Below, one piece after another: positions 1-64,000 of a stretch of 64,000 nucleotides of DNA. The notes under the pieces are model-generated. The model ran no database searches and had not been told where the DNA came from. It saw nothing but the letters and a program-made list of their open reading frames with translations. This DNA comes from Anaerolineae bacterium. GTDB taxonomy: Bacteria; Chloroflexota; Anaerolineae; JAAEKA01. A program made the translations under genes and the position numbers. The DNA lies in assembly GCA_049294015.1 (NCBI GenBank), contig JBAQCH010000385.1, forward strand, positions 1,111-65,110, given 5' to 3'. Positions within the stretch are counted from its first letter, which is position 1, and each line of letters opens with the position of its first letter.

Positions 1-96
1 GCAGCCAGCGTCGCTGCTCTGGCATTGTGACCGTCACGGGCCAGTTTTCGCACATCGTGTTTCATTCAAGTCATTCAGTCAAGAAGGAGATCTTTC

Positions 97-660
97 ATGA
101 CAGCAACAGCAATGGCAGCACCTAAACCCGCCCCTTGGTGGCTGATTCTGGTGCAGGGTATCCTGGCGATCGTCGTGGGCATTCTTTTCCTCACAAACCC
201 GGTCACGACATCTAAGACGCTTGTGGGCTTTTTGGGCGCCTACTGGCTCATCCTCGGCATCCTCGACATCGTCGGCTTGTTCCGTGACCGCACCGCCTGG
301 GGCTGGAAACTCTTCACCGGCATCATCGGTATTCTAGCCGGCGGCATCATCCTCACCAACTTCTTCGGCAGCGACGTCACCAGTTTAGACCGGCTGCTGG
401 TTACGGCTGGAGTAGCCACCGCCTTTGCCTGGGTAATTGGCTTCTTGGGTGTGTTCTACGGCATCATCATGCTGATCCAGGCCTTCCGCGGCGCTGGTTG
501 GGGCGCAGCCATTCTGGGCGTCCTGACTATCATCTTCGGCTTCATCATCCTGAGTAACCCGCTGTGGACAGCGCTCGGCCTGCCCTTCGTGATCGGCATC
601 TGGCTGCTGATTGGCGGGATCTCCCTGATCTTCGCCGCCTTCCGCGTGCGCAGCGCTTAG
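97..660 (+). CDS. HdeD/DUF308-family membrane protein
   Basis: 187 aa; repeated GxLxIxxG hydrophobic segments typical of DUF308/HdeD; RBS AAGGAG upstream of ATG 97; paralog at 63209. Confidence 0.7.
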   Translation: MTATAMAAPKPAPWWLILVQGILAIVVGILFLTNPVTTSKTLVGFLGAYWLILGILDIVGLFRDRTAWGWKLFTGIIGILAGGIILTNFFGSDVTSLDRLLVTAGVATAFAWVIGFLGVFYGIIMLIQAFRGAGWGAAILGVLTIIFGFIILSNPLWTALGLPFVIGIWLLIGGISLIFAAFRVRSA

Positions 661-690
661 GGTCAGCCACTGCGGCTTGAAAGCCATATG

Positions 691-735
691 AACGAGGGAG
701 TTGTCCATGTGACAACTCCCTCGTTTTTGTTTTTG
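691..735 (+). terminator. rho-independent terminator after hdeD-like gene
   Basis: stem acgagggagttgtc / gacaactccctcgt followed by T-run tttttgttttt. Confidence 0.6.
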
Positions 736-825
736 CAGCCAGGTACCATCATCATCAGCGGGGGAGTTCCGACGATTCGTGCGCTGGAGCGAGCCAGGCC
801 GAACCGTTCTGGCGGCGCTCATACC

Positions 826-854
826 TTGACAGGCAGGGGGTATCGGGAGATAAT
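826..854 (+). promoter_or_regulatory. sigma70-type promoter for cydAB (TTGACA-17-GATAAT)
   Basis: TTGACA at 826-831, 17-nt spacer, GATAAT at 849-854, about 55 nt upstream of cydA ATG. Confidence 0.55.
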
Positions 855-907
855 GTGCCGGATTGCACAGATGTCCTCTCCGTTCGTCTCTTCGAAAGGA
901 GCCTTGT

Positions 908-2302
908 ATGGACCCCGTCGCCCTCTCGCGTCTGAAGTTCCTCCTGACGGCCAGCTTTCACTTTATCTATCCCCCGCTGTCCATTGGCCTCGGATTGCTG
1001 CTTGTTGTCTTGGGTGCCCTGTATCTGCGCACCAAAGACCCCAAATGGCGTCAGCTTTCGTTCTTCTGGGTTAAGGTCTATGGCCTGGTCTTCGCCATGG
1101 GCGTTGCCACCGGCATCGTCATGGAGTTCGAGTTCGGCACCAACTGGGCCGACTACTCTCGCTTCGTGGGCAACATCTTTGGCAGCCTGCTGGCGGCCGA
1201 GGGCGTCTTCGCCTTCTTTTTGGAGGGCGGCTTCCTGGGCTTGATGCTCTTTGGCGGCAATCGCCTGGGGCCGCGCCTGTGGCTATTCGCCATCACGATG
1301 GTGGCCTTCGGCGCCCACTTCAGCGCGCTGTGGATCGTGATGGCCAACTCGTGGATGCAAACGCCGGCCGGCTATGAGCTGTCTCAGACGGCTACCGGCA
1401 CGATAGCCTTCATGACCAGCTTCCGCGAGGTGGTCTTCACCCCTTCGTTCATCCCGCGCATCCTGCACACCCTGGCGGCCTCGTGGATGGTCGGCGCGGC
1501 GCTGGTGCTGAGCGTCAGCGCGTTCTATCTGCTGAAGGGGCGCCATGTCGAGAGCTCCAAGGCAGCCTTCAAGGCAGCGCTGCCCATCTTCGTCGTCTTT
1601 AGCATCGTGCAGCTCTTGTTGTTCGGCGCCGAGTCGGCCGTTACCGTCACCGAGAACCAGCCGGTCAAGCTGGCGGCCATGGAGGGGCTGTGGGAGGATA
1701 CCGCCTGCGCGCCGATGGTGCTGGTGGGCTGGGTCGATGTGGCCGATCAGCGCACGGTGGGCATCAAGATACCCTGCATGCTCAGCATACTGGCCGGCGG
1801 CAGCCCCGACGCGGTGATCCAGGGCCTGAACTCCTTCCCGCAGGACACCTGGCCGCCGATCAACCTGGTCTTTCAGAGCTATCACCTGATGTTGGCCTTG
1901 GGCATGTCCTTCGTGGGACTCGGCCTGCTGGGCGCGCTGATGGCGTTCTGGAGGCAGCGCATCTGGCAGACGCGCTGGCTGCTGTGGCTCTTTGTAGCCA
2001 GCGTCTTCCTGACCGAGATATCGACCATGACAGGCTGGTGGACGGCTGAGTTTGGCCGCCAGCCGTGGATCGTCTGGAATCTGCTGCGCACGGCCGACGC
2101 GGTCTCGCCCAATATCACCGGCGGACAGGTCTTTGCAGCGGTGGGGATGTTCGTGCTGCTCTACGGCCTGCTGCTGGCCTTGTTCATCTTCCTGCTGAAC
2201 GAGAAGATTCAGCACGGGCCTGATCCGTATGCCGAGGAAGTGCCCGTCAGGTCGCTGCCGGACACTTTCAAGGATCTCTTCGGCCGCCGCGCCCGCGCGT
2301 AG
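908..2302 (+). CDS. cydA: cytochrome bd ubiquinol oxidase subunit I
   Basis: strong CydA-like sequence (MDPVALSRLKFLLTASFHFIYPPLSIGLG..., Q-loop); internal ATG 908 preceded by GAAAGGAG RBS, so the ORF-track start at 863 is likely too long. Confidence 0.9.
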   Translation: MDPVALSRLKFLLTASFHFIYPPLSIGLGLLLVVLGALYLRTKDPKWRQLSFFWVKVYGLVFAMGVATGIVMEFEFGTNWADYSRFVGNIFGSLLAAEGVFAFFLEGGFLGLMLFGGNRLGPRLWLFAITMVAFGAHFSALWIVMANSWMQTPAGYELSQTATGTIAFMTSFREVVFTPSFIPRILHTLAASWMVGAALVLSVSAFYLLKGRHVESSKAAFKAALPIFVVFSIVQLLLFGAESAVTVTENQPVKLAAMEGLWEDTACAPMVLVGWVDVADQRTVGIKIPCMLSILAGGSPDAVIQGLNSFPQDTWPPINLVFQSYHLMLALGMSFVGLGLLGALMAFWRQRIWQTRWLLWLFVASVFLTEISTMTGWWTAEFGRQPWIVWNLLRTADAVSPNITGGQVFAAVGMFVLLYGLLLALFIFLLNEKIQHGPDPYAEEVPVRSLPDTFKDLFGRRARA

Positions 2303-2317
2303 TGTGGAGGTGACATC

Positions 2318-3337
2318 ATGTGGCTCAACAACGTCTGGTATGTGCTCTTTGTCGTCATCATCGCCGGCTATTTGATCATGGACGGCTTCGACCTGGGCGT
2401 GGGCATCCTGCATCCCTTCCTGGCCAAGACCGACACCGAGCGGCGCGTCTCGCTCAACAGCATTGGCCCGGTCTGGGATGGCAACGAGGTCTGGCTGGTG
2501 CTGGGCGGCGGCGTGCTCTTTGCCGCCTTTCCCATGGTCTACGCCTCCCTCTTCTCCGGCTTCTACACGGCCATGATGCTGGTGCTGCTGGTGCTGATCC
2601 TGCGCACTGTGGCCATCGAGTTTCGCAGCAAGCGCCCCTCGGCCCGCTGGCGCACCACCTGGGACTGGGTCTTCTTCGGCTCGTCGCTGGGTATCGCCCT
2701 GCTGCTGGGCGTGGCCTTCGGCAACATCATGGGCGGCGTGCTGCTGGACAGCCAGGGCAACATCGGCGGCACGCTGTTCGACCTGCTCAACCCCTACGCG
2801 CTGCTGGTGGGTGTGACCACCATCTTCATGCTGGCCACGCATGGCGCGATGTACCTGAGCATGAAGACTGAGGACAACGTGCAGGCGCGGGCCAACCATT
2901 GGATTCCACGCCTGATGTTGATCTTCTTCGCACTGAACACGGTGCTGGTGGTGTGGACGGTGCTGGCGCACGAGGTGATCGCCAACCGCTACCTGGCGCA
3001 GCCGTTCTGGGCCATTTTCCCGGCCCTGGCCCTGGCGGCTGTGGTGGCCGGCTGGCTGATGGTGCGCAGGGGGCATACCTTCATCGCCTTTCTGCTCTCC
3101 TCGGCCATGATCGCCGGCCTGCTCTTCTCGGCGGCCATCGGGCTCTACCCCAACCTGTTGGTCTCCAGCATCGACACGGCCTATAACCTGACCATCTTCA
3201 ACGCGGCCTCCCAGCCCAACACGCTGACCGTCATGCTGGTGATGGCGTTGATCGGTATCCCCTTCGTGCTGCTCTACACGGCCGGCGTCTACTACGTCTT
3301 CCGCGGCAAGGTGCAGTTGAACGCGCAAAGCTACTGA
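2318..3337 (+). CDS. cydB: cytochrome bd ubiquinol oxidase subunit II
   Basis: MWLNNVWYVLFVVIIAGYLIMDGFDLGVGIL... typical CydB; GGAGGTGA RBS; 16 nt after cydA stop. Confidence 0.9.
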   Translation: MWLNNVWYVLFVVIIAGYLIMDGFDLGVGILHPFLAKTDTERRVSLNSIGPVWDGNEVWLVLGGGVLFAAFPMVYASLFSGFYTAMMLVLLVLILRTVAIEFRSKRPSARWRTTWDWVFFGSSLGIALLLGVAFGNIMGGVLLDSQGNIGGTLFDLLNPYALLVGVTTIFMLATHGAMYLSMKTEDNVQARANHWIPRLMLIFFALNTVLVVWTVLAHEVIANRYLAQPFWAIFPALALAAVVAGWLMVRRGHTFIAFLLSSAMIAGLLFSAAIGLYPNLLVSSIDTAYNLTIFNAASQPNTLTVMLVMALIGIPFVLLYTAGVYYVFRGKVQLNAQSY

Positions 3338-3371
3338 GACAACTGGCGACGAACACCAACGATGGGCGTGT

Positions 3372-3413
3372 CACAGACGGAGCTTCTTCTGAGAGGTTCC
3401 GTCTGTTTTTGTG
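3372..3413 (+). terminator. rho-independent terminator after cydB
   Basis: acagacgga / tccgtctgt stem followed by ttttt. Confidence 0.6.
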
Positions 3414-3420
3414 CATCAAT

Positions 3421-3451
3421 GCTTGATCGTTATGCCGAGATCGACTATAAT
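3421..3451 (+). promoter_or_regulatory. near-consensus sigma70 promoter (TTGATC-17-TATAAT)
   Basis: ttgatc gttatgccgagatcgac tataat in a lower-GC intergenic region upstream of the 3550 gene and cydDC. Confidence 0.5.
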
Positions 3452-3549
3452 GCGCTATACGCTTCTGTGAGTGCATTGCCTGGTATCGCGAATGATCGAG
3501 GCACACCGGCAGGAAGTGTCCTGCGCCTCTTGTAAAAGGGATGTGACCC

Positions 3550-3969
3550 ATGGATACGATTGTGCTGGAACCAAACCTGCGCGCCTGGCTGGAACAGGAT
3601 GCAGAACAAGACACTCGCAGCATCAACAATCTGATTAACGAAGCGGTCGCCCAGTATCTGCGCGAGCGACAGCAAGCCAAGCTCGACCGGGAGATCGTCG
3701 CATACGAAGCGATGCACTCCCAGTTGGCGCTCGATCACGCAGGTGAGTGGGTGGCTATCCATCAGCAGGAGCTAGTCGATCACGACCGTGATCGCGTAGC
3801 CCTCTACCGACGTATTCGTAGTCGCTTTGGACGGACGTCGGTGCTGATCCGTCAAGTCATGGACAATCCGATGGAGGAGGTGTGGTTGCGTACGCCTTCC
3901 ACCGGGAGAAACGTGCTGAATAGGTTGGTCATGGTCCTGGACGGCCCCAAACAGACCTTGCAGATATGA
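3550..3969 (+). CDS. small RHH(CopG-like)/DUF5678-like protein, translationally coupled to cydD
   Basis: 139 aa; N-terminal ribbon-helix-helix-like segment (RSINNLINEAVAQYLRER); stop overlaps cydD start (ATGA). Confidence 0.55.
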   Translation: MDTIVLEPNLRAWLEQDAEQDTRSINNLINEAVAQYLRERQQAKLDREIVAYEAMHSQLALDHAGEWVAIHQQELVDHDRDRVALYRRIRSRFGRTSVLIRQVMDNPMEEVWLRTPSTGRNVLNRLVMVLDGPKQTLQI

Positions 3970-5861
3970 CCGCTCTACCACGAATCGCAGGGAGGCGCGG
4001 CGCTGACGACTCGACGCATCAGCGAAAGCCGGGCTTGACCAGCCGGCTGCTTTCGGCCAGCCCAACGGCCCGCTGGCTGCTGTTCCTGGCCGTGACCGCC
4101 GGCTTCACAGCCGGCGCTTTGTTAGTAGCGCAGATCGTCCTGCTCAGCAGCGCGGTTCAGCGCGTCTTTATCCTCGATCAAACGCTGGGCGACGTGCTGC
4201 CGCTGCTGGGGGTGATGCTGGCGCTGCTGCTGCTGCGCGCGGGCCTGGTCTGGGCGCAGGAGGTGGCGGCCCAGGGCGCAGCCAGCCGCGTCAAGCAGGG
4301 GCTGCGCGGCCAACTGCTGGCGCGCATCTACGCGCTGGGGCCGGCCTATACCCGCAGCGAGCGCAGCGGCGAGCTGGTCAACACGGCTGTCGAGGGGGTG
4401 GAGGCCCTGGACCCCTACGTCACCCAGTTCCTGCCCGCCCGTGCGCTGGCCGTTCTGCTGCCGCTGCTGGTGCTGCTGGCCGTCTTCCTGCTGGACCGCT
4501 GGACGACGCTGGTGCTGCTCTTCGCCGGGCCGATGCTGCTCCTGCTGCTGGCCGTGATCGGCGGCCGGGCTAAGGCGCTGACCGAGCGCCGTTTCCTGGA
4601 GTTGAGCTGGCTGAGCGCCTTCTTCCTGGACGTGCTGCAAGGCATTGCTACGCTCAAGATGTTCGGACGCAGCCGCGAACAAGCCGCTACCATCGAACGC
4701 ATCAGCCAGCACTACGGCAAGACCACCATGGAGGTGCTGGCAACCGCTTTCCAGACCTCGCTGATGATGGAGTGGGCGGCCACCGCAGCCACAGCCATGG
4801 TGGCGCTGGAGGTTAGTCTGCGCCTGATCAACGGCGCGATCTCCTTCGACCGGGCGCTGGCCGTGCTGCTGCTGACGCCGGAGTTCTTCCTGCCTTTGCG
4901 CCAGATGGCGGTCAAATACCACGTCGGCACGGCCGGCCAGGCCGCGGCGCAGCGGGTGGCTGCGGTGTTGGATGAGGGGAGGGGAACTGGGGCAACTGGA
5001 GAAACCGGAGGAACTCGCGACGCTCAGACCGGTCTCCTGACCGAGCCCGCCGCGCGGTCATCCGCTGGGGCCGGTCTCCTGACCGAGCCCGCCGCGCGTT
5101 TTGACATAGGCTTCGACGACGTCTGGTTTGCCTATCCGCCGCGGGCGCAGGACAGCGGCCAGCTTGGAGAAAAGTCGGCCACTGTCCTGCGCGGTCTCAC
5201 CTTTGTCATTCCGCATGGCCAGACCACAGCGTTGGTGGGGGCAACCGGCGCAGGCAAGTCGACAGTCGCGAATCTGCTGTTGCGCTTCATCGACCCCGAC
5301 GCAGGCCGCATCACCGTGGGCGGCGTCAGCTTGGACAGCATCGGCCGCGCGGCGTGGCGGCGGCGGATAGCTATCGTGCCGCAGGCGCCGCACATCTTCC
5401 ACGGCACGGCGCTGGACAACATCCGCCTGGCCCGGCCCGAGGCCAGCATGGAGCAGGTGATCGCCGCGGCCCAGGCCGCCCACGCCCACGGCTTCATCCA
5501 GGCCCTGCCGCAGGGCTACGACACCCCGCTGGGCGAGGGCGGCGCACGGCTTAGCGGCGGCCAGCGCCAGCGCCTGGCCCTGGCGCGCGCCTTCCTCAAG
5601 GACGCCCCGCTGCTGCTACTGGATGAAGCCACCGCCAACCTGGACGCCGAGAGCGACGCCTTGATCCGCGCAGCGCTGGCTCGCCTCGCCGCCGGTCGCA
5701 CCGTCCTGCTCATCGCCCATCGTCTGGAGCTGGCCGCAGCCGCCGATCAAATCGTCGTCCTGGACGCCGGCCGCGCCGCCGAGGTCGGCAACCACGCCAC
5801 GCTCCTGGCCCAAAACGGCCTCTACACCCAACTGGTCAACAGCTACATGAACGATGAATGA
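3966..5861 (+). CDS. cydD: thiol reductant ABC exporter, CydD subunit (TMD-NBD)
   Basis: 6-TM ABC exporter domain plus NBD (Walker A GATGAGKST, LSGGQRQR signature, Walker B LLLLDEAT); directly downstream of cydAB. Confidence 0.85.
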   Translation: MTALPRIAGRRGADDSTHQRKPGLTSRLLSASPTARWLLFLAVTAGFTAGALLVAQIVLLSSAVQRVFILDQTLGDVLPLLGVMLALLLLRAGLVWAQEVAAQGAASRVKQGLRGQLLARIYALGPAYTRSERSGELVNTAVEGVEALDPYVTQFLPARALAVLLPLLVLLAVFLLDRWTTLVLLFAGPMLLLLLAVIGGRAKALTERRFLELSWLSAFFLDVLQGIATLKMFGRSREQAATIERISQHYGKTTMEVLATAFQTSLMMEWAATAATAMVALEVSLRLINGAISFDRALAVLLLTPEFFLPLRQMAVKYHVGTAGQAAAQRVAAVLDEGRGTGATGETGGTRDAQTGLLTEPAARSSAGAGLLTEPAARFDIGFDDVWFAYPPRAQDSGQLGEKSATVLRGLTFVIPHGQTTALVGATGAGKSTVANLLLRFIDPDAGRITVGGVSLDSIGRAAWRRRIAIVPQAPHIFHGTALDNIRLARPEASMEQVIAAAQAAHAHGFIQALPQGYDTPLGEGGARLSGGQRQRLALARAFLKDAPLLLLDEATANLDAESDALIRAALARLAAGRTVLLIAHRLELAAAADQIVVLDAGRAAEVGNHATLLAQNGLYTQLVNSYMNDE

Positions 5862-5932
5862 GGAACGATGAACGATGAACCGAAGAGTCATCGTCCCTCA
5901 TTCATCATTCATCATTCATCAATCATCATTCC

Positions 5933-7813
5933 ATGATACGCCTCCTCAAGCTCATCGCTCCCTTCCGCTGGTGGATCGTCGCCGGCGTGCTGTTGAGCTT
6001 CGCCGTCACCGGGGCCAGCGTCGGGCTGATGGCCGTGTCGGCCTACCTGATCTCCAAGGCGGCGTTGGCGCGCGACATGACCGACCTGGCCGTCTGGATC
6101 ACCGGCGTGCGCTTCTTCGCCGTCTCCCGGGCCGCGCTGCGTTACGCTGAGCGCTACGTCACCCACCTGGCCACCTTCCGCATCCTGACCTCGCTGCGCG
6201 TCTGGTTTTATAGCGCTGTCGAGCCGCTGGCGCCGGCCCGGCTGGCGTCATACCGCAGCGGCGACCTGTTGACCCGCATCGTAGCCGACATCGAGACGCT
6301 GGAGAACTTCTACCTGCGGGTGGTGATCCCGCCCTTGGCCGCCGCGCTGGTCACGCTGCTGGCCTGTCTGCTGCTGGGCAGCTTCGACGTCTGGCTGGGC
6401 ATCGCCTTGCTAAGTTTCTTGCTGCTCACCGGCGTCGCCCTGCCGCTGGCCAGCCGCTGGCTCAGCCGCCAGCCGGCGGCCGAGGCCATCGCCCTGCGCG
6501 CCGAGCTGAACGCCACGCTGGTGGACGACATTCAGGGCATCGCCGATCTGCTGGCCTGTGGCCAGGAAGAGGTGTACCAGGCCCGCACGCTGCGACTCAG
6601 CCAGCAACTCCACCAGGCTCAGCAGCGGCTGGCCCAGGTGCGCGGCCTGGGCAACGGTCTGGCCGCGCTCTGCGCCAGCCTGGCCGCGCTGACCGTGCTG
6701 TTCCTGGCCATCCCGCTGGTGACCGCCGGCCAGATCGACGGCGTCTTCCTGGCCCTGCTGCCGCTGGCCGCCATCGCCGCGTTCGAGGCCGTCCAGCCGC
6801 TGGCCCACGCCTGGCAGACGCTGGAATCCAGCCAGGCGGCCGCCCGACGTATCTTCGAGCTGGTCGACGCGCCAGGACTGTCAGGTCGGCGAATCGACGG
6901 CGGGACGAGCATGGGCGCGACGGGGCAGCCCCACACGTCAGCCGCCGACCTGACAGTCCTTGATGTAGTCGACGGCGGGACGAGCATGGGCGCGACGGTG
7001 CAGCCCCCCACGTCAGCCGCCGACCTGACAGTCCTTGATGTAGTCGACGCGCCAGGACTGTCAGGTCGGCGAGTCGACGGCGGGATGAGCATGGGCGCGA
7101 CGGGGCAGCCCCACACGTCAGCCGCCGACCTGACAGTCCTTGACAGCGGCGGCCTCTCTATCGAAATACGGGACCTGCGCTTCCGCTATGCTGCCGACGA
7201 GCCGCTGGTGTTGGACGGCGTCAGCTTCAGCGTGCCAGCCGGCGGCCGCGCGGCCATCGTCGGCCCCAACGGCTCCGGCAAGTCCTCGCTGGTCAACCTG
7301 TTGCTGCGCTTCTGGGACTACGAGGGGGGAACGATCCGCGTCGGGGGACGTGACTTGCGGGAGATGTCCGCCGACGAGGCGCGCGGCCTGCTGGCCGTCG
7401 TGCCGCAGCACACCCATCTGTTCAACGCCACGATTCGCGACAACCTCCACCTGGCCAACCCCGATGCCAGCGACGACGAGCTGATCGCCGCCTGCCAGCA
7501 AGCCCAGCTTCACGACTTCATCCAGAGCCTGCCGCAGGGCTACGACACGCTGGTGGGGGAGAACGGGCTGCTGCTCAGCGGCGGCGAGCGGCAGCGGCTG
7601 GCCATCGCCCGCGCCGTCCTGAAGGACGCGCCGATCCTGATCCTGGACGAGGCCACGTCGCAACTGGATGCCCTGACCGAGCAGCGCCTCTTGCAGTCGC
7701 TGGCCGCTTTCATGGGCCGCCGCACCACGCTCCTGATCTCGCACCGCCGGGCCGGGCTGGCGCAGTTCGAGCGCATCGAGCTGGAGGCCAGCAGCGCCGG
7801 GAATTACACCTAA
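5933..7813 (+). CDS. cydC: thiol reductant ABC exporter, CydC subunit (TMD-NBD) with repeat insertion in linker
   Basis: ABC exporter TMD plus NBD (GPNGSGKSS, LSGGERQR, ILILDEAT); contains three tandem ~105-bp palindromic in-frame repeats at 6864-7143. Confidence 0.85.
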   Translation: MIRLLKLIAPFRWWIVAGVLLSFAVTGASVGLMAVSAYLISKAALARDMTDLAVWITGVRFFAVSRAALRYAERYVTHLATFRILTSLRVWFYSAVEPLAPARLASYRSGDLLTRIVADIETLENFYLRVVIPPLAAALVTLLACLLLGSFDVWLGIALLSFLLLTGVALPLASRWLSRQPAAEAIALRAELNATLVDDIQGIADLLACGQEEVYQARTLRLSQQLHQAQQRLAQVRGLGNGLAALCASLAALTVLFLAIPLVTAGQIDGVFLALLPLAAIAAFEAVQPLAHAWQTLESSQAAARRIFELVDAPGLSGRRIDGGTSMGATGQPHTSAADLTVLDVVDGGTSMGATVQPPTSAADLTVLDVVDAPGLSGRRVDGGMSMGATGQPHTSAADLTVLDSGGLSIEIRDLRFRYAADEPLVLDGVSFSVPAGGRAAIVGPNGSGKSSLVNLLLRFWDYEGGTIRVGGRDLREMSADEARGLLAVVPQHTHLFNATIRDNLHLANPDASDDELIAACQQAQLHDFIQSLPQGYDTLVGENGLLLSGGERQRLAIARAVLKDAPILILDEATSQLDALTEQRLLQSLAAFMGRRTTLLISHRRAGLAQFERIELEASSAGNYT

Positions 7814-7908
7814 AATGCATCTATGATGGGGTTGCACAGCATGCATGAGTCTGCTACACTTGCTTCGATTCCTTCGATATCGGGCTATTCAGAACAGGAA
7901 ATGGGTTC

Positions 7909-10620
7909 ATGACACAATCCATCCATGCAGTTGCGCGCTTCCTTCTTCGTTTTGTTCTCGTCTGGCTGGTTGACGCCGTCTCCTTGCTCATTGCCGCCGG
8001 CATCCTGCCGGGGATGGAGTTTGTAACCATCGGCCCAACCCCAGCGTGGGTGGTGGCGGTGTCCGCCGCCTTCGTGATGGGCCTGGTGAACCTGCTGATC
8101 CGGCCATTGATCCTCATGTTGGCCCGGCCGCTGGGTTTCTTTGTCATGTTCGGCGTGGGCTTCCTGGTCAATGCGCTCGTCTTGCTGATCACTGCCAACC
8201 TGCTCGCGCCCGCCTTTTTGATCGGCGGCCTGCTGCAGGCCATCGTCGCCAGCATCGTCCTGGCCATCATCAACGCTGTGCTCACCGGTATCATCGAGCT
8301 AGATGACGAGGGCTCCTTTTTCCAGAACCGCATCGAACGCCAGGCCAGACGTCACATGTTCGCCGGCGCGACGGAGACGGGTCGCGGGTTGGTGATGATG
8401 GAGATCGACGGCCTTAGCTATCATCACCTCCACAAGGCGCTGGCCGATGGGTTGATGCCGACTCTGCAGCAGATGATCGACGAGCAAGGCTACGTCCTCT
8501 CCAAGGTCGATTGCGGCATCCCCTCGCAGACTTCGGCCTGCCAGGCCGGCATCCTGTTTGGCGACAACGACGACATCCCCGCCTTCCGCTGGTACGACAA
8601 GAGCGAGCAGCGCCTGATCGTCTCCACCAAGGATGCGACCTATCTGAATGCCCGCTACGCCAACGGCAATGGCCTGCTGCGCGGCGGCTCCAGCATCGGC
8701 AATATGCTCAACGGCGACGCCGAAAAGTCGCTGCTGACCGTGGCCGACATCAAGACCGACGACAAGGAGCAGCAAAAGCGGCGCGCGGAGGACATCCGCC
8801 TGCTGATGCTCCATCCCTATTTCTTCATGCGCACCATCGCCCTTTTCTTCGGCGTCGTGCTGCGCGAGCTGTGGGAGGGCTGGCAGCAGCGGCGCAAGGA
8901 TGTCTATCCCCGCCTCAACCGGCTGCACGGCGGCTATCCCTTCATCCGCGCGGCCACCTCCACGCTGGTGCGCGACCTGACGGCCAATCTGACGTTGCTG
9001 GACATCGTGCGCGGCTCGCCGTCGATCTACATCACCTGGCCCGGCTATGACGAGGTGGCGCACCACTCCGGGCCCTGGACCAGCGACGCCTTCGGCGAGC
9101 TGAAACGCTATGACCGGGTTATTGCCCGCGTGCAGCGGACCATCCAGGAGAAGGCGCCGCGGCCCTATGACCTGGTCCTGCTCTCCGACCACGGCCAGTC
9201 CTTCGGGCCGACCTTCAAGATGCGCTACGGCGTCACGCTGAAGGAGTTCATCGAGCAGCACCTGCCGCAGGGTGTGACCGTGGCGCAGTCGATGGGCGGC
9301 GACACCGGCATGACCTCGCTGACCGGCGTGTCGGGCGAGCTGGCCAACGTTCAGCAGCAGGAGGGCGGCGCCGCTGGCCGGGCCGTGGCGAAGCAAGGGC
9401 AGAAGCTGATCGAACAAGGGGCCAAGGCAGGGGAGCCGGAAGAGCTTGCCCAGGCTGCGCAGGTGACGGCCTACGGCAGCGGCAACCTGGCTCAGGTCTA
9501 CTTCGATCTCCAGCCGCGCAAGATCACCCTGAGCGAGCTGAACGAGGCCTACCCCGGCATGGTCGACGCGCTGGTGCAGCACGAGGGCATCGGTCTGGTC
9601 TGCGGCTATCTGGACGACGGGACGCCCGTGGCGCTGAGCAAGGCTGGCCAGCGCAACCTACACAGCGGTGAGGTGACGCGCGCGGACCCGCTGCTGCCCT
9701 ATGCGCCGGCCGATCCCGCAGCCTACGGCCACGCGGCCATCGAGAAACGAATCTGGCAGGTGCGCCGGGTGATGGACTTCCCCCACGCCGGCGACCTGAT
9801 GGTGATCAGCACGGTCTACCCCGACGGCACCGTGGCCGCGCTGGAGGAGCTGATCGGCAACCACGGCGGCATCGGCGGCGAGCAGACCGACGCCTTCCTC
9901 TTCCATCCAGCCGACGTTCTGGTGCCCGACACCCGTAACTCCACCGACGTGTTCCAAATTCTTAACGCCGTGCGCGGCACGCCCGTGCCCCCCAACGCTG
10001 CGGGCGCGCAGGCTGGCCAGGCCGCTGCGATCAGCGCCTGGTCGTCGTCCAACCTGGCCAGGGGCATCGGCAGCGTTGGCGTCTGGGTCGGGTGCGCCTT
10101 GCGAGCGTTGATCCTGGAGCGCAGCGCCTATCGTGAGGTGGCGCAAGACGCTTTGATGACCGGCCCGGCATTGCTGATTGCTGTGCTGGCGGCGCTGGTC
10201 GAGATGCTAGTGGTGACCGGCGGCTTCGACGGCCCGTTTCTCGCCATCCGCCTCGGCCTGTGGCTGCTGGCGGTCTTGTTCATCTTCGCTGCCGGGCGGC
10301 TGTTGAGCGGCAAGGGCGCGTTCACCAGGACGTTCCGAGCCGTGGGCTTTGCCCAAGTTGCCTGGTTCCTGGGACTGTTGGCGCTCATTCCCCCCATCGC
10401 GCCGCTGGCCCGGCTGATCACCGTGCTGTATGCTTTCTTCGCCGTCTGGCTGGGCGCTGCGGAGGCGCATGAGACCAAGGGCTGGCGCACCGTTGTGTTT
10501 CCGGTCGTCGCGTTGCTGCTCTTGATCGTCGTTGGCTTCGCGTTGCGTTCATTGCTAGCCGGCGCCGAGTTTGCTTTGTCGGCGCTGTTCAACGACTTCG
10601 GCCTGGCCCCCCAGCCGTAA
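7909..10620 (+). CDS. fusion protein: DUF360/phage-holin-4-like N-terminal membrane domain + type I phosphodiesterase/nucleotide pyrophosphatase (AlkP superfamily) + C-terminal Yip1-like membrane domain
   Basis: 903 aa; N-term 4-TM PF04020-like segment; middle domain with AlkP-core-like motifs (MEIDGLSYHHL, CGIPSQTSACQAGILFG); C-term multi-TM Yip1-like segment. Confidence 0.7.
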   Translation: MTQSIHAVARFLLRFVLVWLVDAVSLLIAAGILPGMEFVTIGPTPAWVVAVSAAFVMGLVNLLIRPLILMLARPLGFFVMFGVGFLVNALVLLITANLLAPAFLIGGLLQAIVASIVLAIINAVLTGIIELDDEGSFFQNRIERQARRHMFAGATETGRGLVMMEIDGLSYHHLHKALADGLMPTLQQMIDEQGYVLSKVDCGIPSQTSACQAGILFGDNDDIPAFRWYDKSEQRLIVSTKDATYLNARYANGNGLLRGGSSIGNMLNGDAEKSLLTVADIKTDDKEQQKRRAEDIRLLMLHPYFFMRTIALFFGVVLRELWEGWQQRRKDVYPRLNRLHGGYPFIRAATSTLVRDLTANLTLLDIVRGSPSIYITWPGYDEVAHHSGPWTSDAFGELKRYDRVIARVQRTIQEKAPRPYDLVLLSDHGQSFGPTFKMRYGVTLKEFIEQHLPQGVTVAQSMGGDTGMTSLTGVSGELANVQQQEGGAAGRAVAKQGQKLIEQGAKAGEPEELAQAAQVTAYGSGNLAQVYFDLQPRKITLSELNEAYPGMVDALVQHEGIGLVCGYLDDGTPVALSKAGQRNLHSGEVTRADPLLPYAPADPAAYGHAAIEKRIWQVRRVMDFPHAGDLMVISTVYPDGTVAALEELIGNHGGIGGEQTDAFLFHPADVLVPDTRNSTDVFQILNAVRGTPVPPNAAGAQAGQAAAISAWSSSNLARGIGSVGVWVGCALRALILERSAYREVAQDALMTGPALLIAVLAALVEMLVVTGGFDGPFLAIRLGLWLLAVLFIFAAGRLLSGKGAFTRTFRAVGFAQVAWFLGLLALIPPIAPLARLITVLYAFFAVWLGAAEAHETKGWRTVVFPVVALLLLIVVGFALRSLLAGAEFALSALFNDFGLAPQP

Positions 10621-10799
10621 ACAGAACAGGACTTACGCCAAACGCTGGTCGAGTAGGCCCGGCGGGTTTCGATACGCTGGATTTGAGCCTGCAAGATACG
10701 TGGTTGCAGCCGCCACTCAACCCACCGGCCGTATCGAGACCCGTTTTGCGTAAGTCCTGAGAGTTTTCGGACCTTTCATCGAAGGAGGCTTGCAACACA

Positions 10800-11429
10800 A
10801 TGCAGTACATTGCGACGTGGCGCAGGCAGTTCAACTGGCGCATGGTGCTGATGCGCATCGTCATCAATGCCCTGGCGCTGCTCATCACTGCCGGGCTTGT
10901 GCCCAACATCTACTTCATCGACCGCAACTTCAGGAGTTGGCTGCTGTTAGCGGTGGCTTTGGGGGTCTTGAACGCCCTTGTCAAGCCTATCATCCAATTC
11001 CTGACCCTGCGCTTCATCTTTGCCACTTATGGCCTGGTGGTGGCGCTGATCAACGGCGTGCTGCTGCTGCTGCTGGAGCTTCTGTTCCCCGGCCGCTTCG
11101 CCGTCGAGGGCATTCTCTTTTGGCCGCTGGTGGGCGGGGCGGTGATCGGCATCATTAGCGCGATCCTTGAAAGTCTGCTGGGCCTGTCGCCGCCCATCGT
11201 GTCCGAGAAGTACCCTGAGCTGCGCCAGCGCATCAAGGATGGGGAGACCGGTTCCGTGCAAGCCTTGATCACCGAGACGGCCGTCTCGAAGACCCTGGAG
11301 CCGCAACAGGCTGAACAGCCTGCCAGCAGGCCAGCTCAGGATGCCGCCGCAGTCTTGGCCGTGCTTGGAACCGACCGCGAGGCGGCAGATGTGCCGGCCC
11401 AACCGGCGCCGACAGAGCAGGAGGCCTAG
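10800..11429 (+). CDS. DUF360 (phage holin 4-like) family membrane protein
   Basis: 209 aa; paralogous to the N-terminal domain of the 7909 gene; GAAGGAGG RBS. Confidence 0.7.
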   Translation: MQYIATWRRQFNWRMVLMRIVINALALLITAGLVPNIYFIDRNFRSWLLLAVALGVLNALVKPIIQFLTLRFIFATYGLVVALINGVLLLLLELLFPGRFAVEGILFWPLVGGAVIGIISAILESLLGLSPPIVSEKYPELRQRIKDGETGSVQALITETAVSKTLEPQQAEQPASRPAQDAAAVLAVLGTDREAADVPAQPAPTEQEA

Positions 11430-11437
11430 GCCACACC

Positions 11438-13174
11438 ATGCAACAAACATCAACCCTCGACAAGGTGCGTGAGAACCTGCGCCTGCAACAGGTCTACAAC
11501 GTTTTCTTGCGCTATGGCCTGGACATCGCCTTCGAGCGCGCGCCTACCGTGGCCGCGCTGCGCACCAGCATGCAGCGCTGGGTGTGGAATCTGCCTGAGA
11601 ACCTGGAGTCGCCCGAGCTGCCGGTCAAGGTGCGCCTGATGATCGAGGAGCTGGGCCCCACCTACGTCAAGGTCGGCCAGATCGTCTCCAGCCAGGCCTC
11701 TGTGCTGCCAGCCGAGTGGGAGGCGCAACTGGCGCAACTGCAGAGCAACGTGCCCCCTTTCCCCAGCAGCCAGGTGCGCGAGATCATCATCGAGGAGCTG
11801 GGCAAGCCCCCGGAAGAGCTGTTCGCTACCTTTGAAGGCGAGGCCTTCGCTGCCGCCTCCACAGCCCAGGTGCATCGGGCAACTCTTCGCGACGGCGCCG
11901 AGGTGGTGGTCAAAGTGCAGCGGCCCAACATTCGCAACCAGATGAAAGCCGACGTGGGCATCATGCGCAACGCGTCGCGCGTGTTGTCCAACCGCTTTCA
12001 GGCGCTGCGGGCCATCGACCTGGCCGGCATGGTGGACGAGTTCGGCACCAACGCCATCCGCGAGCTGGACTACACCGGCGAGGCCTACAACTCCTTCCGC
12101 CTGACGCAGAACATGGCCAGCATCCCCGGCGTGCATATCCCCAAGATCTTCCCGGAGCTGTCCAGCGACAAAGTGCTGACCATGGAGTTCATTCGCGGCG
12201 TCAAGATCAGCAACCTGGAAGCCATCGACGCTGCCGGGCTGGACCGGGAGGCGCTGGCCAAGAACGCCCTGCGCGCGATCGTCAAGCAACTGCTGATCGA
12301 CGGCTTCTTCCACGCCGACCCGCACCCCGGCAACGTGCTGGTAGAGCTGGGTACCGGCGATATCGCCTTCATCGACACCGGCATGGTGGGCGAGCTGGAG
12401 CTGGCGCAACGGCTGAACATCATCCAGTTGCTGATCGCCGTGACGCAGAACGACGTGACCGGCATGGCCTCGGTGATGAAAAGCTTGAGCACGCCCTTTG
12501 TAGACAAGGTGGACGAAAAGGCCTACTACAAGGACTTCGAGCGCACGGTCGGCCGGATCATGATCTCAGGCGGCGCGGTCGATTTTGGCCACGCGGTGAG
12601 TCTGTCCATGGACTTATTACGCCAGCACGGGCTGCGGCTGGACCCCAACCTGACCCTGGCCATCAAGGCGCTGATGCAGGCCCAGGCCATCGCCGTGCTG
12701 CTGTACCCAGAGGGCGGCATCGTCGCCGACGGTGTGCAGATGATCCGGGAGGAGGCGCTCAAGGCCGTCACTGCCGACCGGCTCTTCGAGGAGGGCAAGA
12801 AGCAGCTCACCATGGTGGCGCGCCAGGCAGCCGGCAACCTGCCCAGCCTGTCCGAGGCCACCATGGGATGGCTAAACCAGTACCGCAAGGGCCGTTTCGA
12901 GGTTTACGTGGATACCTCCGGCGTGGCCAAGGAGGTCACCAAGATCAACCACCTCGGCCGGCAGTTGGTGGTCGCGCTGCTGGTGGTGGGCATGGTTATC
13001 GGCTCGGCCATCGCCACGGTGGGCATCGGCTTGGGCGAATTCACTGGCCGTTACTGGGACTTCATCGCCCAGATTGCCGTCTTCGGCTACATCTTCTCGT
13101 CGATCATTGCGGCTTTGATCGTGCTGCGCCTGATCTGGCGCTGGCTGCGCGGCAGCCCGGCGGATCGGGACTGA
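11438..13174 (+). CDS. ABC1/UbiB-family atypical protein kinase with C-terminal TM region
   Basis: 578 aa; ABC1 kinase motifs (ELGPTYVKVGQ, AAASTAQVHRA, HADPHPGN). Confidence 0.8.
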   Translation: MQQTSTLDKVRENLRLQQVYNVFLRYGLDIAFERAPTVAALRTSMQRWVWNLPENLESPELPVKVRLMIEELGPTYVKVGQIVSSQASVLPAEWEAQLAQLQSNVPPFPSSQVREIIIEELGKPPEELFATFEGEAFAAASTAQVHRATLRDGAEVVVKVQRPNIRNQMKADVGIMRNASRVLSNRFQALRAIDLAGMVDEFGTNAIRELDYTGEAYNSFRLTQNMASIPGVHIPKIFPELSSDKVLTMEFIRGVKISNLEAIDAAGLDREALAKNALRAIVKQLLIDGFFHADPHPGNVLVELGTGDIAFIDTGMVGELELAQRLNIIQLLIAVTQNDVTGMASVMKSLSTPFVDKVDEKAYYKDFERTVGRIMISGGAVDFGHAVSLSMDLLRQHGLRLDPNLTLAIKALMQAQAIAVLLYPEGGIVADGVQMIREEALKAVTADRLFEEGKKQLTMVARQAAGNLPSLSEATMGWLNQYRKGRFEVYVDTSGVAKEVTKINHLGRQLVVALLVVGMVIGSAIATVGIGLGEFTGRYWDFIAQIAVFGYIFSSIIAALIVLRLIWRWLRGSPADRD

Positions 13175-13505
13175 ACGGCGTCCAGCACTTGCGGCGTCTC
13201 TGGCCGGCAATAGCGGCTGCACGAGAAGCTTCACAAACGCACAGGAGGCTGGGCGCGGCGTATTCGCGCCCTGTGGCTGGCCGGCCGATCTGAGTGACGA
13301 AGCGATCTTGGAGCGGCTGTTGGCGCTGAACGGGGAACGGGCAGCGGCGCCAGTCTAACGCCCCACGCTCGTTTGCCGCCACCGCCGTTTCGTGGATAAT
13401 GGGGCAAAGCCGGGATTATCGTTTCGCAACTGCACCCAACCTGCGCATCCGCTGGCATCGACCGCGCCAGTTGCGACACCGAAATCTGCCCGGACCTTTC
13501 GTCTC

Positions 13506-16106
13506 ATGCCCCACGACTATTCGACACTGATTACAACCAAGCTCCACCGTCCCCAGGTGGCCGGTGTACACGTCGAACGGACGCGCCTGCTCCAGCAGAT
13601 GCAGCGCGGCCTCAGCCAGCCGCTGACCCTGGTCTGCGCCGGAGCCGGTTTCGGCAAGACGACGTTGGTTAGTTGCTGGCTGGCGCAGAACGATGAACGC
13701 GCAGCGCTGAACGATGAAGCGGGCGCGGCGGAGACCTCTGCCTTTCATCGTTCATCGTTCAACCCTCATCATTTCCCCTCCGCCTGGCTAACGCTGGACG
13801 CACAGGATAGCGACCTGGGGCGATTTGCGGTCTATGTCGTTGCCGCGCTGCGCACGATGTTCCCCGACGCGTGCAGCGCAACCCTGGAGTTGGTGCATAC
13901 ACGAGCGGAGCCTCCCCTGGAGTTGCTGGCTGCCACCCTGATCAATGAGATCGCCCAACTCCCCAAGCATTTCGTCCTGGTTCTGGATGCCTTCGGCTCC
14001 CTTTCTGGCGAGGCTGTCCCTGATCTGCTGAACCGGTTGTTGCAGCACTGGCCGCCCACCATGCATCTGGTGCTGATCTCGCGCTTCAGCCCGAGCTTGT
14101 CGCTCGCCCGGCTGCGGGCCAACGGCGAGATCACCGAAATCCGTAGCCGCGACTTGCGTTTCACGGCCGAGGAGACGGCGGCCTATCTGGACCTGGCGCT
14201 GCCCACCCCGCTCAGCCAGCCGGCCCAAACCACGCTCGAGCAACGGGCCGAGGGATGGGTCGCCGGCCTGCAGCTAGCCGTTCTAGCTCTGCGCACGATG
14301 AGCGAGGCCGACATCGACGCAGCGATTGGCGCAGTGGTCGGGGTCGACGCAGTACAATATTTGGTAGACGAGGTTCTCGCGCATCAGCCGCCGGCGATTG
14401 AGGATTTTTTGCTCAGAACGTCAATCCTGGATCGCTTCTGTGCATCCTTGTGTGAGGCGGTCGCAGGCGGCGATGATGCCGGATGGACGGCGCAGGAAAG
14501 CCTGGCTTGGGTCGAACAGGCCAACCTGTTCGTCATATCGATGGACTATCAGCATGAGTGGTTTCGTTATCACAACTTGTTCCGGGAGACGCTGCGCCAG
14601 AGGCTGAACCACCGCTGGGGCCCGGACGAAGTGACCCGCTTGCACCGCGCGGCAGCCAAGTGGTTTGCGGAAAAAGGGTTGATCGATGAGGCGTTGCGCC
14701 ACGCCCTGGCGGCCGACGATCTGGAGCAGGCCGCCACCTTGATGGAGCATGCCCTGTGCGACGTGCTCAACCATGAGGACTGGCCCGCGCTGGCCCGCTG
14801 GCTGCGCCTGCTGCCCGAGGAGTCTGTCGAACGCCACCCCGGCATCCTGATGATCAAAGTGTGGTCGCTGCATTGGTCCTGGCAGCTTGACGCCATACCT
14901 CCGCTGCTCGACCAGATCGATAGGCTGATCGACGAGATTGGCCCCGGGGGCGACCTGCCAGCGCTGCGCGGGCAGATCGCTTTGCACCGTGCGCAGATCG
15001 CGTATATGCACAACCAGCCCGCCCGCGCCCTGGCCCACTGCCAGGAAGCATTGGCGCACCTGCCCAAAACGTGGCTGCACGGCCGCGGCAGCGCCATGTT
15101 GTTCACCGGCATGAGCCTGCAAGCCTTGGGCCGGGGCGACGAAGCCGAGCGCCTGTTGCGCAGCCAGTATGAGAGTCTTGGCGACTTGACAAGCAACTAT
15201 GCCATCCGGCTGCTGTTTGGCCTGACGGCCGTTTATTTTCAGTCGGGCCAGTTCGAGCTGGCCCGGCAGGCAGCCCAGGGAATGCTCCATCAGGCCGTGC
15301 GCAGCCGCTTGCCGATCCTCGAAGGTTGGGCTACGCTCTATCTCGCCAGGGTCTGGTATCACTGGAATGACTTGGATCAGGCCAGCCAAAGCTTCGAGAA
15401 GCTGGTCGACAAGCGTTATGTCATCCACAGCCAAACGGCGCGCAACAGTTTCGTAGGCCTGGCGCAGACACTGCAGGCGCGCGGCCAAAGCGTCGAGGCA
15501 TGGGAAGTGTTAGGGCTGCTCAGCCGCTTCGACCTGGATCTTGTCGGGCAGGAAACCGGCGACACGCGTGCTTTGCGCGCCTGGTTAGCGTTGGCGCAGG
15601 GCGATCGGGAACTCGCCTTGCGCTGGGCAGACTCGTTTTCTGCCCCGGCGTCGGAGCGCCCTTTTATCTGGGTGCAACAGCCGCACCTCATCAAGGCGTG
15701 TATCATGCTGGCCAGGGGCGGGAAGTCCGACATTCAGTCGGCCCTTGAGATCGCCGACGCCATCTACGCGATTGCCGAACGAGCGGCCAGCACGGACTTC
15801 ATGATAGCAGCCCTGGCTGTGCGTGCGCTGGCGCTCGATGCCGCGCAGCAAGCTGATGCTGCTCAGGCGGCGCGCGGTTGCGCTGGCCCAGCCCGGCGGC
15901 TTAATCCGGCTATTCGTCGACCTGGGGCCGCACATGCAGACGTTGCTGCGCCAACTGGCCAGGGACGAAGCGTCCAACGAGCTCGTCCGGCGCATTCTGG
16001 CCGCATTCTCAGACGCGCACGATGGAGCGGCCGGGGAGACAGCCGCGCGGCCTGCGCCGCGATCGTTCAAGGTGGCCGGCCTGGTGGAGCCGCTGACCAT
16101 GCGTGA
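13506..16106 (+). CDS. MalT-like LuxR-family regulator (AAA ATPase + TPR), apparently frameshifted before the HTH domain
   Basis: TKLHRPQ start motif; Walker A GAGFGKTT; paralog of the 42339 gene; reading frame diverges from the paralog around 15860-15880. Confidence 0.65.
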   Translation: MPHDYSTLITTKLHRPQVAGVHVERTRLLQQMQRGLSQPLTLVCAGAGFGKTTLVSCWLAQNDERAALNDEAGAAETSAFHRSSFNPHHFPSAWLTLDAQDSDLGRFAVYVVAALRTMFPDACSATLELVHTRAEPPLELLAATLINEIAQLPKHFVLVLDAFGSLSGEAVPDLLNRLLQHWPPTMHLVLISRFSPSLSLARLRANGEITEIRSRDLRFTAEETAAYLDLALPTPLSQPAQTTLEQRAEGWVAGLQLAVLALRTMSEADIDAAIGAVVGVDAVQYLVDEVLAHQPPAIEDFLLRTSILDRFCASLCEAVAGGDDAGWTAQESLAWVEQANLFVISMDYQHEWFRYHNLFRETLRQRLNHRWGPDEVTRLHRAAAKWFAEKGLIDEALRHALAADDLEQAATLMEHALCDVLNHEDWPALARWLRLLPEESVERHPGILMIKVWSLHWSWQLDAIPPLLDQIDRLIDEIGPGGDLPALRGQIALHRAQIAYMHNQPARALAHCQEALAHLPKTWLHGRGSAMLFTGMSLQALGRGDEAERLLRSQYESLGDLTSNYAIRLLFGLTAVYFQSGQFELARQAAQGMLHQAVRSRLPILEGWATLYLARVWYHWNDLDQASQSFEKLVDKRYVIHSQTARNSFVGLAQTLQARGQSVEAWEVLGLLSRFDLDLVGQETGDTRALRAWLALAQGDRELALRWADSFSAPASERPFIWVQQPHLIKACIMLARGGKSDIQSALEIADAIYAIAERAASTDFMIAALAVRALALDAAQQADAAQAARGCAGPARRLNPAIRRPGAAHADVAAPTGQGRSVQRARPAHSGRILRRARWSGRGDSRAACAAIVQGGRPGGAADHA

Positions 16107-16287
16107 ACGGGAGATTCTGTTGCTTCTGCGCGAGCCCTTGAGCGGCAAAGAAATCGCCAAAACCCTCTTTATCTCCCCCACAACCTTCAAACGCCACAGC
16201 GCCAACATCTACGGCAAGCTGGGCGTTCATAATCGCTGGGACGCCGTGGCAGCGGCCGATGCGTTGGGCGTTCTCCCGCCCCGCTGA
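15823..16287 (+). pseudogene. C-terminal LuxR HTH portion of the preceding regulator, in +1 frame (frameshift or sequencing error)
   Basis: AVALAQPGGLIRLFVDLGPHM...LTMREREILLLLREPLSGKEIAKTLFISPTTFKRHSANIYGKLGV aligns with the C-terminus of the LuxR at 42339. Confidence 0.55.
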
Positions 16288-16444
16288 CTGCGCCAGACCT
16301 CTTCGGGTTTTCCTGGTCGACCGCAACCAGTCGACCAAGCTCAATCTACCACCCTACCCGCCGCAGCGGCGTACCAATCTACAACCTACTTGATACCTTT
16401 GGAGGGTTTCGCACGGACGCGCCCTGTGCTACCATCATGACAAG

Positions 16445-16735
16445 ATGAGCACATCGCTTGCCGCCCACTTGAGTTTCGATAGCGCTGCCCGGTACCGCAT
16501 CCTCGTGCGCGGCCAAATTGCGCCGCGCTGGGCCGACCGGCTGGAGGGCATGTCGATCCATCTTGCGGCACAGCAAGACGAGCCGGCTATCACCATCTTG
16601 GAGGGCGAGTTGTTCGACCAGGCCGCGCTGGCCGGCGTGCTCAACACGCTGTACGACATGCACCTGCCGGTGCTATCGGTAGAGTGCCTGAGCGCCGGGC
16701 GGCAGGCGCCGTCGTTGCAATCGTCCGAGACCTGA
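16445..16735 (+). CDS. small soluble protein of unknown function (LuxR-module partner, paralog of 45344)
   Basis: 96 aa; conserved with 45344 product (DQAALAGxLNxLYDxxLPxLSVECL). Confidence 0.55.
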   Translation: MSTSLAAHLSFDSAARYRILVRGQIAPRWADRLEGMSIHLAAQQDEPAITILEGELFDQAALAGVLNTLYDMHLPVLSVECLSAGRQAPSLQSSET

Positions 16736-16825
16736 GCGACCGCAGGAGCCGATCACGTCCACAGTCCGGCGGCAGTCGCAGGCTACAATCGCCGCTCTTT
16801 ACTCAACTCTCAGGAGGATATCACC

Positions 16826-17167
16826 ATGCCTTGTCTGTTCGCTATGTTCGCTGGCTTCTTCCCACGACTCGGGACTCTGCTCCTCTGGCTGGCTCGTCCC
16901 GCCATGGTCAACACTGCCTTCAATGGCAGTTGGCTCTGGCCGATCCTGGGCATCATTTTCTTACCCTTCACCACGCTGATGTACATCATCCTGGCGTCGG
17001 GCGTCGGCGGGTTGAGCGGTTTGGATTGGCTGTGGATCGTCTTGGCTGTGATGATCGACGTGATGCACTACTCCAGCACGGCCTACTCTAACCGCAATCA
17101 GATCCCTGGCTACAAGCCGGCCTCGACCGCTCCCGCGACTCCGCCGCCGCCGTCACAGCCCATGTAG
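16826..17167 (+). CDS. small 3-TM membrane protein of unknown function (paralogs at 41924 and 45803)
   Basis: 113 aa; MPCLFAMFAGFFPRLGTLLLW... about 80% identical to the 45803 product; AGGAGG RBS; Pro-rich tail. Confidence 0.65.
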   Translation: MPCLFAMFAGFFPRLGTLLLWLARPAMVNTAFNGSWLWPILGIIFLPFTTLMYIILASGVGGLSGLDWLWIVLAVMIDVMHYSSTAYSNRNQIPGYKPASTAPATPPPPSQPM

Positions 17168-17417
17168 GCGCTGGCAAATGGTGATCCTGGCGCGACTGAG
17201 CCAGGCAACACCACCAGCCGAGCACCAGTATGACTCCGCTGAGAAAGCCTATCGACTAGGCCCATCGCCACCCACGGCCTGATTGGGCATCTCTGACCCG
17301 ATCAACGCAGATATGCCAGCTTCGGATCAACCCCAAAACTGGCATATCTGCTGGTTTCTCAGCGCTTCTACGGCCTGCGCACCACCAACGTACCACCTCG
17401 ATGTCAAGGAATCAACC

Positions 17418-19316
17418 ATGAAGCTGCGACCTCGTGCAGCCTTACTTCTCCGTGTGGGCGCTCTCCTGACGGGGCTCATGCTCCTCCTGGTGGGTCTCGC
17501 TGCCGCGCAGGGTCAGCCTGTGCGCACGCAGCGCATCACCGCTCGCCTGCAGGCTGGAGAGACCCACGCGTATCTGCTGCAAGACCTGCAGGCAGGGGAC
17601 AGACTCACCGTCTCCATGCAGGCCACTTCTGGCAACCTGGACCCTGCGATCGGCATCGTGGACACCTCCAGGCCGCTGGACGAAGCCATGGCCGCCTACC
17701 AGGCGGACCTCCAGCGCCTTCTGGCTGAGAACGAGGGTGCAGCCCAGGCCGTAGAAGCGCTGCGCGACCAGACCTTCCTGGCTTGGGACGATGATAGCGG
17801 CGCGGGCTATGCGGCCGCCCTGGCCTTCGACGTGCCGGCTGCAGGCGACTACGCGTTGATCGCAGCCAGCTCGCTGTCAGCCCTCGGCCGCGCCACCTTT
17901 GGCGACTACGAGCTGGTGCTCGGACTCGACTCGCTTACCAGCCAGGATGGAGCGGCCTTGCCGGCGGACGCGCCCATCGCCCAACGGCTGCCAGGCGTTT
18001 GGGGTCTGGCCGTGTCGGTGGAAGAAGCATCAGGCACGCTGACGGCCGCTGCGCCCACGGCCAGCCTGAAGCTCGTCGATCTCGACGCCGGTCAGAGCCT
18101 CACAGCGTACGCCGAAGCCACCTCGGGCAACCTGATCCCGGTGGTCATTCTGCGCGACTTCGGCGGCAAGGCGCTCGAAGCCGGCAACCTGGGCGGTCAG
18201 GAACCGCGGGCGACGCTGGCGTACACCACGACGGAAGGCGCCGTCGGCTACACGCTTACCGTGCAGGCCGGTGCGCTGCCAGATGGAACCGTGACCGAGG
18301 GAGACTACCGCGTGCTGGTGGGTGTCAACGCGCCGGACGTTTTGACCGGCCAGGCGCAGCCGCAGGGCAGCCAAGTGCTTGAAGCTCCCATCGAGGTTAA
18401 GGCTGGCGTCAGGATCCTGCGCATCAGCGCGGTGAACTCGCAGGACGAGAACTTCACCGTGATCGGGAATCTTCGGATGGACTGGATGGACCCCCGGCTG
18501 GCTTTCAGTCCGGACACCTGCAACTGCACCGTGAAGCTCTACACCGACAAGGAGTTCGACCGCTTCCTCGCCGACGTGGGCAGCCGCTGGCCGGCCTTCA
18601 CCTTTTTCAACCAGTTGGGGAATCGGTGGGTGCCGAGCCGGGCGGCGGCGATCTGGCCCGATGGACGCGTCCGCTACGCCGAGAGCTTCAACGCCACCTT
18701 CCAGGCTGATTTCGACTTCCGGCAGTACCCCTTTGATTCTCAGACCTTCCCGATCTATCTTGATCTGGTCTTTCCGACCACGAGCTACACCTTGGCGGAG
18801 TTGCCCGGCTTCAGTGAAATCGACCCGGCGCACGGGGAAGATGAGTTTATCATCAGCGAGTTCACGGCCACACCCAGCACCGAGGCGCCCAGCGCCGCGG
18901 ACGACCCCGTCTCACGGATGACCTTCAGCTTCAGCGCGCCGCGCCATCTGAACTATTACACCCTTCAGGTCTTTCTGCCCATCATCCTGATCATCCTGAT
19001 CTCGTGGTTCACCTTCTTCCTGCGCGATTACACCCGGCGCATCGAGGCCGCGGCCGCCAATATCCTGCTTTTCATCGCCTTCAGTTGGAGCCTGGCTGAC
19101 AACTATCCGCGCCTGGGCTACCTCACCTTCCTGGACGCGGTCATGACTGTGACCTTTGCCGTGAACGTCCTGGTGTTGCTCTACAACGTGGTCATGAAAC
19201 GGCTGGAGAACCAGGGCAAGGACGAACGCGTCAAGCGCATCGACGATGTCCTCGACTGGTCCTACCCCCTGATGTACGCTGCTTTGATCGGCGTGGTGGT
19301 TGTGCTGTTCTTCTGA
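17418..19316 (+). CDS. prokaryotic pentameric ligand-gated ion channel (Cys-loop receptor family) with N-terminal tandem extra domains
   Basis: signal peptide MKLRPRAALLLRVGALL; two ~110-aa repeats (TSGNLDPAIGIVD / TSGNLIPVVILRD); ligand-binding-domain motifs (LRMDWMDPRLAF, FRQYPFDSQTFPIY); M1-M4 TM helices (YYTLQVFLPIILIILISWFTFFL). Confidence 0.75.
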   Translation: MKLRPRAALLLRVGALLTGLMLLLVGLAAAQGQPVRTQRITARLQAGETHAYLLQDLQAGDRLTVSMQATSGNLDPAIGIVDTSRPLDEAMAAYQADLQRLLAENEGAAQAVEALRDQTFLAWDDDSGAGYAAALAFDVPAAGDYALIAASSLSALGRATFGDYELVLGLDSLTSQDGAALPADAPIAQRLPGVWGLAVSVEEASGTLTAAAPTASLKLVDLDAGQSLTAYAEATSGNLIPVVILRDFGGKALEAGNLGGQEPRATLAYTTTEGAVGYTLTVQAGALPDGTVTEGDYRVLVGVNAPDVLTGQAQPQGSQVLEAPIEVKAGVRILRISAVNSQDENFTVIGNLRMDWMDPRLAFSPDTCNCTVKLYTDKEFDRFLADVGSRWPAFTFFNQLGNRWVPSRAAAIWPDGRVRYAESFNATFQADFDFRQYPFDSQTFPIYLDLVFPTTSYTLAELPGFSEIDPAHGEDEFIISEFTATPSTEAPSAADDPVSRMTFSFSAPRHLNYYTLQVFLPIILIILISWFTFFLRDYTRRIEAAAANILLFIAFSWSLADNYPRLGYLTFLDAVMTVTFAVNVLVLLYNVVMKRLENQGKDERVKRIDDVLDWSYPLMYAALIGVVVVLFF

Positions 19317-19375
19317 ACCAAAACTCGCAAGCGCGCTGCGTGGCAGGCACACGAAGCTATATCGCGTTCTGTAGT

Positions 19376-19410
19376 GTTGACGGCTGGTGTACTTCATGGA
19401 TAAAATGCTA
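19376..19410 (+). promoter_or_regulatory. putative sigma70 promoter for argF (TTGACG-17-TGGATAAAAT)
   Basis: ttgacg gctggtgtacttca tggataaaat about 65 nt upstream of the argF ATG. Confidence 0.4.
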
Positions 19411-19473
19411 ACGCCCTCAACGGAGAAAGCTAGCCTCGGCCTGATCCTCACACCACGTTAAGGAGAATGACAC

Positions 19474-20475
19474 ATGGCATACAACCTACGCAACCGCAGC
19501 TTCGTCAAGGAACTGGACTTCACACCCGGCGAGCTTCAATTCTTGCTCAAGCTGTCGGCCGATCTGAAAGCCGCCAAGTATGGCGGCTACGAGCAGCCGC
19601 GGCTCAGCGGCAAGAACATCGCCCTGATCTTCGAGAAGGCCTCGACCCGCACCCGCTGCGCGTTCGAGGTGGCGGCCTACGACCAAGGCGCGCACGTCAC
19701 CTACCTGGGGCCGTCCGGCTCCCAGATCGGCCACAAGGAGTCGATGAAAGACACGGCCCGCGTGCTGGGCCGCATGTACGACGGCATCGAGTACCGTGGC
19801 TTCGCCCAAGCCACAGTCGAGACGCTGGCTCAATACGCCGGTGTGCCGGTCTGGAACGGCCTTACCAACGAGTTTCACCCCACCCAGACGCTGGCCGACT
19901 TCCTGACCATGATCGAGCACAGCGACAAGCCCGTGGGGCAGATCGCTTACTGCTACCTGGGCGACGCGCGCTTCAACATGGGCAACTCGCTGATGGTGAT
20001 GGGCTGCAAAATGGGCATGGATGTGCGCATCTGTGCGCCGCGCAGCCTGTGGCCGGCCGAGGAGCTGATCGCCACTTGCCGTGAGATTGCGGCCGAGACC
20101 GGCGCGCGCCTGCTGGTCACCGAGGATGTGGACGCGGGTGTCAAGGGTGTGGACTTCCTGCACACTGACGTCTGGGTCAGCATGGGCGAGCCCAAGGAGG
20201 TTTGGGCCGAGCGCATCAAGCTGCTTTTGCCCTACCAGGTCAACGCGAAAACCGTTGAGCGCAGCGGCAACCCCCACGTCAAGTTCATGCACTGCCTGCC
20301 GGCCTTCCACAACCGCGAGACCAAGGTCGGCGAGGAGATCTATCAGCAGCACGGCCTGGACGGGCTGGAGGTGAGCGAAGATGTCTTCGAGTCGCCCCGC
20401 TCCATCGTCTTCGACCAGGCGGAAAATCGTATGCACACCATCAAGGCGATCATGGTGGCGACGTTGGGCGAATAG
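19474..20475 (+). CDS. argF: ornithine carbamoyltransferase
   Basis: STRTR carbamoyl-phosphate motif, HCLP motif, 333 aa; TAAGGAGA RBS. Confidence 0.9.
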
Positions 20476-20480
20476 CGCCA

Positions 20481-20555
20481 GGTAGATTGGTAGATTGGTA
20501 AACCGGTAGATTGGTCAGCTTTTTCGCGAGACTCAACCAATCTACCAATCTACCA
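20481..20555 (+). repeat. long hairpin built from GGTAGATTGGT repeats downstream of argF
   Basis: ggtagattggtagattggt ... accaatctaccaatctacc, with a third direct copy in the loop. Confidence 0.6.
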
Positions 20556-20580
20556 GCCGTGTTGAACTGATCAAAAAGGA

Positions 20581-23379
20581 ATGAGAATGTCGAGACTTCA
20601 GTTAGATGTAGAAGAAAAGGTTGAGCACAAAGCCCCTCGTTTCGTGGATGTGACGGAGCAGAAGCGGCTGAACGACGCGCGTGAATTGGGCATCCCCTGG
20701 AAGAAGTGGGGGCCATACCTGAGCGAACGCCAATGGGGCACGGTGCGTGAGGACTACAGCGAGGACGGCAACGCCTGGGACTACTTCACCCACGACCAGT
20801 CCCGCGCGCGGGCCTACCGTTGGGGCGAGGACGGCCTGGGCGGCATCTCGGACGACGAGCAGCGCCTCTGCTTCGCCCTCGCCCTGTGGAACGAGCGCGA
20901 CCCCATCCTCAAGGAGCGCGCCTTCGGCCTCACCAACAGCGAGGCGAACCACGGCGAGGACGTCAAGGAGTACTACTTCTACGTCGACTCGACCCCCACG
21001 CACTCGTACATGAAGTACCTCTACAAGTACCCGCAGCGGGAGTTTCCGTACCGCGACCTGGTGGAAACGAACCGGGGCCGGTCGCGCGAGGAATTCGAGT
21101 ACGAGCTGCTGGACACCGGCGTGTTCGACGACGACCGCTACTTCGACATCTTCGTCGAGTACGCCAAAGCAGGGCCAGACGACATCCTGATCCAGATCAC
21201 CGCCCACAACCGCGCGCCTGAGGCCGCCCGGCTCCAGGTGCTGCCGACGCTCTGGTTCCGCAACACCTGGTCATGGAAAGAGGGGACGCCGAAGCCCAGC
21301 CTGCGAGCCGCTGACGGCGCGATCCACGCCTCGCACCCGGAACTGGGCGAGGTCACGCTCTTCTGCGATGGCGCGCCGGAACTGCTCTTCACGGAGAACG
21401 AGAGCAACGCCCAACGGCTCTGGGGCCAGCCCAACGCCTCGCCCTGGGTCAAGGACGCCTTCCATCGCTACGTCGTCTCCGGCGACGCCTCGGCCGTCAA
21501 CCCGGCCAAGACGGGCACGAAGGCCGCTGCGCGCTACGTGCTCGACGTGCCGGCCGGCGGCTCGGCTGCCATCCGCCTGCGGCTGTCGGCCGCTGCGCCG
21601 GTCGAGCCCTTCGGCAAGGACTTCGCCGCAACGGTCGCCGCGCGCCTGGCCGACGCCGACGAGTTCTACACCCGCATCACGCCGCCCGCCTTGGGCGAGG
21701 ACGAGCGCCGGGTTCACCGCCAGGCGCTGGCGGGCATGCTCTGGGGCAAGCAGTACTACCTCTTCGACGTGGACACCTGGCTCAAGGAGCACGAGGCGCA
21801 TCCGCTGGTTGGGACCGCCAGGCGCGCCGTGCGCAACGCCGAATGGTTCCACATGTTCAACGGCGACATCATCTCCATGCCCGACAAGTGGGAATACCCC
21901 TGGTACGCCGCCTGGGATCTGGCCTTCCACACGCTGGCGCTCTCGCTGGTCGACTTCGACTTCGCCAAGGAACAGCTCTCGCTGATGCTGCGCAGCCTCT
22001 ATGCCCACCCCAACGGGCAGATCCCGGCCTACGAGTGGAACTTCAGCGACGTGAACCCGCCTGTCCACGCCTGGGCCACGCTCTTCCTTTACAAGATGGA
22101 GCGGGACCTGGGACGGGAGGATATCAAGTTTCTGGCTCGCTCCTTCCACGGCCTGACGCTCAACTTCAACTGGTGGGTTAACCGCAAGGACCCGCAGGGC
22201 CGCAACGTCTTCGCCGGCGGCTTTCTGGGCCTCGACAACATCGGCGTCTTCGACCGCAGCGCGCCGCTGCCCACCGGCGGCACGCTGGAGCAGGCCGACG
22301 GCACCGCCTGGATGGCCTTCTATTGCCAGAACATGCTGGAGATGGCCCTGATCCTGGCCGATCACGACCCGGAGTACGAAGAGTACGCCTACAGCTTCCT
22401 GCAGCACTTCATCTGGATCGCCTACGCCATGGACCGCATCGGCGAGCACCACGACGAGATGTGGGACCAGGCCGACGGGTTCTACTACGACGTCCTGCGG
22501 CTTCCCGATGGATCGGCCACGCGCCTGAAGGTGCGTTCGATGGTGGGGCTGCTCCCGCTCTGCGCCAGCACGATCTTCGAGGCCGACAGCCTCACCAAGC
22601 ACCCGCGGCTGATGGAGCTGATCGCGCTCTTCCGCGAGCGCCACCCAGAGGTCGTTGCGAAGGTCGCCCCCACGGCCGAGGGCTACGTGGGCCATGCCGA
22701 CCGGCGCTTGCTCTCCACCCTCTCGCGCGACCGGCTGGAGCGCGTCCTCGGCTACCTGCTGGACGAGAACGAGTTCCTGAGCCCCTACGGCATCCGCTCC
22801 CTCTCGCGCTACCACCAGGACCACCCCTTCGTCTTCCAGGCCGGCGGCCAGGAGCTCAGCGTCGGCTATCTGCCGGCCGAGTCGAACACAGGGATGTTCG
22901 GCGGCAACTCGAACTGGCGAGGGCCGGTCTGGATGCCCGTCAACGGTCTTATTGTGCGCGGCCTGCTGAACCTCTACAGCTTCTACGGCGACGACTTCAC
23001 CGTCGAGTGCCCCACCGGCTCCGGCAACCGCATGACGCTCTTCGAGGCGGCGCGCGAGATCTCCGGGCGGTTGGCCAACCTCTTCCTGCGGGATGCCAGT
23101 GGTCATCGCCCTGTCTACGGAGGATCGGCGAAGTTACAGGAGGATCCCCACTGGCGTGACCTGATTCTCTTCTACGAGTACTTCCACGGCGACAACGGCG
23201 CCGGCCTCGGCGCCAGCCACCAGACCGGCTGGACGGGCGTCATCGCCCGCTTGCTGGACCTCTTCGGCCGCCTGGACGCCGAGGATATGTTGATGACGCC
23301 CAAGGAACGGCTTGCGGAACGTCTGGTCCGTGAGCAAGTGGGCGGCAAGAAACAGGAGCCAACCATCCAGATGGTATAG
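20581..23379 (+). CDS. GH63-family glycoside hydrolase (mannosyl/glucosyl-glycerate hydrolase-like, YgjK-like)
   Basis: 932 aa; conserved N-terminal WGPYLSERQWGTVREDYS... and (alpha/alpha)6 C-terminal region typical of GH63-like enzymes. Confidence 0.65.
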   Translation: MRMSRLQLDVEEKVEHKAPRFVDVTEQKRLNDARELGIPWKKWGPYLSERQWGTVREDYSEDGNAWDYFTHDQSRARAYRWGEDGLGGISDDEQRLCFALALWNERDPILKERAFGLTNSEANHGEDVKEYYFYVDSTPTHSYMKYLYKYPQREFPYRDLVETNRGRSREEFEYELLDTGVFDDDRYFDIFVEYAKAGPDDILIQITAHNRAPEAARLQVLPTLWFRNTWSWKEGTPKPSLRAADGAIHASHPELGEVTLFCDGAPELLFTENESNAQRLWGQPNASPWVKDAFHRYVVSGDASAVNPAKTGTKAAARYVLDVPAGGSAAIRLRLSAAAPVEPFGKDFAATVAARLADADEFYTRITPPALGEDERRVHRQALAGMLWGKQYYLFDVDTWLKEHEAHPLVGTARRAVRNAEWFHMFNGDIISMPDKWEYPWYAAWDLAFHTLALSLVDFDFAKEQLSLMLRSLYAHPNGQIPAYEWNFSDVNPPVHAWATLFLYKMERDLGREDIKFLARSFHGLTLNFNWWVNRKDPQGRNVFAGGFLGLDNIGVFDRSAPLPTGGTLEQADGTAWMAFYCQNMLEMALILADHDPEYEEYAYSFLQHFIWIAYAMDRIGEHHDEMWDQADGFYYDVLRLPDGSATRLKVRSMVGLLPLCASTIFEADSLTKHPRLMELIALFRERHPEVVAKVAPTAEGYVGHADRRLLSTLSRDRLERVLGYLLDENEFLSPYGIRSLSRYHQDHPFVFQAGGQELSVGYLPAESNTGMFGGNSNWRGPVWMPVNGLIVRGLLNLYSFYGDDFTVECPTGSGNRMTLFEAAREISGRLANLFLRDASGHRPVYGGSAKLQEDPHWRDLILFYEYFHGDNGAGLGASHQTGWTGVIARLLDLFGRLDAEDMLMTPKERLAERLVREQVGGKKQEPTIQMV

Positions 23380-23441
23380 CGCGATAAGGAGATTCGCCTA
23401 CGATTTCAGCCTTTCTGTGGGGCGGCCTGGCGGCCGCCTCC

Positions 23442-24119
23442 TTGCTGATCGGCTTTGTCCTGGCCGGCCGCGGGCTGTCCAACCGCGCCATCGGCTTGAT
23501 CATGGGCATCGGCGCGGGCGCGCTGATCAGCGCCATCGCCTATGAGCTGCTGCCTGAGCCGGCGGTGGAGGGATGGATCACGGCCGTGGCCTTCCTGCTG
23601 GGCGCGCTGGCCTTTTTTACCGGCGACTGGCTGGTCGACCACCGCGGCGGCCGTGACCGCAAGGCCATCGCCGGCCAGCAGGCGGAAGGCTCCGGCGCGG
23701 CTATCTTCATCGGCACGCTGCTTGACAACGTGCCCGAGTCGATCATCCTGGGCATGAGCCTGGCCCTGGGCGGCGCGATCAACGCCGCCTTCCTGGCCGC
23801 GGTCTTCGTCTCCAACCTGCCGGAGGGCGTGGCCGGGACGGTCAATCTGACCAGCTCAGGCGTGGCCCGGCGCAAGGTGTTCTGGCTGTGGACGGCGTTG
23901 GTCCTTGTCTCGGCCGCGTGCGCGGCGTTGGGCTACGCGGCTGTGACCGCGCTGCCCGCTGTCGATGGCCGCGCGGCACAGGCCTTTGCGGCCGGCGCCA
24001 TGCTGACCATGCTGGCCGACGCCATGATGCCCGAGGCGTTCGAGCACGGCGGCAAGCTCGTCGGCCTGTGTACGGTGTTGGGCTTTCTGGCGGCAGCAGT
24101 GCTATCTTTTATGGAATAG
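23442..24119 (+). CDS. ZIP-family metal (zinc/iron) permease, ZupT-like; true start probably further upstream
   Basis: HNxPEG-like motifs (DNVPESII, SNLPEGVAG); TTG at 23442; an in-frame upstream TM segment (FLWGGLAAASLLIGFVLAG) lacks a canonical start codon. Confidence 0.6.
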   Translation: MLIGFVLAGRGLSNRAIGLIMGIGAGALISAIAYELLPEPAVEGWITAVAFLLGALAFFTGDWLVDHRGGRDRKAIAGQQAEGSGAAIFIGTLLDNVPESIILGMSLALGGAINAAFLAAVFVSNLPEGVAGTVNLTSSGVARRKVFWLWTALVLVSAACAALGYAAVTALPAVDGRAAQAFAAGAMLTMLADAMMPEAFEHGGKLVGLCTVLGFLAAAVLSFME

Positions 24120-24124
24120 GTATC

Positions 24125-25003
24125 ATGACCGCTCCCTACAAACGCATTCACGTGATCATCAACCCGGCCTCGGGCAAGAACGAACCAATCCTGAACGTCA
24201 TCAACGACGTCTGCGCCAAGTACAATGTCCAGTGGGATGCGACCGTCACCCACAAGTACGGTGACGCGACGGCGCAGGCCAGGGCCGCGATTGCCGCGGG
24301 CGTCGATCTGGTGGCCGGCTACGGCGGCGACGGCACCCAACACGAGGTGGCCAACGCCATTCTCAGCAGCCCGCGCCAGGTTCCCCTGGCCATCCTGCCT
24401 GGCGGCACGGGCAACGGCTTCTGCCGCGAGAACGGCGTGCCCGACGAACTGGAGGCTGCTGCGGAGCTGATGTGCATCAGCGCCAACCTGCGCCACGTGG
24501 ACGCGGTCAAGCTGGGCGACGGCTTTTTCATCCAGCGCCTGTACACCGGCGTCGAGCCGGAGCAACAGACCAGCCGTGAGATGAAAGAGCGTTACGGCGT
24601 GTTGGCCTATCCCATGACCGTGCGCCAGCAGGTGAAAGAGATGATCGAGGCGGCGTATCGCCTGACCATCGACGGCGAGGTGATCGAAAGGCGCGGCACC
24701 CGCTGCTACGTGGTCAACTCCGGCATGACCGGCCGCGGCATCACCGCCAGCGCCGATTTCAGCGCCACCGATGGCATGCTGGACGTCTTCCTGCTCAAGC
24801 GTGACCTGGCCCACGTCGAGGCTGTGGCTCAGCGTTTCCTGAACGTCGACCGCCCTGGGGCGGGCCTGGACTATTGGCGCTGCCGCGAGATCACCATCGA
24901 GTCCGACCCCGACCGCCCGGTGTGGACCGACGGCGAGTACACCGGTCGCACTCCGGTCACAGCCAGCGTGCTGCCCGGCGCCCTGCGTGTGATCGTGCCT
25001 TGA
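24125..25003 (+). CDS. diacylglycerol kinase catalytic-domain family lipid kinase (YegS/BmrU-like)
   Basis: RIHVIINPASGK..., GGDGT motif; ATG at 24125. Confidence 0.75.
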   Translation: MTAPYKRIHVIINPASGKNEPILNVINDVCAKYNVQWDATVTHKYGDATAQARAAIAAGVDLVAGYGGDGTQHEVANAILSSPRQVPLAILPGGTGNGFCRENGVPDELEAAAELMCISANLRHVDAVKLGDGFFIQRLYTGVEPEQQTSREMKERYGVLAYPMTVRQQVKEMIEAAYRLTIDGEVIERRGTRCYVVNSGMTGRGITASADFSATDGMLDVFLLKRDLAHVEAVAQRFLNVDRPGAGLDYWRCREITIESDPDRPVWTDGEYTGRTPVTASVLPGALRVIVP

Positions 25004-25078
25004 GATTCTGTCAATCTCCTTGCCGATCTGCAAGGGGTGCTGTAAAATGAACTGCCTGGTTACCAAGGAGAACCAACC

Positions 25079-25948
25079 ATGGGCAAGAAGAAAGACAAGA
25101 AGAAGGAAAAGCGCCAGGACGTTGCCCTGACTGAGGCTGGCGGATCTGCTGGCGAGGCGGCAGCGGAGCCCAAGGCCAAGATGAGCGCCAAAGAGTTCGA
25201 GCAGGAGATGGAGAAGCTCCAGGTCGAGCTGGTCAAGATGCAGGAGTGGGTCAAAGCCACCGGCGCCAAGGTTTGTGTGCTGTTCGAGGGCCGCGACACG
25301 GCCGGCAAGGGCGGCGTCATCAAGCGCATCACCGAGCGGGTCAGCCCGCGCGTCTTCCGGGTGGTGGCTCTGTCGGCGCCCAGCGAGCGCGAGAAGTCGC
25401 AGATGTATTTCCAGCGCTACATGCCCTATCTGCCGGCCGCCGGCGAGGTGGTGATCTTCGACCGCAGTTGGTACAACCGGGCCGGCGTGGAGCGGGTCAT
25501 GGGCTTCGCCACGCCTGAGCAGGTGGCGTACTTTCTGAAGAATGTCCCGCCGGTCGAGAACGCCATCATCGAGTCCGGCGTGATCCTGATCAAGTACTGG
25601 CTGGAAGTGAGCATGGATGTCCAGGACGAACGGCTGCGCGCGCGCGACGCCGACCCGCGCAAGATCTGGAAGCTCACCCCCATGGACCTGAAGAGCTACA
25701 GCCGCTGGTACGACTACTCCCGCGCGCGCGATGCCATGTTCGCCGCCACAGATACCCCCCGAAGCCCCTGGTACGTGGTCGATGCCAACGACAAGCGCCG
25801 CGCGCGGCTGAACTGCATCTCGCACCTGCTGAGCCTGGTGCCCTACGAGGAAGTGCCGCGCGAGCCGGTCAAGTTCCCCAAGCGCGGCTCCAAAGGCGAC
25901 TACGTCGAACCGGATTATCCTTATCGGATGGCGCCGGCAATCTACTGA
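25079..25948 (+). CDS. ppk2: polyphosphate kinase 2 (PPK2)
   Basis: Walker A GRDTAGKGG, FDRSWYNR lid motif; 289 aa; AAGGAG RBS. Confidence 0.85.
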   Translation: MGKKKDKKKEKRQDVALTEAGGSAGEAAAEPKAKMSAKEFEQEMEKLQVELVKMQEWVKATGAKVCVLFEGRDTAGKGGVIKRITERVSPRVFRVVALSAPSEREKSQMYFQRYMPYLPAAGEVVIFDRSWYNRAGVERVMGFATPEQVAYFLKNVPPVENAIIESGVILIKYWLEVSMDVQDERLRARDADPRKIWKLTPMDLKSYSRWYDYSRARDAMFAATDTPRSPWYVVDANDKRRARLNCISHLLSLVPYEEVPREPVKFPKRGSKGDYVEPDYPYRMAPAIY

Positions 25949-25966
25949 TCCAAGAAGGAGAACTCA

Positions 25967-28822
<2,856 letters not shown>

Positions 28823-29229
28823 TCCACCGGCACGCCTTTTCCGGACGGCGCGCACTACGCAGTGCGCGCCGTCCCAGCCCTGTCTCATGAGCGACAGTTG
28901 TCCCCGATCTGTTACCGCCAGTCGCTTAGAAACTCCAACCAACCCTGCATATCTTCGGCGCTGCGGCTATCGAGCAGTCGCAAAAGACGCCGGATGACAA
29001 CGCTAATCTCCAGTTGGTCAGAGACGATGATGCCCGAATAGTCTTTTCCGCGCTGTAGATGTTCCGCATGAAGTCGGGCGTAGTCCCTACGATTGAAGGT
29101 AAAGACCGTGCGGTTCTGCGACGCGGGAATGTGAGTTGCGCTGCATCAGCGATGCCTGCCCTGCGTCGCAAAAGTGCCGGGCGCCAATGCGCAGTACCTT
29201 TACTTTGACACTACCAGTCAAGCGACACC

Positions 29230-29964
29230 ATGAAAAACCTACACCCATCCCCCCTGCTGGTCTGCCTGAGCCTCGTGCTGGTCGTGGCGGCAGCCTGTTA
29301 CCCGCCGGCCACGCCGGTTCCGCCGAGCACGCCGACCGTCGATCCCGACATCTACAACGTCGTGCCGGACACCACGGTCTATGAGCCAGGCGAGTGCAGC
29401 GCTGTCCTGGACGCGCCGGCCCCGGCCTACAGCTCCAACACGTTAGGCGGCCAGCCCAGCGGCCAGGTGCCAGCCGGCAGCTACGAGGTGGGAGTCGCCG
29501 CCGACTACGGCAGCAGCCTCTGGTTCATGCTCAACGGCGTGGCCGATCCCAACTGGATCAACAGCGCCAGCGCCGCGTCGCTGGAGGGCGTGTGCGCGGC
29601 CGCAGCCAATCCCATTGTGGACATCACGTGGCAGTGGACCAGCGTTCGCAACAGGACGACGGGCGAGGCGACAACGGTCCCCGCCCCGTCGGCCTACACC
29701 CTGATCTTGCGCGACGACGGCACGCTGAGCGGCCAGGCCGACTGCAACAGCTTCACCGGGACCTACACGCAGCAAGGCGGCTTCTTCATCACCCTGGGCG
29801 CGATGACCCTGGCAGCCTGCGGCCCGGACTCGCTGGACCAGCAATATCTCCAGTTGTTGGGATCGATTGCGGCCGGCGGGCCTGACGGCGCCGGCGGCCT
29901 GGCCCTGGAGACGGCCGGCGGCGAGCAGCGCATGGAGTTCGTGAACGGCGGCGCGGCGCAGTAG
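29230..29964 (+). CDS. META/HslJ-like domain lipoprotein (paralog of 46305)
   Basis: lipoprotein signal LLVCLSLVLVVAAAC; C-terminal META domain (ADCNSFTGTYTQQGGFFITLG...QQYLQLLGSIAAGG). Confidence 0.65.
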   Translation: MKNLHPSPLLVCLSLVLVVAAACYPPATPVPPSTPTVDPDIYNVVPDTTVYEPGECSAVLDAPAPAYSSNTLGGQPSGQVPAGSYEVGVAADYGSSLWFMLNGVADPNWINSASAASLEGVCAAAANPIVDITWQWTSVRNRTTGEATTVPAPSAYTLILRDDGTLSGQADCNSFTGTYTQQGGFFITLGAMTLAACGPDSLDQQYLQLLGSIAAGGPDGAGGLALETAGGEQRMEFVNGGAAQ

Positions 29965-30093
29965 CCGCTCGCACAGTGCAAGCTGCCCGACAAGCAACAG
30001 CCGCCAGATCGTCGATCTGGCGGCTGTTGGCTAGCTCAGGGCCAAGGCGGGCTTCACGCCAGTTGTGAAAAGACCTCCGGGTGCTGCTCGGCG

Positions 30094-30315
30094 ATGCGCA
30101 GCAGGGCCTACGAACCCAACCACACCACGCGCAACCGCAGAGCGCTGCGCATCCCCAACTCCCTCGACGCCACATGGGAGTTGCGCTGCGGTGTGAACAA
30201 CCGCTATCGGGTGTTCTACGACGTCGTTGTCGACGAGCGGCTGGTGGTCGTGTTAGCGGTGGCCAGAAAGCTTGGCAACAGGGTGATGATTGGCAACGAG
30301 GAGATCGAACTATGA
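30094..30315 (+). pseudogene. RelE/ParE-family toxin remnant (C-terminal half only)
   Basis: WELRCGVNNRYRVFYDVVVDERLVVVLAVARK matches the RelE C-terminal core; no RelE-like N-terminus in any frame upstream. Confidence 0.5.
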
Positions 30316-30581
30316 AGATTGCCCCTCTGGCTGAAGTGAAGGATCGCTTCAGCGCCTACATCGACGAGAGCCGGGAGCCGCCCGTGGTGGTCACGCGCAA
30401 CGGCCGGCCGGTCGCCATGCTCATCGCCATCGATGAGGAGGATGACCTGGACAGCCTCTTGCTGGTTCACAACCCGCGCTTCCTGCAACTCCTGGAAGAG
30501 GCGCGGCAGCGCATGTGGGTGACGGGAGGGGTCTCGCTGGCCGAGTTTCGTCGCCGGCTGGATGTCGCTGCGGTCGAGTGA
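30313..30581 (+). CDS. Phd/YefM-family antitoxin
   Basis: MKIAPLAEVKDRFSAYIDESREPPVVVTRNGRPVAMLIAIDE...; ATGA overlap with the upstream RelE remnant. Confidence 0.7.
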
Positions 30582-30633
30582 AGCGCTCCAGGTGAGGCAA
30601 TTCGCCTACTTGACGCACCAGTTCTCCGTGACT

Positions 30634-30825
30634 ATGATCAGTTCCATGATTACCACAGTCACCCAGAAGAACATGATTACCATACCCGCCGAGGTTGGAC
30701 GGCGCTTTGGCATCAAGCCAGGCTATCGCCTCGACTGGCAGCCGGTTGAAGACAAGGACGTGATCCTCGTCCGAGTCATCCCCGACCGGGGCGAGCTGGC
30801 GCGGCGCCTGTTGGACGCAGGATAG
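30634..30825 (+). CDS. AbrB/MazE/SpoVT-type antitoxin-like protein (orphan)
   Basis: MITTVTQKNMITIPAEVGRRFGIKPGYRLDW = SpoVT/AbrB swapped-hairpin domain; start position uncertain (ORF opens at 30562). Confidence 0.5.
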   Translation: MISSMITTVTQKNMITIPAEVGRRFGIKPGYRLDWQPVEDKDVILVRVIPDRGELARRLLDAG

Positions 30826-30974
30826 CGCTTCTCGCCTGAGCGCGATGCGGTGGCAGAACTGATCGCTGAACGAGCCAAGGAAGCGTAATCTGCCGTGCGC
30901 TACCGAGCAATCCCTGCTGAGTTGGTGCGCCAGCAGGATTTGGCAGCTTCATCAACCCACGCCTGAGAAATACC

Positions 30975-32609
30975 ATGACAAGCAATCTATCGCAAAAGCC
31001 CGCCAGTTGGTCCGTGATCGCCATGCTGGCCGCCGCGCAGTTCATCATGGTGCTCGACACCACCGTGATGAACGTGTCGATCACCCAGATCGTCGCCGAC
31101 CTGAACACCACCGTCGTCGGCTTGCAGACGGCCATCACCCTCTACACGTTGGTGATGGCGGCCTTCATGCTGATCGGCGGCAAGCTGGGCGACCGCTGGG
31201 GCGCCAAGCGCGCCTACGCAGTCGGCCTGCTGATCTACGGCCTCGGCTCGCTGACCACCGCGCTCTCCCCCAATCTTGCGGTGCTGCTCGTCGGCTGGTC
31301 CTTCATCGAGGGCTTCGGCGCGGTGCTGGTCATCCCGGCCATCGCCGCGCTGACGGCCGCCACCTATCAGGGCCGCCAGCGCGCCATGGCCTACGGCATC
31401 CTGGGCGGCGTGGCCGGCGCGTCGGCCGCGCTGGGCCCGCTGATCGGCGGCTGGGTGACGGCTAACTTCACCTGGCGCCTGGTCTTCGCCAGCGAGACGG
31501 TCGTGGTGCTGGCGCTGATGCTCTTCCTGCGCGCGATCCCCAAGACGGACGGGCGCAAGGGCAAGCTGGACCTGGGCGGCGCGTTCCTGTCGGCCGCCGG
31601 CCTGGGTCTGGCCGTCTTCGGCATACTGCGCTCCAGCCAGTGGGGCTGGATCACGCCCAAGGCGGCCGCGCCGCTGACGTTGCTCGGGCTTTCGCCGGTG
31701 TTCTGGCTGATCGTGGCTGGCCTGGTGCTGCTGGGCCTGTTCGCCCGCCGGGAGGAGCGGCTGATCGAAGCCGGGCAGGAGCCGCTGCTGGACACCCGCC
31801 TGCTGAGCATCCCCCGCCTGCGCGCCGGCCTGACCACCCTGGGCTGCCAGCAGTTCATCATCATGGCCACCTTCTTCGTGCTGCCGCTCTACCTGCAGAC
31901 GGTGCTGGGCTACGACTCCTTGCAGACTGGCATCACCATCCTGCCCCTGTCCATCGGCCTGTTCGTCTTCGCCTTGCTGGGCGCCTCGCTGACGACGCGT
32001 TTTTCGCCGCGCCGCCTGGTCGAGGTCGGCCTGCTGAGCATGCTGGTCGGCGAGGTGCTGCTGATCGGCTTCACCGGGCCGAACCTGCGCTCCGTGGGCT
32101 TCGCCGTGGCGCTGGCGCTGGTCGGCGCCGGCCTGGGCCTGCTGGCCTCGCAGCTTGGCAACGTGATCATGTCCTCGGTGTCGCCTGAGCGCGGCAGCGA
32201 GGCCGGCGGCCTGCAAGGGACAGCGCAGAACCTGGGCGCGTCCCTGGGCACAGCGCTGATCGGCTCGATCCTGATCGCCTCGCTGGTGGGCAACTTCCAG
32301 ACGGCCGTGCTGACCAACCCGGCGCTGGCCGACGTCAGCAGCCAGCTTGCGGCGACGGCCGAGCAGAACGCCAACTTCGTCAGCGCTGCTCAGGTAGAGT
32401 CGGCCGCCCAACAGGCCGGTCTGAGCGCCGAGCAGGTGGACGCCATCGTCACGGAGTACACCGACGCCCAGATCGTGGCGCTCAAGGCATCGTTTGCCGC
32501 CATTGCCCTGTTTGCGCTGCTGGCGCTGTGGTATGTCAGGCGTTTGCCGACACGTGCCGTCGGCGACGAGCCGCCGAATGACCTGGCGCTGGCCGAGGCA
32601 ACCGGGTAA
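30975..32609 (+). CDS. MFS transporter, DHA2 (14-TM drug:H+ antiporter, EmrB/QacA-like)
   Basis: 544 aa; MVLDTTVMNVSITQI..., GGKLGDRWGAKR motif. Confidence 0.8.
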   Translation: MTSNLSQKPASWSVIAMLAAAQFIMVLDTTVMNVSITQIVADLNTTVVGLQTAITLYTLVMAAFMLIGGKLGDRWGAKRAYAVGLLIYGLGSLTTALSPNLAVLLVGWSFIEGFGAVLVIPAIAALTAATYQGRQRAMAYGILGGVAGASAALGPLIGGWVTANFTWRLVFASETVVVLALMLFLRAIPKTDGRKGKLDLGGAFLSAAGLGLAVFGILRSSQWGWITPKAAAPLTLLGLSPVFWLIVAGLVLLGLFARREERLIEAGQEPLLDTRLLSIPRLRAGLTTLGCQQFIIMATFFVLPLYLQTVLGYDSLQTGITILPLSIGLFVFALLGASLTTRFSPRRLVEVGLLSMLVGEVLLIGFTGPNLRSVGFAVALALVGAGLGLLASQLGNVIMSSVSPERGSEAGGLQGTAQNLGASLGTALIGSILIASLVGNFQTAVLTNPALADVSSQLAATAEQNANFVSAAQVESAAQQAGLSAEQVDAIVTEYTDAQIVALKASFAAIALFALLALWYVRRLPTRAVGDEPPNDLALAEATG

Positions 32610-32615
32610 CTGCGC

Positions 32616-34433
32616 GTGGCTGGCAAGCCGGCTGCGTCCTCCGCTATGCCATCAACAGAACAGCCCAACACCAATCCCTTTGCACGCGCTGCGCGGCCCA
32701 GCGGGCTCAGCCGCTGGGTCCCGGCCATCCCCGCGCTGCGCACCTACCAGCGCGCCTGGCTGGCCAGAGACCTGACGGCCGGTCTGGTGCTCACCGCGAT
32801 CCTGGTGCCCGTGGGCATGGGCTACGCCCAGGCCGCCGGCCTGCCCGCGATCTACGGCCTCTACGCCACCATCGTGCCGCTGCTGGCCTACGCCATCTTC
32901 GGGCCGAGCCGCATCCTGGTGCTGGGGCCGGACTCGTCGCTGGCGGCCATCATCGCCGCCACCATCGTGCCGCTGGCCGCCGGCGACCCCGATCGCCTGG
33001 TAGCCCTGGCCGGCGCGCTGGCTCTACTGACAGGCGGGCTGTGCATCCTGGCCGGCCTGGCGCGCTTCGGCTTCATCACCGATCTGCTCTCCAAGCCGGT
33101 GCGCCTGGGCTACCTGAACGGCATTGCGCTGACGGTGATCATCGGCCAGTTGCCCAAGCTGCTGGGCTTCTCCGCCAGCGGCGACAACCTGGTCGAGGAA
33201 GCGATCAGCCTGGTGCAGGGGATCGCCCAAGGTCTGACCAACTGGACGGCCTTTGCCATCGGCGCCTCGTGTCTGGCCATCGTCCTTGTCTTCAAGCGCC
33301 GTTGGCCCAAAATCCCAGGCGTGCTGATCGCCGTGGTCGGCGCGACCGTCCTCGTGGGCCTGCTCGATCTGGCGGCCACGGCCGGCGTCTCGGTGGTGGG
33401 GCCGCTGCCGCAGGGCCTGCCCTCGTTCCAGATCCCCGCTGTTTCCCTGGCCGACCTGAGCGCGCTGGCGGCCGGCGCGATTGCGATTACGCTGGTGTCC
33501 TTTGCCGACACCAGCGTGCTGTCGCGCACCTTCGCGCTGCGCGGCGGCTACGAGGTCGACCAGAACCAGGAGATGATCGCGCTCGGCGCGGCCAACGTGG
33601 CGGCCGGGCTGTTCCAGGGCTTTTCGATCAGCAGCAGCTCGTCGCGCACACCGGTGGCCGAGCAGGCCGGCGCCAAGACGCAGGTCACGGGCGTGGTGGG
33701 CGCGCTGTGCATTGCGCTGTTGCTGCTGTTTGCGCCGACGCTCTTGCAAAACCTGCCCAACGCCGCGCTGGGCGCGGTGGTGATCGCCGCCTGCCTGTCC
33801 CTTGTCGATATCCAGGGCTTCGTGCGCCTGTACCAACTGCGCCGCGGCGAGTTTGTGCTGGCGTTCGTCTGCTTCCTGGGCGTCGCGCTGATCGGCGTGA
33901 TCCAGGGCATCTTCATCGCCATCGGCCTGGCCCTGCTCGGCTTCATCTGGCGCGCGTGGCGGCCTTACGACGCGGTGTTGGGCCGGGTCGAGGGCTTGAA
34001 GGGCTACCACGATGTCACCCGCTATCCCGAGGCCGTCCGCATCCCTGGGCTGGTGCTGTTCCGCTGGGACGCGCCGCTGTTCTTCGCCAACGCCGAGGTG
34101 TTCCGCGACCACGTCCGGCAAGCGATTGCCGTTGCGCCCACCCCGACCCGCTGGGTTATCGTCGCCGCCGAGCCGGTGACCGACATCGACATTACCGCGG
34201 CCGAGATGTTGTCGGCGCTCGACAATGACTTGCAGCAAGCCGGCATCGAGCTGGCCTTTGCCGAGATGAAGGACCCGGTGAAGGATCGGCTGAAGGATTA
34301 TGGCTTGTTCACAAAGCTGGGCGCCGAGCTCTTTTTCCCAACCATCGGACAGGCGGTCAACAGCTACCTGGAGGCGTATCCGGTGGACTGGACCGACTGG
34401 GAAGATGTGCAGCCAGGTTCCGCTGTGCCCTGA
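32616..34433 (+). CDS. SulP-family sulfate/anion permease with C-terminal STAS domain
   Basis: GTG start immediately after MFS stop (alternative ATG at 32646); SulP TM core plus STAS C-terminus. Confidence 0.8.
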   Translation: MAGKPAASSAMPSTEQPNTNPFARAARPSGLSRWVPAIPALRTYQRAWLARDLTAGLVLTAILVPVGMGYAQAAGLPAIYGLYATIVPLLAYAIFGPSRILVLGPDSSLAAIIAATIVPLAAGDPDRLVALAGALALLTGGLCILAGLARFGFITDLLSKPVRLGYLNGIALTVIIGQLPKLLGFSASGDNLVEEAISLVQGIAQGLTNWTAFAIGASCLAIVLVFKRRWPKIPGVLIAVVGATVLVGLLDLAATAGVSVVGPLPQGLPSFQIPAVSLADLSALAAGAIAITLVSFADTSVLSRTFALRGGYEVDQNQEMIALGAANVAAGLFQGFSISSSSSRTPVAEQAGAKTQVTGVVGALCIALLLLFAPTLLQNLPNAALGAVVIAACLSLVDIQGFVRLYQLRRGEFVLAFVCFLGVALIGVIQGIFIAIGLALLGFIWRAWRPYDAVLGRVEGLKGYHDVTRYPEAVRIPGLVLFRWDAPLFFANAEVFRDHVRQAIAVAPTPTRWVIVAAEPVTDIDITAAEMLSALDNDLQQAGIELAFAEMKDPVKDRLKDYGLFTKLGAELFFPTIGQAVNSYLEAYPVDWTDWEDVQPGSAVP

Positions 34434-34707
34434 CGTCGCGCGTCGCAGCCGGCCCCACAACACTGAAAACTGCAAGCGTCTGATAGTTAGGAAGAGACGC
34501 CGCCAGGCCTTGTTGCACTACATACTTTCTACAACTGCATGACACTATCCAAATGCATCGATCCGTGGTAAACTGGCAGCTAATGCGCATGATGGTGCGC
34601 ATTGCCTGGTCTAGCGCGCGGCGAGATCGCTGCGATAGCTTATCGGTTCCCCTGGCAACGGGTCTGCCGTTGCCTTCATTCATGTTACTTTTCTGAAGGA
34701 GTGTTCC

Positions 34708-35109
34708 ATGTCCGCAAGTGCTACCAAACATCGTCCGTTCGGCGCTACTCTGCTGGCCATCCTGGCCGGTATCGCTGCTGTCCTGGCAGCCTTTCATCTG
34801 CTGCAATCGCTGGGTATCCTGCCCTATGTCATCGGCGAGTATTCCGTGCGCGGCTTCAACCTGTGGAACGCGATCATGTGGGGCCTGATGCTCTGGGTCT
34901 GGGTGTGGGTCGCGCAGATGCTGTGGCGGGTCGATCCGCAGGCCTGGCTGTTCCTGGCCGTGATCACCGTCTTCAACCTGGTGCTGAACTTCACCTACCT
35001 GGTGGGCAAGGCCGAATGGTCGGACGTCAGCCTGAGCTTCATCGTCAACGCCGTGATCCTGATCTACATCATGCTGCCGGGCGTGCGCCAGGCCTTCGGC
35101 CAGAAGTAA
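34708..35109 (+). CDS. hypothetical 4-TM membrane protein
   Basis: 133 aa hydrophobic; GAAGGAG RBS. Confidence 0.5.
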   Translation: MSASATKHRPFGATLLAILAGIAAVLAAFHLLQSLGILPYVIGEYSVRGFNLWNAIMWGLMLWVWVWVAQMLWRVDPQAWLFLAVITVFNLVLNFTYLVGKAEWSDVSLSFIVNAVILIYIMLPGVRQAFGQK

Positions 35110-35130
35110 CCGGCCCCGCTCAACCTACGC

Positions 35131-35165
35131 CAAACAGCCACCAAGACCTCATCTTGGTGGCTGTT
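35131..35165. terminator. bidirectional terminator hairpin between convergent genes
   Basis: acagccaccaaga / tcttggtggctgt stem. Confidence 0.5.
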
Positions 35166-35332
35166 GCGTTCTCGACCTATGTCTCCCAGGCAATCCATGA
35201 TCCCCAGACTCTCGCAGGATTCACAGCCTTGATGCAAGAAAAGAGTCGCCCGATCGTCGATCAGGCGACTCTCTTCTTGGAAGCACTTCAAGCAGGTCGG
35301 GCAGCTACAGGTTCGCGACCAGCGCCCGGCTT

Positions 35333-36418
35333 CTAGCTACAACCGCTGCCGACCGCGGCCAGGCTGCTGACGGGCACCCACATGGGCGGGTTGCCCATGG
35401 ACGCTTCAGGCTGGATCATGTACCAGTCCATGCCGTTGTAGACGGTGCGCTGCAGCGCCTGCACCGGGCCGCCAGCCACGAAGTAGCTGACCTGCGGGCC
35501 ACCGGGGTAGGCGTACATCGGCCCGCCTGGCGCGCCGGTGATGGTGCATTGCCCCGGCGAGTACACCACGGTGCCGCCGCCGCCGCTGGACGAGCCGGCC
35601 CCGCTGTAGGTGATGGAGACGCCGGCCCCAGCGTTGACGCCGGGCGATGACGCCTCGATCGCGCCGGGCGTGATGTCGTAGACGTTGACGGTCATGCTGA
35701 CCGACCAAGCGCCCGATCCACCCGTGCCCACGTTCGATCCTTGCAGGGTGGTCGACTTCTGCGCCAGCACGCGGCCCGCGCCGTCCAGCGCCTTGACTAC
35801 AACGTTGCCCTCGGGCAGGCCGCCGCCTGTGCCGCTGACTGTGAAAGTGTTGGGCAGCATAGCGCCCGGCTGGGGATTGCTGATCGTGAGATAGCTCTTC
35901 TGCGCCGGCGGCGCGCTGCTGGCGGTGCAGAGGCCGGGGATGATCAACTGCCGGCCGGGATACACGCCGCCGCCGCCGTTGGCCGCCGAGATCGTCTCCC
36001 AGGGCAGGCCGAAGCGCACGCCGATGGAGTACCAGGTGTCGCCAGCCGCAACCGTATAGACATTGCCGCTGACCGTGCCGTTAGCGTACATACTCGGCCC
36101 ATGGTCGTAGACGCCGCTGCTGCACGTGGTGGGCGGCGGCGCGCTGGTGGCGCAGCGGTTGGGCACGTAGAGCAGCGTGCCGGCAACCAGCACGTTAGGG
36201 TCCGGGCCGATCACGCCCGCGTTCATGTTGTAGACTTCTTGCCAGGTGGTGCAATACTTACTGGCAATCTTGGCCAGCGTGTCGCCCGGCTGGACGACAT
36301 AGGGCACCACCGTGACAGTTTGCGCCGAGGCAGAGGGCGCCAGCGTCAGGCCGATGATGGCGACGAACAGGAACAGCAGGGCCAGCAGAAGGCCCATGCG
36401 CAGGTTTACACGTTTCAT
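35333..36418 (-). CDS. secreted protein with 2 LysM domains, Gmad2-type Ig-like domain and SH3b-like C-terminus
   Basis: signal peptide; LysM motifs (YVVQPGDTLAKIASKY, YTVAAGDTWYSIGVRF); Gly/Ser-rich Ig-like region. Confidence 0.7.
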   Translation of the reverse strand: MKRVNLRMGLLLALLFLFVAIIGLTLAPSASAQTVTVVPYVVQPGDTLAKIASKYCTTWQEVYNMNAGVIGPDPNVLVAGTLLYVPNRCATSAPPPTTCSSGVYDHGPSMYANGTVSGNVYTVAAGDTWYSIGVRFGLPWETISAANGGGGVYPGRQLIIPGLCTASSAPPAQKSYLTISNPQPGAMLPNTFTVSGTGGGLPEGNVVVKALDGAGRVLAQKSTTLQGSNVGTGGSGAWSVSMTVNVYDITPGAIEASSPGVNAGAGVSITYSGAGSSSGGGGTVVYSPGQCTITGAPGGPMYAYPGGPQVSYFVAGGPVQALQRTVYNGMDWYMIQPEASMGNPPMWVPVSSLAAVGSGCS

Positions 36419-36433
36419 GGCGTAGCTCCTCCT

Positions 36434-37486
36434 TTACTGGGCGGCCGGCGCCAGAACAGCGGGCGCCGCGTCCGTGTCGCCGGTGACGGTCAGGCGTCCA
36501 ATGACTACGTTGTCCGGCGTCATGCTGGCGATGTAGACCTTGTAACGGCCCACCACCGGCGCATCGATGTCCACCAGCGGGTTGAGGGTGTCCTCGGTCG
36601 CGTTCAGGTTGCACAGCAGTTGGTTGTCGGGCGTGATCACCGCCAGCGCGCTGTCCTCCCGCGCCTCGAAGAAAATGCGCACGGCCTCCGCGTCGCCGGT
36701 CCAACTGAAGGTGTAGCTGGGGATCAGGCTGATATAGCCCGCGCAGGCCAGTTGGCCGTTCTCGAAGGAGAAGGCCGAGATGTCGCCGCCGCCGGCCGCG
36801 AACTTGCTGATCGGCTCGAAGCCGGGCTGCAGGGCGGCTGCGCCGAAGATGCCAGGCCGGCTAACCAGCAGCGTGGCTGGATCGAGCCGCGGCAACGGCT
36901 GGGCTTGCGGCCGCGCGCGACGGGTCAGCATGGGGCGCAGGTCCAGGTCGGCCAGGGCGAGGTCGTCCATGTCCATGCCCGTGATGCCCAGGAAGCCCAG
37001 CGCCGGCTCACCCTCCTGCGCCGTGCCCACATGGATGTTGTAGGCGCCCTCGGCCGGATTGTCGATCACCAACAGCGGATCGGTAGTGTTCAGGCCAGCG
37101 TCGTCGTTGCAGACGAAGCTGCCGTCGGGCAGTTGCACCACCAGCACCGGGTCGGAATCGCTGTAGCCGAAAAAGGCCAGCCGCTCCGCCTCGCCGGCCC
37201 AGTTGACCACCACGTTGGGCTCGGCGTTGACGAAGCCGTTGCATCCCTCCAGCACGTCACCGGCTGCCAGGTCGCCCGCGCCGATGACCGGCAGAATGAA
37301 GGGGTCGAGGATGAAGCCGGCGCGCAGGTCGATCATGGCACGCGTGACATCGGCCGCCGGGTCAGCCAGCGGCGTGTCAGCTTCTTGCGCGGCCGGTTGG
37401 CCCTGTGTTGCCGCCAGCAGCGGCGTCGCGGCCAGCAGGGCCAACAGCGCAACGCCAGCCAGCATGAGTGCTCGTTTCTTGAACAT
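36434..37486 (-). CDS. secreted protein with two tandem ~150-aa Cys-containing repeat domains, unknown function
   Basis: signal peptide MFKKRALMLAGVALLALLAATPLLAA preceded by AAGGAG RBS; internal duplication (GCNGFVNAEP... / ACAGYISLIP...). Confidence 0.65.
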   Translation of the reverse strand: MFKKRALMLAGVALLALLAATPLLAATQGQPAAQEADTPLADPAADVTRAMIDLRAGFILDPFILPVIGAGDLAAGDVLEGCNGFVNAEPNVVVNWAGEAERLAFFGYSDSDPVLVVQLPDGSFVCNDDAGLNTTDPLLVIDNPAEGAYNIHVGTAQEGEPALGFLGITGMDMDDLALADLDLRPMLTRRARPQAQPLPRLDPATLLVSRPGIFGAAALQPGFEPISKFAAGGGDISAFSFENGQLACAGYISLIPSYTFSWTGDAEAVRIFFEAREDSALAVITPDNQLLCNLNATEDTLNPLVDIDAPVVGRYKVYIASMTPDNVVIGRLTVTGDTDAAPAVLAPAAQ

Positions 37487-37579
37487 CGGGAGCTCCTTTC
37501 GGGAATTGGGTTGGCAATCGAGGAATGCCGGATACACGCCAGCGCGCTGCTCGCGGTTCACCCCGTGCAGTCACTCCAT

Positions 37580-37619
37580 CACCCTGTCACCTTGCCACCT
37601 TGTCACCCTGTCACCCTGA
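37580..37619 (-). promoter_or_regulatory. five tandem octamer repeats (CAGGGTGA/CAAGGTGR on - strand) upstream of 36434 gene
   Basis: tcaccctg tcaccttg ccaccttg tcaccctg tcaccctg, 95-135 nt upstream of the start codon. Confidence 0.45.
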
Positions 37620-37742
37620 GGCTCGGCGAAGGGTCTCCAGCGGGGACGCGCCATGATCGCTGCGCGCCAAACAAATATGGGGCGCTCCAAACCTGAAGCG
37701 CCCCATGTCTCACCGTCATGACGTAGGTGTTGCTAACCGTGC

Positions 37743-38576
37743 TCAGCTAGCCCTGTCAGCCAGCTCCCCGCCGACCGCTTCCAGGGTCGCGCCAGCGCCC
37801 AGATCCATCGAGCCGGCGGCCACTTCGGCCACGCCTTCGACGGCCATCTCGCGAGCGATCTGGCCGGCCGCCTGGGCGACCTCCAGCTCCTCGATGCCGG
37901 ACACGGCATAGCCCAGGCCGGCCATGGCCAGGTCTTCGCTGTGCTGGGCCGCGGCGTCAGCCACAGTCCGGCGCGCCAGACCCTCGACCATCTCGTCTGC
38001 GCCCATCTCGCCGACCTGTGCGCCGATAGACTCCATCGTATTCGCCATCGCGCGCGTTGCGGCGAACTTGATGATCGCGTCCACGGCCAGGTCGCGCAGG
38101 TCATCGCCCTTGTCGGCCAGGAATTCAGCCAGCACGGGCATGTCCAGCATGGCCACCACGTCGGCCGCCACGGCCAACTGGCCGGCGATCGCGCCCATCT
38201 CCATGCCCAGCCGCAGGTCCTCTTCGCTCAGCCCGTGGATCAGGATGCTCTGGACCTCGATGTCCTGCGACGCGGCCAAGATCTCAGCGCCTTGCGCCAT
38301 GTCGGCGGCGCCCGCCGCCCGAACAACTTCGCTCACGAAGGCCGTGCGTTCAGCCATGATCGACAGGTCCTCGGCGCGCGTCAGGTCGCTGGCGCCAGTA
38401 GCCAGAGCCGCCTTGCCCACCATCGCCACCGCCTGCGCGTCGCGCAACGTCTCGACGCCCTCGGCCATGCCGGCGACGCCTGCCAACGCGGTCTCTGTGC
38501 CAACGACCTCAGCCGCCAGGGCCGTATCGGCCAGTTTGTCTTTGCTCACCGAAACACGCTTTGATTTACTTGCCAT
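37743..38576 (-). CDS. Ala/Glu-rich acidic hypothetical protein
   Basis: 277 aa from MASKSKRVSVSK; GGAGAAAT RBS; strong minus-strand codon bias; followed by a terminator hairpin at 37669-37697. Confidence 0.55.
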   Translation of the reverse strand: MASKSKRVSVSKDKLADTALAAEVVGTETALAGVAGMAEGVETLRDAQAVAMVGKAALATGASDLTRAEDLSIMAERTAFVSEVVRAAGAADMAQGAEILAASQDIEVQSILIHGLSEEDLRLGMEMGAIAGQLAVAADVVAMLDMPVLAEFLADKGDDLRDLAVDAIIKFAATRAMANTMESIGAQVGEMGADEMVEGLARRTVADAAAQHSEDLAMAGLGYAVSGIEELEVAQAAGQIAREMAVEGVAEVAAGSMDLGAGATLEAVGGELADRAS

Positions 38577-38939
38577 GGGAATTTCTCCTGTGAAAACTGT
38601 ATCTGTTGCTCGTTCCATATGTTTCAAGACGGACGATAGCTCAAGGATACATCAGGCGCTCGCTAAAGGTAAGCCTCAAAAGGGTGCAATTAAGGTGTAA
38701 ACGCCGGTTGTACAGCGTCAAAAGCGCGGCGGGCTGGCTGGCAGACGGCGGACGACGGGCAGCTTACGGGTGCGCTACAACCTTTTTACATACTTTGGGC
38801 GCTTCAGCGGGCAGGGGAGTTGTGCTATTCTGAAGATGCTATCCCTTTACGCTGCATCTGGCAGTTGTCTGCTTGCAAGGGCGAATTGCTTTGCGAGCCG
38901 TGCTGCCAAGGAAGGCAAAAACCACCAAGGAGTGTTACG

Positions 38940-39446
38940 ATGAGCGAACTTTTGGTCTTTGCTTTTGACAACCCGGACGGCGCCAACGCCATGGTTGGCA
39001 CCCTCCAGAGCCTGCAAAAGCAGCAACTGATCCAACTGGCCGACGCCGCCGTCGTCGTGCGCAAGCCCGACGGCAAGGCCAAGGTCAAGCAACTGAACAG
39101 CCTGGTCGGCGCCGGCGCGCTGGGCGGCGCGTTCTGGGGCATGTTGATCGGCCTGCTGTTCTTCATGCCCTGGCTGGGGTTGGCCATCGGCGCGATCAGC
39201 GGCGCGATCGCCGGCAAGTTGAGCGACGTGGGCATTGACGACAATTTCATCAAGGAAGTCGGCGCCGCCATCGAGCCCAACCACTCGGCGCTGTTCCTGA
39301 TGGTGGCAAGCATGACTGAGGACAAGGTCTTCGAGGCGCTGACCCAGCACAAGGCCACGGTGCTGCGCACCAACCTGAGCGCTGAGGACGAGGCCAAGCT
39401 GCGCGAGGCTTTCTCGGGCCACGATGAAACGCCCGTTGAGGCGTAG
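38940..39446 (+). CDS. DUF1269-family membrane protein (Gly-zipper TM)
   Basis: MSELLVFAFDNPDGANAMV...; GxxxG-rich TM segment; AAGGAG RBS. Confidence 0.65.
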   Translation: MSELLVFAFDNPDGANAMVGTLQSLQKQQLIQLADAAVVVRKPDGKAKVKQLNSLVGAGALGGAFWGMLIGLLFFMPWLGLAIGAISGAIAGKLSDVGIDDNFIKEVGAAIEPNHSALFLMVASMTEDKVFEALTQHKATVLRTNLSAEDEAKLREAFSGHDETPVEA

Positions 39447-39508
39447 TCGCACCGCCAAGACCCTTCGGGTTTGCCGTAAACCCAAAGGGTCTGGAAGCGA
39501 GGAAAACA

Positions 39509-40057
39509 ATGTTACGCAGAGATGATCGACAGGAGAGGCGCGAGGAGCGCCGCGAAGGTGGCAGCGGTAAGACCCACTACCAAATGCGTCAAAAGATGTT
39601 CGCTATCGGCGACGACTTCTGGATCGAGAACGACCGCGGCGAGCGAGTCTACAAGGTCGATGGCAAGGCGCTGCGCATCCGCAGCACGCTGGTGCTGGAG
39701 GACCGCAGCGGCCGCGAGGTAGCCAGGATCCAGGAGCGCATGCTGCGCATCAAGGATAGCATGGAGATCGAAGACGCCAACGGCCAGCGGGTAGGCATGG
39801 TCAAGAAGGCTCTGATCACGCCGATTCGCGATCGCTGGGTGGTCAAGATCAAGGACGGCCCCGATCTGGACGTGCAGGGCAACATCCTGGACCACGAGTA
39901 CACCATCGGCGAGGGCCGCGACAAAGTGGCCGAGGTGTCCAAGAAGTGGTTCCGTATTCGTGACAGCTACGGCATCGAGATCGAGCCGGGCCAGGACGAC
40001 GCCGTGATCTTGATGGTCGCCGTCGCCATCGACGAGATGGCCCATCCTTCCCGTTAG
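39509..40057 (+). CDS. LURP-one-related (DUF567, tubby C-terminal-like) protein
   Basis: MFAIGDDFWIENDRGERVYKVDGKALRIRSTLVLEDRSGREVARIQERMLRI matches the LOR-family pattern. Confidence 0.6.
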   Translation: MLRRDDRQERREERREGGSGKTHYQMRQKMFAIGDDFWIENDRGERVYKVDGKALRIRSTLVLEDRSGREVARIQERMLRIKDSMEIEDANGQRVGMVKKALITPIRDRWVVKIKDGPDLDVQGNILDHEYTIGEGRDKVAEVSKKWFRIRDSYGIEIEPGQDDAVILMVAVAIDEMAHPSR

Positions 40058-40069
40058 GAGAGAAGCACT

Positions 40070-40498
40070 ATGCTCAAGTTTGGACCTGTGGATGTAGTGG
40101 TGCTGGCGGCTGGCGAGCCGCGCTTCAACGGCAGCATCTTTGCTGCGCTGGAGCGCCAGGCAGCGGCCGGCACGATCCGCGTGCTGGACGCCATGCTGCT
40201 GATGAAGGACGACGCAGGCGAGGCCTGGCGCATCGATCTGGAAGACCTGACCGATGAAGAGAAGGCCGCCTTAGGCTTCATCGAGACGGAGACGCGTGGT
40301 CTGTTCGACTCCGACGACGCCGGCGTGCTGTTCGAGGGCATGGTGCCCGGCTCGGCCGTGGTGGCCCTGGCCATTGAACACACCTGGGCCGTCGAGTTGG
40401 TCAACGCAGTCTATGACGCTGGCGTGGAGCTGGCCTTCCAGTTCCGCGTGCCGGCGGTCGTCGTCGACGAGGCCTACGCCTCGCTGGAAGCTAATTGA
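40070..40498 (+). CDS. tandem DUF1269-N-like soluble domain protein
   Basis: two repeats resembling the N-terminal soluble domain of the 38940 product; AGGAGAGAAG RBS. Confidence 0.5.
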   Translation: MLKFGPVDVVVLAAGEPRFNGSIFAALERQAAAGTIRVLDAMLLMKDDAGEAWRIDLEDLTDEEKAALGFIETETRGLFDSDDAGVLFEGMVPGSAVVALAIEHTWAVELVNAVYDAGVELAFQFRVPAVVVDEAYASLEAN

Positions 40499-40509
40499 CG
40501 GAGGTTATC

Positions 40510-40818
40510 ATGCCAGGACTAGTACGAGGAATGGCCCGCACCGCCGCTGTGGTGGGCACCGCCACCGCCACCCGCAACGCCGTCAATCGCCGGCAGGCTG
40601 ACAAGAACATGGCGGCCTACTCGCAAGCCGCGGCCAACAACGCTCCGCAGCAGCAGGTCGTCTACGCTGCGCCGCCGCAGGAGTACATTCCTGCGCAGGC
40701 GCCAGCCATGCAGGAGGATGTCATCACCCAGCTTGAGCGCCTGGGCGCGCTCAAGGCGCAGGGGTTGCTGACCGAAGAGGAATTCGCCGCACAGAAGGCT
40801 AAGCTGCTGGGGCTTTGA
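40510..40818 (+). CDS. SHOCT-domain protein
   Basis: C-terminal DVITQLERLGALKAQGLLTEEEFAAQKAKLLGL; MPGLVRGMARTAAVVGTATA N-terminus; GGAGG RBS. Confidence 0.6.
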   Translation: MPGLVRGMARTAAVVGTATATRNAVNRRQADKNMAAYSQAAANNAPQQQVVYAAPPQEYIPAQAPAMQEDVITQLERLGALKAQGLLTEEEFAAQKAKLLGL

Positions 40819-40830
40819 TCGAACTGAACT

Positions 40831-40864
40831 GCCCTTTGGGCTGTGACGCCGCAGCCCAAAGGGC
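40831..40864 (+). terminator. rho-independent terminator
   Basis: gccctttgggctg / cagcccaaagggc stem followed by ttctttcattt. Confidence 0.55.
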
Positions 40865-40877
40865 TTCTTTCATTTGG

Positions 40878-41007
40878 GTGTGTTCAAAGTAGGTTGAGTC
40901 CCCCTCCGGCTCGTAGGACGATTTTCCAAATCGTCCGTTCTTGTGGCCGTGAGGCGGACGATTTGGAAAATCGTCCTACGCAGGCTCAACCCATTTTGAA
41001 CACACCC
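40878..41007. mobile_element. MITE-like nested inverted-repeat element flanked by 11-bp direct repeat CTTTCATTTGG
   Basis: terminal IRs gtgtgttcaaagtaggttgag / ctcaacccattttgaacacac; two internal inverted hairpin units (ggacgattttccaaatcgtcc / ggacgatttggaaaatcgtcc); flanking direct repeats at 40867-77 and 41008-18. Confidence 0.45.
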
Positions 41008-41124
41008 CTTTCATTTGGCGATGTCGCACGGAAAGGAGGCGCAACGGGTAAGAACACCCTGGTCCACGTCAATTGTTTGTATCCTCGCCGCGTCCCCGGC
41101 TAATTCTTGCAAGGAGCGACCATC

Positions 41125-41772
41125 ATGAATCCTGATTCTTTCTTCGCGATGGCCTGCGCCAGCCTGATCGCCTTCATGTTCGGCCTGGTGCTCTGTTTCG
41201 GCGGCTATCGCTTCTTTCTCATCCTGCTGCCCATCTGGGGCTTCTTTTTTGGCCTGGTCTTCGGGGCCCAGTCGATGCAGATGCTGTTCGGCGCGGGGTT
41301 CCTTGCCACCGTGACCAGTTGGGTGGCTGGCTTCGTGGTCGGCGCGATCTTCGCCGTGCTGTCCTATTTCTTCTACTTCTTCGCCGTGGTGTTGATCGGC
41401 GCAGCGCTGGGCTATACAGCCGCCACCGGGCTTCTGCTGGCCATTGGCATGGATATGGGCTTCCTGGTCTGGATCGTCGGCGTCGTAGCTGCCGTCGCGA
41501 TGGCCTTCGTCACCATCCGCTTCAACCTGCAGAAGTGGGTCATCATCATCGCCACCAGCCTGCTGGGCGCGGGCGTGATCTTCGGCGCCTTCGTGATCCT
41601 CTTCGCCCCGCACGCTGCGTTGATGGAGAACCCCATCAAGGTGGCCTTGCAGCAGTCGCCGCTGCTCCTGATCACGGCGCTGATCGTCGCCATCCTCGGC
41701 ATCGTCGTCCAGGTGCGCGCTAACCGCGCCTACACCCTCGAGACCTACAACCGTTGGGCTGAGCCGGTCTGA
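41125..41772 (+). CDS. DUF4203 (TM7S3/TMEM198-like) membrane protein
   Basis: 215 aa, 7 predicted TM; AAGGAG RBS. Confidence 0.55.
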   Translation: MNPDSFFAMACASLIAFMFGLVLCFGGYRFFLILLPIWGFFFGLVFGAQSMQMLFGAGFLATVTSWVAGFVVGAIFAVLSYFFYFFAVVLIGAALGYTAATGLLLAIGMDMGFLVWIVGVVAAVAMAFVTIRFNLQKWVIIIATSLLGAGVIFGAFVILFAPHAALMENPIKVALQQSPLLLITALIVAILGIVVQVRANRAYTLETYNRWAEPV

Positions 41773-41774
41773 GA

Positions 41775-41902
41775 GTGTCAGGTGTCAAGTGTCATAAGTG
41801 TCAGGTGTAGGGTGTCATGTGTCAAGTACCAAGTGTCAGGTGTCATGTGGCATGTTGAGCGTGCTGCGGGGCACCTGACACCCGACACCCGACACCTGAC
41901 AC
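41775..41902. repeat. GTGTCAR heptamer tandem-repeat tract with downstream inverted copy
   Basis: about 10 tandem gtgtca(g/a) units at 41775-41848; complementary cacctgacacccgacacccgacacctgacacc at 41871-41902. Confidence 0.6.
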
Positions 41903-41923
41903 CTTCCCACAAGGAGATTCCCC

Positions 41924-42217
41924 ATGTGCTGTCTATTCACTGTCCTGGTCTTTCTCGGCCCGCGCGCCGGCATTCTCGTCTGGTGGCTGCTTCAGCCGGC
42001 GCGTTGGCAGTTGGCTTTTGCCAACATGAGTTTCCTCATACCGCTCCTGGGCTTCGTCTTCGTGCCCTGGACGACCATCATGTACGTGCTGGTCTTTGCC
42101 GGCGGCGTCACCGGCTTCGATTGGGTGTGGCTGGGCCTCGGCCTGCTGGCTGACATCGCCTGGTGGTCGGGCGCGGCCGCGCGCCGGCGCGTTCCGGGCT
42201 ACACCGGCCAGTATTAG
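41924..42217 (+). CDS. small 3-TM membrane protein, divergent paralog of 16826/45803 family
   Basis: 97 aa; same TM topology and conserved W/P positions; AAGGAG RBS. Confidence 0.55.
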   Translation: MCCLFTVLVFLGPRAGILVWWLLQPARWQLAFANMSFLIPLLGFVFVPWTTIMYVLVFAGGVTGFDWVWLGLGLLADIAWWSGAAARRRVPGYTGQY

Positions 42218-42338
42218 GTCCACGTCGGCCTTACCTTGCGTGGAGTTCGCACGCCCACGTGCGAACTCCACGCGCGCCGGCGGCGCGTGAGCGGGGCATG
42301 TTTGCTTTGGGGTAAATCATCGCCTATAATGTCACATT

Positions 42339-45074
42339 ATGGGCACTACGGCGCTTGATATCCTTCGCACCAAACTGTATCGTCCTTCAGTCAGCGCAGA
42401 CTTCGTGCGCCGTCCCCGCTTGACCAGCTTGCTGGACCAGGGGCGCCATTTGCCGTTGACCCTGATCTCGGCGCCGGCCGGCTCAGGCAAAACCTCGCTG
42501 CTCAGCGACTGGCTCGCGGCCTGCCCTTGTCCTAGCGCGTGGCTGTCGTTGGACGAGGGCGACGGCGACTTGGTGGTTTTCCTCGACTACTTCGTCGCTG
42601 CGCTGCGCACCATCGTGCCGGGTGCTTGCCCACAGACGCTGGCCATCCTGAGCGCACCGGACTTTCCGCCGGTTTCAGTGTTGGCCGGCCTGTTGAGCAA
42701 CGAGATCGAGAGCCTGCACGATCACCCGGCGCTGGCCGCACACAAGGGCTTCGTGCTGGCGCTGGACGACTATCATCTCCTCTCCGGCCAAGCTGTCAAC
42801 AACTTGCTGGCCGAGTTGCTGCGCCATCCGCCGCGGTCTCTGCGCCTGATATTGGCCGCGCGCAGCGACCCGGCCCTGCCTTTAAGCTCACTGCGCGCCC
42901 ACCGCCAGGTAGTCGAGATTCGCCGGCAAGACCTGCGTTTCACGTTGGGCGAGGTGCGGCAATACATCCAGCAGGCGTTGCCACAGTCCGTCGACGAAGA
43001 TATGGTCGCCGTGTTGCACGACCGGACCGAGGGGTGGGTCACCGGGCTGGTGCTTGCCATCCTCTTTCTGCGCCATGCCCCGGACTCGGACGAGTTCCTG
43101 TCCGACTTGGCCGCCAACGAGCGCCTGGCCATGGACTACCTGGTGGACGAGGTACTCTCCCGCCAGCCCGAGGCGATTCAAGACTTCCTGCTCAAGACGT
43201 CGCTGCTGGACCGGTTGTACGGCCCGCTGTGCGAGGCCGTCACCGGCCTCAACGATCCGGTGCGCAATGGCCACGCCTATCTGGAATGGCTCGAACAGGC
43301 CAACCTCTTCATCGTGGCGCTGGATACCCAGGGCCAGTGGTTTCGCTACCATCACTTGTTCCAAAAGCTTCTGCAAAACAGGCTGCTGCGCCACGCTGGC
43401 CCGGTCCAGGTCGCCGAGCTGCACCGCCGGGCCAGCGCCTGGTTGGCCGGTAACGGCCTCGTCGAGGAGGCGATCGGCCATGCCCTGGCGGCCGGCGATG
43501 AAGCGGCCGCCGTGCAGATCATCGAGGAAAACCGCCACCAGGCCATGAACCAGGAGCGCTGGCAGCAGATCGAGACCTGGCTGCGGCTGCTGTCCCAGCG
43601 TCTGGTGGACGAACGACCAGAGCTGCTGCTCGCGGAAGCCTGGATTCAGCACAAGCAGTGGCGTTACGGCGACCTAGCTCCCTACCTGACGCGCATCGAG
43701 GCCCTGTTGCAAACCGCGGTCTTGCCAGAGGAGGGGCGCGCGCATCTGCAGGGTGAGGTCGATGTGTTGCACTGCGCGGTATCCTACTTTGCGATGGACG
43801 CGCAGCACACCTTCGAGCTGGCTGGCCGCGCTCTGCAAACTTTGCCTATGGAGTGCTCCATCGCCCGCGGGCTGGCCTGGATGTACTACGGCGGCGGGCT
43901 TCAGCAGATGGGGGATCACGACGGCGCGCGCGCCGCGCTACACCGGGGTCTGCAAGAGGATCGAGTCCACGGCGATTCGTTCGCGGCCCGTCTGCTGATT
44001 GGCCTGTGCCTGCTCGACTGGATGGCGGCGGATTTGGCGGATTTGAACCGGTCGGCGACGCAGTTACTCAGAATCGCCGGTGAGCGCCAACTGACCGAGA
44101 GCGCTGGCTGGGCGCGCTATTTTCAGGGCTGCGCGGCCTATCAGTGGAACGACCTGGCCGGCGCCGAGGAGGATTTCGCGTCCGTGGTAGGGCAGCGTTA
44201 CGTTGCGCACAGCGCGCCTTTCTCGCAGAGCTGCTATGGCCTGGCTGCGGCGTATCAGGCATCCGGCAAGGGCGATCAGGCGCAGGCCGTGGTCGAGTCG
44301 GTGCTGGTCTTCGCCTTGGAGATGAACAACACGCGCGTGCTGGCCGACGCCCGCGCGTTTCAGGCCTGGCTGGCGCTGCAACAAGGCCGGCCGGCCGAAG
44401 CGCAGCGCTGGGCAGAGTCGGTCGACCCGCACGCGCGGCTATTGCCTTTCTCTACGTTCTTCGTTCCCGCCATCGCCTTGGCGCAAGTGTTGCTGGACCA
44501 GCGGACGCCGGCCAGCTTGCGCCGGGCGTCCGAATTGCTGGAGCGCCTGCACGGCGCGGTCGCCAGCCAGCGCAGCGGGCGTTTCGCCGTCGAGGTACTG
44601 GCGCTGCAAGCCTGGCTGGACGACCTGCGGGGCGACGAGCCGGCTGCGCTGGCGGCCCTACAGCAGGCCGTGACGCTGGCCGAGCCGGACGGCATCGTGC
44701 GCGCCTTTGCCGACCTGGGACCGCACATGGCCGGGCTGCTGACGCGTCTGCGCCAGCAAGGGGTTGCCGTCGATTTCATTGGCCGCCTGCTGCGGGCCTT
44801 TCCGGGAGACTTGGCTGACAAGTTCGACCTATCCCGGTCTGCGCGCCCCAAAGCTCCCGCCACCAGCCTGGTCGAGCCGCTGACCTATCGCGAGATGGAG
44901 ATCCTCGAGCTGTTAGCCCAACGGCTCAGCGCCAAGGAGATCGCCGAGCGGCTGGTCATTTCCGACCGCACGGTCAAGCGCCACACCGCCAACATCTATC
45001 AGAAGCTCGACGTCCACGGTCGCCAGCAGGCAGTCGCGGAGGCCAGAAGCCTGGGGTTGCTTTCATCCGTTTGA
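42339..45074 (+). CDS. MalT-like LuxR-family transcriptional regulator (AAA ATPase + TPR + LuxR HTH)
   Basis: 911 aa; RTKLYRP start; Walker A APAGSGKTS; C-terminal LTYREMEILELLAQRLSAKEIAERLVISDRTVKRHTANIYQKL. Confidence 0.85.
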   Translation: MGTTALDILRTKLYRPSVSADFVRRPRLTSLLDQGRHLPLTLISAPAGSGKTSLLSDWLAACPCPSAWLSLDEGDGDLVVFLDYFVAALRTIVPGACPQTLAILSAPDFPPVSVLAGLLSNEIESLHDHPALAAHKGFVLALDDYHLLSGQAVNNLLAELLRHPPRSLRLILAARSDPALPLSSLRAHRQVVEIRRQDLRFTLGEVRQYIQQALPQSVDEDMVAVLHDRTEGWVTGLVLAILFLRHAPDSDEFLSDLAANERLAMDYLVDEVLSRQPEAIQDFLLKTSLLDRLYGPLCEAVTGLNDPVRNGHAYLEWLEQANLFIVALDTQGQWFRYHHLFQKLLQNRLLRHAGPVQVAELHRRASAWLAGNGLVEEAIGHALAAGDEAAAVQIIEENRHQAMNQERWQQIETWLRLLSQRLVDERPELLLAEAWIQHKQWRYGDLAPYLTRIEALLQTAVLPEEGRAHLQGEVDVLHCAVSYFAMDAQHTFELAGRALQTLPMECSIARGLAWMYYGGGLQQMGDHDGARAALHRGLQEDRVHGDSFAARLLIGLCLLDWMAADLADLNRSATQLLRIAGERQLTESAGWARYFQGCAAYQWNDLAGAEEDFASVVGQRYVAHSAPFSQSCYGLAAAYQASGKGDQAQAVVESVLVFALEMNNTRVLADARAFQAWLALQQGRPAEAQRWAESVDPHARLLPFSTFFVPAIALAQVLLDQRTPASLRRASELLERLHGAVASQRSGRFAVEVLALQAWLDDLRGDEPAALAALQQAVTLAEPDGIVRAFADLGPHMAGLLTRLRQQGVAVDFIGRLLRAFPGDLADKFDLSRSARPKAPATSLVEPLTYREMEILELLAQRLSAKEIAERLVISDRTVKRHTANIYQKLDVHGRQQAVAEARSLGLLSSV

Positions 45075-45343
45075 CGTGCAGCGGGGGACTGAACCGCGCA
45101 CCCTGCACCTGGCGGTTGGCCACCCGTGGGTTGAGTAGCCGCCTGCGGCGTATCGAAACCCACGGGTGGCCAACCACCTGAGTCCTACACCTTTTTTGCG
45201 CACTTTCGGCTCTTGTTTCGACCGGGGGGGCATGATAGTCTGATGGCGCGGCTGAATCGCATCAGGCCGTAGCGCGCGGGGTCAGGCTGGCGAGTCTGCC
45301 TGACCACCATCTCTACGCTCAGGATCGACCAGGGGCCAAGCCG

Positions 45344-45658
45344 ATGCCAAGCAAGAAACGGATCACCATCGATTCCCCCGCCGCCTATGAACTCCGCCTT
45401 CAGGGTCGTCTGGACCAGCGCTGGTCCGAGTACCTGGGCGGCGTCGAGATTCGGGTCGAAAGCGCACCCGACGAGGCGCCTGTGACGGTGGTCATCGGCA
45501 GATTCCAGGACCAGGCCGCGCTGGCCGGCGCGCTGAACCTGCTCTACGATCTTGGCCTGCCGCTGCTTTCGGTCGAGTGTCTCGACGATCCGCAGCGCAG
45601 GCTGACCCCACTGCCGGCGCTTGCGTCGGCTGCTTTGGCCGCCCAGCCGTCCGGCTAA
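45344..45658 (+). CDS. small soluble protein of unknown function (paralog of 16445)
   Basis: 104 aa; conserved C-terminal DQAALAGALNLLYDLGLPLLSVECL. Confidence 0.55.
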   Translation: MPSKKRITIDSPAAYELRLQGRLDQRWSEYLGGVEIRVESAPDEAPVTVVIGRFQDQAALAGALNLLYDLGLPLLSVECLDDPQRRLTPLPALASAALAAQPSG

Positions 45659-45802
45659 CTGGGCGCGACCGCGGCGTTGCAATGGAGATCGCTGAGCCCA
45701 TGACATCGGAATAGCTCACCCGTACCACTGAACCGCTCGGCATCGCGGGCTCGGTCTGGAGACCGGCCCGAGCAGCTATTCTCAAATCAGGAGGACTACA
45801 CC

Positions 45803-46144
45803 ATGCCTTGTCTCTTCGCTATGATGGCCGGCTTCTTTCCCCGCCTGGCGACGCTGTTGCTCTGGATCGCTCGCCCCAACATGGTCAGCAACGCCTTCAA
45901 CGGCTGGCTGTTGCCGATCCTGGGCATCATCTTCTTGCCCTTCACCACGCTGATGTACATCATTCTGATGCAGGGCGTCGGTGGCCTGACCGGCTTGGAC
46001 TGGATGTGGCTGATCCTGGCCGTTCTGCTGGACCTGATGCACTACTCCAGCACCGCCTACTCCAACCGCAACCAGATCCCCGGCTACAAGGCTGCGCCGA
46101 CCACGCCGCCGGCCACACCGCCCCCACCCCCTGCGCCGATGTGA
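45803..46144 (+). CDS. small 3-TM membrane protein (paralog of 16826)
   Basis: 113 aa; about 80% identical to the 16826 product; CAGGAGG RBS. Confidence 0.65.
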   Translation: MPCLFAMMAGFFPRLATLLLWIARPNMVSNAFNGWLLPILGIIFLPFTTLMYIILMQGVGGLTGLDWMWLILAVLLDLMHYSSTAYSNRNQIPGYKAAPTTPPATPPPPPAPM

Positions 46145-46304
46145 GTTCTCAGCGCCAGCCGCTTAACGACAGGCCCAGAAACCGGGTTTTGCTCCTGCGA
46201 CCACTTCTCACAAGGAACACGCCGCAACCGTTGATTAGCGTGAACACGAGTCGCGAGATCAAAACCCGGTTTCCTTTGACACAACATACAAATGAGTTGA
46301 ACCC

Positions 46305-46790
46305 ATGAACAAACCTTCCCATCGGACACTGTTGCTAGCCTGCCTGGCCGTTGTGCTGGTCGCTGGCGTAGCCTGCTATCCACCGGCCACACCGGTTCCC
46401 CCCGCCGCGCCGCCTCCCCCCGCGGCGTCCTCCAACGTCATCACGAACATCCTCTGGAAGTGGCAAACCCTGAACGATGTGGCAGCCGGCACGTCGATGC
46501 GGGTGGACGATGCGAACAAGTACACCATCGTCTTCTATGCCGACGGCACAACCAGGGGCCAGGCCGACTGCAACACCTTCTCCGGCGCCTATTCGCAGGC
46601 CAACGGCTTTACGATCGCCGTAACGCCCGACGTCATGGCGGCCTGTGACCTGGGGTCAATGGACCAACAATACCTGAACTTGCTGGGCGATGTCGCCGCC
46701 GGGGGTTCGGATGGCGCTGGTGGCCTGATGTTGCAGACGGCCGGCGGCGCACAGCAGATGCTGTTCAGCAACGGCGGCCCTGCGCAGTAG
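46305..46790 (+). CDS. META/HslJ-like domain lipoprotein (paralog of 29230)
   Basis: lipoprotein signal LLLACLAVVLVAGVAC; META domain (ADCNTFSGAYSQANGFTIAV...QQYLNLLGDVAAGG). Confidence 0.65.
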   Translation: MNKPSHRTLLLACLAVVLVAGVACYPPATPVPPAAPPPPAASSNVITNILWKWQTLNDVAAGTSMRVDDANKYTIVFYADGTTRGQADCNTFSGAYSQANGFTIAVTPDVMAACDLGSMDQQYLNLLGDVAAGGSDGAGGLMLQTAGGAQQMLFSNGGPAQ

Positions 46791-46916
46791 TCTTTCGAGC
46801 GACAAGCCACGGCCGGATAGACCTGCTCTGACCCGATCAGGGCAGATCTGCCAGTTTCCAGTTCGATCAGTGGCTGATCGCAGCCGCTGATTATATTTCT
46901 TGAAAGGAGAAAGCTC

Positions 46917-49280
46917 GTGACACTCAAGACCTACAAAGACGGAACCCCCTTTACCGGCATCATTGGGCGCACCATCGAGGAGTCCTCGCCAGCCTGGCCG
47001 GATGCGCCGCGCCCCACAGAGGGCGCGCCCAACGTGCTCTTCTTCGTGCTGGATGACGTGGGCTATGGGCAGTTGTCCTGTTTCGGCGGGCTGGTCGAGA
47101 CGCCCGTCATCGACAGCCTGGCCGATAACGGCCTGCGCTACACCAACATGAACACCACCGCGGTCTGCTCGCCCACGCGCGCTTGTATCCTGACCGGGCG
47201 CAATCACCATTCAGTCGGGATGGCCTCGATTACCGAGACCTCCACCGGCTATCCCGGCTACAACGGCATGCTGCCCTTCGACCGGGGCATGCTCAGCGAG
47301 ATGCTGCTGCAGAAGGGCTACAACACCTTCTGCATCGGCAAGTGGCACCTGACTCCCCCCGAACACACCACACCCGCCGGCCCCTACGATCGCTGGCCGC
47401 TGGGCCGCGGCTTCGAGCGTTTCTATGGCTTCCTGGGCGGAGAAACCCACCAGTGGTATCCGGAGCTGGTCTACGATAACCACGAGGTCGAGCAGCCCAA
47501 GTCGCCAGAGGAAGGCTACCACCTGAGCGCCGACCTGGCCGACAAGGCCATCGAGTTCATCCAGGATTCGCAGGTCAACGCGCCAGACAAGCCCTTCTTC
47601 ATGTATTACGCCACGGGCGCCGGCCACGCGCCGCACCACGTGCCCAAGGAGTGGGCCGACAAGTACAAGGGCAAATTCGACATGGGCTGGGACGAGTACC
47701 GCAAGATTGTCCACCAGCGCCAGCTCGACATGGGCATCCTCCCGCCGGGCACCGAACTGTCGGCGCACGACCCGGACGTGCCCGTGTGGGACACGCTGCC
47801 GGATGACGCCAAGCGGCTCTATGCCCGTATGATGGAAGTCTATGCCGGCTTCATGAGCTTCACCGACTACCACTTCGGGCGCATCCTTGACTTCCTGCGC
47901 GAGATTGGCGAGCTGGACAATACGCTGATCATGGTCATCTCCGACAACGGCGCCAGCTCCGAGGGCGGTCCGGTCGGCTCGCTCAATGAGATGTTCTTCT
48001 TCAACAATGTCAAAGAGTCGCTCGAAGATAATCTCAAGATGATCGACCAGCTGGGCGGCGTCGAATCCCTCAACCACTATGCCTGGGGGTGGGCCAACGC
48101 CGGCAATACGCCCTTCCGCCGCTGGAAACGCGAGACCTACCGCGGCGGCGCCACCGACGCCTGCATCGTGTCGTGGCCCAAGAGCATTCAGGGGCGCGGC
48201 GAGATTCGGACGCAGTACGGGCACGCCATCGATCTCGTTCCGACCGTTTTGGAAGCCTTGGGCATGGAAGCGCCGGAGAGCATCCGCGGCGTGACCCAGG
48301 CGCCTATCGACGGGATCAGCTTTGCCCACACCTTCAACGACGCGGCTGCGCCCAGCAACCACCACACCCAGTACTTTGAGATGTTCGGCCATCGCTCCAT
48401 CTACCACGACGGCTGGCGGGCGGTCTGCCCCTGGCCGGGGACCAGCTTCACCGAGGCCGCCAAGAAGGGCCGCGCCTTTGGCTCCCCCATTCCCAACGAG
48501 GTTCTCATGGACATCGAGACCCACGATTGGGAGCTCTACCGCGTGGACGAGGATTATGCCGAATGCCACAACCTGGCCGCCGAACAGCGCGACAAGCTGA
48601 TCGAAATGATCGGCCGCTGGTGGGCCGAAGCAGGCAAGTACAATGTTCTGCCTATCGACGGCGATGTCCGCAGCCGCCTCGTCGTGGAACGTCCGACCAT
48701 CGCCAAGCCGAGGAACAAGATCGTCCTGTACCCCGGCGGGTCGTCAATCCCCTTCGCTGCCACGCCCAAGCTGTACAACCGGCCGTGGAGCATCACGGCT
48801 GATGTCGTGATCCCTGAGGGCGGCGCAGAGGGGGTGTTGCTGGCCCAGGGAGGGCGCACTGGCGGTTACGTCTTCTTTGTCAAAGACCAGCGACTCCACT
48901 TCCTGTACAACTTCATCGGCCGGGACAAGTTCTGGCTACATTCCAACCAGACCATCCCGGAGGGCGACGTCGAGCTGCGCTACGAGTTCGAGCCGACGGG
49001 CCAGCCCGACCCCGCCCAGGGGTACGGCGTGCCGGCGCGCGGCCAGCTGTACATCAACCGCAAGTTGGTGGGCAGCATTGACATGCCCTACTCGATCCTG
49101 TTCATCTTCGGGACGCAGGGCCTTTCCTGCGGCTACGATGCCGGCGACCCTGCGGCGCCGGAGGAATACAGCGGTGCGTTCCGCTTCACCGGCACCATCA
49201 AGCGTGTCACGATCGATCTGTCCGGCGATCTGATCCCGGATACGGAAGCTGACATGAAGATCGCCATGCGGCGGCAGTAA
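46917..49280 (+). CDS. arylsulfatase (Cys-type sulfatase, formylglycine-dependent)
   Basis: sulfatase core with CSPTRACILTGR; 787 aa with C-terminal beta-sandwich extension; GTG start after AAAGGAG RBS. Confidence 0.8.
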   Translation: MTLKTYKDGTPFTGIIGRTIEESSPAWPDAPRPTEGAPNVLFFVLDDVGYGQLSCFGGLVETPVIDSLADNGLRYTNMNTTAVCSPTRACILTGRNHHSVGMASITETSTGYPGYNGMLPFDRGMLSEMLLQKGYNTFCIGKWHLTPPEHTTPAGPYDRWPLGRGFERFYGFLGGETHQWYPELVYDNHEVEQPKSPEEGYHLSADLADKAIEFIQDSQVNAPDKPFFMYYATGAGHAPHHVPKEWADKYKGKFDMGWDEYRKIVHQRQLDMGILPPGTELSAHDPDVPVWDTLPDDAKRLYARMMEVYAGFMSFTDYHFGRILDFLREIGELDNTLIMVISDNGASSEGGPVGSLNEMFFFNNVKESLEDNLKMIDQLGGVESLNHYAWGWANAGNTPFRRWKRETYRGGATDACIVSWPKSIQGRGEIRTQYGHAIDLVPTVLEALGMEAPESIRGVTQAPIDGISFAHTFNDAAAPSNHHTQYFEMFGHRSIYHDGWRAVCPWPGTSFTEAAKKGRAFGSPIPNEVLMDIETHDWELYRVDEDYAECHNLAAEQRDKLIEMIGRWWAEAGKYNVLPIDGDVRSRLVVERPTIAKPRNKIVLYPGGSSIPFAATPKLYNRPWSITADVVIPEGGAEGVLLAQGGRTGGYVFFVKDQRLHFLYNFIGRDKFWLHSNQTIPEGDVELRYEFEPTGQPDPAQGYGVPARGQLYINRKLVGSIDMPYSILFIFGTQGLSCGYDAGDPAAPEEYSGAFRFTGTIKRVTIDLSGDLIPDTEADMKIAMRRQ

Positions 49281-49309
49281 CGTCAGCGACCGATGGGAGC
49301 TTTTGGGAC

Positions 49310-50548
49310 ATGGAAGAGCGTATCCAACCCCGACCCTACCTGATGCTGCTGCTGCTGGCCGCGCTGCTGGGCCTGATCAGCGCAGTGATCACGTTCACCT
49401 TCATCGCCTTGGTGGACGGCGCAGCCTCGGCCGTCTGGGAAACGGCGGCCGAGGCTATCGGCCTGTCGATGCCGGTCTTCACGCTGTTGGTCTGTATGCT
49501 GGGCGGCCTCCTGGTGGGCGTGCTGGTCAAGGTCTTCGGCGATCACTCCGGCATCTTCGCCGAGATGATGGCCGAGTTCGGCCACACCGGCCGCTTCAAC
49601 TACCGCCAGGCGCCCGGCATCGTGCTCACTGCGTTCGTATCGCTGGTGAGCGGCGGCAGCCTCGGCCCCGAGGCGCCCATGGCCGACGCCTGCGGCAGCG
49701 CGGGCACCTGGTTGGCGGAACGGCTGAAGCTGGACGAGCGTAGCACGCGCTCGCTGGGCTTCTCTGGCCTCAGCGGCATGCTGGCTTCTTTCATCACCTC
49801 GCCCTTCGGCGGCGCGCTGTTGAGCCTTGAGGCGGCGCGCGGCGGCGTCTCTTACCCGTGGATACTGATCCCCAGCCTGGTGGCATCGGCCGTGGGCACC
49901 GTTGCGTTCTTGGTGCTCAGCCAGGAGTACTTCGGCAGCCTCTACACCTTCCCCGACTACGCGCCACGCGTGACAGACCTTGCCTGGGCCGTGCCGCTGG
50001 GCCTGTTGGGCGCACTGGCGGGGGCCATCTTCATCCTGGCCATCCGCACCCTGCGCAGGCTGTTGGCGCCGTTGCGTAGCCGGCTGATCGTGCGCGGTCT
50101 CCTCGGCGGCCTGATCCTGGGCATCGCCGGCGCCCTGCTGCCGCTGGTCCTCTTCTCGGGCGAGCAACAGACCCATGTCCTGATCCAGGACGCGGCCGCT
50201 ATCGGCGTGATCCAGCTAATCGTCATGGCCCTGGTGAAGCTGTTGATCACCGCGCTGCTGTTGGTCACCGGCTGGAAAGGGGGCTACATCTTCCCGACCA
50301 TGTTTGCCGGCGTGGCGCTGGGCATGGCGGCGAATCTGGTATTTCCAAGTATTCCGGCGCCGGTGGCCGTGGCCGCGACCATGGGCGGCGCGATGGTGGC
50401 CACGATGAAGGCGCCCATCTTCTCGGCGCTGTTCGTCGCGCTGATGGTGCAAAGCAGCACCGGCCCCGTCATCGCTATCGCCGTAGTCGTCGGCTTGCTG
50501 GCCACCGCACGGCTCTCCTTGGTGCAGGCACCATCTCCAAAAGGTTGA
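49310..50548 (+). CDS. ClC-family voltage-gated chloride channel/transporter (short form)
   Basis: 412 aa; GSLGPEAP and GGYIFPTMF selectivity-filter-like motifs. Confidence 0.7.
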   Translation: MEERIQPRPYLMLLLLAALLGLISAVITFTFIALVDGAASAVWETAAEAIGLSMPVFTLLVCMLGGLLVGVLVKVFGDHSGIFAEMMAEFGHTGRFNYRQAPGIVLTAFVSLVSGGSLGPEAPMADACGSAGTWLAERLKLDERSTRSLGFSGLSGMLASFITSPFGGALLSLEAARGGVSYPWILIPSLVASAVGTVAFLVLSQEYFGSLYTFPDYAPRVTDLAWAVPLGLLGALAGAIFILAIRTLRRLLAPLRSRLIVRGLLGGLILGIAGALLPLVLFSGEQQTHVLIQDAAAIGVIQLIVMALVKLLITALLLVTGWKGGYIFPTMFAGVALGMAANLVFPSIPAPVAVAATMGGAMVATMKAPIFSALFVALMVQSSTGPVIAIAVVVGLLATARLSLVQAPSPKG

Positions 50549-50594
50549 CGTCCATACCGCGATGCTGCGCCAGCGGCGCTGAAGGTGATTTTCA

Positions 50595-50884
50595 ATGGCA
50601 CGCAAGTCGAAGAGCAACTCCAAGGGACAGTCCGCACAGGAGTTCGCCGTGGTCGGCCTGGGCCGTTTCGGCGCCAGCCTGGCGCGGCGGCTGGATGCCA
50701 TGGGCCACACCGTGCTCGGCGTAGACGGCGACATGGCGCGCGTGCAAGCCATCGCCGATGATATCACGTCGGCCGTCGCCCTGGACGTGACCAACGAGGA
50801 TGCGCTGGAGGAGGTCGACATCGCCTCCTTCGGCACGGTGATCATCGCCATGGCCGATGATTTCGAGGCCAGCGCGCGATCTCG
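50595..50884 (+). pseudogene. ktrA/trkA N-terminal fragment (RCK_N NAD-binding domain only)
   Basis: VVGLGRFGASLARRLDAMGHTVLGVDGD... Rossmann RCK_N; the frame degenerates into Arg-rich junk after about 93 aa. Confidence 0.5.
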
Positions 50885-51196
50885 ATGGCGACGGTGTGGC
50901 GCGCCCTCACCGTGCTCTTCATCAGCCTTGGCGCGGTCCTGATCGCGACCTGGCTGTTGCTGTTCACTCAGGACCTGGCCCTCAGCCCAGCGCTGTTCGA
51001 AGTTGTCTCGGCGTTCTCCACCACCGGCCTGTCGCTCGGCGTGACGGGGCAACTGGACACCTTGGGCCGGCTGGTGATCATCGCCCTCATGTTCTGGGGA
51101 CGGCTGGGCGCCATCACCATCGTGCTCCTGCTGCTGAAACGCCGCGGGCATGACAGCCTGGTGAAGTATCCCGAGGAGCTGGTTCTGGTTGGATGA
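50885..51196 (+). pseudogene. ktrB/trkH C-terminal fragment
   Basis: ALFEVVSAFSTTGLSLGVTG...GRLVIIALMFWGRLGAITIV is the terminal repeat-D pore/TM region of the KtrB/TrkH family; about 100 aa only. Confidence 0.5.
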
Positions 51197-51232
51197 TGGC
51201 TGGTTGACCATCGAGCGCGCCGGGCATTTTGC

Positions 51233-51952
51233 TTGACCGTGTTCTGGCCTGGCATGAGAACTATGACTGAGACACCACCTATCTTGAGCCGCCAAGCGCT
51301 CACAACGCCGCGCGCCGCGGCCATCGCCGGCATTGCCTTTTCGCTGCTCCTCATCGCCAGCTTGGCGCTGGTCCGCCTGGCCGTCCCGCAAGACCCGCAG
51401 GACGCCGGCGAGTGGTTGGAGGGCGGCTGGCGCAGCGTCACGCTGGCGCTGAACCTGCTGCCCTTCGCCGGCATCGCCTTCCTGTGGTTCATCGGCGTGG
51501 TGCGCGACCGGCTGGGCGCGCGCGAGGATCGCTTCTTCGCCACCGTGTTCCTAGGCAGCGGCCTGCTCTTCCTGGCCATGCTGTTCGCCTCGGCGGCCGT
51601 GGCCGGCGGCATCCTGCGCGTCTACGGGGCCACGCCCGGCCTGTTGATCGAGTCGGGCATCTACACCTTCGGCCGCACCGTGACCTACGAGATCATGAAC
51701 GTCTACGCCATGAAGATGGCCGGCGTGTTCATGATCTCCACCAGCACACTGTCGTTGCGCACCGGCATCGTCCCGCGCTGGATGGCGTTTCTGGGTTTTG
51801 CCCTGGCGCTCTTCCTGCTCTTCAGCCTCGGCCTCTTCTACTGGGCGCCGCTGGTCTTTCCGCTGTGGGTGCTGCTGATCAGCTTGCACATTCTGCTGGC
51901 CAATATGCGTTCGTCGCAAAGCCAGAAGGCGGCAGTCAAGATCGAAGAGTGA
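51233..51952 (+). CDS. hypothetical multi-TM membrane protein
   Basis: 239 aa hydrophobic; start uncertain. Confidence 0.45.
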   Translation: MTVFWPGMRTMTETPPILSRQALTTPRAAAIAGIAFSLLLIASLALVRLAVPQDPQDAGEWLEGGWRSVTLALNLLPFAGIAFLWFIGVVRDRLGAREDRFFATVFLGSGLLFLAMLFASAAVAGGILRVYGATPGLLIESGIYTFGRTVTYEIMNVYAMKMAGVFMISTSTLSLRTGIVPRWMAFLGFALALFLLFSLGLFYWAPLVFPLWVLLISLHILLANMRSSQSQKAAVKIEE

Positions 51953-52037
51953 CACCTTGGTCAGCTATCCTGGGCCAGCTTCCAGGGCAGACAAATCGTA
52001 CCAAACTTCCACCCACACATACGCAAGGAGGCTGCAC

Positions 52038-52844
52038 ATGGCGCAGAGCACGCAGCAGGAGAATGGTGAGCTCAAAGCCATCGGTTATGAGTTATTCATC
52101 GGCGCGCTCTCTATTCTGTCGATCATCAACCTCATCCTGCTCCTGTTTATCAAGAATGACAGTCTGGATTACGTCATCGGCATCATCAATGCCATCATGA
52201 TGCCGATCTTTATCGGCGACTTCCTCTACCGTTTTTTCACGACTGAAAGCAAGTCGAACTATTTCTTCCGCAACTTTGGTTGGGCTGACCTGCTCTCCAG
52301 CCTGCCCTTTCCCAACGCCAAGATCCTGCGCCTGTTCCGGCTCTGGCGTGTGTTCCGCCTGTTCGTTCGCTTTGGCGCGCGCAACCTGCTCGACGAGTTC
52401 ATCAGCCACCGCGCCCAAAATGCCCTGTTGACGGTGGTGTTCCTGGTGCTGTGCGTCTTGCAGTTCGGCGCGCTGGCCGTGCTGCGCGCAGAGCTGGCGG
52501 CCCCCGATGCCAACATCAAGACGGCCTCTGACGCGATCTGGTGGACCTTCGTGACCATCACCACGGTGGGTTATGGCGACCGCTTCCCAACCTCCAACTG
52601 GGGCCGGATTATCGGCGTGTTCGTCATGATCGCCGGCGTGGGCCTGTTCGGCACCCTCAGCGGTTTCCTGGCCAACCAATTCCTCACGCCGCCAGCCCCG
52701 AAAGAACCGGAAGCGCCAGCCGAGGCGCCGGCCCCGACTGATCCCAAGGCGCGCATCGCCGAGTTGAGGCAAATGTTGGCGGCGCAGGAGCAGGCCAACG
52801 CTGACCTGCGCGCCAAGCTGGAGGAGATCGACCAACTTCTCTAG
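52038..52844 (+). CDS. voltage-gated K+ channel (6TM Kv-type) with C-terminal coiled coil
   Basis: S4 RILRLFRLWRVFRLFVRF; pore TVGYGD; AAGGAGG RBS at the 52038 ATG. Confidence 0.8.
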   Translation: MAQSTQQENGELKAIGYELFIGALSILSIINLILLLFIKNDSLDYVIGIINAIMMPIFIGDFLYRFFTTESKSNYFFRNFGWADLLSSLPFPNAKILRLFRLWRVFRLFVRFGARNLLDEFISHRAQNALLTVVFLVLCVLQFGALAVLRAELAAPDANIKTASDAIWWTFVTITTVGYGDRFPTSNWGRIIGVFVMIAGVGLFGTLSGFLANQFLTPPAPKEPEAPAEAPAPTDPKARIAELRQMLAAQEQANADLRAKLEEIDQLL

Positions 52845-52863
52845 GAATCCCTTCTACCTTGCC

Positions 52864-54735
52864 ATGCCAACACAAACACAAAACTTCACCCCCACCGGCC
52901 TGCGCCGCTGGCTGCCCATCATGCAATGGCTGCCGCGCTATGACCGCTCCTGGCTGCGCGGCGACGTGATCGCCGGGCTGACGGTCGTTGCGCTGATCGT
53001 GCCCGAAGGCATGGCCTACGCTAGCCTGGCCGGCATGCCGCCCGAGACGGCGCTCTACGGCGCGTGGATCGCGTTGGTGCTCTATGCCATCTTCGGCGGC
53101 TCGCGCCAGATCGTCGTCGGCGCCTCGTCGGCCATCGCGGTCATGTCGGCCGGCATCATCGCAGGCTACGCGCCTGCCAACAGCGCCGAGTTCATCGCGC
53201 TCAGCGCCGGCCTGGCCCTGCTGACTGGCGCAGTAGCGATCCTGGCCGGCCTCCTGCGCCTGGGTCGCATCGCCCAGTTCTTCTCCGAGTCGGTGCTGGT
53301 CGGCTTCGTCTCCGGCCTGGCCCTGGTCATCGCCATCAAGCAGGTGCCCAAGCTGTTCGGCCTGGAGGCCGGCGAGGGCAACTTCTGGCAGCGCCTCGTC
53401 GACCTGGTCACCCACCTGTCCGAGACCCACTTGTTGACGCTGGCCGTCGGCGCCGCCAGCCTGGTTCTGCTGCTCTTCATTGAACGGCGCTTCCACCGCT
53501 TCCCGGCCGCGCTGGCTGCGTTGGTGTTTGGCATCGGCGTGGCGACCATCTTCGGCCTCGAAGCGCTGGGCGTACACGTCGTGGGCGCCATCCCGGCTGG
53601 GCTGGCTATGCCGCAACTGCCCGACGTCACCGTGCAGCAACTCGTGCAGCTCATCCCCGGCGCGCTGGGCATCACGCTGGTGATCTTCGCCGAGGGCATC
53701 GGCCCCTTGCGCTCCTTCGCCGGCAAATACCGCTATCCGCTGAGCTCCGACCAGGAGCTGATCGCCCTGGGGGCCAGCAACGCCGGCGCCGGCCTGTTCC
53801 AGTCGTTCACGGTGGGCGTCAGCCTGTCGCGCTCGGGCGCCAACGACGCGGCCGGCGCGCGCAGCCAGGTCTCCGGGCTGGTGGCCGCGGCCATCACCAT
53901 CCTGGTGGCCCTCTTCCTGACGCCGCTGTTCTACAACCTGCCCGAGGCCACGCTGGCTGCCATCGTCATCGTGGCCGTCGCGCGCATGTTCAAGTGGCAG
54001 GCTATCCAGCGGCTCTGGCAGGTGCGCCGGCTGGACTTCGCGCTGGCCATGCTGACCCTGCTGGGCGTCCTCACCTTCCAGGAGGTGCTGACTGGCCTGC
54101 TGGTGGCGGTCGTCGTCTCGCTGATCGCCTTGGTGCTGCGCGCCAGCCAGGCTCGGGTCAGCGTGCTGGGGCGCGAGCCGGGACGCCTGACCTTTGCCAG
54201 CGTCGAGACCCAGCCCGAGATGGAGACGGTACCCGGCCTGCTGATCGTCCGGCCTGACGAGGGCCTCTACTTCGCCAATGCGGCCCCGCTCCGCGAGAAC
54301 ATTCGGGCGCTGGCGATGACAGCCGATCCTCCCGTCACCTCTGTGGTGGTCGACCTGGAGATGACCAACGACCTGGACGCACCCAGCGCGCACGAGTTGG
54401 CCGAGCTGCACGCCGACCTGGCAGCGGCCGGGGTTCACCTGATGCTGGCGCGCGTGCATACGCCGGCGCGCGCGGTGCTGGACCGCAGCGGCGCCACCGA
54501 GGAGCTCGGCGCGGAGAACCTACATCCCCGCGTGTTGGCGGCGGTGGCCATGCATCTGAAGCGCACAGGGGACGGCAGCGAGGTCCTCGGCATGTCGGCC
54601 GACAGCCTGCAACGCCTGATCGACGTGATCGACGCCCAAATCCCGGGCGTGACCGGCGATGACCAAGAGCGCCTGACCACCCTGCGGCAGCGTCTCCAAG
54701 CGGCTCTGGATTCCATCGAGCGGGTGGATTCTTAA
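52864..54735 (+). CDS. SulP-family sulfate/anion permease with STAS domain
   Basis: 623 aa; WLPRYDRSWLRGDVIAGLTV..., STAS C-terminus. Confidence 0.8.
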   Translation: MPTQTQNFTPTGLRRWLPIMQWLPRYDRSWLRGDVIAGLTVVALIVPEGMAYASLAGMPPETALYGAWIALVLYAIFGGSRQIVVGASSAIAVMSAGIIAGYAPANSAEFIALSAGLALLTGAVAILAGLLRLGRIAQFFSESVLVGFVSGLALVIAIKQVPKLFGLEAGEGNFWQRLVDLVTHLSETHLLTLAVGAASLVLLLFIERRFHRFPAALAALVFGIGVATIFGLEALGVHVVGAIPAGLAMPQLPDVTVQQLVQLIPGALGITLVIFAEGIGPLRSFAGKYRYPLSSDQELIALGASNAGAGLFQSFTVGVSLSRSGANDAAGARSQVSGLVAAAITILVALFLTPLFYNLPEATLAAIVIVAVARMFKWQAIQRLWQVRRLDFALAMLTLLGVLTFQEVLTGLLVAVVVSLIALVLRASQARVSVLGREPGRLTFASVETQPEMETVPGLLIVRPDEGLYFANAAPLRENIRALAMTADPPVTSVVVDLEMTNDLDAPSAHELAELHADLAAAGVHLMLARVHTPARAVLDRSGATEELGAENLHPRVLAAVAMHLKRTGDGSEVLGMSADSLQRLIDVIDAQIPGVTGDDQERLTTLRQRLQAALDSIERVDS

Positions 54736-54979
54736 CAGGATTAACAGGATTTGTCGCCGCTGACGCAGACAAGAATCCTCACCGTGTTTGTACTTGCTTG
54801 ATCTTGGACGCAGATTTGCCTGAAAAACGCAGATCGGAAAACAATAACCTGTCATTCTTCCCCCTCTGATCAGCGTAAATCGGTGTAAATCAGCGTCCCA
54901 TTGCTCGCTTTCAAAAGCACTGCAAAGATAGTCAATCCTGTCGATCCCGTGAATCCTGTCGAATAGGAGCGTTCCTGTC

Positions 54980-56692
54980 GTGCAACAGCTTTCCGACGCC
55001 GCGCAGACCCTGAAGCCTGAGCGCCGGCATCTCAACGCCGACCTGCTGGCTGGGCTGACCTTTGCGGTCGTCAACGTGCCGCAGGCCATGGCCCACGCGC
55101 TGTTGGCCACGGTCAACCCGGTGCTGGGCATCTACACGCTGATGATGGCCGTGCCCATCGGCGCGCTCTTCACCAGTTCGGTCTACATGAACGTCTCCAC
55201 CACCAGCGCATTGTCGGTGGCGGCCGGCGCTGGGCTGGCGGGCATCCCCAGCGAGCAGAAGGCACAGGCGTTGGTGGCGCTGGTGTTGATGATGGGCGTG
55301 ATCCAGTTGCTGGCCGGCATCCTCAAGCTGGGTTTTCTAGTGCGCTTCGTCTCCAACTCGGTGATGATCGGCTTTCTCAACGGCGTGGCCGTGCTGATCA
55401 TCCTGGGCCAACTGGGCGACCTGACTGGCTACGACAGCGTCTACTCCAACAGGCTGGCCCAAACCCTCGATCTGCTGCTGCACCTGGACAGCATCAACCT
55501 GCAAGCGACCTTCATCGGGCTATTGACCCTGGGGCTAATGGTGTTATTACTCAGGACATCGCTGAGCAAGTTCGCCTTCATCATCGCCATCGCCGCATCC
55601 ACCCTGTTGCTGGCCCTGCTGACTCTGCCCGCCCTGGCCACGTCCACCGCGTTCGCATCGGTCCAGACAGTGGGCGACATCGCCGACATCCCGCGCTCGC
55701 TGCCCAGGCTGGCGCTGCCAGAGCCCGCGCTGATCGTCAAGATGCTGTTGCCGGCTTTCTCGGTGGCGATCATCGGCCTGATCCAGGGCGCGGGTGTCAG
55801 CCAGGGCTACCCCAACCCCAACGGCAAGTATCCCGACGTCTCGCGCGACTTCCTGGGCCAGGGTGCGGCCAACATCGCCACCAGCCTGGTGGGCGGCGTG
55901 CCGGCCGGCGGCTCGATCTCCGGCACTGCGCTGATCATGAGCGCCGGCGCCAAATCGCGCTGGGCCAACATCTCTGTCGGTGTGTTCGTCGTCGCCATCG
56001 TGTTGTTGGCGGCGCCGCTGGTCGAGTCGGTGCCAATGCCCGCGCTGGCCGCGCTGCTGATCGTGGCTGGCTTCCAGGGGCTGCGGGTGCAGCAGGCAAT
56101 TACGGTCAGGAACACCGGCCGGGTGACGGGCGTGGTGATGGCCCTCACCTTCGTCGCCACGCTGCTGGTGCCTTTGCAGTACGCCGTGCTGGTCGGTGTG
56201 GCGTTCAGCATTCTGCTCCACGTCTTCCGCCAGTCCAACAAGGTGGTGGTCACAGAGATCGTACCGGTGGCCGGCGGATTTCCGGAGGAGCGGCCGGCGC
56301 CCAAGGCGCTTCCCAGCCATCAACTGACCATGTTGTGGGTCTACGGCAGCCTGTTCTTTGCCGCCGCCAAGAGCCTGGAGGAGATGCTGCCTGAGCTGGA
56401 CGAGGCGACCCATGCCGTGGTAGCCATCGGTCTGCGCGGCAAGAGCGAGATCGGCAGCACCTTCGTCGCCGTCCTGCAGCGCTATGCCGAAGCTTTGCAG
56501 GCGCACAACAGCAAGCTGATGCTGGTGGGTGTGGATCCAGCCGTGCGCAGCCAACTGGTGAAGACCGGCCTGCTCGCGCTGCTCGGCGAGGAGAACGTTT
56601 TCATGGCCACGCCGCGGCTGGGCGAGGCCATGAACCAGGCGGCGACGGCGGCCCACGCCTGGCTGGGCCAGGAGCCGGCAGCGAAGGCATGA
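54980..56692 (+). CDS. SulP-family anion permease with STAS domain
   Basis: 570 aa; GTG start; SulP TM core plus STAS. Confidence 0.75.
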   Translation: MQQLSDAAQTLKPERRHLNADLLAGLTFAVVNVPQAMAHALLATVNPVLGIYTLMMAVPIGALFTSSVYMNVSTTSALSVAAGAGLAGIPSEQKAQALVALVLMMGVIQLLAGILKLGFLVRFVSNSVMIGFLNGVAVLIILGQLGDLTGYDSVYSNRLAQTLDLLLHLDSINLQATFIGLLTLGLMVLLLRTSLSKFAFIIAIAASTLLLALLTLPALATSTAFASVQTVGDIADIPRSLPRLALPEPALIVKMLLPAFSVAIIGLIQGAGVSQGYPNPNGKYPDVSRDFLGQGAANIATSLVGGVPAGGSISGTALIMSAGAKSRWANISVGVFVVAIVLLAAPLVESVPMPALAALLIVAGFQGLRVQQAITVRNTGRVTGVVMALTFVATLLVPLQYAVLVGVAFSILLHVFRQSNKVVVTEIVPVAGGFPEERPAPKALPSHQLTMLWVYGSLFFAAAKSLEEMLPELDEATHAVVAIGLRGKSEIGSTFVAVLQRYAEALQAHNSKLMLVGVDPAVRSQLVKTGLLALLGEENVFMATPRLGEAMNQAATAAHAWLGQEPAAKA

Positions 56693-56971
56693 CCGCGGGC
56701 ATGATAGCACTCCACACTGAACTGTGGAGCTTGCCCGGCGCCGAAGCCCCACCTTTCCAAGGCGGGGTGCTGAACTGGGTTGCCGTGGGTTGTTGTCCGC
56801 AAAGATGTGCGTACAATGGCTCCCGTACCTTCCTAGTGCAGCGATATGCACCCACCCCGTAGTACCGCCTGATGGCAGGAGACAACCTGATGCGCTTTTT
56901 CAACACCGAAGGCCCGGTCAACTGCCAGGATCACGACGGCTTGCCCATCACCGTGTGGGGAATGTAGCCCG

Positions 56972-58377
<1,406 letters not shown>

Positions 58378-58381
<4 letters not shown>

Positions 58382-59454
58382 CATCTCAACCTGTTCTCAG
58401 CCCCGCGCTGCGCATCATCCTGCTGCTGGCCGGCGCTTTCGTTGTGTTGTGGGGCATGAGCCAATACGCGGCGTACATTCTGTCCCTCACCTTCGCCTTC
58501 CTGATCGCCCTGGTCGCGGATCCGCTGGTCAACTGGCTGCGCCGCAAGGGCGCAAACCGGGGGGTGACTCTGGCGATTACATTGGTGGTCGTCTACGTCG
58601 TGTTGGCGCTGCTGGCGCTGCTGTTCATCTACGCCGGCGCGCAGTTCATCACCACGCTGCCAGCCTACACCGATCGGGCGCAGCAGATTGTGGCCGGCTG
58701 GCAGGCGGGCTTACAGACTCTGGGGCTGGACAGCGCTGGCGCAGCGGCCCTGGCTAGCCAGATCGACCCCTCCAGGCCATTGAACTGGATTGCCAGCCTG
58801 TTGAGCTCACTGGGCAGCGTGGTCGGCAATTTCGTCACGTTGATCCTGCTGACCTCCTTCCTGTTCGTGGACGTCGTCCTCTGGCCGGGCCGCTTGCAGG
58901 AGATTGCCCGCCGCGGCCACGACTATGCCCGGCGGCTAGCGGAGTTCACCATCGACCTGCGCCAGTTCATGGTCGTCATGACCATCGTGGGCGCCTGCAT
59001 CGGCGCCCTGAACAGCGTTGTGTTCGTCCTGTTCGCCGTACCCTTTGCCCTGCTGTGGGGCGTGCTCTCCGGCATTCTGAACTTCATTCCCTTCATCGGC
59101 TTCTGGCTGGCCTTGATCCCGCCGACCGTTCTGACATTGCTAACCCATGGACCAGAGCGCGCGTTGCTGCTGGCCATTCTCTTCATCGCCATCAACGCCT
59201 TCGTTCAGAACGTGATCCAGCCCCGGCTGGTGCTGACGCGGCTCAATTTGACGCCGTTCACCGATCTGGTGGCGGTCACGTTCTGGCCGCTGGTGCTGGG
59301 GCCGGCCGGCGCCATCGTTGGCATACCGCTGACCATGGCCGTGCGCGCCTTGATTCTCGACGTGGACCCGTCCCTGCGCTGGTTGTCTGGCCTGACCAGC
59401 AGCAAGCTGCCCGACCTGCCATCCACCACCGAGAGCGCGGCGTCAGAGCAGTAA
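58378..59454 (+). CDS. AI-2E family transporter (PerM/YhhT-like permease)
   Basis: 359 aa; start overlaps the anSME stop (ATGA); typical AI-2E TM architecture. Confidence 0.7.
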
Positions 59455-59627
59455 CGGCACAGCCGTTGTTGCGCCGGTGTGTGAAACGTGGGTTAAGTAG
59501 GCCGCCGTACACCTGCACTTGCGCCGGAGCGCGGCGCAGGTGCAAGCGTCGAAACCAGCGTTTCGCACACCGGCAGAGTTCAAGCAGCGTTTGGCACACC
59601 CGGCTAGGCGACGCGACAAACCACGCC

Positions 59628-60491
59628 ATGAGTGCTCAATCTTCAGCGTCCAATTCAGAATCAGAGAGTTCCAACCAAGCGCGCCAGTTGGTCATCCATG
59701 CCAACTACGAGCTGTTTGCGCTGGCGCTGGCCGTGTTGCAGGTGGTCAACTCGGTGCTCTGGGTGCTGCTGCGCGATCGGGAAGAGGGTCGGGTGATCCT
59801 CTTGACCACGGTCGGCATCAGTCTGTTCTTTATCGCCGACAGCGCCTATCGCTGGCTGCGCGCGCCGGACCGGCGACACTTCCTGCTTGGCCGGCGGGGC
59901 TGGCTGCTCTGGCTGGGCAGCTTACCCCTGCCTTTTTTCGCCCTGCTGCGTATCTTCTGGCACTGGTGGGCGATCCGCAACCTGCGCCGCAGCGATTATT
60001 CGGACATGGTACAGATCGTGGTAGAGAAGCGCGCCCAGAGCACGTTGCTGGTCGCGATCTTCGCCGCCCTTGTCGTGCTGGAAGCCGCGGCCACCCTAAT
60101 CCTCGGCGCCGAGTCCAAGTCGGCCCAGGCAAACATTCAGACGGCTGGCGATGCTGAGTGGTGGACCATCGTCACGATGGCCACGGTCGGCTATGGCGAC
60201 AAATACCCGGTGACCGCAGCCGGCCGGGTGATCGCGGTCTTCGTGATGATCGTGGGCGTAGGCTTGTTTGGCGTGCTGACCAGCTTCCTGGCGCAGTGGT
60301 TCGTGCGCGCCCGCCAGCACGACCCAAGGCCCAGCCGCGACTCGGCCAGCGCCGAGGACATCCAGACCTTGCTGGCCAGGCTGGACTCGATCCATGCGCT
60401 CTTGGAGGAGCAGGATGCGGCGCACCAAGCCCGCAGCGCCGGCCTGCACGCCCGGCTGTCCGAGATCGAGAAAAGGTTGAGCGAGGATTAA
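59628..60491 (+). CDS. voltage-gated K+ channel (Kv-type), paralog of 52038
   Basis: pore TVGYGD; S4-like FALLRIFWHWWAIRNLRR; C-terminal coiled coil. Confidence 0.75.
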   Translation: MSAQSSASNSESESSNQARQLVIHANYELFALALAVLQVVNSVLWVLLRDREEGRVILLTTVGISLFFIADSAYRWLRAPDRRHFLLGRRGWLLWLGSLPLPFFALLRIFWHWWAIRNLRRSDYSDMVQIVVEKRAQSTLLVAIFAALVVLEAAATLILGAESKSAQANIQTAGDAEWWTIVTMATVGYGDKYPVTAAGRVIAVFVMIVGVGLFGVLTSFLAQWFVRARQHDPRPSRDSASAEDIQTLLARLDSIHALLEEQDAAHQARSAGLHARLSEIEKRLSED

Positions 60492-60505
60492 TAGCTCTTT
60501 GCTCT

Positions 60506-60528
60506 CGCCGGTTCCGTGAACCGGCGGC
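60506..60528. terminator. terminator hairpin between convergent genes
   Basis: cgccggttc cgt gaaccggcg. Confidence 0.45.
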
Positions 60529-60563
60529 AGCGGTAGCTAGGGACGCATTTACACCACCGTCTA

Positions 60564-62048
60564 CTAGGGCGCGGGGCTTTCGCCGCGGCCACTGCGGCGC
60601 TGACGCAGAGTCTTGGCCTGGGTTTGTAGCTGAGTAAAGAACTCCGTCTCTGTCACCTCGGCCACCTGGCGGGCCCGCTTGGCCTCGTCCACCTCAATCT
60701 TGAGCTGGGCAATCTGGGCTTGCAGCTCCGCCTCGCGCGCCTCCACCTTCTGCGCGGTTTCGATGGCCACGGCCGCCTGCAAGGCGATAGTCTCCAGCAG
60801 TTGCCGGCTATGCTCATCGAACTGGCCCGCCTTGGTGCTGACCAACTGCATGGTGCCCACCAGCCGGTCGCCCACCAGCAGCGGCACACCCACGTAGCTG
60901 CGCACGGGATTCTTCACCACATCGCCGTAGATAGGCTTCACGCCCGGCTCCTGGGTGATGTCGGTCGACAGAAAGCTGCGCCGGCTTTGACCGATCCCGC
61001 CCGTAAAGCCCTTGCCCAGCGGATACTTGCGTTCCCGCCAGTCGATGCTGCCTGTCAGACCCTTCCAGCCGCGCACGCGCAGCGCGTTCTCCTCCGGCAC
61101 GTAGAGACAGATCTCCCCTTCCTCGAAGGGGATCATCTGCTGCGCCCGGTCGAGGATGGTGGTGAGCGTCTCGGTCGGATCGTTGCTGCTGGCCGTGATG
61201 GCCTGGGCGATCTGGTAGACCATGCCCAATTCGGTGTTGCGCTGTTCGACCTCGTCGACCTGCACCTTGAGCTGCGCGGACATCTGGTTGAACGCGCCAG
61301 CCAGGTCGCCCAGCTCGTCGTTGGAGCGCAGCGCGATGGTTTTGCCCAGGTCGCCGCTGGCCAGCGCTTGCGCGCCCTCCTGCAAGCGTCGCATGGGCCG
61401 GTTGAAGGTGAAGATCATCGCCAGCAGTGAAAGCAGCACGCCGATGATGCCGCCGCCGATCAAGGTGGCGCCCACCCGCAGGCGTGTCGCCTGCTGCAAC
61501 AACGCCAACCGCTCGCCATAGATCACGGCCTCTACCAGGCCGATGACTTCAGGGTGACCGTCTGGGCCAGCAGCAATCAAGGGCGCAGCATAGCCATAAT
61601 AGGCGCCGAACTCGTCGGTGTATTCGACCTGCATCGGCGCCTGCTGCGCATCGTCGAAGGCCGCCATATGCGCTGGCGTGGCGTAGAAGAAGGGATAGCC
61701 CATGCCGGTGGCGTCGCTGTCCACCCAGTAATAGAGCCGGTCGCCCTCGCGGCGGTAGATGCCGACCCAGTCCACAGCGCCCGCGTCGCGCACGCGCACC
61801 AGTTGCGCCCGCACGGAAGCGTACTCCGGTCCAATCTGGTCGGACGGCTTTTGGACAGCCTGCAACGCGGCGCGATCGATCCGGTCGGCCGCAGCCGCGG
61901 CGATGGTCTGCACGCGCAGGTCCAGTTCCGCGCGGCGGCGCGTCGCGCCCTCCTGGTAGACCAGATAGCCGGAGGCCAGGGTGGTGAGCAGCAGCACGGC
62001 CAGCAGCGGCGCGATCACCTTGACGAAGATGGGGATGCGCAGGCTCAT
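60564..62048 (-). CDS. membrane sensor protein: periplasmic domain, HAMP, GAF, C-terminal coiled coil (no recognisable output domain)
   Basis: 2 TM flanking an about 160-aa periplasmic region; HAMP (LGDLAGAFNQMSAQL); GAF domain. Confidence 0.65.
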   Translation of the reverse strand: MSLRIPIFVKVIAPLLAVLLLTTLASGYLVYQEGATRRRAELDLRVQTIAAAAADRIDRAALQAVQKPSDQIGPEYASVRAQLVRVRDAGAVDWVGIYRREGDRLYYWVDSDATGMGYPFFYATPAHMAAFDDAQQAPMQVEYTDEFGAYYGYAAPLIAAGPDGHPEVIGLVEAVIYGERLALLQQATRLRVGATLIGGGIIGVLLSLLAMIFTFNRPMRRLQEGAQALASGDLGKTIALRSNDELGDLAGAFNQMSAQLKVQVDEVEQRNTELGMVYQIAQAITASSNDPTETLTTILDRAQQMIPFEEGEICLYVPEENALRVRGWKGLTGSIDWRERKYPLGKGFTGGIGQSRRSFLSTDITQEPGVKPIYGDVVKNPVRSYVGVPLLVGDRLVGTMQLVSTKAGQFDEHSRQLLETIALQAAVAIETAQKVEAREAELQAQIAQLKIEVDEAKRARQVAEVTETEFFTQLQTQAKTLRQRRSGRGESPAP

Positions 62049-63010
62049 CAGGGCACCTCGATCATGCGGCGCAGCCGGCCATCGGGCTCGAAGACCCAGA
62101 TGACGCCGTTCAGCGCGTCGGCTGCCAGCAGCGCGCCGTCAGGGGCGAAGGCCAATCCCATGACCTGCCAGTCGTCGACGCCGGGCGGCGCCAGCTCGGC
62201 CAGCGCGTTGCCCTCAGGGTCGAAGATCTGGATGCGCCGATTGGCCATGTCGCCTACGGCCAGGCGGCCGCTGGCCTCGTCCACCGCCAGGTATTGCGGA
62301 TAAGCCAGCTCGCCCAGGTCGCGTCCATAGGTCCCAAAACTGCGGCGATGCACCGCGCTGATCTCACCCTCGGGCGTCGTGCTCAGGTCGAACTGCTGGA
62401 TGCGGCTGTTGCCCGCGTCGCTGGCGTAGAGCAGGCCGCGCGGCGCATCGAAGGCCACGTCGCGCAGGCCGATGAACTCGCCCGGCCCTGTGCCCGTCGC
62501 GCCCCACAGCGTGGTCAACAGCCTGCCCTGCGGGTCGAAGATGCGCAGATGATTGGTGTTGTTGTAGACTGCGAAGATGCGGCCGGCGTCGTCTACGCGC
62601 ACGCTGTAACAGCCTTCAGCGCCGTCCTCGCCTGGCGCAGTGATCTCGCGCACCAGTCGGCCGGTGGGGCTGAAGACCTTGATGCTCTCCCGGCCGATGC
62701 TATCCTCCTGGTCGCGCCAGATGTGGCAGAGATAGATGTTGCCGGCTACGTCCAGCGCCGTGCCCCAGCCCTCGTAGATGTCGGCCGGCCGGTCGCCCAG
62801 CCTGCCGAACGCGTCGAGGCGCCGGCCGTCGGGCGCCAGATGCACGACGCGATGGTTGGCCAGCGCCATGACGTAAATGCTGCCGTCCGGCGCCAGGGCG
62901 ATGCCGTTGGGCCGCGGCGGCTGACGGCCGGCCAGGGAGCAGGCGCTCAGCAAGATAACAGATAACAGGGCGACGCTGATCCACGGGCGAAGGCGAGGCA
63001 AGAAGCGCAT
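62048..63010 (-). CDS. NHL-repeat (6-bladed beta-propeller) lipoprotein
   Basis: signal/lipobox LLSVILLSACS; repeated NHL-like blades (GRIFAVYNNTNHLRIFDPQGR, RLAVGDMANRRIQIFDPEGN); stop overlaps the sensor start. Confidence 0.7.
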   Translation of the reverse strand: MRFLPRLRPWISVALLSVILLSACSLAGRQPPRPNGIALAPDGSIYVMALANHRVVHLAPDGRRLDAFGRLGDRPADIYEGWGTALDVAGNIYLCHIWRDQEDSIGRESIKVFSPTGRLVREITAPGEDGAEGCYSVRVDDAGRIFAVYNNTNHLRIFDPQGRLLTTLWGATGTGPGEFIGLRDVAFDAPRGLLYASDAGNSRIQQFDLSTTPEGEISAVHRRSFGTYGRDLGELAYPQYLAVDEASGRLAVGDMANRRIQIFDPEGNALAELAPPGVDDWQVMGLAFAPDGALLAADALNGVIWVFEPDGRLRRMIEVP

Positions 63011-63208
63011 GGCGACTCCTGGGGTTGCGGCAAACCGGCCCGAAATTCTGGCCTGCCAACCTATGATAGCTAAAACCGACTGGAATGCGAAATCGCGCCA
63101 CAGGCTTGGCCCAGCGGTTTGCGTCGCGCAGCACATGCGGTTACAATCAGGTGGGCGCACGTGGCGTCTGTCTCACATCTATTTCATTCTGCAACGGAGG
63201 TCTTCATC

Positions 63209-63751
63209 ATGTTCAAGAATAGCCCCTGGTGGCTCGGCTTGATTCAGGGCCTTGTGGCTCTGGGCGCTGGGCTGTATCTGTTGGTCGACCCAACCGGCGC
63301 GAGATTCTTGATTGGCTTGCTGGCGGCGATCTATCTGCTGGTCACTGGCTTGATCTACACGGTACGCGGCATCATCGCGCGCCGTCCGGGCAAGAGCAGC
63401 CTGCTGCTCATCCGCGGCATCGTCGGCCTGGTGGTTGGCGGCGTTTTGGTGTTGATGGCGTTGTTTGACATCGGCACGCTCGATCTCGGCTACACGATCC
63501 TGGCCATCGGCCTGATCCTCTTCGGCGGCATGGGCCTGTTCAGCAGTCTGTTCAAGCGCGAGGGCAAGTCGTTTGCCTGGGGCCCGGTGATTGTCAGCGG
63601 CGCGCTGCTGGCCTGGGGTCTCATCGTTCTTTTCCTGCGCTCCAGCATCAATCTGCCGGCCGTCAGCGGCTGGATCCTGGTGATCATCGGCGTGGTGATC
63701 ATCGCCTACACCATGCTGGGCCGGAAGGAACCCACCAGCGAAGCAGTCTGA
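63209..63751 (+). CDS. HdeD/DUF308-family membrane protein (paralog of 97..660)
   Basis: MFKNSPWWLGLIQGLVALGAGLYLL...; GGAGG RBS; followed by a terminator hairpin gcccggtg cgaaa caccgggc at 63788-63815. Confidence 0.7.
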   Translation: MFKNSPWWLGLIQGLVALGAGLYLLVDPTGARFLIGLLAAIYLLVTGLIYTVRGIIARRPGKSSLLLIRGIVGLVVGGVLVLMALFDIGTLDLGYTILAIGLILFGGMGLFSSLFKREGKSFAWGPVIVSGALLAWGLIVLFLRSSINLPAVSGWILVIIGVVIIAYTMLGRKEPTSEAV

Positions 63752-63858
63752 GATCGATCTAGCGCCTTGGATGCAGAGGCCCGGTGCGAAACACCGGGCT
63801 TGTTACATAGACCGGCTCTCATGCCCCAGGCAGGCGGCGCCTGGAGATCACACTCTCG

Positions 63859-64000
63859 ATGGTCAAGTCCCAGCATCCCACCCCTCAGGCCTCTACCCGT
63901 GTGCAACGCGGCGCTGGCGCGCAGCCAGGCGGGCCGTCGCCGCTGCTGGCCACCAAGCTGCATCGGCCGCGCCTGGCCGCACCGCTGGTCGACCGGCCGC
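63859..64000 (+). CDS. MalT-like LuxR-family regulator, 5' partial (runs off the window)
   Basis: MVKSQHPTPQ...LLATKLHRPRLAAPLVDRP matches the N-terminal signature of the other two LuxR regulators. Confidence 0.5.
   Translation, partial: MVKSQHPTPQASTRVQRGAGAQPGGPSPLLATKLHRPRLAAPLVDRP

Follow-up and report, generated by a model that had tools for sequence, protein, structure and literature searches.

A 64-kb stretch of DNA, referred to here as the window, carries what looks like one palindromic repeat in two different settings, between cydD and cydC and, translated, inside a regulator gene, which raises the question of whether a single element was inserted twice or whether each copy arose where it now stands. 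We consider the second answer probable (roughly 0.6): both sites would be heptameric simple-sequence-repeat palindromes that change in place, like the convergent GGGAATC pairs of Xanthomonas. The observation is mostly ordinary, because bacterial repeats of this kind are already known from the literature.

A common design at two sites

An exact-match search with GAACGATGAA returned seven matches in the 64-kb window, against 0.05 expected and with 0 of 100 shuffled sequences reaching seven, all confined to 5849-5879 (5849, 5863 and 5870, plus strand) and 13688-13760 (13688 and 13709, plus; 13744 and 13751, minus). Tandem repeats were resolved by TRF as (ATGAACG)x4.9 at 5847-5880, (TCATTCA)x4.9 at 5898-5931 and (TTCATCG)x2.6 at 13744-13761, and inverted-repeat arms were found at 5847-5878 and 5888-5919 (84% complementary) at the cydD-cydC site and at 13689-13718 and 13744-13773 (73% complementary) at the regulator site. 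The regulator copy has its 5' units at 13688-13697 and 13709-13718, a core at 13719-13743 and a 3' arm made of the (TTCATCG)x2.6 array plus CTCATCATT. RNA folding gave -32.7 kcal/mol for 5840-5940 (z = -4.52; 0 of 200 shuffles as good) and -38.3 kcal/mol for 13680-13780 (z = -2.70; 3 of 200 as good).

Both copies are polar palindromes of tandem heptamers, (GAACGAT)n-loop-(ATCGTTC/ATCATTC)n (Table 1), with identical heptamer, polarity and ends, GAACGATGAA...TCATCATT(T)CC, and a mean column identity of 79% when segments of about 100 nt are aligned; their loops are unrelated, and the likeness sits in the repeat units. The first-pass annotation had described gaacgatgaa-type repeats and a complementary tract forming a hairpin over the cydD C-terminus (MNDE-stop), a similar arrangement inside the first LuxR gene, and a motif family found both between genes and in frame; the three plus-strand matches, the fold and the stop codon within the 5' arm bear out the first of these, and the design common to both sites the other two. 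A search for (GAA N4)4 periodicity across the window recovered the two known sites and none elsewhere. An Rfam scan of the window gave 0 matches at the gathering score; at the E-value threshold its only hits were miRNA models matched as generic hairpins, with 12-31 bits where the gathering scores are 38-184.

Table 1. Repeat hairpins of the window and the features around them
Feature	Position	Strand	Description and evidence
5' arm, cydD-cydC hairpin	5847..5880	+	about 4.9 tandem heptamers in GAACGAT / GAATGAG register; TRF, exact 10-mers, inverted repeat, fold
cydD stop TGA	5859..5861	+	variant repeat unit within the 5' arm; sequence, ORF, CydD equivalog
Loop, cydD-cydC hairpin	5881..5887	+	from ccgaagag; not related to the regulator-copy loop
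3' arm, cydD-cydC hairpin	5888..5931	+	TCATCGT ccc, then (TCATTCA)x4.9; TRF, inverted repeats, sequence
cydC start codon ATG	5933..5935	+	start confirmed by orthologs, which begin M(I/V/L)RLLKL
Host gene, MalT/LuxR-type STAND regulator	13506..16287	+	Pfam, translation, alignment with the intact strains L120/L121
In-frame GAACGAT hairpin in the regulator (QNDERAALNDEAGAAETSAFHRSSFNPHHFP)	13686..13778	+	exact repeats, TRF, inverted repeats, fold, alignments
Same-design hairpin, other unit: (GGTAGATT)n-loop-(AATCTACC)n	20476..20559	+	fold -39.3 kcal/mol, z -6.0
Single-arm octamer array (TCACCCTG)x5; minus strand reads (CAGGGTGA)n	37579..37618	.	repeat search
Same-design hairpin (A/GGTGTCA)x10.6-loop-(CACCTGA/CACCCGA)x4.7	41774..41904	+	fold -71 kcal/mol, z -5.8

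Graded states at the cydD-cydC junction

CydD (ORF 3966-5861) scored 517 bits against TIGR02857 (cut-off 435) and CydC 478 bits against TIGR02868 (cut-off 329), and cydA and cydB lie upstream of cydD. The 5' arm holds the last four codons of cydD plus its stop (...YMNDE-stop). The 3' arm is pyrimidine/CA-rich and lacks a Shine-Dalgarno sequence, and its last unit ends 2 nt before the cydC ATG.

Relatives present this junction in several states. The hairpin of one of them (L125, 99% amino-acid identity) is identical to that of the window; two others (L129 and L130; 70 and 62%) have a homologous hairpin with another unit number and another loop, and their cydD ends in ...GER-stop, in a different register. 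Solely GAACGATGAAC, a 1.5-unit seed with the stop, is present in L127 (73%), the TGA lying 4 nt before the ATG, and a single arm, the array (CCATTCA/CAATTCA)n, stands alone in L126 (82%) and has a folding energy of zero; in distant relatives the genes overlap at ATGA, and there are no repeats. These graded states (seed, homologous hairpin, single arm) indicate growth in place rather than transposition and suggest hairpins growing out of a stop/start overlap. Because L126 has lost the 5' arm and L127 nearly everything, the hairpin is dispensable at this junction.

A dimorphic segment that changes in unit steps

The regulator gene of the window has an 8-nt deletion after 15866 relative to the intact strains L120 and L121, which puts the GerE HTH domain in another frame. 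Through the hairpin, one of six reading frames is open, namely the translated one. An extra stretch of about 30 amino acids, missing from the LuxR paralog at 42339, had already been noticed; in our alignment the regulator (ORF 13392-16106) is about 26-30 residues longer than this paralog, which has WLAACPCPSAWLSLD and a minimal loop. When aligned with E. coli MalT (8BOB), query residues 64-93 stand opposite MalT 57-59, a 3-residue loop, and the palindrome falls in the loop that follows the Walker-A helix.

The alleles are 12, 26, 33 or 40 residues long, changing in steps of 7 codons, that is, three heptamers, and the short allele NDERRY contains one AACGATGAACG seed. The segment occurs in many syntenic and deep-branching orthologs at 57-96% identity, with a recognisable peptide pattern (NDE...HRSSF), and is old. 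Not every ortholog has it: across the gene tree, syntenic orthologs carry either the NDE segment or, in alternation, an unrelated 'SSLEA' allele. This allele is a replacement rather than an empty site, with flanks 88-95% identical up to the segment. The possibility that SSLEA is the reverse complement of NDE or a frame-shifted NDE was considered and rejected, given that the other five frames have stops and that the two lack DNA similarity.

The main alternative to change in place is a small non-autonomous mobile element (MITE, REP/REPIN-like or Rickettsia-palindromic-element-like) that was independently inserted at both sites. We regard this as unlikely, although several features would suit it. 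Unit, polarity and ends are common to both copies; the paralog lacks the regulator insert, which has a patchy, interleaved distribution among syntenic orthologs with flanks that remain similar right up to it; and synonymous changes are about 3-fold fewer in the insert than elsewhere in the gene (pS 0.11-0.21 against 0.53-0.55), as expected of a younger exchanged segment. Moreover, two copies in one Thermoanaerobaculia MAG (L006) have a common loop, and the present genome tolerates another in-frame palindrome, in cydC. However, the window copies have unrelated loops, no target-site duplication and no terminal repeats other than the tandem units themselves; lengths change in unit steps; the SSLEA allele replaces the segment and leaves no empty site; the window holds no further copy; and large contigs have 1-2 exact 17-mers each among the matches listed. 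The graded states with their seed at cydDC, and an old regulator segment whose short allele carries a seed, speak against the first-pass annotation on this point, which had one element inserted at two places. The low synonymous divergence and the interleaving with SSLEA would also be compatible with a discrete segment that is exchanged laterally.

Strict polarity and occurrence in many phyla

A scan of genome contigs located the GAACGAT hairpin or its exact 17-mer at a minimum of 119 loci in many phyla; the motif is thus not limited to the two sites of the window. None of the listed loci (L001-L119) matches the window beyond the repeat itself. Among the matches listed, the unit occurs in at least six phyla, with Acidobacteriota, Planctomycetota, Bacteroidota and Cyanobacteria represented, 140 of 144 arrays have at least three units, and about half of the arrays have a complementary arm, which always lies downstream of the GAACGAT arm (20 '+-' against 0 '-+' for exact pairs, 73 against 0 for relaxed ones) at a variable loop or spacing of 15-54 nt. 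Mostly the listed hairpins lie downstream of genes, rarely between divergent genes: by crude ORF calls, 32 paired hairpins are between co-directional genes, 10 between convergent genes, 3 between divergent genes and 4 inside ORFs. The GAA-triplet positions 2-3 are the most conserved in variant units among the matches listed (95% and 87%, against 56-72% elsewhere). Other units have a weaker bias of like sign, the 5' arm having more G than C in 25 cases against 9. A general rule that the stop codon always lies in the 5' arm was also tried, and it fails for other units (14 against 6). Viral contigs yielded 25 matches, most of them isolated 17-mers without arrays, which gives no indication of phage carriage. 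A literature search on GAACGAT repeats and tandem-armed palindromes found no description of the GAACGAT unit.

Slippage alone does not explain the strict polarity or the recurrence of the GAACGAT unit in many phyla. Both would be explained if the arrays were recognised by a conserved RNA- or DNA-binding factor reading (ATGAA N2)n, or were the products of a dedicated unit-adding enzyme, a proposal that we find improbable. The polarity (20:0 and 73:0) and the conserved GAA positions among the matches listed, together with the weaker 25 to 9 bias of other units, point in its direction; an always-convergent arrangement has been reported, unexplained, in Xanthomonas (PMC4692102), and a candidate factor has been suggested for TAACTGA repeats (PMC4679880). 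Against it, no candidate protein was identified, there is no such Rfam family, units differ among the hairpins of one genome and drift at orthologous sites, and loop and spacing are variable among the matches listed. The polarity could also reflect selection against long read-through tails, because only the GAACGAT orientation has stops in all three frames.

With similarly slim prospects, polar tandem-repeat palindromes might constitute a cross-phylum class with a dedicated mechanism that makes or reads them, and might serve to insulate gene ends in both directions or to couple translation, the regulator palindrome being exchanged as a cassette. The class-wide part would draw on the 73:0 polarity, the 25:9 ratio of other units and the spread over at least six phyla among the matches listed; the (ATGAACG)n 5' arm has start and stop codons in all frames. 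The cassette part would draw on the roughly 3-fold reduced synonymous divergence, the NDE/SSLEA interleaving and the flanks that stay alike up to the segment. If it were true, the regulator locus would show species swapping such a palindrome for an unrelated allele as one discrete cassette.

Proposed origin and action at cydD-cydC

On the preferred reading, repeat change in place, the comparisons suggest that each array began as a short seed, that replication slippage then changed it by 7 nt at a time, or by 21 nt where the reading frame must hold, that the second arm came from inverted copying, and that no defined element arrived by transposition. At the junction, the seed would be the cydD stop region GAA CGA TGA, which in one relative lies 4 nt from the cydC ATG, and its expansion would have placed the cydD stop inside the 5' arm and a CA/U-rich, Shine-Dalgarno-less 3' arm right before the cydC start. 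The most likely action is that of a transcribed intercistronic RNA stem-loop at cydDC, which a ribosome terminating on cydD would have to melt; cydC translation may be kept dependent on cydD translation, upstream mRNA stability may be set as for REP elements, or both. In the minimum-free-energy fold, the main stem stops at 5912 and the cydC AUG lies merely in a weak 5-bp helix, so start-codon occlusion is not demonstrated.

An intrinsic transcription terminator or attenuator between the two genes is a far less probable role. The stem is strong, hairpins of this class lie downstream of genes and avoid divergent spacers, and the pyrimidine-rich 3' arm would give a weak RNA:DNA hybrid, all of which would favour termination. 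Nevertheless, no T run follows the stem as it would in an intrinsic terminator, and the terminator scan does not report the hairpin; relatives have a 4-nt spacer or an overlapping ATGA at this position; and CydD and CydC are, by their NCBIfam names, two subunits of one exporter. The two proteins work as a heterodimer and need joint expression, which likewise counts against a terminator.

The regulator segment as a probable passenger

The segment has a pN/pS of about 1, compared with about 0.2-0.45 for its flanks and the remainder of the gene, and between strains that are 98% identical, four of four differences in the segment are non-synonymous. A covariation test on five regulator elements gave no support for the regulator hairpin (term +1.92, only one compensatory pair). 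The regulator copy is probably a tolerated passenger with no amino-acid constraint; together with the 7-codon length steps, this pN/pS suggests that nucleotide-level repeat dynamics here write protein sequence. That the extra 30 residues are instead a selected functional loop, with the DNA palindrome incidental, is scarcely credible, since the maintenance of the segment in many orthologs with NDE...HRSSF still recognisable is outweighed by the relaxed pN/pS, the four non-synonymous differences, the unrelated allele that stands in for it in sister lineages and a peptide pattern that is the mere translation of two arms.

Comparison with known repeats

REP, BIME and REPIN sequences are extragenic palindromes that avoid divergent spacers and are found after genes, where the neighbours are co-directional or convergent; they have been proposed to stabilise mRNA and to affect translation of the upstream gene. 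The GAACGAT hairpins are placed alike, after genes and with few between divergent genes. They differ in having arms of tandem heptamers, ends that are GAACGAT units without a GTAG/CGTC tag, unique loops and an apparently low copy number (2 in 64 kb, and 1-2 exact 17-mers per large contig among the matches listed). MITEs differ from them as well, as the two window copies have neither target-site duplications nor a conserved core and the other regulator allele is a replacement. Rickettsia palindromic elements are dispersed mobile repeats of 100-150 nt, conserved in sequence and found in frame in permissive surface segments of otherwise conserved proteins. Like them, the regulator palindrome is translated within a permissive loop, and homologs lack it; the analogy is purely functional, and the regulator segment differs in being a heptamer palindrome with 21-nt steps.

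The closest counterparts are the tandem heptamers GGGAATC and GGGGA(C/T)T of Xanthomonas and Nostoc, which have 2 to 26 units (PMC4692102). GGGAATC repeats form 70-75 convergent pairs per Xanthomonas genome, able to form stem-loops (Rehm et al. 2015, PMC4692102). They are 89-93% intergenic and nearer the upstream ORF, 7-8% between divergent ORFs and 7-11% intragenic, and their length varies between related species whereas the single or paired type is kept; no function has been assigned (PMC4692102). Both window sites likewise have tandem 7-nt units, at least two, with a convergent complementary array; the placement among the listed loci is again mostly intergenic, by the upstream 3' end and rarely between divergent ORFs, with the regulator copy in the intragenic minority; and unit number varies among relatives at cydDC, at the argF site described below and among the regulator alleles. 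The differences are that the GAACGAT unit has no G run and hence no quadruplex-type G-tract, that its host here is a Chloroflexota-like organism and the unit recurs in the other phyla named above, and that one copy is translated in frame and dimorphic among orthologs. GAACGAT is thus a non-G-rich member with Xanthomonas-like convergent pairing, indicating that G-tracts are a trait of the GGGAATC member and do not define the kind, and that pairing cannot be a quadruplex feature.

TAACTGA direct repeats, known from Beggiatoaceae, Cyanobacteria and Bacteroidetes, have been given a proposed translational role (MacGregor 2015, PMC4679880). They too are intergenic heptamers common to distant phyla without an evident transfer mechanism, often adjoin start codons lacking a Shine-Dalgarno sequence and contain stops in the unit; in contrast, nearly all are direct, with one inverted set in 170 (PMC4679880), whereas about half of the listed GAACGAT arrays have a complementary arm. 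Heptamer repeats are the commonest long SSRs in bacteria and are without established function; in Mrazek et al. 2007, as summarised in PMC4679880, heptanucleotides are the most abundant class of long prokaryotic SSRs. As represented in that summary, these and the cyanobacterial STRR heptamers resemble the window copies in 7-nt period, slippage-type copy change and intergenic bias; the surveys, to the extent covered there, treat arrays singly and do not describe paired polar hairpins or 21-nt in-frame stepping. The (GGACCGG)x4 elements at 49 loci of Geobacter metallireducens are also multicopy tandem heptamers between and within genes, with the difference that they have another unit, fixed at four, and are not described as polar palindromes (PMC2700814). 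For annotation, such arrays supply stops and odd C-terminal tails (MNDE-stop, GER-stop) and may create spurious ORF extensions.

Other repeat hairpins in the window

Two further hairpins have the same design with other units. The one at 20476 begins 1 nt past the stop codon of an argF-like gene, and the orthologous site downstream of argF in L124 has about 25 copies, arranged as (CGGTAAT)n/(GATCACC)n, so that both units and copy number differ. The other is preceded by a stop codon (41770-41772) and followed by the next ATG (41945). The octamer array immediately precedes the candidate start (37561) of a mechanically listed minus-strand ORF (36434-37561). Finally, cydC carries another in-frame palindrome, with a 75-nt unit (6866-7140), which is a closer analogue of the Rickettsia palindromic elements than the regulator segment.

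Hairpins with tandem-repeat arms in the window

The 10-mer GAACGATGAA matched seven times in the 64-kb window, against 0.05 matches expected, and its copies lie in two hairpins, one at the cydD-cydC junction and one inside a regulator gene. At the junction the arms are 84% complementary and the predicted RNA fold reaches -32.7 kcal/mol (z -4.5); in the regulator copy the figures are 73% and -38.3 kcal/mol (z -2.7). The palindromic repeats described at these two sites by the first-pass annotation are correct as written, and its proposal that a single repeat family occurs both between genes and in frame was borne out. The genes flanking the first hairpin match the NCBIfam equivalog models for CydD and CydC, with cydA and cydB upstream. 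Because further hairpins of the same design but with other units are present in the window, the object is a palindrome with arms of tandem 7-8-nt repeats, of which GAACGAT is just one unit. In a single-arm array upstream of a candidate start, each unit holds GGTGA, which resembles an extended Shine-Dalgarno sequence plus a GTGA start/stop overlap.

Coordinates of repeats and associated features (window positions unless a locus is named)
Feature	Position	Unit or arms	Remarks
cydD-cydC hairpin	5847-5931
5' array (TRF)	5847-5880	(ATGAACG)x4.9
3' array (TRF)	5898-5931	(TCATTCA)x4.9
GAACGATGAA, junction	5849-5879		three copies (+)
cydD stop codon	5859-5861		inside 5' arm
cydC	5933-7813		ATG 2 nt past 3' arm
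Repeat in cydC	6866-7140	AGGACTGTCAGGTCGGCG / CGCCGACCTGACAGTCCT	75-nt palindromic unit, three copies in frame
136-nt element	10624-10759	outermost 12 nt CAGGACTTACGC, exact inverted repeat	terminal inverted repeats ~33 nt, 76% complementary
Regulator loop segment	13683-13784
Regulator hairpin	13686-13778
GAACGATGAA, regulator	13688, 13709 (+); 13744, 13751 (-)
3' array, regulator (TRF)	13744-13761	(TTCATCG)x2.6
Deletion in regulator	15866/15867	GCCGCGCT	8 nt
Further hairpin	20476-20559	(GGTAGATT)n / (AATCTACC)n	onset 1 nt past stop codon; fold z -6.0
Single-arm array	37579-37618	(TCACCCTG)x5	minus strand reads (CAGGGTGA)n; directly upstream of candidate start (37561) of mechanically listed minus-strand ORF 36434-37561
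Perfect 26-nt palindrome	40912-40937 / 40955-40980		nested in inverted repeat 40876-40898 / 40985-41007
Further hairpin	41774-41904	(A/GGTGTCA)x10.6 / (CACCYGA)x4.7	stop codon on one side, next start on other; fold z -5.8
Spacer array	L126, 2190-2255		immediately 5' of cydC ATG
In-frame array	L034, 4192-4209	GAACGAT

The cydD-cydC junction in relatives

Junctions of close relatives were collected by a metagenome scan with CydD. The hairpin is identical in L125 (99% amino-acid identity), whereas L129 and L130 (70 and 62%) carry a homologous hairpin with fewer units, GAACGATGAACGATGAGCGATGAA-ttgaagaagc-TTCATTCATCATTCATCATACATCC (fold z -2.4), and their cydD terminates ...NGER* in the register GAA CGA TGA. 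L127 (73%) has only GAACGATGAAC, with the cydC ATG 4 nt after the TGA; L126 (82%) lacks the 5' arm and has a CA-rich (CCATTCA/CAATTCA)n tract; and relatives at 47% identity have a plain spacer or an overlapping ATGA. This series indicates that the hairpin is old at cydD-cydC. The unit there includes the cydD stop, and the hairpin grows, shrinks and sheds arms; slippage from a local seed fits this better than the insertion of a ready-made element. A site 3' of an argF-like gene behaves alike, with (GGTAGATT)n in the window and (CGGTAAT)n plus ~25 GATCACC copies in the related locus L124. The earlier reading of both hairpins as one mobile insertion is not borne out on present evidence, given the graded junction states in relatives and the old regulator allele. 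The heptamer array in the L126 spacer is without any structure (folding energy 0) and could represent a leader, free of structure and of a Shine-Dalgarno sequence, that arose from the 3' arm.

Occurrence and polarity in other genomes

When 185,579 species genomes were scanned with GAACGATGAACGATGAA, at least 119 loci were recovered, in Acidobacteriota, Planctomycetota, Chloroflexota, Cyanobacteria, Bacteroidota and other phyla. Among the matches listed, 140 of 144 arrays had at least three units, and about half were accompanied by a complementary array no more than 140 nt away, invariably on the downstream side of the GAACGAT arm; pair polarity in these listed loci (L001-L119) was 20 '+-' versus 0 '-+' by exact matching and 73 versus 0 by relaxed matching. 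According to crude ORF calls, the listed paired hairpins lay between co-directional (32), convergent (10) or divergent (3) genes or inside ORFs (4). Their loops vary from locus to locus, and inner-stem motifs are common to related genomes. The ~1.3 Mb of DNA fetched around the listed loci contained 34 more hairpins with other 7-8-nt units, in which G exceeded C in the 5' arm in 25 cases versus 9; this G-rich, purine-rich 5' arm gives a bias of the same sign as that of GAACGAT, but weaker.

The polarity could possibly reflect selection against read-through tails, GAACGAT alone of the two orientations having stops in all frames; other candidates would be the weak RNA:DNA hybrid formed by a pyrimidine-rich 3' arm and a unit-adding mechanism. 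In an Anaerolinea sp. MAG (L034), a GAACGAT array stays open in frame (…KMLAVNDELGTMNDEPRRRNG…) within an 861-aa ORF, and its flanks resemble, by eye, a GlcD-like end and a GlcE-like start; it may be another junction array, by which two genes were fused.

Two alleles of the regulator loop

The host of the in-frame copy is a MalT/LuxR-type STAND regulator, in which residues 64-93 lie opposite three residues that follow the Walker-A helix of E. coli MalT (8BOB). The segment is indeed absent from the paralog at 42339, where comparison of both regulators shows a minimal loop. Of the element's six reading frames, just one is open. Among 40 homologs compared, NDERAxxNDEAGTAETSxLHRSSFxPHxFPS is carried by P0001, P0007, P0009-12 and P0021; the NDE segment is shorter in P0004 and P0014, longer in P0031, and cut to NDERRY in P0032 and P0033, with one AACGATGAACG left in their DNA. 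The tabulated lengths of the NDE family (12, 26, 33 and 40 residues) change in steps of seven codons, equal to three heptamers; the 8-residue alleles of P0032 and P0033, the shortest, do not belong to this series, nor does the 24-residue loop of P0027. In P0014, 21 nt are gone from the 5' arm, and the 3' arm contains an expansion of TTCATCC. Other orthologs carry an alternative allele of 16-17 residues, SSLEAxxxxPGAVPT, unrelated to NDE. Presence of the segment in all orthologs, which the first-pass annotation had held would count against it, was not found: several have it, and in others SSLEA replaces it.

The genes upstream in the window (an ABC1 kinase and two Phage_holin_4_2 proteins, one of them a Phage_holin_4_2/phosphodiesterase/Yip1-domain protein) recur upstream of the regulator in L122 (NDE) and L124 (SSLEA), and the two regulators are therefore orthologs. 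Syntenic orthologs with one of the two alleles are found in the window, L120, L122, L124, L205-L209 and L235-L237. On a loop-free gene tree NDE and SSLEA interleave, the window regulator and P0001 being sister to the SSLEA-type P0002 and P0003. The window regulator is 84% identical to P0002 overall and 88-95% up to the segment edge; its identity to the NDE-type P0010 is 71% overall, yet 87-88% inside the element. The regulator copy was not inserted recently in the window genome.

Within the element pS is 0.11-0.21, compared with 0.53-0.55 in the remaining gene, and pN is 0.10-0.22, compared with 0.24, and therefore pN/pS is ~1; between 98%-identical strains, all four element differences are non-synonymous. 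Compensatory covariation was sought in the regulator hairpin and none was found. On this pattern the loop peptide is without constraint, and either the element's nucleotides are homogenised or repeat-constrained, or the allele is younger than the genes and exchanged by short-tract recombination.

A direct repeat, TGGCTG ... GCCTGGCT (W-L ... A-W-L), flanks the loop segment. Relative to two independent same-species assemblies (L120 and L121), the window regulator has an 8-nt deletion that shifts the frame ahead of the GerE HTH domain; either the gene is a pseudogene in this strain, or the assembly is in error here.

Comparison with known heptamer repeats

Xanthomonas genomes hold ~185 arrays each of the heptamer GGGAATC, with 70-75 stem-loop-capable pairs 'in convergent orientation'; these are 89-93% intergenic and nearer the upstream ORF, with 7-8% in divergent spacers and 7-11% intragenic, their length differs among species but whether they are paired or single does not, and no function has been assigned (Rehm et al. 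2015, PMC4692102). All of these features match our measurements for GAACGAT, but the unit differs and is without G-tracts. TAACTGA heptamers adjoining start codons are common to distant phyla (MacGregor 2015, PMC4679880), and, as summarised there, Mrazek found long SSRs to be dominated by heptamers. A search of Rfam returned no family for the hairpins, and a literature search found no paper on GAACGAT repeats. GAACGAT is a further member of the heptameric SSR arrays in convergent pairs; its interest rests on the absolute polarity, the recurrence across phyla and the dimorphic translated copy.

A possible role at cydD-cydC

These comparisons establish the architecture, the polarity, where the hairpins lie with respect to stop and start codons, unit-step change with persistence at orthologous sites, and the lack of amino-acid constraint. 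The cydDC hairpin would be transcribed as part of a cydABDC mRNA. Because the stop codon lies inside the 5' arm, each ribosome terminating on cydD would open the stem and release the CA/U-rich cydC leader, which is without a Shine-Dalgarno sequence; the coupling that a 4-nt spacer or an overlapping ATGA provides in relatives would thereby be kept. Alternatively or additionally, the stem might shield the upstream mRNA. The inference of coupling is weak, because the minimum-free-energy stem stops 20 nt short of the AUG and because relatives do without the hairpin.

Other palindromic elements nearby

Each copy of the 75-nt unit in cydC adds 25 residues to the linker between the membrane and ATPase domains of CydC, and the CydC model match is broken in two by the repeats. 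There are two copies in the 99%-identical L125 and none in the orthologs L127 and L129; the unit looks more like the in-frame palindromic elements of Rickettsia than the heptamer hairpin does. The 136-nt element, present once in the window, has a copy with 88% identity in L124 (17443-17579), where the position is not orthologous, and looks MITE-like.

Follow-up and report, generated by a model that had tools for sequence, protein, structure and literature searches.

A probable REPIN-derived hairpin element resident in-frame in the cydC TMD-NBD linker of Anaerolineae and amplified in tandem

Introduction

Palindromic elements of Rickettsia (RPE) are reportedly inserted in-frame in protein genes (Ogata et al. 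2000). Hairpin-forming repeats of the REP kind ordinarily occupy intergenic DNA beside their own transposase gene, RAYT (REP-associated tyrosine transposase). Doublets of REP sequences, known as REPINs, have been described for the GI type, which has 71 bp between invariant ends, a less conserved spacer and compensatory changes (Bertels & Rainey 2011, PMC3116915). Di Nocera et al. (2013, PMC3733652) described REP dimers and clusters inside genes, coding for 20-82 aa, as well as REPs whose positions in orthologous recB genes roughly coincide. Since in-frame intragenic REPs have already been published, the case of cydC presented here is well documented and not surprising.

Like the intragenic REPs and RPE, the cydC element is an in-frame palindromic repeat in a gene of known function that contributes a short extra peptide at a tolerated surface site. 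It differs in belonging to another sequence family, in forming a block of ~93 aa by local tandem duplication, in being traceable as one copy through orthologs 10-21% apart in nucleotide sequence, and in having arms whose conservation demonstrably exceeds that of the remaining gene. With RPE the likeness is functional only, that of an in-frame palindromic insert, and the host phylum differs. The resemblance to REPINs (PMC3116915; Nunvar et al. 2010) extends to a pair of invariant inverted ends (~16-18 nt) enclosing a less conserved spacer, ~70 nt between end starts, a hairpin with compensatory subfamily changes, and family members of which some stand beside a RAYT-like gene and others are extragenic. 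In contrast to REPINs, the cydC copy is intragenic and translated, its host belongs to the Chloroflexota instead of the Proteobacteria, its spacer is 51 nt long compared with 35-36 nt in other members, and the RAYT-adjacent hairpins are one-sided. REPINs also occur in many, mostly extragenic, copies per genome, whereas this element is known from cydC alone in 64 kb.

Results

We analysed a 64-kb stretch of DNA (the window) in which the open reading frame carrying the repeat was assigned to CydC by NCBIfam TIGR02868 (477.7 bits against a cutoff of 329), with the match falling in two stretches parted by the insert. The protein was 100% identical to an NCBI MAG protein labelled 'Anaerolineae bacterium' (P0001), and the gene order at orthologous loci, as read from ortholog locus L001, was cydA-cydB-cydD-cydC. 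The repeat block lies in-frame between TM6 and the first NBD strand, at 6863-7143, within one base of the 6864-7143 given in the initial annotation, which had also correctly placed it in the TMD-NBD linker. The coordinates of all features are collected in Table 1. The inverted heptamer arrays between cydD and cydC constitute a second repeat type of the window genome.

Table 1. Positions in the window of the host gene, its neighbours and the parts of the repeat block.
Feature	Position	Strand	Description
cydD	3966..5861	+	Upstream partner gene of cydC; TIGR02857 CydD, 517 bits
cydD-cydC spacer hairpin	5847..5931	.	Outside the element; inverted heptamer arrays (ATGAACG)n + (TCATTCA)n
cydC	5933..7813	+	Gene that houses the repeat; 626-aa half-transporter of an ABC exporter; TIGR02868
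Unit A	6863..6967	+	105 nt; host flank GTCGACGCGCC (duplicated), complete hairpin element and junction TGATGTA
Unit A left arm	6874..6891	+	AGGACTGTCAGGTCGGCG, translated GLSGRR; inverted repeat, 100% complementary, 51 nt between arms
Unit A spacer (loop)	6892..6942	+	51 nt; TCGACG beside left arm, ACGTCAGC beside right arm
Unit A right arm	6943..6960	+	CGCCGACCTGACAGTCCT, translated ADLTVL
Unit B	6968..7042	+	75 nt; 30 nt including left arm gone; sole right arm at 7018-7035
Unit C	7043..~7143	+	Full copy; arms 7054-7071 and 7123-7140; runs on into host sequence GACAGCGGCGGCCTC

Between the RIFEL and xFxY motifs the CydC linker measured 104 aa in the window compared with 26-32 aa in orthologs without any repeat, which is the ancestral length of the TMD-NBD linker. 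AlphaFold2 gave a pLDDT of 25-29 and no secondary structure at residues 314-405, which are flanked by a helix (272-312) and a strand (410-417). The insert region is thus predicted to be a disordered linker, and would represent a permissive site.

Three units follow one another in the block, 105, 75 and ~101 nt long, and their 18-nt inverted arms are perfect. This bore out three copies of which the second lacks 30 nt, and the inverted repeat first described as 17 bp long proved to be real, 18 nt long and perfect (AGGACTGTCAGGTCGGCG and its reverse complement). Arm starts are 68 nt apart (18-nt arms, 51-nt spacer). TRF reported a period of 75 nt with 97% matches, and in a repeat search the starts of successive copies were 75 and 105 nt apart. 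Identity between the units is 94-97%, and their size is close to read length. Unit C is the counterpart of the single copy in orthologs, and unit B lost its 30 nt between two direct repeats of TCGACG. With up to 3 mismatches allowed, the 17-mer arm occurred 5 times in the block and once more in the window (position 57175, 3 mismatches), compared with 0.43 matches expected from shuffles, and none of 100 shuffles reached 6.

The reading frame is kept through the block, with the translation previously quoted. The statement that about 93 aa had been added held for what the block encodes, but the protein is only 60 aa longer than that of a single-copy strain (566 aa). Likewise, the reverse strand, described as open across the block, is so in two of its three frames. 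Hairpin formation was supported by predicted folding: the whole block folded as RNA at -155.5 kcal/mol (z = -6.0 against shuffles) and one unit folded as DNA at -30.9 kcal/mol (z = -3.7).

The element lacks a GTAG tag. CGTC is found 4 nt inside each arm of the cydC copies (TCGACG on the left, ACGTCAGC on the right) and is absent from the RAYT-adjacent copies described below. A single arm has an internal stem of only 5 bp, GACCT/AGGTC, compared with the 8-9-bp stem, the 4-5-nt loop and the unpaired GTAG or CGTC at one end that mark the tagged REP superfamilies (Di Nocera et al. 2013). Several other classes of element were set aside: an integron attC by its unfit spacing and core sites, a CRISPR-like array by arms that are inverted rather than direct, an intrinsic terminator by the missing T-run, and an intein or domain insert by the 35-aa length and predicted disorder of the segment. 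Rfam searches of the window region and 10 related loci returned only sub-threshold generic miRNA-hairpin matches.

Six more lineages of CydC orthologs (L004-L009), at 79-90% nucleotide identity, carry one copy of the element at this site, with diverged spacers; site, frame and orientation are identical in all seven lineages. Spacer identity (0.62-0.83) follows gene identity (0.79-0.90), and all cydC copies share the 51-nt spacer length and a recognisable spacer sequence. The arm variant AGGAC/GTCCT is private to the cydC copies, except for the right arm of L006. Because diverged orthologs carry the element at the same site, its colonisation of the linker is old and inherited rather than recent. 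The initial annotation had taken the presence of the segment in diverged relatives to indicate an ancient linker rather than an inserted element; the segment is indeed present there, yet the two are no true alternatives here, and both hold.

Against this background of divergence the arms stood out. Across orthologs only 5 of 34 arm sites varied, compared with 26 of 48 in the spacer (p = 2e-4), 585 of 1533 in the rest of the gene (p = 0.003) and 7 of 9 in the next three codons. At third codon positions the figures were 2 of 11 for the arms and 333 of 511 for the remainder (p = 0.002), and silent sites between element-bearing lineages were 20-37% diverged. Only 1.6% of 12-codon windows of the gene were as conserved as the arms, which lie within the least conserved region of the protein. 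Each of the arm codons GGA, TCA, GGT, CGA and ACA is rare, accounting for 1-6% of its synonymous family. Arms that are near-invariant despite rare codons point to constraint at the nucleotide level. The protein motifs PGLSGRR and ADLTVL are conserved, and the arm mutations seen in L006, L008 and L009 are single and uncompensated.

Other orthologs fill the same site differently. An octamer repeat, (TACCAATC)n, stands in place of the element in about half of the close orthologs, some other lineages have a (VIPST)n repeat at the same place, and more distant orthologs have a plain linker of 26-30 aa. Among the orthologs there was no clean empty site. Since the element-free alleles hold different filler, we infer insertion as an event. 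In a neighbor-joining tree, which carries no support values, element-bearing orthologs were not monophyletic and were interspersed with the octamer type.

Strains that are 96-98% identical carry 3, 2 and 1 copies, which supports the proposed tandem amplification and makes it recent. At L001 the junction GACGAGCTGGCTGACGCGCC repeats the host flank GAGCTGGTCGACGCGCC. Because the copy junctions duplicate host flank, the copies arose by local tandem duplication and not by re-transposition. All indels are multiples of three (21, 30, 105 and 108 nt), so CydC stays intact. Copy numbers were drawn from short-read metagenome assemblies, all sequences being MAG or metagenome contigs; the two-copy form was assembled independently in ENA and JGI data with identical sequence, private substitutions set the copies apart, and the junctions keep the frame and are internally consistent.

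Neither the 64-kb window nor ~60 kb of ortholog contigs contained a second copy of the element. A RAYT gene was likewise absent from the window (best tblastn hit E = 0.31) and from the ortholog contigs. Relatives of the element were found elsewhere, in metagenome contigs, by a scan for pairs of exact 14-nt arms, inverted and separated by 35-65 nt; it returned the cydC contig and 7 other distinct loci. The hairpins at these loci are extragenic, with unrelated flanks and 35-36-nt spacers. Their spacers are largely unrelated to that of cydC, only CGTCAGCC beside the right arm being common with L130, and neither the AGGAC/GTCCT variant nor the 51-nt spacer was seen at any locus outside cydC. The REP/MITE-like reading thus stood as regards the REP-doublet architecture and the arms shared with extragenic hairpins, and failed as regards further copies in the window.

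A scan of a genome collection with the 17-nt arm alone matched at least 119 stretches, and those examined among the matches listed were single chance matches without a second arm. Viral contigs held no hairpin with these arms. The 35-aa unit peptide had 0 hits among 1.84 billion representatives, and a 53-aa composite peptide query returned no candidate, not even P0001, which makes that negative uninformative.

Two of the related loci join the hairpins to a RAYT-like gene, in contigs other than the window genome. At L129, 2 hairpins lie immediately 5' of a 197-aa open reading frame, and at L139, 3 hairpins with a period of 100-103 nt lie immediately 5' of an 82%-identical homolog (188 aa as called, P0123). 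The contigs are short, and the hairpins were seen on this one side of the gene only. The RAYT-like product matched Pfam Y1_Tnp (PF01797) with 28.7 bits against a cutoff of 23, and NCBIfam REP_Tyr_transpos (NF047646) with 58.1 bits, under the curated cutoff of 80. Its only significant match in the PDB was E. coli TnpA_REP (4ER8, E = 1.1e-6); in that alignment HFH falls on HMH and YIHRNP on YIYINP. Some of the closest homologs of the product carry the JGI name RayT. The product has the HUH motif and catalytic Tyr of the Y1/HUH fold and is closer to TnpA_REP than to the TnpA of IS200/IS605. The contigs with RAYT-adjacent arrays are probably from Chloroflexota.

Comparison of the subfamilies AGGAC/GTCCT, AGACC/GGTCT, AAACC/GGTTT and AAAGC/GCTTT revealed covariation in the stem: paired cells made up 95%, both partners had changed in 3 pairs, and the observed score was not reached by any of 500 shuffles. 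Perfect arms, fold z-scores, the difference in variability between arms and spacer, and this covarying outer stem together give the hairpin architecture of a REPIN. The arrays at L129 and L139 resemble E. coli BIMEs in alternating REP orientation, with two linker kinds and a period of ~100 nt, in contrast to the cydC array, which is a head-to-tail repetition of the whole doublet with host flank and is coding. A further likeness is to the TIR repeats of TIRYT genes (Di Nocera et al. 2013), where inverted repeats without GTAG, in dimers or clusters, also accompany a Y1 transposase gene; TIRs flank both sides of their gene, an arrangement not seen on the short contigs here.

Discussion

We consider it probable, at roughly 0.7, that the block derives from one REPIN-type element, an old in-frame resident of cydC that was inherited and then locally duplicated in tandem. 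The ancestor would have consisted of two inverted REP-like copies of ~18-20 nt and a less conserved spacer, able to form a long hairpin in single-stranded DNA or RNA. One such copy would have been placed in-frame in the TM6-NBD linker in the ancestor of a group of Anaerolineae lineages, arriving presumably by RAYT-type transposition, and would have been translated as an unstructured insert of 29-35 aa. After inheritance, divergence of the spacer and the neighbouring codons kept about the pace of silent sites, and the arms stayed almost invariant. In the window lineage a 108-nt segment, ~15 nt of host flank together with the element, would then have been duplicated in tandem. Junction anatomy records the duplication itself, which presumably came about through slipped-strand mispairing or unequal recombination; the hairpin may have favoured this. 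The period would next have shortened to 105 nt, the segment would have been duplicated again, and the middle copy would have lost its left arm by the 30-nt deletion. The element would be a tolerated passenger in a permissive loop.

The constraint on the arms also allows a rather unlikely reading, in which host selection keeps the former REPIN hairpin, or its rare-codon cluster, as a functional signal where the cydC message passes from TMD to NBD. Such a signal might impose a translational pause that parts membrane insertion from NBD folding, or the hairpin might serve in stabilising or processing the cydABDC mRNA. Arms that are among the gene's most conserved nucleotide stretches, invariant rare codons, the strong predicted RNA fold and retention in at least seven lineages would all fit such a role. 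However, close orthologs without the element and plain linkers in distant ones indicate that it is dispensable, and both the uncompensated arm mutations and the survival of unit B without one arm argue against a selected hairpin. Recurrent independent insertion by a conserved mobile pool at one permissive, target-specific site would account for the patchy distribution, the interspersed tree, and the near-identical arms with differing spacers. The Y1 transposases of IS200/IS605 are target-specific, which would suit this picture. We nevertheless hold it to be improbable: the common spacer length and sequence and, bar the right arm of L006, the private arm variant were seen at no other locus, spacer divergence follows gene divergence, and site, frame and orientation are identical every time, while the tree pattern lacks support values and could result from recombination.

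It is also doubtful, to the point that we give it little weight, that the three-copy array or the 1/2/3 series is a short-read assembly artefact, arising where units or co-existing strains were collapsed or wrongly joined. Metagenomic sources and highly similar units near read length would invite such an error, but the identical two-copy form in two independent datasets, the private substitutions and the consistent in-frame junctions speak for real copies, and the single copy in diverged orthologs is independent of this question. Least probable, and in our view barely tenable, is a linker peptide that evolved in situ, its palindrome and its likeness to RAYT-adjacent hairpins being coincidental. 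Within the sequence covered for these genomes the segment does occur only in cydC, and the motifs PGLSGRR and ADLTVL are conserved. Against this, two exact inverted 14-nt arms at the scanned spacing at 7 other loci are beyond chance, those loci are no cydC fragments, conservation extends past the residues to the rare codons, and the region is predicted to be disordered.

The CydC TMD-NBD linker is a repeat sink that has gathered a REPIN in some lineages and an octamer microsatellite or a 15-nt repeat in others. Those who annotate ABC transporters or model their structures should expect repeats in this linker, and it may be of use for telling strains apart. Only the conservation of the arms at the nucleotide level is of wider interest; if it reflected host selection, a REP-type element would have been co-opted within coding sequence, with a copy number that varies between strains. 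Since a single insert can be traced across orthologs, its age, its pattern of decay (spacer fast, arms slow) and its later amplification are directly readable. The finding extends REP/RAYT-type elements and in-frame intragenic insertion to uncultured Anaerolineae (Chloroflexota).

Anatomy of the insert in cydC

The initial annotation described a three-unit repeat within an ABC-transporter ORF, one unit being 30 nt short, and both points were borne out: the ORF encodes CydC, and the insert breaks its NCBIfam match into two stretches. The window CydC is identical to a protein of an NCBI MAG labelled Anaerolineae bacterium. The gap in unit B spans the interval from one TCGACG to the following one and takes in the left arm. 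The predicted inverted repeat is present and perfect, with arms of 18 nt rather than 17 bp (AGGACTGTCAGGTCGGCG) separated by 51 nt. A 17-mer of the arm occurs five times within the block, and a single further match at up to three mismatches lies elsewhere in the 64-kb window, where shuffling predicts 0.43 matches. The block folds far more strongly than shuffled controls, and no further copy of the element was found in the 64-kb window or in the ortholog contigs. In the AlphaFold2 model, residues 314-405, a stretch that follows the final TMD helix (272-312) and precedes the first NBD strand (410-417), have a pLDDT of 25-29 and no secondary structure.

Features of the window around cydC and its repeats
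Feature	Position	Strand	Description
cydD			upstream of cydC; NCBIfam profile match
cydD stop and cydD-cydC spacer	5835-5945		spacer 71 nt
cydC	5933-7813		CydC (NCBIfam)
Repeat block	6863-7143		units A, B and C
Unit A	6863-6967	+	105 nt, full copy
Unit B	6968-7042	+	75 nt, lacks 30 nt
Unit C	7043 to ~7143	+	full copy
Gene downstream of cydC	7909-10620	+	903 aa
Array hairpins (one entry may be the lone array)	5847-5931; 41774-41904; 37579-37618		intergenic
Octamer inverted array, in the same list	20481-20555		intergenic; 16-mer ACCAATCTACCAATCT, compared over 20484-20551
Further arm 17-mer match	57175		

A hairpin family with members beside RAYT-like genes

Among the matches listed by a scan of a genome collection with one arm alone, those inspected were chance matches. 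When both arms were demanded, a metagenome scan returned the cydC contig and seven other distinct loci, which carry the same 14-20-nt arms around spacers of 35-36 nt. Five of the seven are lone extragenic hairpins with unrelated flanks; the other two are arrays with a period of 100-103 nt (two hairpins in contig L129, three in L139), both directly 5' of a 197-aa ORF. Judged by its sequence, this ORF is a Y1/HUH transposase: it scores above the Pfam Y1_Tnp cutoff, its top NCBIfam model is REP_Tyr_transpos at a score under the cutoff, and its sole significant relative of solved structure is E. coli TnpA_REP (4ER8). Among the closest homologs, some carry the JGI name 'REP element-mobilizing transposase RayT', and the sources of four homologs at 63-65% identity are MAGs of Thermoflexales, Anaerolineales, Chloroflexales or Viridilinea. 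The RAYT adjacency was observed on these other contigs, not in the window genome.

The outer stem covaries across the family, from AGGAC/GTCCT in cydC to AGACC/GGTCT beside the RAYT genes and AAACC/GGTTT or AAAGC/GCTTT in dispersed members. The stem is paired in 95% of cells, three pairs are changed on both sides, and none of the 500 shuffles or the slid controls reaches the covariation score. Rfam gave no family match. REPINs as defined by Bertels & Rainey (2011, PMC3116915) have inverted ends that do not vary, flanking a spacer that is less conserved; they show compensatory changes and lie near a RAYT gene, and the cydC element family has all four traits. The ortholog P0009 (L006) combines a cydC-type left arm (AGGAC...) with a RAYT-adjacent-type right arm (...GGTCT), leaving two stem mismatches, and may be an intermediate in a compensatory switch between arm variants.

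Age and duplication of the insert

CydC homologs were aligned and their DNA was retrieved and compared; metagenome assemblies are the source of all the data, the window included. Six ortholog contigs, L004-L009, which represent five or six lineages and have 79-90% identity to the window gene and 0.63-0.80 at third positions, retain exactly one copy each, with site, frame and orientation unchanged. Comparing orthologs for presence or absence found this single copy at the same site, which points to an old, inherited colonisation of the linker. Spacer identity (0.62-0.83) roughly follows gene identity, as expected of one old, vertically inherited insertion, and the insertion appears from these alignments to be older than the divergence of these cydC lineages. 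In a neighbor-joining tree with the linker masked and no support values, element-bearing and octamer-bearing orthologs are intermixed, a pattern compatible with several losses, with recurrent gains or with recombination.

Near-identical strains form a copy-number series, with three copies in the window, two in P0002 and one in P0003, the two-copy form being found in two independent assemblies. Its junction (GACGAGCTGGCTGACGCGCC) repeats the host flank GAGCTGGTCGACGCGCC in diverged form, which shows that the duplicated piece was 108 nt of host plus element. The proposed tandem amplification therefore stands, with host flank included in what was duplicated, and the junctions indicate that copies arose by local tandem duplication with no new insertion. 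The window junction (TGATGTAGTCGAC) is 3 nt shorter than the two-copy junction and the same at both joins, which makes the third copy the latest event. Every indel is a multiple of three, consistent with selection for intact CydC.

The linker as an indel hotspot

More distant orthologs have a linker of 26-32 aa, from RIFEL to an xFxY motif. Element-free orthologs of the element's own clade carry a TNLPIYQSTNLP-like sequence at the same site, and in P0011 (L143:4001-5701) the coding sequence for this linker type consists of octamers, (TACCAATC)n, in tandem and in frame. Since that octamer recurs in the window as an intergenic inverted array, a microsatellite-like genome repeat has also entered the coding linker. 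Another CydC homolog has (VIPST)n at the same place, in a linker of 101 aa. With REPIN, octamers and (VIPST)n at one site, the linker gathers several genome repeat types, and it is a general indel hotspot in Chloroflexota CydC. Further homologs with divergent linker expansions are P0054, P0092, P0097, P0118, P0120, P0031 and P0036; expansions seen among CydC homologs include RSPHALVR..GTP.CPR inserts and unrelated inserts of 57-76 aa.

Other repeats and the neighbouring gene

Intergenic hairpins in the window are formed by paired inverted arrays of 7-8-nt tandem repeats, with units (ATGAACG)n/(TCATTCA)n, (GGTAGATT)n/(ACCAATCT)n and (AGTGTCA)n/(CACCTGA)n; one array, (TCACCCTG)x5, stands alone. 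Heptamer-array hairpins with other units occur on metagenome contigs related to the window (L131, L134, L138, L130 and L139), and array hairpins seem to be a repeat class spread across the lineage. The first heptamer array contains the cydD stop codon, and heptamer number and sequence in the cydD-cydC spacer vary among orthologs (L004 is richer in TCATTCA units; L143 and L009 have CCATTAA/CCATTCA variants), which could affect cydD-cydC translational coupling. The gene downstream of cydC keeps its position in four ortholog contigs (L001, L002, L003, L005). Its ortholog products combine Pfam Phage_holin_4_2, Phosphodiest and Yip1, the window protein has only a weak PhnA-like NCBIfam match, and the predicted product is an unusual membrane-anchored phosphodiesterase-type fusion beside the cyd operon.

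Arm conservation and origin of the insert

Of 34 arm sites, 5 are variable, compared with 26 of 48 spacer sites, 585 of 1533 sites in the remaining gene and 7 of 9 positions of the next three codons. At third codon positions the arms vary at 2 of 11 sites versus 333 of 511 elsewhere (p = 0.002), and just 1.6% of 12-codon windows in cydC are equally conserved. In these genes, each of the arm codons (GGA, TCA, GGT, CGA and ACA) accounts for 1-6% of its synonymous family; because the arms are kept despite such rare codons, conservation acts at the nucleotide and not the peptide level. Arm mutations are few (L006, L008, L009) and uncompensated. Possibly the arms have been exapted as a signal in the mRNA or in translation, which would account for this conservation, but many close orthologs do without the element. 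Among the loci found, cydC alone has the 51-nt spacer and its arm variant, which weighs against repeated insertion from a conserved pool.

The best-supported reading is that a REPIN-type element was already resident in a permissive coding linker when the lineages split. The element would have reached the linker by RAYT-type transposition and been inherited as a single copy; recent in-frame tandem duplication, presumably through slippage or unequal recombination, would then have multiplied it, and partial deletion would have trimmed one copy. We infer that the encoded peptide is functionally neutral.

REPs inside genes have been described from several phyla, where dimers or clusters encode 20-82 aa and REPs can occupy about one site in orthologous genes, with the Rickettsia RPEs as the classic in-frame example (Di Nocera et al. 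2013, PMC3733652). The cydC case therefore belongs to a known phenomenon, to which it adds a new host phylum context, an insert traceable across orthologs and a measured difference in conservation between arms and spacer.

Follow-up and report, generated by a model that had tools for sequence, protein, structure and literature searches.

Three long imperfect hairpins, each lying just past the stop codon of a gene, raise the question of what such structures are and what keeps them in the window, the whole 64-kb stretch of Anaerolineae DNA analysed here. A first-pass annotation took them for three copies of one long palindromic element, REP/BIME-like in kind and acting as terminators or RNA-stability elements. 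We think it probable, taking both parts together as one reading, that a palindromic module, miniature, non-coding and mobile, is common to the three hairpins and that the folded GAGTAG strand of this module is read as single-stranded DNA. Direct reading finds all three hairpins, a few bases away from where they had been placed, at 10627-10759, 45111-45178 and 59471-59574. The stems quoted for them are exact in the window sequence, and their position after stop codons holds: copies 1-3 lie 7-37 nt 3' of the stops of + strand genes.

Results

Three hairpins share a small two-part module

The features discussed below are the following, in window coordinates.

10627-10759, no strand assigned: copy 1, a composite, MITE-like palindrome of 133 bp (from sequence and fold) with termini CAGGACTTACGC(C/A)AAACG ... 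CGTTTTGCGTAAGTCCTG, between a gene at 7909-10620 (stop 7 nt upstream) and a start at 10800 (40 nt downstream)
10647-10741, + strand: outer module of copy 1, GGTC-GAGTAG ... C-GTATCGA-GACC, the GGTC/GACC variant
10665-10722, - strand: inner module of copy 1, GGTT-GAGTGG-(36 nt)-CGTATCGA-AACC
45112-45175, + strand: copy 2, a single module on the tip of a near-perfect 22-bp stem (from sequence and model)
45129-45132, 45133-45138 and 45139-45148: copy 2 core, with GGTT, GAGTAG and the hairpin CCGCCTGCGG
45149-45156 and 45157-45160: 3' half of the copy 2 core, with CGTATCGA and AACC
45107-45111 (left) and 45176-45180 (right), + strand: the 5-nt direct repeat ACCTG around copy 2
59471-59574, + strand: copy 3, a module with a 20-bp outer stem (from sequence and fold)
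59491-59500, 59501-59505, 59506-59509 and 59549-59556: pieces of copy 3, with GGTT-AAGTAG, GCCGC, CGTA and TCGAAACC
59510-59548, + strand: insert in copy 3, a 39-nt palindrome (CACCTGCACTTGC...GCAGGTGCAAGCG) that splits CGTA from TCGAAACC

The sub-motifs that had been proposed as common to the hairpins are real. GGGTTRAGTRG is common to the three loci, which are its only window matches at zero mismatch, and CGTMTCGAAACC is common to copies 1 and 2, again the only window matches at one mismatch or fewer. No stem sequence is common to the three copies, and neither are the long palindromes; what they share is a small, two-part module, (C-G-S-Y)GGTT-GAGTAG-(hairpin of any sequence)-CGTATCGA-AACC, in which GAGTAG and CGTATCGA lie unpaired at the foot of the hairpin, GGTT and AACC form a helix that clamps them, and C-G-S-Y stands upstream. 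The module is 31-60 nt long. Long stems are atypical of it, with at least 8 bp beyond GGTT/AACC in 15 of 178 copies. The claim that the three loci are copies of one long element is not supported, copy 1 being a member of another family, of MITEs, that has termini of its own and makes 5-bp target duplications.

When we scanned the 64-kb window for paired halves with flanking complementarity, four module instances were recovered in three loci, because copy 1 is made of an outer + strand module around an inner - strand module; an extra 4-bp match at 26853-26900 (- strand), without the CGTATCGA half, looks like chance. A covariance model built from unrelated viral copies finds copy 2 at 53.9 bits (E 5.6e-12) and the inner module of copy 1 at 31.8 bits (10655-10732, - strand, E 3e-06), and it matches copy 3 weakly (8.6 bits), because an insertion splits the 3' half of that module. 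Fold prediction agrees with what had been expected of the hairpins: copies 1-3 fold well beyond their composition, with energies of -55 to -76 kcal/mol and z-scores of -4.1 to -7.2 on both strands against dinucleotide shuffles, of which 0 of 200 were as stable (copy 1, -68 kcal/mol, z -7.2). Rfam 15 gave 0 matches in the window at gathering thresholds, E-value mode only sub-threshold microRNA-hairpin look-alikes at copy 2, and there was no match on the module in six further module-bearing loci. A search of Rfam and the literature found no description of the module, sequence-string queries returning primer coincidences only and concept queries the GTAG/CGTC REP paper but no account of this family, which is no proof that the module is undescribed. 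The GC skew of the window is uniformly slightly negative, and no orientation of replication can be read from it.

The module is widespread in three phyla and on phages

Further copies of the element had been predicted elsewhere, and pattern scans find the module in large numbers outside the window. The viral scan used the pattern GGTTGAGTAG-N(6-36)-GTATCGAAACC, whose 21 specified bases should give about one chance match or fewer as estimated from information content, and it matched 37 IMG/VR viral contigs, each with a self-complementary spacer. A near-identical pattern matched at least 119 stretches in genomes of GTDB species. Among the matches listed are Chloroflexota (Anaerolineae, Caldilineales, Chloroflexia and Dehalococcoidia), Actinomycetota (many Microbacteriaceae, Gordonia, Nocardioidaceae and Propionibacteriales), Treponema (Treponema bryantii and relatives) and one Desulfosarcina, and the core is identical across three phyla. 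The covariance model from viral copies has 199 matches in 718 kb of genome loci, and 292 module units occur in the 1.18 Mb of module-surrounding DNA that we fetched. Density reaches 5 units per 8 kb in Gordonia sinesedis; the window has 4 units in 64 kb.

Covariation points to a selected fold with a free stem

The fold of the module is under selection. Of 114 sequences 113 are distinct, and across these 113 pairing extends to 82% of cells; both sides have changed in 247 cells compared with 94 in shuffles, none of 500 shuffles reaching 247, and the signal is destroyed when the partner column is slid. Each of the four inner-stem pairs is seen as CG, GC, AU and UA. There is no family-specific conserved stem or loop; the inner stems are free, 113 of 114 sequences being distinct. 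Covariation extends to the innermost pair of the outer helix, which reads GGTT/AACC or GGTC/GACC (pair counts UA 107, CG 6), and the compensatory T-A to C-G variant GGTC...GACC is found in the outer module of copy 1 and at L062, L080, L084, L113, L129 and L126. In every pattern match the covarying stem is immediately preceded by GAGTAG, an invariance that is partly by construction as the pattern required GTRG; GTGG variants occur in window copy 1 and at L092, L114 and L157. The two halves are separated by 7 to 36 nt or more, and the spacing is always self-complementary.

Modules multiply, pair, nest and tolerate translation

The module is a widespread family with a selected fold whose members multiply, form doublets, nest, are gained and lost at sites and tolerate translation, and it behaves as miniature selfish DNA rather than as a terminator. 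Copies with a common variable stem and flank recur within single contigs (L003, L013, L026, L051, L063 and L065), a sign of recent duplication, and Gordonia sinesedis has arrays of modules. Adjacent genomic pairs are convergent in 55 cases, divergent in 11 and tandem in 6, and in doublets the sequence 5' of one unit is complementary to that 3' of the other, which REPINs also show; on phages the units occur singly. There are nested copies in window copy 1, L027, L047 and L133; the module is found within other modules, at the centre of a GTCATTGCGAGG...CGAAGCAATC palindromic repeat family as well as inside the CAGGACTTACGC MITE. A CRISPR or other tandem array was ruled out on irregular spacings and on the alternating orientation of the Gordonia arrays.

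Translation through the module is possible on one strand, since the GGTTTCGATACG...CTACTCAACC strand has no stop in any frame; the GAGTAG strand has TGA or TAG in two frames. Modules lie in frame inside long phage ORFs, where they are read as GFDT...ATQP, VSIR...ATQP or VSIR...YSTT peptides, and by PHROGs these ORFs encode a portal protein, a head-morphogenesis protein, a ParB-DNA methyltransferase and a glycosyltransferase. Another in-frame copy lies in a large methyltransferase-like ORF, two lie inside bacterial ORFs with coding-type GC3 (L040 and L118), and others are found in Treponema ORFs of 606-896 codons (L053 and L112). In 4 of 120 homologs of the phage head-morphogenesis family this module occupies the position that follows AVRHERLV, a hot spot of hypervariable length where many other homologs have translated palindromes of other kinds. 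We recovered no clean empty site: the hot spot varies too much for a boundary to be read in it, and L164, an orthologous site discussed below, has unrelated DNA in place of copy 2. Nor is there a fixed target duplication: of 178 modules, 119 lack a flanking direct repeat, and in the others its length varies from 3 to 10 nt. Direct repeats of at least 6 nt are about ten-fold enriched (11 of 178 modules, with about 1 expected). A search for an autonomous element with orphan halves at its ends found none; such halves are variants or chance matches.

Copy 1 is a MITE with modules as passengers

Copy 1 follows a gene whose product has Phage_holin_4_2/DUF360, phosphodiesterase and Yip1 domains (7909-10620), and the "inner hairpin" of its outer module is the entire inner module. 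Its 3' arm has exact matches in 15 metagenome contigs, one of which is the same locus as the window, and the composite is found in at least 10 unrelated flanking contexts on metagenome contigs, similarity ending exactly at CAGGACTT...AAGTCCTG. Sister copies are flanked by 5-bp direct repeats (AGAAC, ATCAG and ATCTT, plus two cases with 4 of 5 positions alike), and window copy 1 has no clean duplication (CAGAA / AGAGT). The CAGGACTTACGC termini, not the module, are the transposase ends there, because they also bound MITEs with an unrelated interior and CTACT direct repeats (L150). No transposase adjoins CAGGACTTACGC ends in the loci examined. Terminal inverted repeats together with a target duplication of fixed length were found in the copy 1 family only, and the modules within this family are passengers.

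The clearest evidence here that single modules come and go is the way in which the sister copies of this MITE differ. Most carry the inner reversed unit, one has no module inside (L166), two have an additional 31-nt unit between CTACTCAACC and CACCGGG (L167 and L168), and one has an apparent deletion between two GAGTAG repeats (L174). We suggest that copy 1 would have arisen as a DDE-type MITE that acquired two nested modules. Correia/NEMIS, ERIC and RUP elements are bacterial MITEs, and copy 1, alone of the three window copies, is like them in its length of about 133 bp, its terminal inverted repeats, its many unrelated contexts, the 5-bp duplications of its sister copies and its place as a long hairpin between co-directional genes. 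It differs from them in having an interior built of smaller modules that follow other rules.

Copy 2 decays in relatives and copy 3 is interrupted

Copy 2 starts about 36-37 nt 3' of the stop of a gene for a MalT/LuxR-type regulator. The ACCTG repeat around it may be a target-site duplication or chance; it is not kept in L163, and in a control 5-nt repeats within the slack used were not rare by chance. Three orthologous sites give an idea of the history of this copy. In L160, where the flanking regulator is 93% identical, the element is identical; in L163 (regulator 80%) it has decayed, with GTAG changed to GGAG, 2 compensated pairs, 4 A.C mismatches and 1 G.T mismatch; and in L164 (regulator 74%) unrelated DNA stands in its place, both flanks still aligning. 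Copy 2 may accordingly be pictured as an old single insertion, inherited and now decaying in relatives. The window comes from a Chloroflexota genome that is close to a MAG labelled 'uncultured Anaerolinea sp.'; an ortholog at 84% identity is on contig CAZVGR010000017, and other homologs are named Caldilineales or Anaerolineae.

Copy 3 lies 17 nt 3' of the stop of an AI-2E transporter gene, identified by a Pfam match, and its outer stem has one G.T pair on the + strand. Inserts related to the 39-nt palindrome are found at the same position in the module, between CGTA and TCGA, at L129 and L113, and copy 3 is probably a module that was later interrupted by another palindromic insert.

Strand asymmetry points to a folded GAGTAG strand

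The loops and flanks of the module are not alike on its two strands. GNA triloops closed by C-G occur 43 times on the GAGTAG strand and once on the complement; the d(GCGAAGC) mini-hairpin, which has a triloop of the GNA type, is very stable. Purine-purine mismatches (GAG...GAG) also fall on the GAGTAG strand. Conservation of the 5' flank reaches 76% for C at -4 and 96% for G at -3, with no conserved pairing partner, and pairing does not explain this conservation, because the 3' flank is not conserved. The asymmetry of triloops and flank points to one strand being read as a fold. Wobble counts, a weak test, point in the opposite direction to the loop evidence, with A.C (G.U on the other strand) at 33 and G.T at 18 (4 and 1 in L163). 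In phages, the GAGTAG strand is antisense to neighbouring genes in 17 cases, sense in 8 and ambiguous in 11, which argues against a function in mRNA and for a fold at the DNA level. The same bias would be expected from selection against the stop codons of the GAGTAG strand.

RAYT and IS200/IS605 Y1 HUH transposases read the foot of a hairpin in single-stranded DNA. By analogy with these enzymes and with GTAG-tagged REPs, we infer that the form of the module that is recognised would be its folded GAGTAG strand as single-stranded DNA, and that recognition by an enzyme would depend on the foot of the hairpin rather than on its stem. Effects on flanking genes, such as a block to 3' exonucleases or cleavage of long stems by RNase III, would then be a by-product. 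No transposase linked to the module was found by an HUH-Y regular expression, tblastn or phmmer in the 1.18 Mb around modules. The sole RAYT gene in that DNA is at L064 (4695-5288; NF047646, 95.9 bits, cut-off 80), and phmmer found no other among 8678 ORFs. A module doublet lies 118 nt upstream of this gene, on one side only, and the gene has its own GCAACGC-TCT-GCGTTGC hairpins on both sides.

Discussion

Could the module be a structured RNA?

If the fold is selected, one might ask whether it is selected as RNA, through the neighbouring genes, as a 3'-UTR stabiliser, a processing site or a protein-binding hairpin. Strong covariation is what such a role would leave behind, and the purine-rich internal loop, with possible sheared G.A pairs, and the GNA loops on one strand could belong to an RNA motif. 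The window copies lie 7-37 nt past + strand stops, copies 2 and 3 in sense orientation to their upstream genes, and known REPs can protect mRNA 3' ends, as discussed in PMC3733652. We nevertheless consider an RNA function unlikely. The structured strand is antisense to its neighbours in most of the phage cases that can be scored, in-frame copies occur in ORFs, and doublets are inverted and nested modules lie in both orientations. Copy 2 has lost its GTAG to mutation in L163 and is missing altogether from L164, and the flanking genes are kept in both. No T-tract and no Rfam match is found at the three loci; an intrinsic terminator, a G+C-rich hairpin with a T-run directly behind it, was found at none of them on either strand, the nearest T-run at copy 2 beginning about 15 nt past the stem. 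Nothing thus points to the terminator or RNA-stability role first proposed, given the lack of a T-tract, the placement on either strand relative to genes, the copies in ORFs and the loss and decay in relatives. Strong hairpins between co-directional genes could hinder exonucleases or be cleaved by RNase III passively, but the orthologous loss and decay, the orientations and the coding-region data suggest that an effect on transcripts is not what maintains the family. Resemblance to the hammerhead (CUGAUGA...GAAA), to sarcin-ricin/loop E (AGUA/GAA) and to the k-turn is partial and by eye only, and self-cleavage of the sense strand is not tenable, because the element is intact inside translated ORFs.

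Could all copies be ordinary MITEs?

Another model is that all copies, and not copy 1 alone, are MITEs moved as double-stranded DNA by one family of DDE transposases, with the two halves of the module as imperfect subterminal inverted repeats to which the transposase binds. The halves are indeed imperfect inverted repeats of one another (GGTT-GA-GTA-G and GGTT-TC-GA-TA-C-G), the copy 1 family has terminal inverted repeats and 5-bp duplications, and both the ACCTG repeat around copy 2 and the enrichment of flanking direct repeats of at least 6 nt would fit. We find this model improbable. Where it predicts a duplication, most modules (119 of 178) lack any flanking direct repeat and in the rest the repeat varies from 3 to 10 nt; where it needs further ends, insertions in ORFs that measure 31-45 nt in all have no space for them, and no longer element bounded by two halves was found. 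The spacer, 7 to 36 nt long or longer, is self-complementary in every case, a property that binding of a duplex does not need, and loops and flanks are strongly strand-asymmetric. Even in copy 1 the transposase ends are the termini CAGGACTTACGC, as the unrelated interior in L150 indicates, and not the module.

It seems far-fetched to see in the hairpins attC-like or other sites of site-specific recombination, folded single strands read by a tyrosine recombinase: the definition by structure, the conserved foot bases, the stems and loops free in sequence and length, and a GTTGAGT that on its own fits GTTRRRY recall such sites, but attC core sites have the polarity RYYYAAC...GTTRRRY and the module has it reversed, with GTT 5' and AAC 3' on both strands, its neighbours are ordinary chromosomal and phage genes and not promoterless cassettes, and copies lie within ORFs and as doublets. 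Identity with integron attC is rejected on core-site polarity.

Relation to known repeat families

The reading that we prefer, of a mobile module whose folded GAGTAG strand is read as single-stranded DNA, brings the hairpins close to the class that the first-pass annotation had named. What stands of the REP/BIME-like assignment is a dispersed repeat with inverted doublets and a strong fold; what falls is the single long element in three copies. Among known kinds, the GTAG-tagged REP/REPIN family comes closest, and copy 1 is additionally a MITE. REPINs were reportedly the subject of work by Bertels and Rainey in 2011. To our knowledge, RAYT-REPIN systems are chromosomal and vertically inherited and do not occur on phages or plasmids, whereas the module is in the 37 IMG/VR viral contigs, in some of them within portal and head genes. 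GTAG-tagged REPs form dimers, lie 3' of ORFs and have in-frame intragenic copies (Di Nocera et al. 2013, PMC3733652). The module resembles them in its short stem-loop with unpaired GTAG (sometimes GTGG) at the 5' foot, its many copies per genome, its inverted doublets with GTAG outside, its place just 3' of ORFs with occasional in-frame copies, and its supply of TAG/TGA stops on one strand (PMC3733652). It differs from them in several respects: the stem is free in sequence; the conserved core, C-G-S-Y-GGTTGAGTAG plus CGTATCGAAACC, is much longer and does not differ among three phyla; phage genomes carry it as single units, some of them within structural genes; and no flanking RAYT was found in the 1.18 Mb around modules.

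Other families share some of these traits. Rickettsia palindromic elements are 100-150 bp long, confined to Rickettsia and conserved in sequence (cited in PMC3733652), whereas the module is 31-60 nt long, cross-phylum, phage-carried and defined by structure. The subterminal hairpins of IS200/IS605 elements and of their gene-less derivatives, PATEs, are likewise imperfect, with conserved unpaired foot bases, rather than the stem, that would guide a Y1 HUH enzyme specific for single strands, and IS200/IS605 elements also have strand asymmetry and no fixed target duplication. Theirs, however, are two different end hairpins with a defined target tetra- or pentanucleotide, whereas one hairpin is all there is to the module, and no tnpA turned up near it. 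Cyanobacterial small dispersed repeats, which Elhai et al. in 2008 reportedly described as nesting in one another and in other palindromes, with no coding capacity and no known mobilising enzyme, are similarly tiny, nested and non-coding but differ in sequences and host phyla, and we take them as a lead only.

Considering these differences, it is tempting to go further and regard the module as an undescribed class of ultra-small mobile DNA, 31-45 nt at its minimum and consisting of a fold plus about 26 fixed bases, that spreads between phyla on phages, inserts into the tips of palindromes and in frame into genes, and is moved by a non-RAYT enzyme acting on single-strand hairpins or by a mechanism linked to replication. 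We hold this extended idea only tentatively and regard it as doubtful.

How REP-like repeats spread is largely unsettled, and the module, with its fixed, strand-asymmetric core and free stem, offers a sharp handle on the question. It is abundant in cultured Actinobacteria and Treponema bryantii and also occurs on phages, and therefore enzymes, junctions and strand rules are directly testable. There are practical consequences as well. The module creates in-frame peptide inserts (GFDT...ATQP and VSIR...YSTT) and spurious ORFs, and an annotator could take it for a riboswitch or a terminator. With a covariance model of the module, Chloroflexota, Microbacteriaceae and their phages could be annotated more cleanly. 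The module may also break metagenome assemblies: one contig ends within a module (L145), and in another an N run follows a module array (L085).

Nested palindromic repeats

Direct repeats of at least 6 nt flank 11 of the 178 copies of the module, the small two-part hairpin repeat, where about 1 would be expected, and their length is not fixed. Repeats of 7-10 nt border some modules in the retrieved loci, as in L048 (two copies of TTTACGATTT), L047, L058 and L135.

The module is also found nested with other palindromes. At several loci the module forms the centre of a different palindromic repeat, GTCATTGCGAGG...CG(A/C)CGAAGCAATC, which is also widespread and encloses it. A hairpin family, CACCTGCACTTGC...GCAAGTGCAGGTG, interrupts the module itself. 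The copies are as follows.

L013 4681-4737, GTCATTGCGAGG...CG(A/C)CGAAGCAATC repeat around the module
L150 1537-1600, the same repeat around the module; also in L129, L139, L154 and L007
Window 59510-59548, CACCTGCACTTGC...GCAAGTGCAGGTG hairpin insert in copy 3; also in L129 and L113

Because the hairpin insert lies at the identical point, the CGTA / TCGAAACC junction, in window copy 3, L129 and L113, we suggest that the conserved 3' half of the module contains a preferred target for this family.

Elements with the termini of window copy 1, the MITE with two nested modules, vary in length and content. In L178 (169-399), a copy of the CAGGACTTACGC MITE has grown to about 230 bp through an extra palindromic element, GTCATCCTGAGGC...GCCTCAGGATGAC, and L150 carries two MITEs of about 100 bp that share the termini CAGGACTTACGC...GCGTAAGTCCT with copy 1 and are unrelated to it inside; a CTACT duplication borders one of the two.

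L150, about 290-388 (-), MITE with copy-1 termini
L150, about 7440-7540 (+), MITE with copy-1 termini

Both genes bordering copy 1 (window 7909-10620 and 10800-11429) start with a Phage_holin_4_2 (DUF360) domain, so that this MITE is located between two genes sharing a domain. In L064, from an Anaerolineae MAG, a genuine REP-associated tyrosine transposase (RAYT) gene (4695-5288, minus strand; NF047646, 95.9 bits) has its own hairpin, GCAACGC-TCT-GCGTTGC, on either side, with a module doublet 118 nt away.

Insertions in phage structural genes

Among the phage head-morphogenesis proteins P0001-P0120, the stretch following AVRHERLV ranges from about 8 to 40 residues, and its contents (e.g., IASASPRNDM, DQLSVISE and MNDEGGRMNE) resemble translated palindromic repeats of several families. 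This segment is an insertion hot spot within a structural gene.

L014 2393-3565, head-morphogenesis family gene; others in L036, L158 and L159

Several insertions can build up in one gene, as the portal protein ORF of L005 (3-1772) holds two in-frame peptides derived from the module, GFDTAGKNRPAY... and GFDTLDKNHPATQP.

Other palindromes and possible assembly effects

The window holds two more perfect short palindromes that are not related to the module.

Window 40829-40868, CTGCCCTTTGGGCTG...CAGCCCAAAGGGC
Window 60500-60532, CGCCGGTT...AACCGGCG

The latter matches the covariance model, built from viral module copies, solely through its GGTT/AACC helix. Module and composite (copy-1 type MITE with nested modules) repeats may break or confuse assemblies: the L145 contig terminates within a composite-element copy (1-100), and a module array in L085 (about 1100) is followed by a run of N.

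Follow-up and report, generated by a model that had tools for sequence, protein, structure and literature searches.

In a 64,000-nucleotide stretch of DNA from an Anaerolineae bacterium (the window), a gene for a large MalT-like LuxR regulator is followed by a small gene of an unannotated family, here called sol, and the spacer between the two carries a conserved operator made of TACACCT heptamers phased by 11 bp. We consider it reasonably probable that each module of this kind is a regulator-target unit, with sol, switched on by the STAND regulator, serving as that regulator's dedicated output or feedback partner.

Two paralogous modules in the window

Two complete modules and the beginning of a third LuxR gene were found (ORF list and tblastn within the window), confirming the twofold and partly threefold cassette proposed by the initial annotation, whose named ORFs are all present where it had placed them. 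The genes of both modules are on the forward strand. Module A comprises LuxR-A (13506..16106), solA (16445..16735, 96 aa, 117 bits with the sol HMM) and memA (16826..17167), encoding a small membrane protein of 113 aa with three hydrophobic helices and a Pro-rich tail, identified by ORF and homology. Module B comprises memB0 (41924..42217, 97 aa; ORF and tblastn), a divergent mem paralog, followed by LuxR-B (42339..45074), solB (45344..45658, 104 aa), memB (45803..46144, 113 aa, again by ORF and homology) and a gene for a META-domain protein with an N-terminal hydrophobic signal-like segment (46305..46790; Pfam META 39.7 bits, cutoff 24). A second META-domain paralog of 244 aa is encoded at 29230..29964 on the same strand (Pfam META 49.3 bits).

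Identities between the copies, as given by tblastn within the window, differ from gene to gene. The memA and memB products are 82% identical over 97 aa, in line with the value of about 80% claimed for the membrane proteins, and memB0 is about 40% identical to both; the META protein at 46305-46790 matches 29596-29961 with 51% identity. The sol proteins, much more diverged between modules than mem, are 45% identical over 75 aa and do have in common the C-terminal motif attributed to them (DQAALAG..LN.LYD..LP.LSVECL). LuxR-A and LuxR-B share 36% identity in the N-terminal 770 aa, a value that rises to 51% in the C-terminal HTH. Such unequal values for mem, sol and LuxR point to old paralogy, not to a recent segmental duplication. 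The conserved core of the cassette is the large MalT-type regulator with the small gene that follows it, mem and META being looser, lineage-specific neighbours.

LuxR-B is an intact MalT/LAL-type STAND regulator of 911 aa with a P-loop NOD, a MalT-type TPR part and a GerE HTH (Pfam TPR_MalT 83.6 bits, GerE 64.4 bits and AAA_16; NCBIfam MalT 394 bits). LuxR-A retains the P-loop NOD, WHD and MalT-type TPR part of such a regulator (TPR_MalT 88 bits and AAA_16; NCBIfam MalT PRK04841 322 bits), and an identical product in locus L159 is on record with WHD_MalT and TPR_MalT. Since 394 and 322 bits fall under the NCBIfam MalT equivalog cutoff of 537, neither protein is a MalT ortholog. The single LuxR ORF previously drawn at 13506-16287 did not hold up: the gene is split by the loss of 8 bp at about 15866, its ortholog in L076 being intact (15860..15880, + strand, …caggctgcgctgcggcg… becoming …caggcggcg… in the DNA alignment, with tblastn frames 1 then 2). 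The NOD-TPR ORF stops at 16106 with no in-frame HTH, and the GerE HTH (15823/16099-16287; Pfam GerE 56.7 bits on the ORF 15823-16287) is out of frame with it. A 62-aa GerE/LuxR HTH ORF is left over (16099..16287, +), whose own ATG overlaps the stop of the preceding ORF (ATGCGTGA) and which is called as a gene of its own in L159 and L160; the split is also found in two independent Logan assemblies (SRR28060807 and SRR28060529). With LuxR-A frameshifted in this organism, module A may have lost its function, or a paralog may control it.

LuxR-B is preceded by a consensus-like promoter (TTTGCT, 18 nt, TATAAT; 42301..42330, +) located 8 nt before the ATG and having no operator, a sequence that suggests constitutive expression. 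A perfect hairpin with 19-bp arms (45114..45175, +) follows LuxR-B, between two transcription units. As for the third regulator claimed at 63859, the 47 codons present before the window end cuts the gene (63859..63999, +) point weakly to a MalT-like N-terminus, through the motif LLATKLHRPRL common to LuxR-A and LuxR-B.

The regulator and sol stay together across phyla

The conserved synteny with LuxR-type regulators that had been suggested was borne out in 78 genome loci, counted over the 79 sol genes with enough flank. In 56/79 cases, in several phyla, sol is preceded on its own strand by a MalT-like LuxR gene that ends less than 700 bp away, and a further 5/79 have a divergent MalT-like LuxR. 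The regulator gene is directly upstream of sol in Kribbella isolates (Actinomycetota) and in a Nitrospinae MAG, 0.9-1.7 kb upstream in MAGs of Gammaproteobacteria and Acidobacteriota, and a remote member of the sol family has a PAS-MalT-LuxR upstream; the sol genes of L003, L005, L019, L023 and P0308 are without a nearby LuxR. Of the proposed targets, sol alone remains linked to the regulator from phylum to phylum. The median gap between the LuxR stop and the sol start is about 130 nt, which makes it possible for each gene to have its own promoter. LuxR and sol distances also co-vary (r = 0.84 for 39 pairs, a value reached by 0 of 2000 Mantel permutations), as would be expected from simple co-inheritance too.

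A phased-heptamer operator and a putative activator-dependent promoter precede sol

Upstream of solA, the A-type operator consists of phased heptamers (GCGTACCAATCTACAACCTACTTGATACCTTTGGAGGGTT, 16369..16408, +) and is the best PWM match of the window with 20.4 bits, this sequence having been used in training. In 13 loci the A-type layout keeps a constant spacing to the ATG, its last box starting 49-53 nt before this codon. TACACCTT was found in 15/58 spacers, while shuffles reach 5 at most, and 7-2-7-like sites in 13/58, where the start is always 50 or 53 nt upstream of the ATG (in shuffles the mean is 0.2 and the maximum 2). Scanning 1.68 Mb with the PWM gave 60 matches, 41 of them before sol, versus 10 in shuffled sequence. 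The operator is specific for sol, being upstream of 45/81 sol genes (30/66 outside the training loci) versus 7/1024 other genes, 4 of these 7 being DUF1269, LOR or c30 genes; the strict operator models miss 36/81 sol genes, those of Kribbella included. By eye, we noted a different palindrome at the Kribbella sol genes.

The B-type operator before solB is formed by two 11-bp direct repeats (TACACCTTTTTTGCGCACTTTCGG, 45186..45209, +; it matches the pattern exactly, where chance would give 0), kept in L001, L009, L011 and L079 and more loosely in L004 to L032. The window holds only one other B-type match (TACAACCTTTTTACATACTTTGGG, 38776..38799, +), these 2 comparing with 0 expected in 100 shuffles, and all loci together gave 25 versus 1 in shuffled sequence. 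This second site precedes an operon of DUF1269, LOR (LURP-one-related), DUF6325 and SHOCT genes (38820..40818, +; Pfam and recurrent neighbourhood), a predicted B-type regulon closed by a strong terminator at 40831-40864, and equivalent sites are upstream of DUF1269 or LOR in L001, L007, L009 and L011. Divergent from the operon, the gene c30 (37743..38627, - strand, 294 aa, no Pfam match) is a possible regulon member, with an operator-like site at 38676-38699 on the minus strand and the same arrangement in L011. A weaker A-type operator-like site (TACACCTAAAATGCATCT…TGGGGT, 7793..7832, +), second best in the window at 10.3 bits, is accompanied by a -10 CTACACT (7854-7860) and located upstream of genes at 7909-13174 encoding a holin-IV/phosphodiesterase/Yip1 fusion, a holin-IV-like protein and ABC1/UbiB; the pattern evidence for it is weak, as 4 A-type pattern matches compare with 1.08 expected by chance.

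The solA promoter has an extended -10 (TGCTACCAT, 16427..16435, +) but no -35 hexamer, and no sigma-70 -35/-10 pair was predicted upstream of solA. As this -10 is only 9 nt from the ATG, the mRNA would be leaderless or nearly so; 34/58 sol genes have a -10-like hexamer whose end is 5-10 nt upstream of the ATG, against 9.6% in the null. For solB, about 100 nt of structured leader come after an extended -10 that is conserved in L001, L009 and L011 (TGATAGTCT, 45233..45241, +). Because a LuxR-type operator and a putative activator-dependent promoter precede it, sol appears to be the target gene of the regulator and not an upstream sensor.

The same repeats could be read as the site of another factor, or as a structural or terminator-like feature of the LuxR 3' end, with co-inheritance alone keeping LuxR and sol adjacent, a reading to which we give little credit. 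Spacers of this genome are indeed rich in long hairpins and repeats, yet the boxes are direct repeats and not hairpins, with helical phasing and a fixed distance from the -10 and the ATG. In favour of this reading, too, the solA site is intact though LuxR-A is broken. Against it, boxes are found before sol where no LuxR gene ends nearby (e.g., L005) and before unlinked operons (e.g., at 38776), and they fit the NarL heptamer and the 7-2-7 layout for a GerE-type HTH (PMC4886647, PMC4549865). We keep the reading of the boxes as a probable operator, to which the adjacent LuxR would bind as an activator and not as a repressor.

The membrane genes travel with small membrane and stress genes

The mem family is very strongly conserved (67% mean column identity, with Cys3, Arg14, Asp66 and Asp77 invariant), and our search returned 885 matches, mostly metagenomic, those named being Anaerolineae or Caldilineales. 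The mem gene comes directly after sol in both modules of the window, where 90 and 144 nt separate the two genes, and likewise in the close relatives L001, L009, L011, L014 and L079 and in L030, L043 and L123-L136. Moreover, MalT is restrained by the transporter subunit MalK. From such elements, sol and the 3-TM mem protein may be imagined as a membrane receptor or anti-regulator pair acting upstream of the STAND regulator, so that LuxR, sol, mem and, in some cases, META would make one signalling unit, as the initial annotation had suggested. We regard this as very unlikely. The cassette does not behave as one unit, since mem and LuxR-sol adjoin in only about one third of loci in either direction: mem is on the same strand after sol in 26/77 sol-anchored loci, only 13 of them within about 700 bp, and LuxR-sol is beside only about one third of the mem-anchored loci whose flanks are long enough. 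LuxR-sol loci outside Chloroflexota yielded no mem gene. The neighbour set of mem is one of small membrane and stress genes (DUF1269, LOR, DUF6325, SHOCT, TM198-like, META), the steadiest being DUF6325, LOR, DUF1269, SHOCT and a second mem paralog; in the window, a TM7S3/TM198-like membrane protein gene (41107..41772, +; Pfam) is the neighbour of memB0, conserved by synteny in L009, L011 and L079. The much higher identity of the mem paralogs than of LuxR and sol argues against an adjustment of mem to any particular regulator, and the regulated promoter precedes sol, as for a target, while operator scans of the loci found no operator directly before any mem gene. Nothing, in short, supports mem as a receptor or anti-regulator.

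Sol is a large family with a predicted ferredoxin-like fold

Neither small protein had resembled a nameable family, and we likewise obtained no match for sol or mem in Pfam, NCBIfam, PADLOC or PDB sequences. Profile and homology searches showed that both families are conserved beyond this genome and both unannotated, the sol profile matching 7628 clusters at 50% identity; a limited keyword search of the literature found no earlier description of the system. Sol is modelled as a domain of about 90 aa with a ferredoxin-like (ACT/RAM-like) fold, the AF2 model of solB having a beta-alpha-beta-beta-alpha-beta core, with structural scores in the generic ferredoxin-like range. A conserved motif, G.[FL].DQAAL.G.L, is predicted at the beta3-alpha2 junction, and a SpoIIAA-like domain fused to sol matched under the Pfam threshold. 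We also tried a BON identity for the Kribbella members and rejected it, as they gave no Pfam BON match at E up to 10 and hhalign against OsmY returned a probability of 0.3%.

Sol might be a stress effector only, which the regulator induces but which neither feeds back nor signals, for example a small protective, membrane- or ligand-binding protein like BON or ACT. We hold this to be rather unlikely, but it accounts for several observations. The linkage would be that of a regulator with the first gene of its regulon, and the same operator is found before small membrane and stress genes; it is kept before sol where no LuxR is adjacent, as in L005, and after some regulators another gene takes the sol position behind it (a sulfatase in L027, c9 in L048). 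The automatic UniProt name of the Kribbella members, "BON domain-containing protein", goes in the same direction, but these proteins have no Pfam BON match, and alignments revealed neither a signal peptide nor a hydrophobic segment in sol. Moreover, a generic effector does not need to co-diversify with its regulator, nor is it expected to be the only universally retained neighbour across phyla.

Proposed mechanism

According to the regulator-target reading that we prefer, the MalT/LAL-type STAND activator would be produced constitutively, as it appears, and once activated would oligomerise, by analogy with MalT and AfsR. The oligomer would then occupy the TACACCT-type heptamer array in the spacer that follows the regulator gene, 2-3 boxes phased by 11 bp in place of a -35 box. 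In the A-type, the box nearest to the promoter would form a 7-2-7 palindrome like that of NarL, with its centre about 42-45 bp ahead of the start. From this array the oligomer would activate the next gene, sol, whose mRNA is predicted to lack a leader in the A-type and to begin with about 100 nt of leader in the B-type. Sol itself is most likely a protein-binding module, which may feed back on its cognate regulator or relay the signal, like AfsS for AfsR. In this Anaerolineae lineage, the same operator also precedes the DUF1269-LOR-DUF6325-SHOCT operon and the divergent gene, while mem and META just downstream of sol are probably expressed by read-through from the sol promoter or from their own promoters, as part of a variable set of small membrane and envelope genes outside the conserved core.

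Comparison with known systems

In Streptomyces coelicolor, afsS is immediately downstream of afsR. AfsS is a 63-aa repeat-containing peptide known only from Streptomyces, and no sequence relatedness with sol is expected. Unlike AfsS, sol is predicted to be a folded alpha/beta domain, has no Pfam family and occurs in several phyla. The regulatory logic is nonetheless alike: AfsR, a NOD+TPR STAND protein, switches on the small gene afsS from two direct repeats of 11 bp that overlap a poor -35 element, and the small protein is its main output (PMC10936776). In LuxR-sol, too, a large NOD+TPR STAND activator would drive a small protein-coding gene through 11-bp-phased direct repeats, and the small protein would be the main output of the regulator. 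AfsR binds DNA by an N-terminal SARP (OmpR-like) domain, whereas the LuxR-A/B type has a C-terminal GerE HTH.

The architecture of LuxR-A/B type regulators (P-loop NOD, winged helix, MalT-type TPR/sensor, GerE HTH) is that of E. coli MalT and the LAL regulators. MalT promoters, like those of sol, carry arrays of repeated boxes in place of a good -35. The LuxR-sol boxes are of the TACACCT type and not MalT boxes, and maltose genes are absent nearby; moreover, the protein effectors of MalT (MalK, MalY and Aes) are unlinked enzymes or transporter subunits, while LuxR here has a dedicated adjacent small protein. With stand-alone RAM/ACT modules (e.g., STS042, TTHA0845 and SSo6206), sol has no detectable sequence relationship, and no Pfam or PDB sequence match.

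In contrast to NarL/NarP, a STAND ATPase takes the place of the two-component response regulator, further direct heptamers with 11-bp phasing lengthen the site, and the B-type operator has direct repeats only. The boxes are nevertheless close to those of NarL, whose heptamer is TACYYMT (PMC4886647) and whose 7-2-7 sites include TACCCCTAAAGGGGTA, the activating ones being at -40 to -49 (PMC4549865). TACACCT resembles TACYYMT, the proximal TACACCT-TT-AGGTGGT resembles the 7-2-7 TACCCCT-AA-AGGGGTA, and the proximal sol site is about 40-50 bp upstream, as are the activating NarL sites at napF and yeaR (PMC4886647, PMC4549865).

A pair of unequal modules with MalT-like regulators

All open reading frames claimed by the initial annotation were found where it had placed them in the window, which has a G+C content of 64.6%. 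Module A consists of the regulator gene LuxR-A (13506-16106), solA (16445-16735) and memA (16826-17167), and module B of memB0 (41924-42217), LuxR-B (42339-45074), solB (45344-45658; 100% identical to NCBI locus tag WA040_22875), memB (45803-46144) and META (46305-46790), sol and mem being our handles for a family of soluble proteins of about 90 aa and a family of small 3-TM membrane proteins. We compared these genes by tblastn inside the window. The products of memA and memB, previously estimated to be about 80% alike, are 82% identical, and those of solA and solB (45% identity) do have in common the conserved C-terminal motif ascribed to them. The product of memB0 is about 40% identical to that of memA or memB, and LuxR-A and LuxR-B share 36% identity in the N-terminal part and 51% in the HTH. 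With identities that range from 82% (mem) through 45% (sol) down to 36% (LuxR), a recent segmental duplication is ruled out. The product of 46305-46790 matched the META domain (PF03724) at 39.7 bits and that of 29230-29964 at 49.3 bits (Pfam gathering cutoff 24 bits), and the 2 proteins are 51% identical to each other. A third LuxR, proposed at 63859, indeed starts with a MalT-like N-terminus, of which just 47 codons lie inside the window.

We also noted the genes around the modules. Upstream of module A, 7909-10620 (+) encodes 903 aa with a holin-superfamily-IV (Phage_holin_4_2) domain, a type I phosphodiesterase/nucleotide pyrophosphatase and a Yip1 membrane domain, followed by a second holin-IV-like gene (10800-11429) and an ABC1/UbiB kinase (11438-13174). 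Directly after memA, 17283-19316 (+) encodes 677 aa with Neur_chan_LBD at residues 367-488, preceded by about 330 aa of N-terminal extension, and with hydrophobic segments near the C-terminus. It has the look of a homolog of prokaryotic pentameric ligand-gated ion channels to which a domain is added, and the same gene, called at 632 aa, also follows mem in 2 homologous loci (L159 and L160). Between the modules, 19474-29964 contains an OTCase-like carbamoyltransferase, a GH63-like glycosidase, a DAG-kinase-like gene, PPK2, a P-type cation ATPase and the second META gene; PPK2 and a P-type cation ATPase occur again near sol and mem in L058.

The regulators belong to the MalT/LAL class

Chloroflexota and Actinomycetota have numerous MalT/LAL-type STAND regulators, which in Streptomyces control antibiotic gene clusters; except for E. 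coli MalT, little is known of their signals or partners. Both LuxR proteins have the N-terminal P-loop NTPase (NOD) of this class: the Walker A motifs APAGSGKTS and GAGFGKTT were seen in the translations of the two, and AAA_16 matched LuxR-B (E 5e-6) and LuxR-A (E 8.9e-5), in both cases under the Pfam gathering score. TPR_MalT reached 83.6 bits in LuxR-B and 88.2 bits in LuxR-A (Pfam cutoff 45), and WHD_MalT is recorded for an L159 product identical to LuxR-A. The GerE HTH (Pfam, 64.4 bits) lies at residues 847-900 of LuxR-B, in the same polypeptide as NOD and TPR, and in LuxR-A it is out of frame after an 8-bp deletion. With the NCBIfam MalT equivalog PRK04841, LuxR-B scored 393.7 bits and LuxR-A 322.5 bits, both under the cutoff of 537; they are relatives of MalT and not orthologs. 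By this domain content (AAA_16 with Walker A, WHD_MalT, TPR_MalT, GerE), LuxR-A and LuxR-B are classified as MalT/LAL-type STAND regulators, and the regulator of the modules is a new member of the class. An anti-phage defence STAND system (Avs-like and others) was considered and rejected: PADLOC gave HTH-region matches for LuxR-B only and none for LuxR-A, sol, mem or META.

The annotation of LuxR-A as one ORF had to be abandoned. Compared with the intact ortholog of L076 (930 aa, 76% identical), an 8-bp deletion near 15866 shifts the frame of the GerE HTH, leaving an 866-aa sensor ORF and a 62-aa GerE-only ORF (feature region 15860-16287). Two independent Logan assemblies carry the same 866-aa plus 62-aa split, so that it is real in the population and an assembly error is unlikely. 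The ATG of the 62-aa ORF (16099) overlaps the stop of the sensor ORF (ATGCGTGA), an arrangement typical of translational coupling; therefore, LuxR-A might work as 2 polypeptides rather than being a dead pseudogene. Module A may be crippled in this organism, considering that its regulator is split.

sol is a widespread family of small proteins

We searched a sol profile against 1.84 billion cluster representatives (50%-identity clusters). Results showed that sol is widely conserved, with 7628 matches at E<=1e-3 and 2122 at E<=1e-10, nearly all of 80-110 aa. The remark that neither small protein resembles a nameable family agrees with Pfam, NCBIfam and PADLOC, which gave no match for sol or mem; moreover, no PDB sequence was matched by the sol profile, and limited keyword literature searches brought up no published account of either family or of a tie to LuxR regulators. 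The AF2 model of sol has a mean pLDDT of 75.6, with core blocks at 86-90, and contains the elements E13-20, H27-30, E35-39, E47-54, H57-70 and E74-79. The core is confidently predicted to adopt a ferredoxin-like beta-alpha-beta-beta-alpha-beta fold, as in ACT/RAM-like small regulatory domains.

UniProt automatically names the sol homologs of Kribbella "BON domain-containing protein". A BON domain was rejected, as 3 Kribbella proteins (P0389, P0392 and P0393) had no Pfam match at E up to 10 and hhalign of the sol profile against an approximate OsmY sequence gave a probability of 0.3% (E 0.19). Fusions comprise a tandem sol in P0243 and a sub-threshold SpoIIAA-like domain joined to sol in P0307 and P0358; as a clue to function, they are suggestive at most.

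A 173-aa antisense ORF with coding-like GC3 (45185-45706, minus strand) overlaps solB, and GC3-based gene calling chose it over solB both in the window and in L079. It is most likely a high-GC shadow ORF, and automatic annotation could likewise call it instead of solB.

sol stays with the regulator across phyla

We scanned with HMMs and phmmer the 78 genome loci around the nearest sol homologs, on which the sol neighbourhood statistics are based; many are MAGs, and nanopore frameshifts in some of them break up LuxR ORFs. A MalT-like LuxR on the same strand ends <700 bp upstream of 56 of the 79 sol genes with at least 1 kb of upstream sequence, the gap from LuxR stop to sol start having a median of about 130 nt. 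In 5 more the LuxR is divergent, and the 18 remaining cases include several near misses (L006, L045, L075, L077). The synteny with LuxR suggested for both small proteins thus holds for sol (56/79) and much less for mem: among 80 metagenome loci anchored on mem, no more than about a third of the ones whose flank was long enough had LuxR-sol beside mem. Beyond Chloroflexota, directly adjacent LuxR-sol pairs were found in 2 Kribbella isolates (Actinomycetota) and one Nitrospinae MAG, and LuxR lies 0.9-1.7 kb upstream of sol in Gammaproteobacteria and Acidobacteriota MAGs. Among remote family members, one is preceded by a PAS-MalT-LuxR gene and another has no LuxR nearby.

LuxR and sol distances co-vary (r = 0.84, 39 pairs), a value reached in 0 of 2000 Mantel permutations. 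Of the targets, sol alone is retained beside the regulator across phyla, and its divergence parallels that of LuxR (45% between modules vs 82% for mem). We infer that sol is probably a dedicated output or feedback partner, not a generic effector.

A conserved candidate operator precedes sol

The gap between LuxR and sol does not behave as neutral sequence, and in it we distinguished 2 operator classes, A-type in LuxR-A-like and B-type in LuxR-B-like loci. The A-type spacer reads …TCTACACCTaaaaTACACCTcaaaTACACCTttAGGTGGTGtttttacgcg…cTATCAT…ATG and has 2 or 3 TACACCT heptamers with 11-bp phasing, the last forming a palindrome with 2-bp spacing. This 7-2-7-like site (consensus TACACCT-TT-AGGTGGT) is present in 13 of 58 spacers, in each of them beginning 50 or 53 nt ahead of the ATG, whereas shuffled spacers give 0.2 on average. 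As many as 34 of the 58 spacers have a -10-like hexamer whose end lies 5-10 nt ahead of the ATG (vs 9.6% at random positions), and therefore most sol mRNAs would be leaderless. No -35 hexamer was predicted 5' of solA, and a canonical sigma-70 promoter was discarded there, the prediction having given none. The B-type operator (TACACCTTTTTTGCGCACTTTCGG) has two 11-bp direct repeats, with TGATAGTCT about 23 nt past them and then a structured leader of about 100 nt. LuxR-B's own promoter is consensus-like (TTTGCT, 18 nt, TATAAT) and has no operator before it. Judged by sequence, the sol operator is a NarL-like heptamer array and a candidate site for a GerE-type HTH.

A PWM built from 12 spacers gave 60 sites over 1.68 Mb, 41 of them directly before called sol genes, compared with 10 in shuffled sequence, and the B-type pattern gave 25 sites over the loci vs 1 in shuffled sequence. 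Of 81 sol genes, 45 have an operator in the 300 nt upstream (30 of 66 outside the training loci), vs 7 of 1024 other genes. The models are strict, so that diverged variants escape them, among these the A-type orthologs of the window itself and the sites in Kribbella; GC3-based gene calling also lowers some per-cluster counts in the operator scans and neighbour clustering. The 7 non-sol genes are two DUF1269, one LOR, a member of neighbour cluster c30, a sulfatase (L027) that occupies the usual sol place, a member of cluster c9 (L048) between LuxR and sol, and one other.

Exactly two B-type pattern matches were found in the window (0 expected), before solB (45186-45209) and before the DUF1269 operon (38776-38799), and the PWM scan placed an A-type site before solA (16369-16408). 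Weaker sites were an A-type-like one at 7793-7832 (pattern and PWM scans), before the 7909-13174 genes, and an operator-like one in the pattern scan, facing the divergent gene 37743-38627.

Rfam detected no riboswitch or other known RNA in the window spacers. Several of these spacers have long near-perfect inverted repeats, such as one with 19-bp arms after LuxR-B (45114-45175), a large palindrome that separates the SHOCT gene from the TM198 gene (about 40880-41030) and a hairpin ahead of the LuxR-B promoter (about 42236-42272), which may be REP-like or terminator elements. Just 5' of memB0, 10.6 tandem copies of AGTGTCA (41774-41849) are followed by an inverted array of 4.7 copies of CACCTGA (41872-41904), and together the arrays could form a long imperfect hairpin.

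mem belongs to a set of small membrane or stress genes

The mem proteins are small helical membrane proteins with a mean column identity of 67% and invariant Cys3, Pro13, Arg14, Asp66, Trp67, Trp69 and Asp77. Their conservation outside this genome was evident from 885 homologs, mostly unnamed metagenomic sequences, the few named ones coming from Anaerolineae, Anaerolineales or Caldilineales. The AF2 model was poor (pLDDT 65, pTM 0.38) and too weak for a fold search. In 26 of 77 loci a mem gene comes after sol in the same orientation, and in no more than 13 is it within about 700 bp.

Clustering of all neighbours placed mem among small membrane or stress genes that recur as a set: DUF1269, LOR, DUF6325, SHOCT, TM198-like, c9, META and a second mem paralog. 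In the window this set extends from 38820 to 42217, immediately 5' of LuxR-B, and the order DUF1269-LOR-DUF6325-SHOCT-TM198-mem-LuxR-sol-mem-META is also found in L009, L011 and L079. No operator was found directly before any mem gene in the scans of all loci.

We also observed the string DUF1269-LOR (LURP-one-related)-DUF6325-SHOCT-TM198-like (38820-41772 in the window) in L001, L009, L011, L079, L102 and L109, from Anaerolineae and Caldilineales, often with mem and c9. From its gene content, it looks like a membrane or envelope-stress island; SHOCT is reportedly mentioned 19 times in a survey of the PSP (phage shock protein) response to envelope stress (PMC11237479). The c9 cluster is an unannotated membrane protein of about 100 aa (MKTIKSVNVGSF…GGLKINVE), absent from the window and found in L048, where its operator is A-type, L061, L066, L105, L117 and L130, often between LuxR-sol and mem or directly before mem.

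A putative regulator-target model

All functional statements on the LuxR-sol modules are based on comparative sequence evidence. The STAND sensor-activator LuxR would be made constitutively and, once triggered, would occupy the heptamer array and switch on sol; in this lineage it would also induce nearby operons that encode small membrane or envelope proteins, mem and META probably being expressed with or after sol within a variable regulon. We favour this regulator-target reading because the operator matches GerE-type sites, AfsR offers a precedent and the LuxR-B promoter is free of the operator.

A more specific and rather unlikely proposal is that sol, as an unannotated ACT/RAM-like family of at least 7628 clusters (50% identity), provides auto-induced dedicated partners of MalT/LAL-type STAND regulators, each regulator inducing its own sol, which would then latch or reset the response by binding either the sensor or NOD region of that regulator or some target downstream. 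If true, a class of regulators with mostly unknown signals would have a widespread feedback module. The regulator-target model makes sol a candidate partner protein for MalT/LAL-type STAND regulators, and the conserved small target with its recognisable operator may allow sequence-based regulon prediction, here of small membrane or envelope-stress genes. Moreover, 2 protein families left blank in current databases gain names. As the LuxR-sol pair is present in culturable Kribbella, the model is directly testable.

Comparison with known systems

The NarL heptamer is TACYYMT (PMC4886647), and NarL prefers inverted heptamers 2 bp apart, for example TACCCCTAAAGGGGTA, with activating 7-2-7 sites at -40 to -49 (PMC4549865). 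The sol operator fits this type in both its TACYYMT-like heptamers and its inverted pair 2 bp apart. By this comparison, the heptamer and layout upstream of sol would be those that GerE-type HTH domains recognise.

Through arrays of 11-bp-phased repeats that replace a poor -35 element, AfsR, a STAND activator, turns on the small gene afsS (PMC10936776). Similarly, the NOD and TPR activator LuxR has the small gene sol directly downstream as a conserved neighbour (56/79), and the sol promoter has 11-bp-phased direct repeats over the -35 region and no -35 hexamer. MalT boxes act in a similar way to such phased repeats replacing a poor -35. Unlike AfsR, whose DNA-binding domain is of the SARP type (OmpR-like plus BTA), LuxR has a C-terminal GerE HTH for this function, and sol is probably unrelated to AfsS. 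The likeness of LuxR-sol to AfsR-AfsS is a parallel of logic and not family membership.
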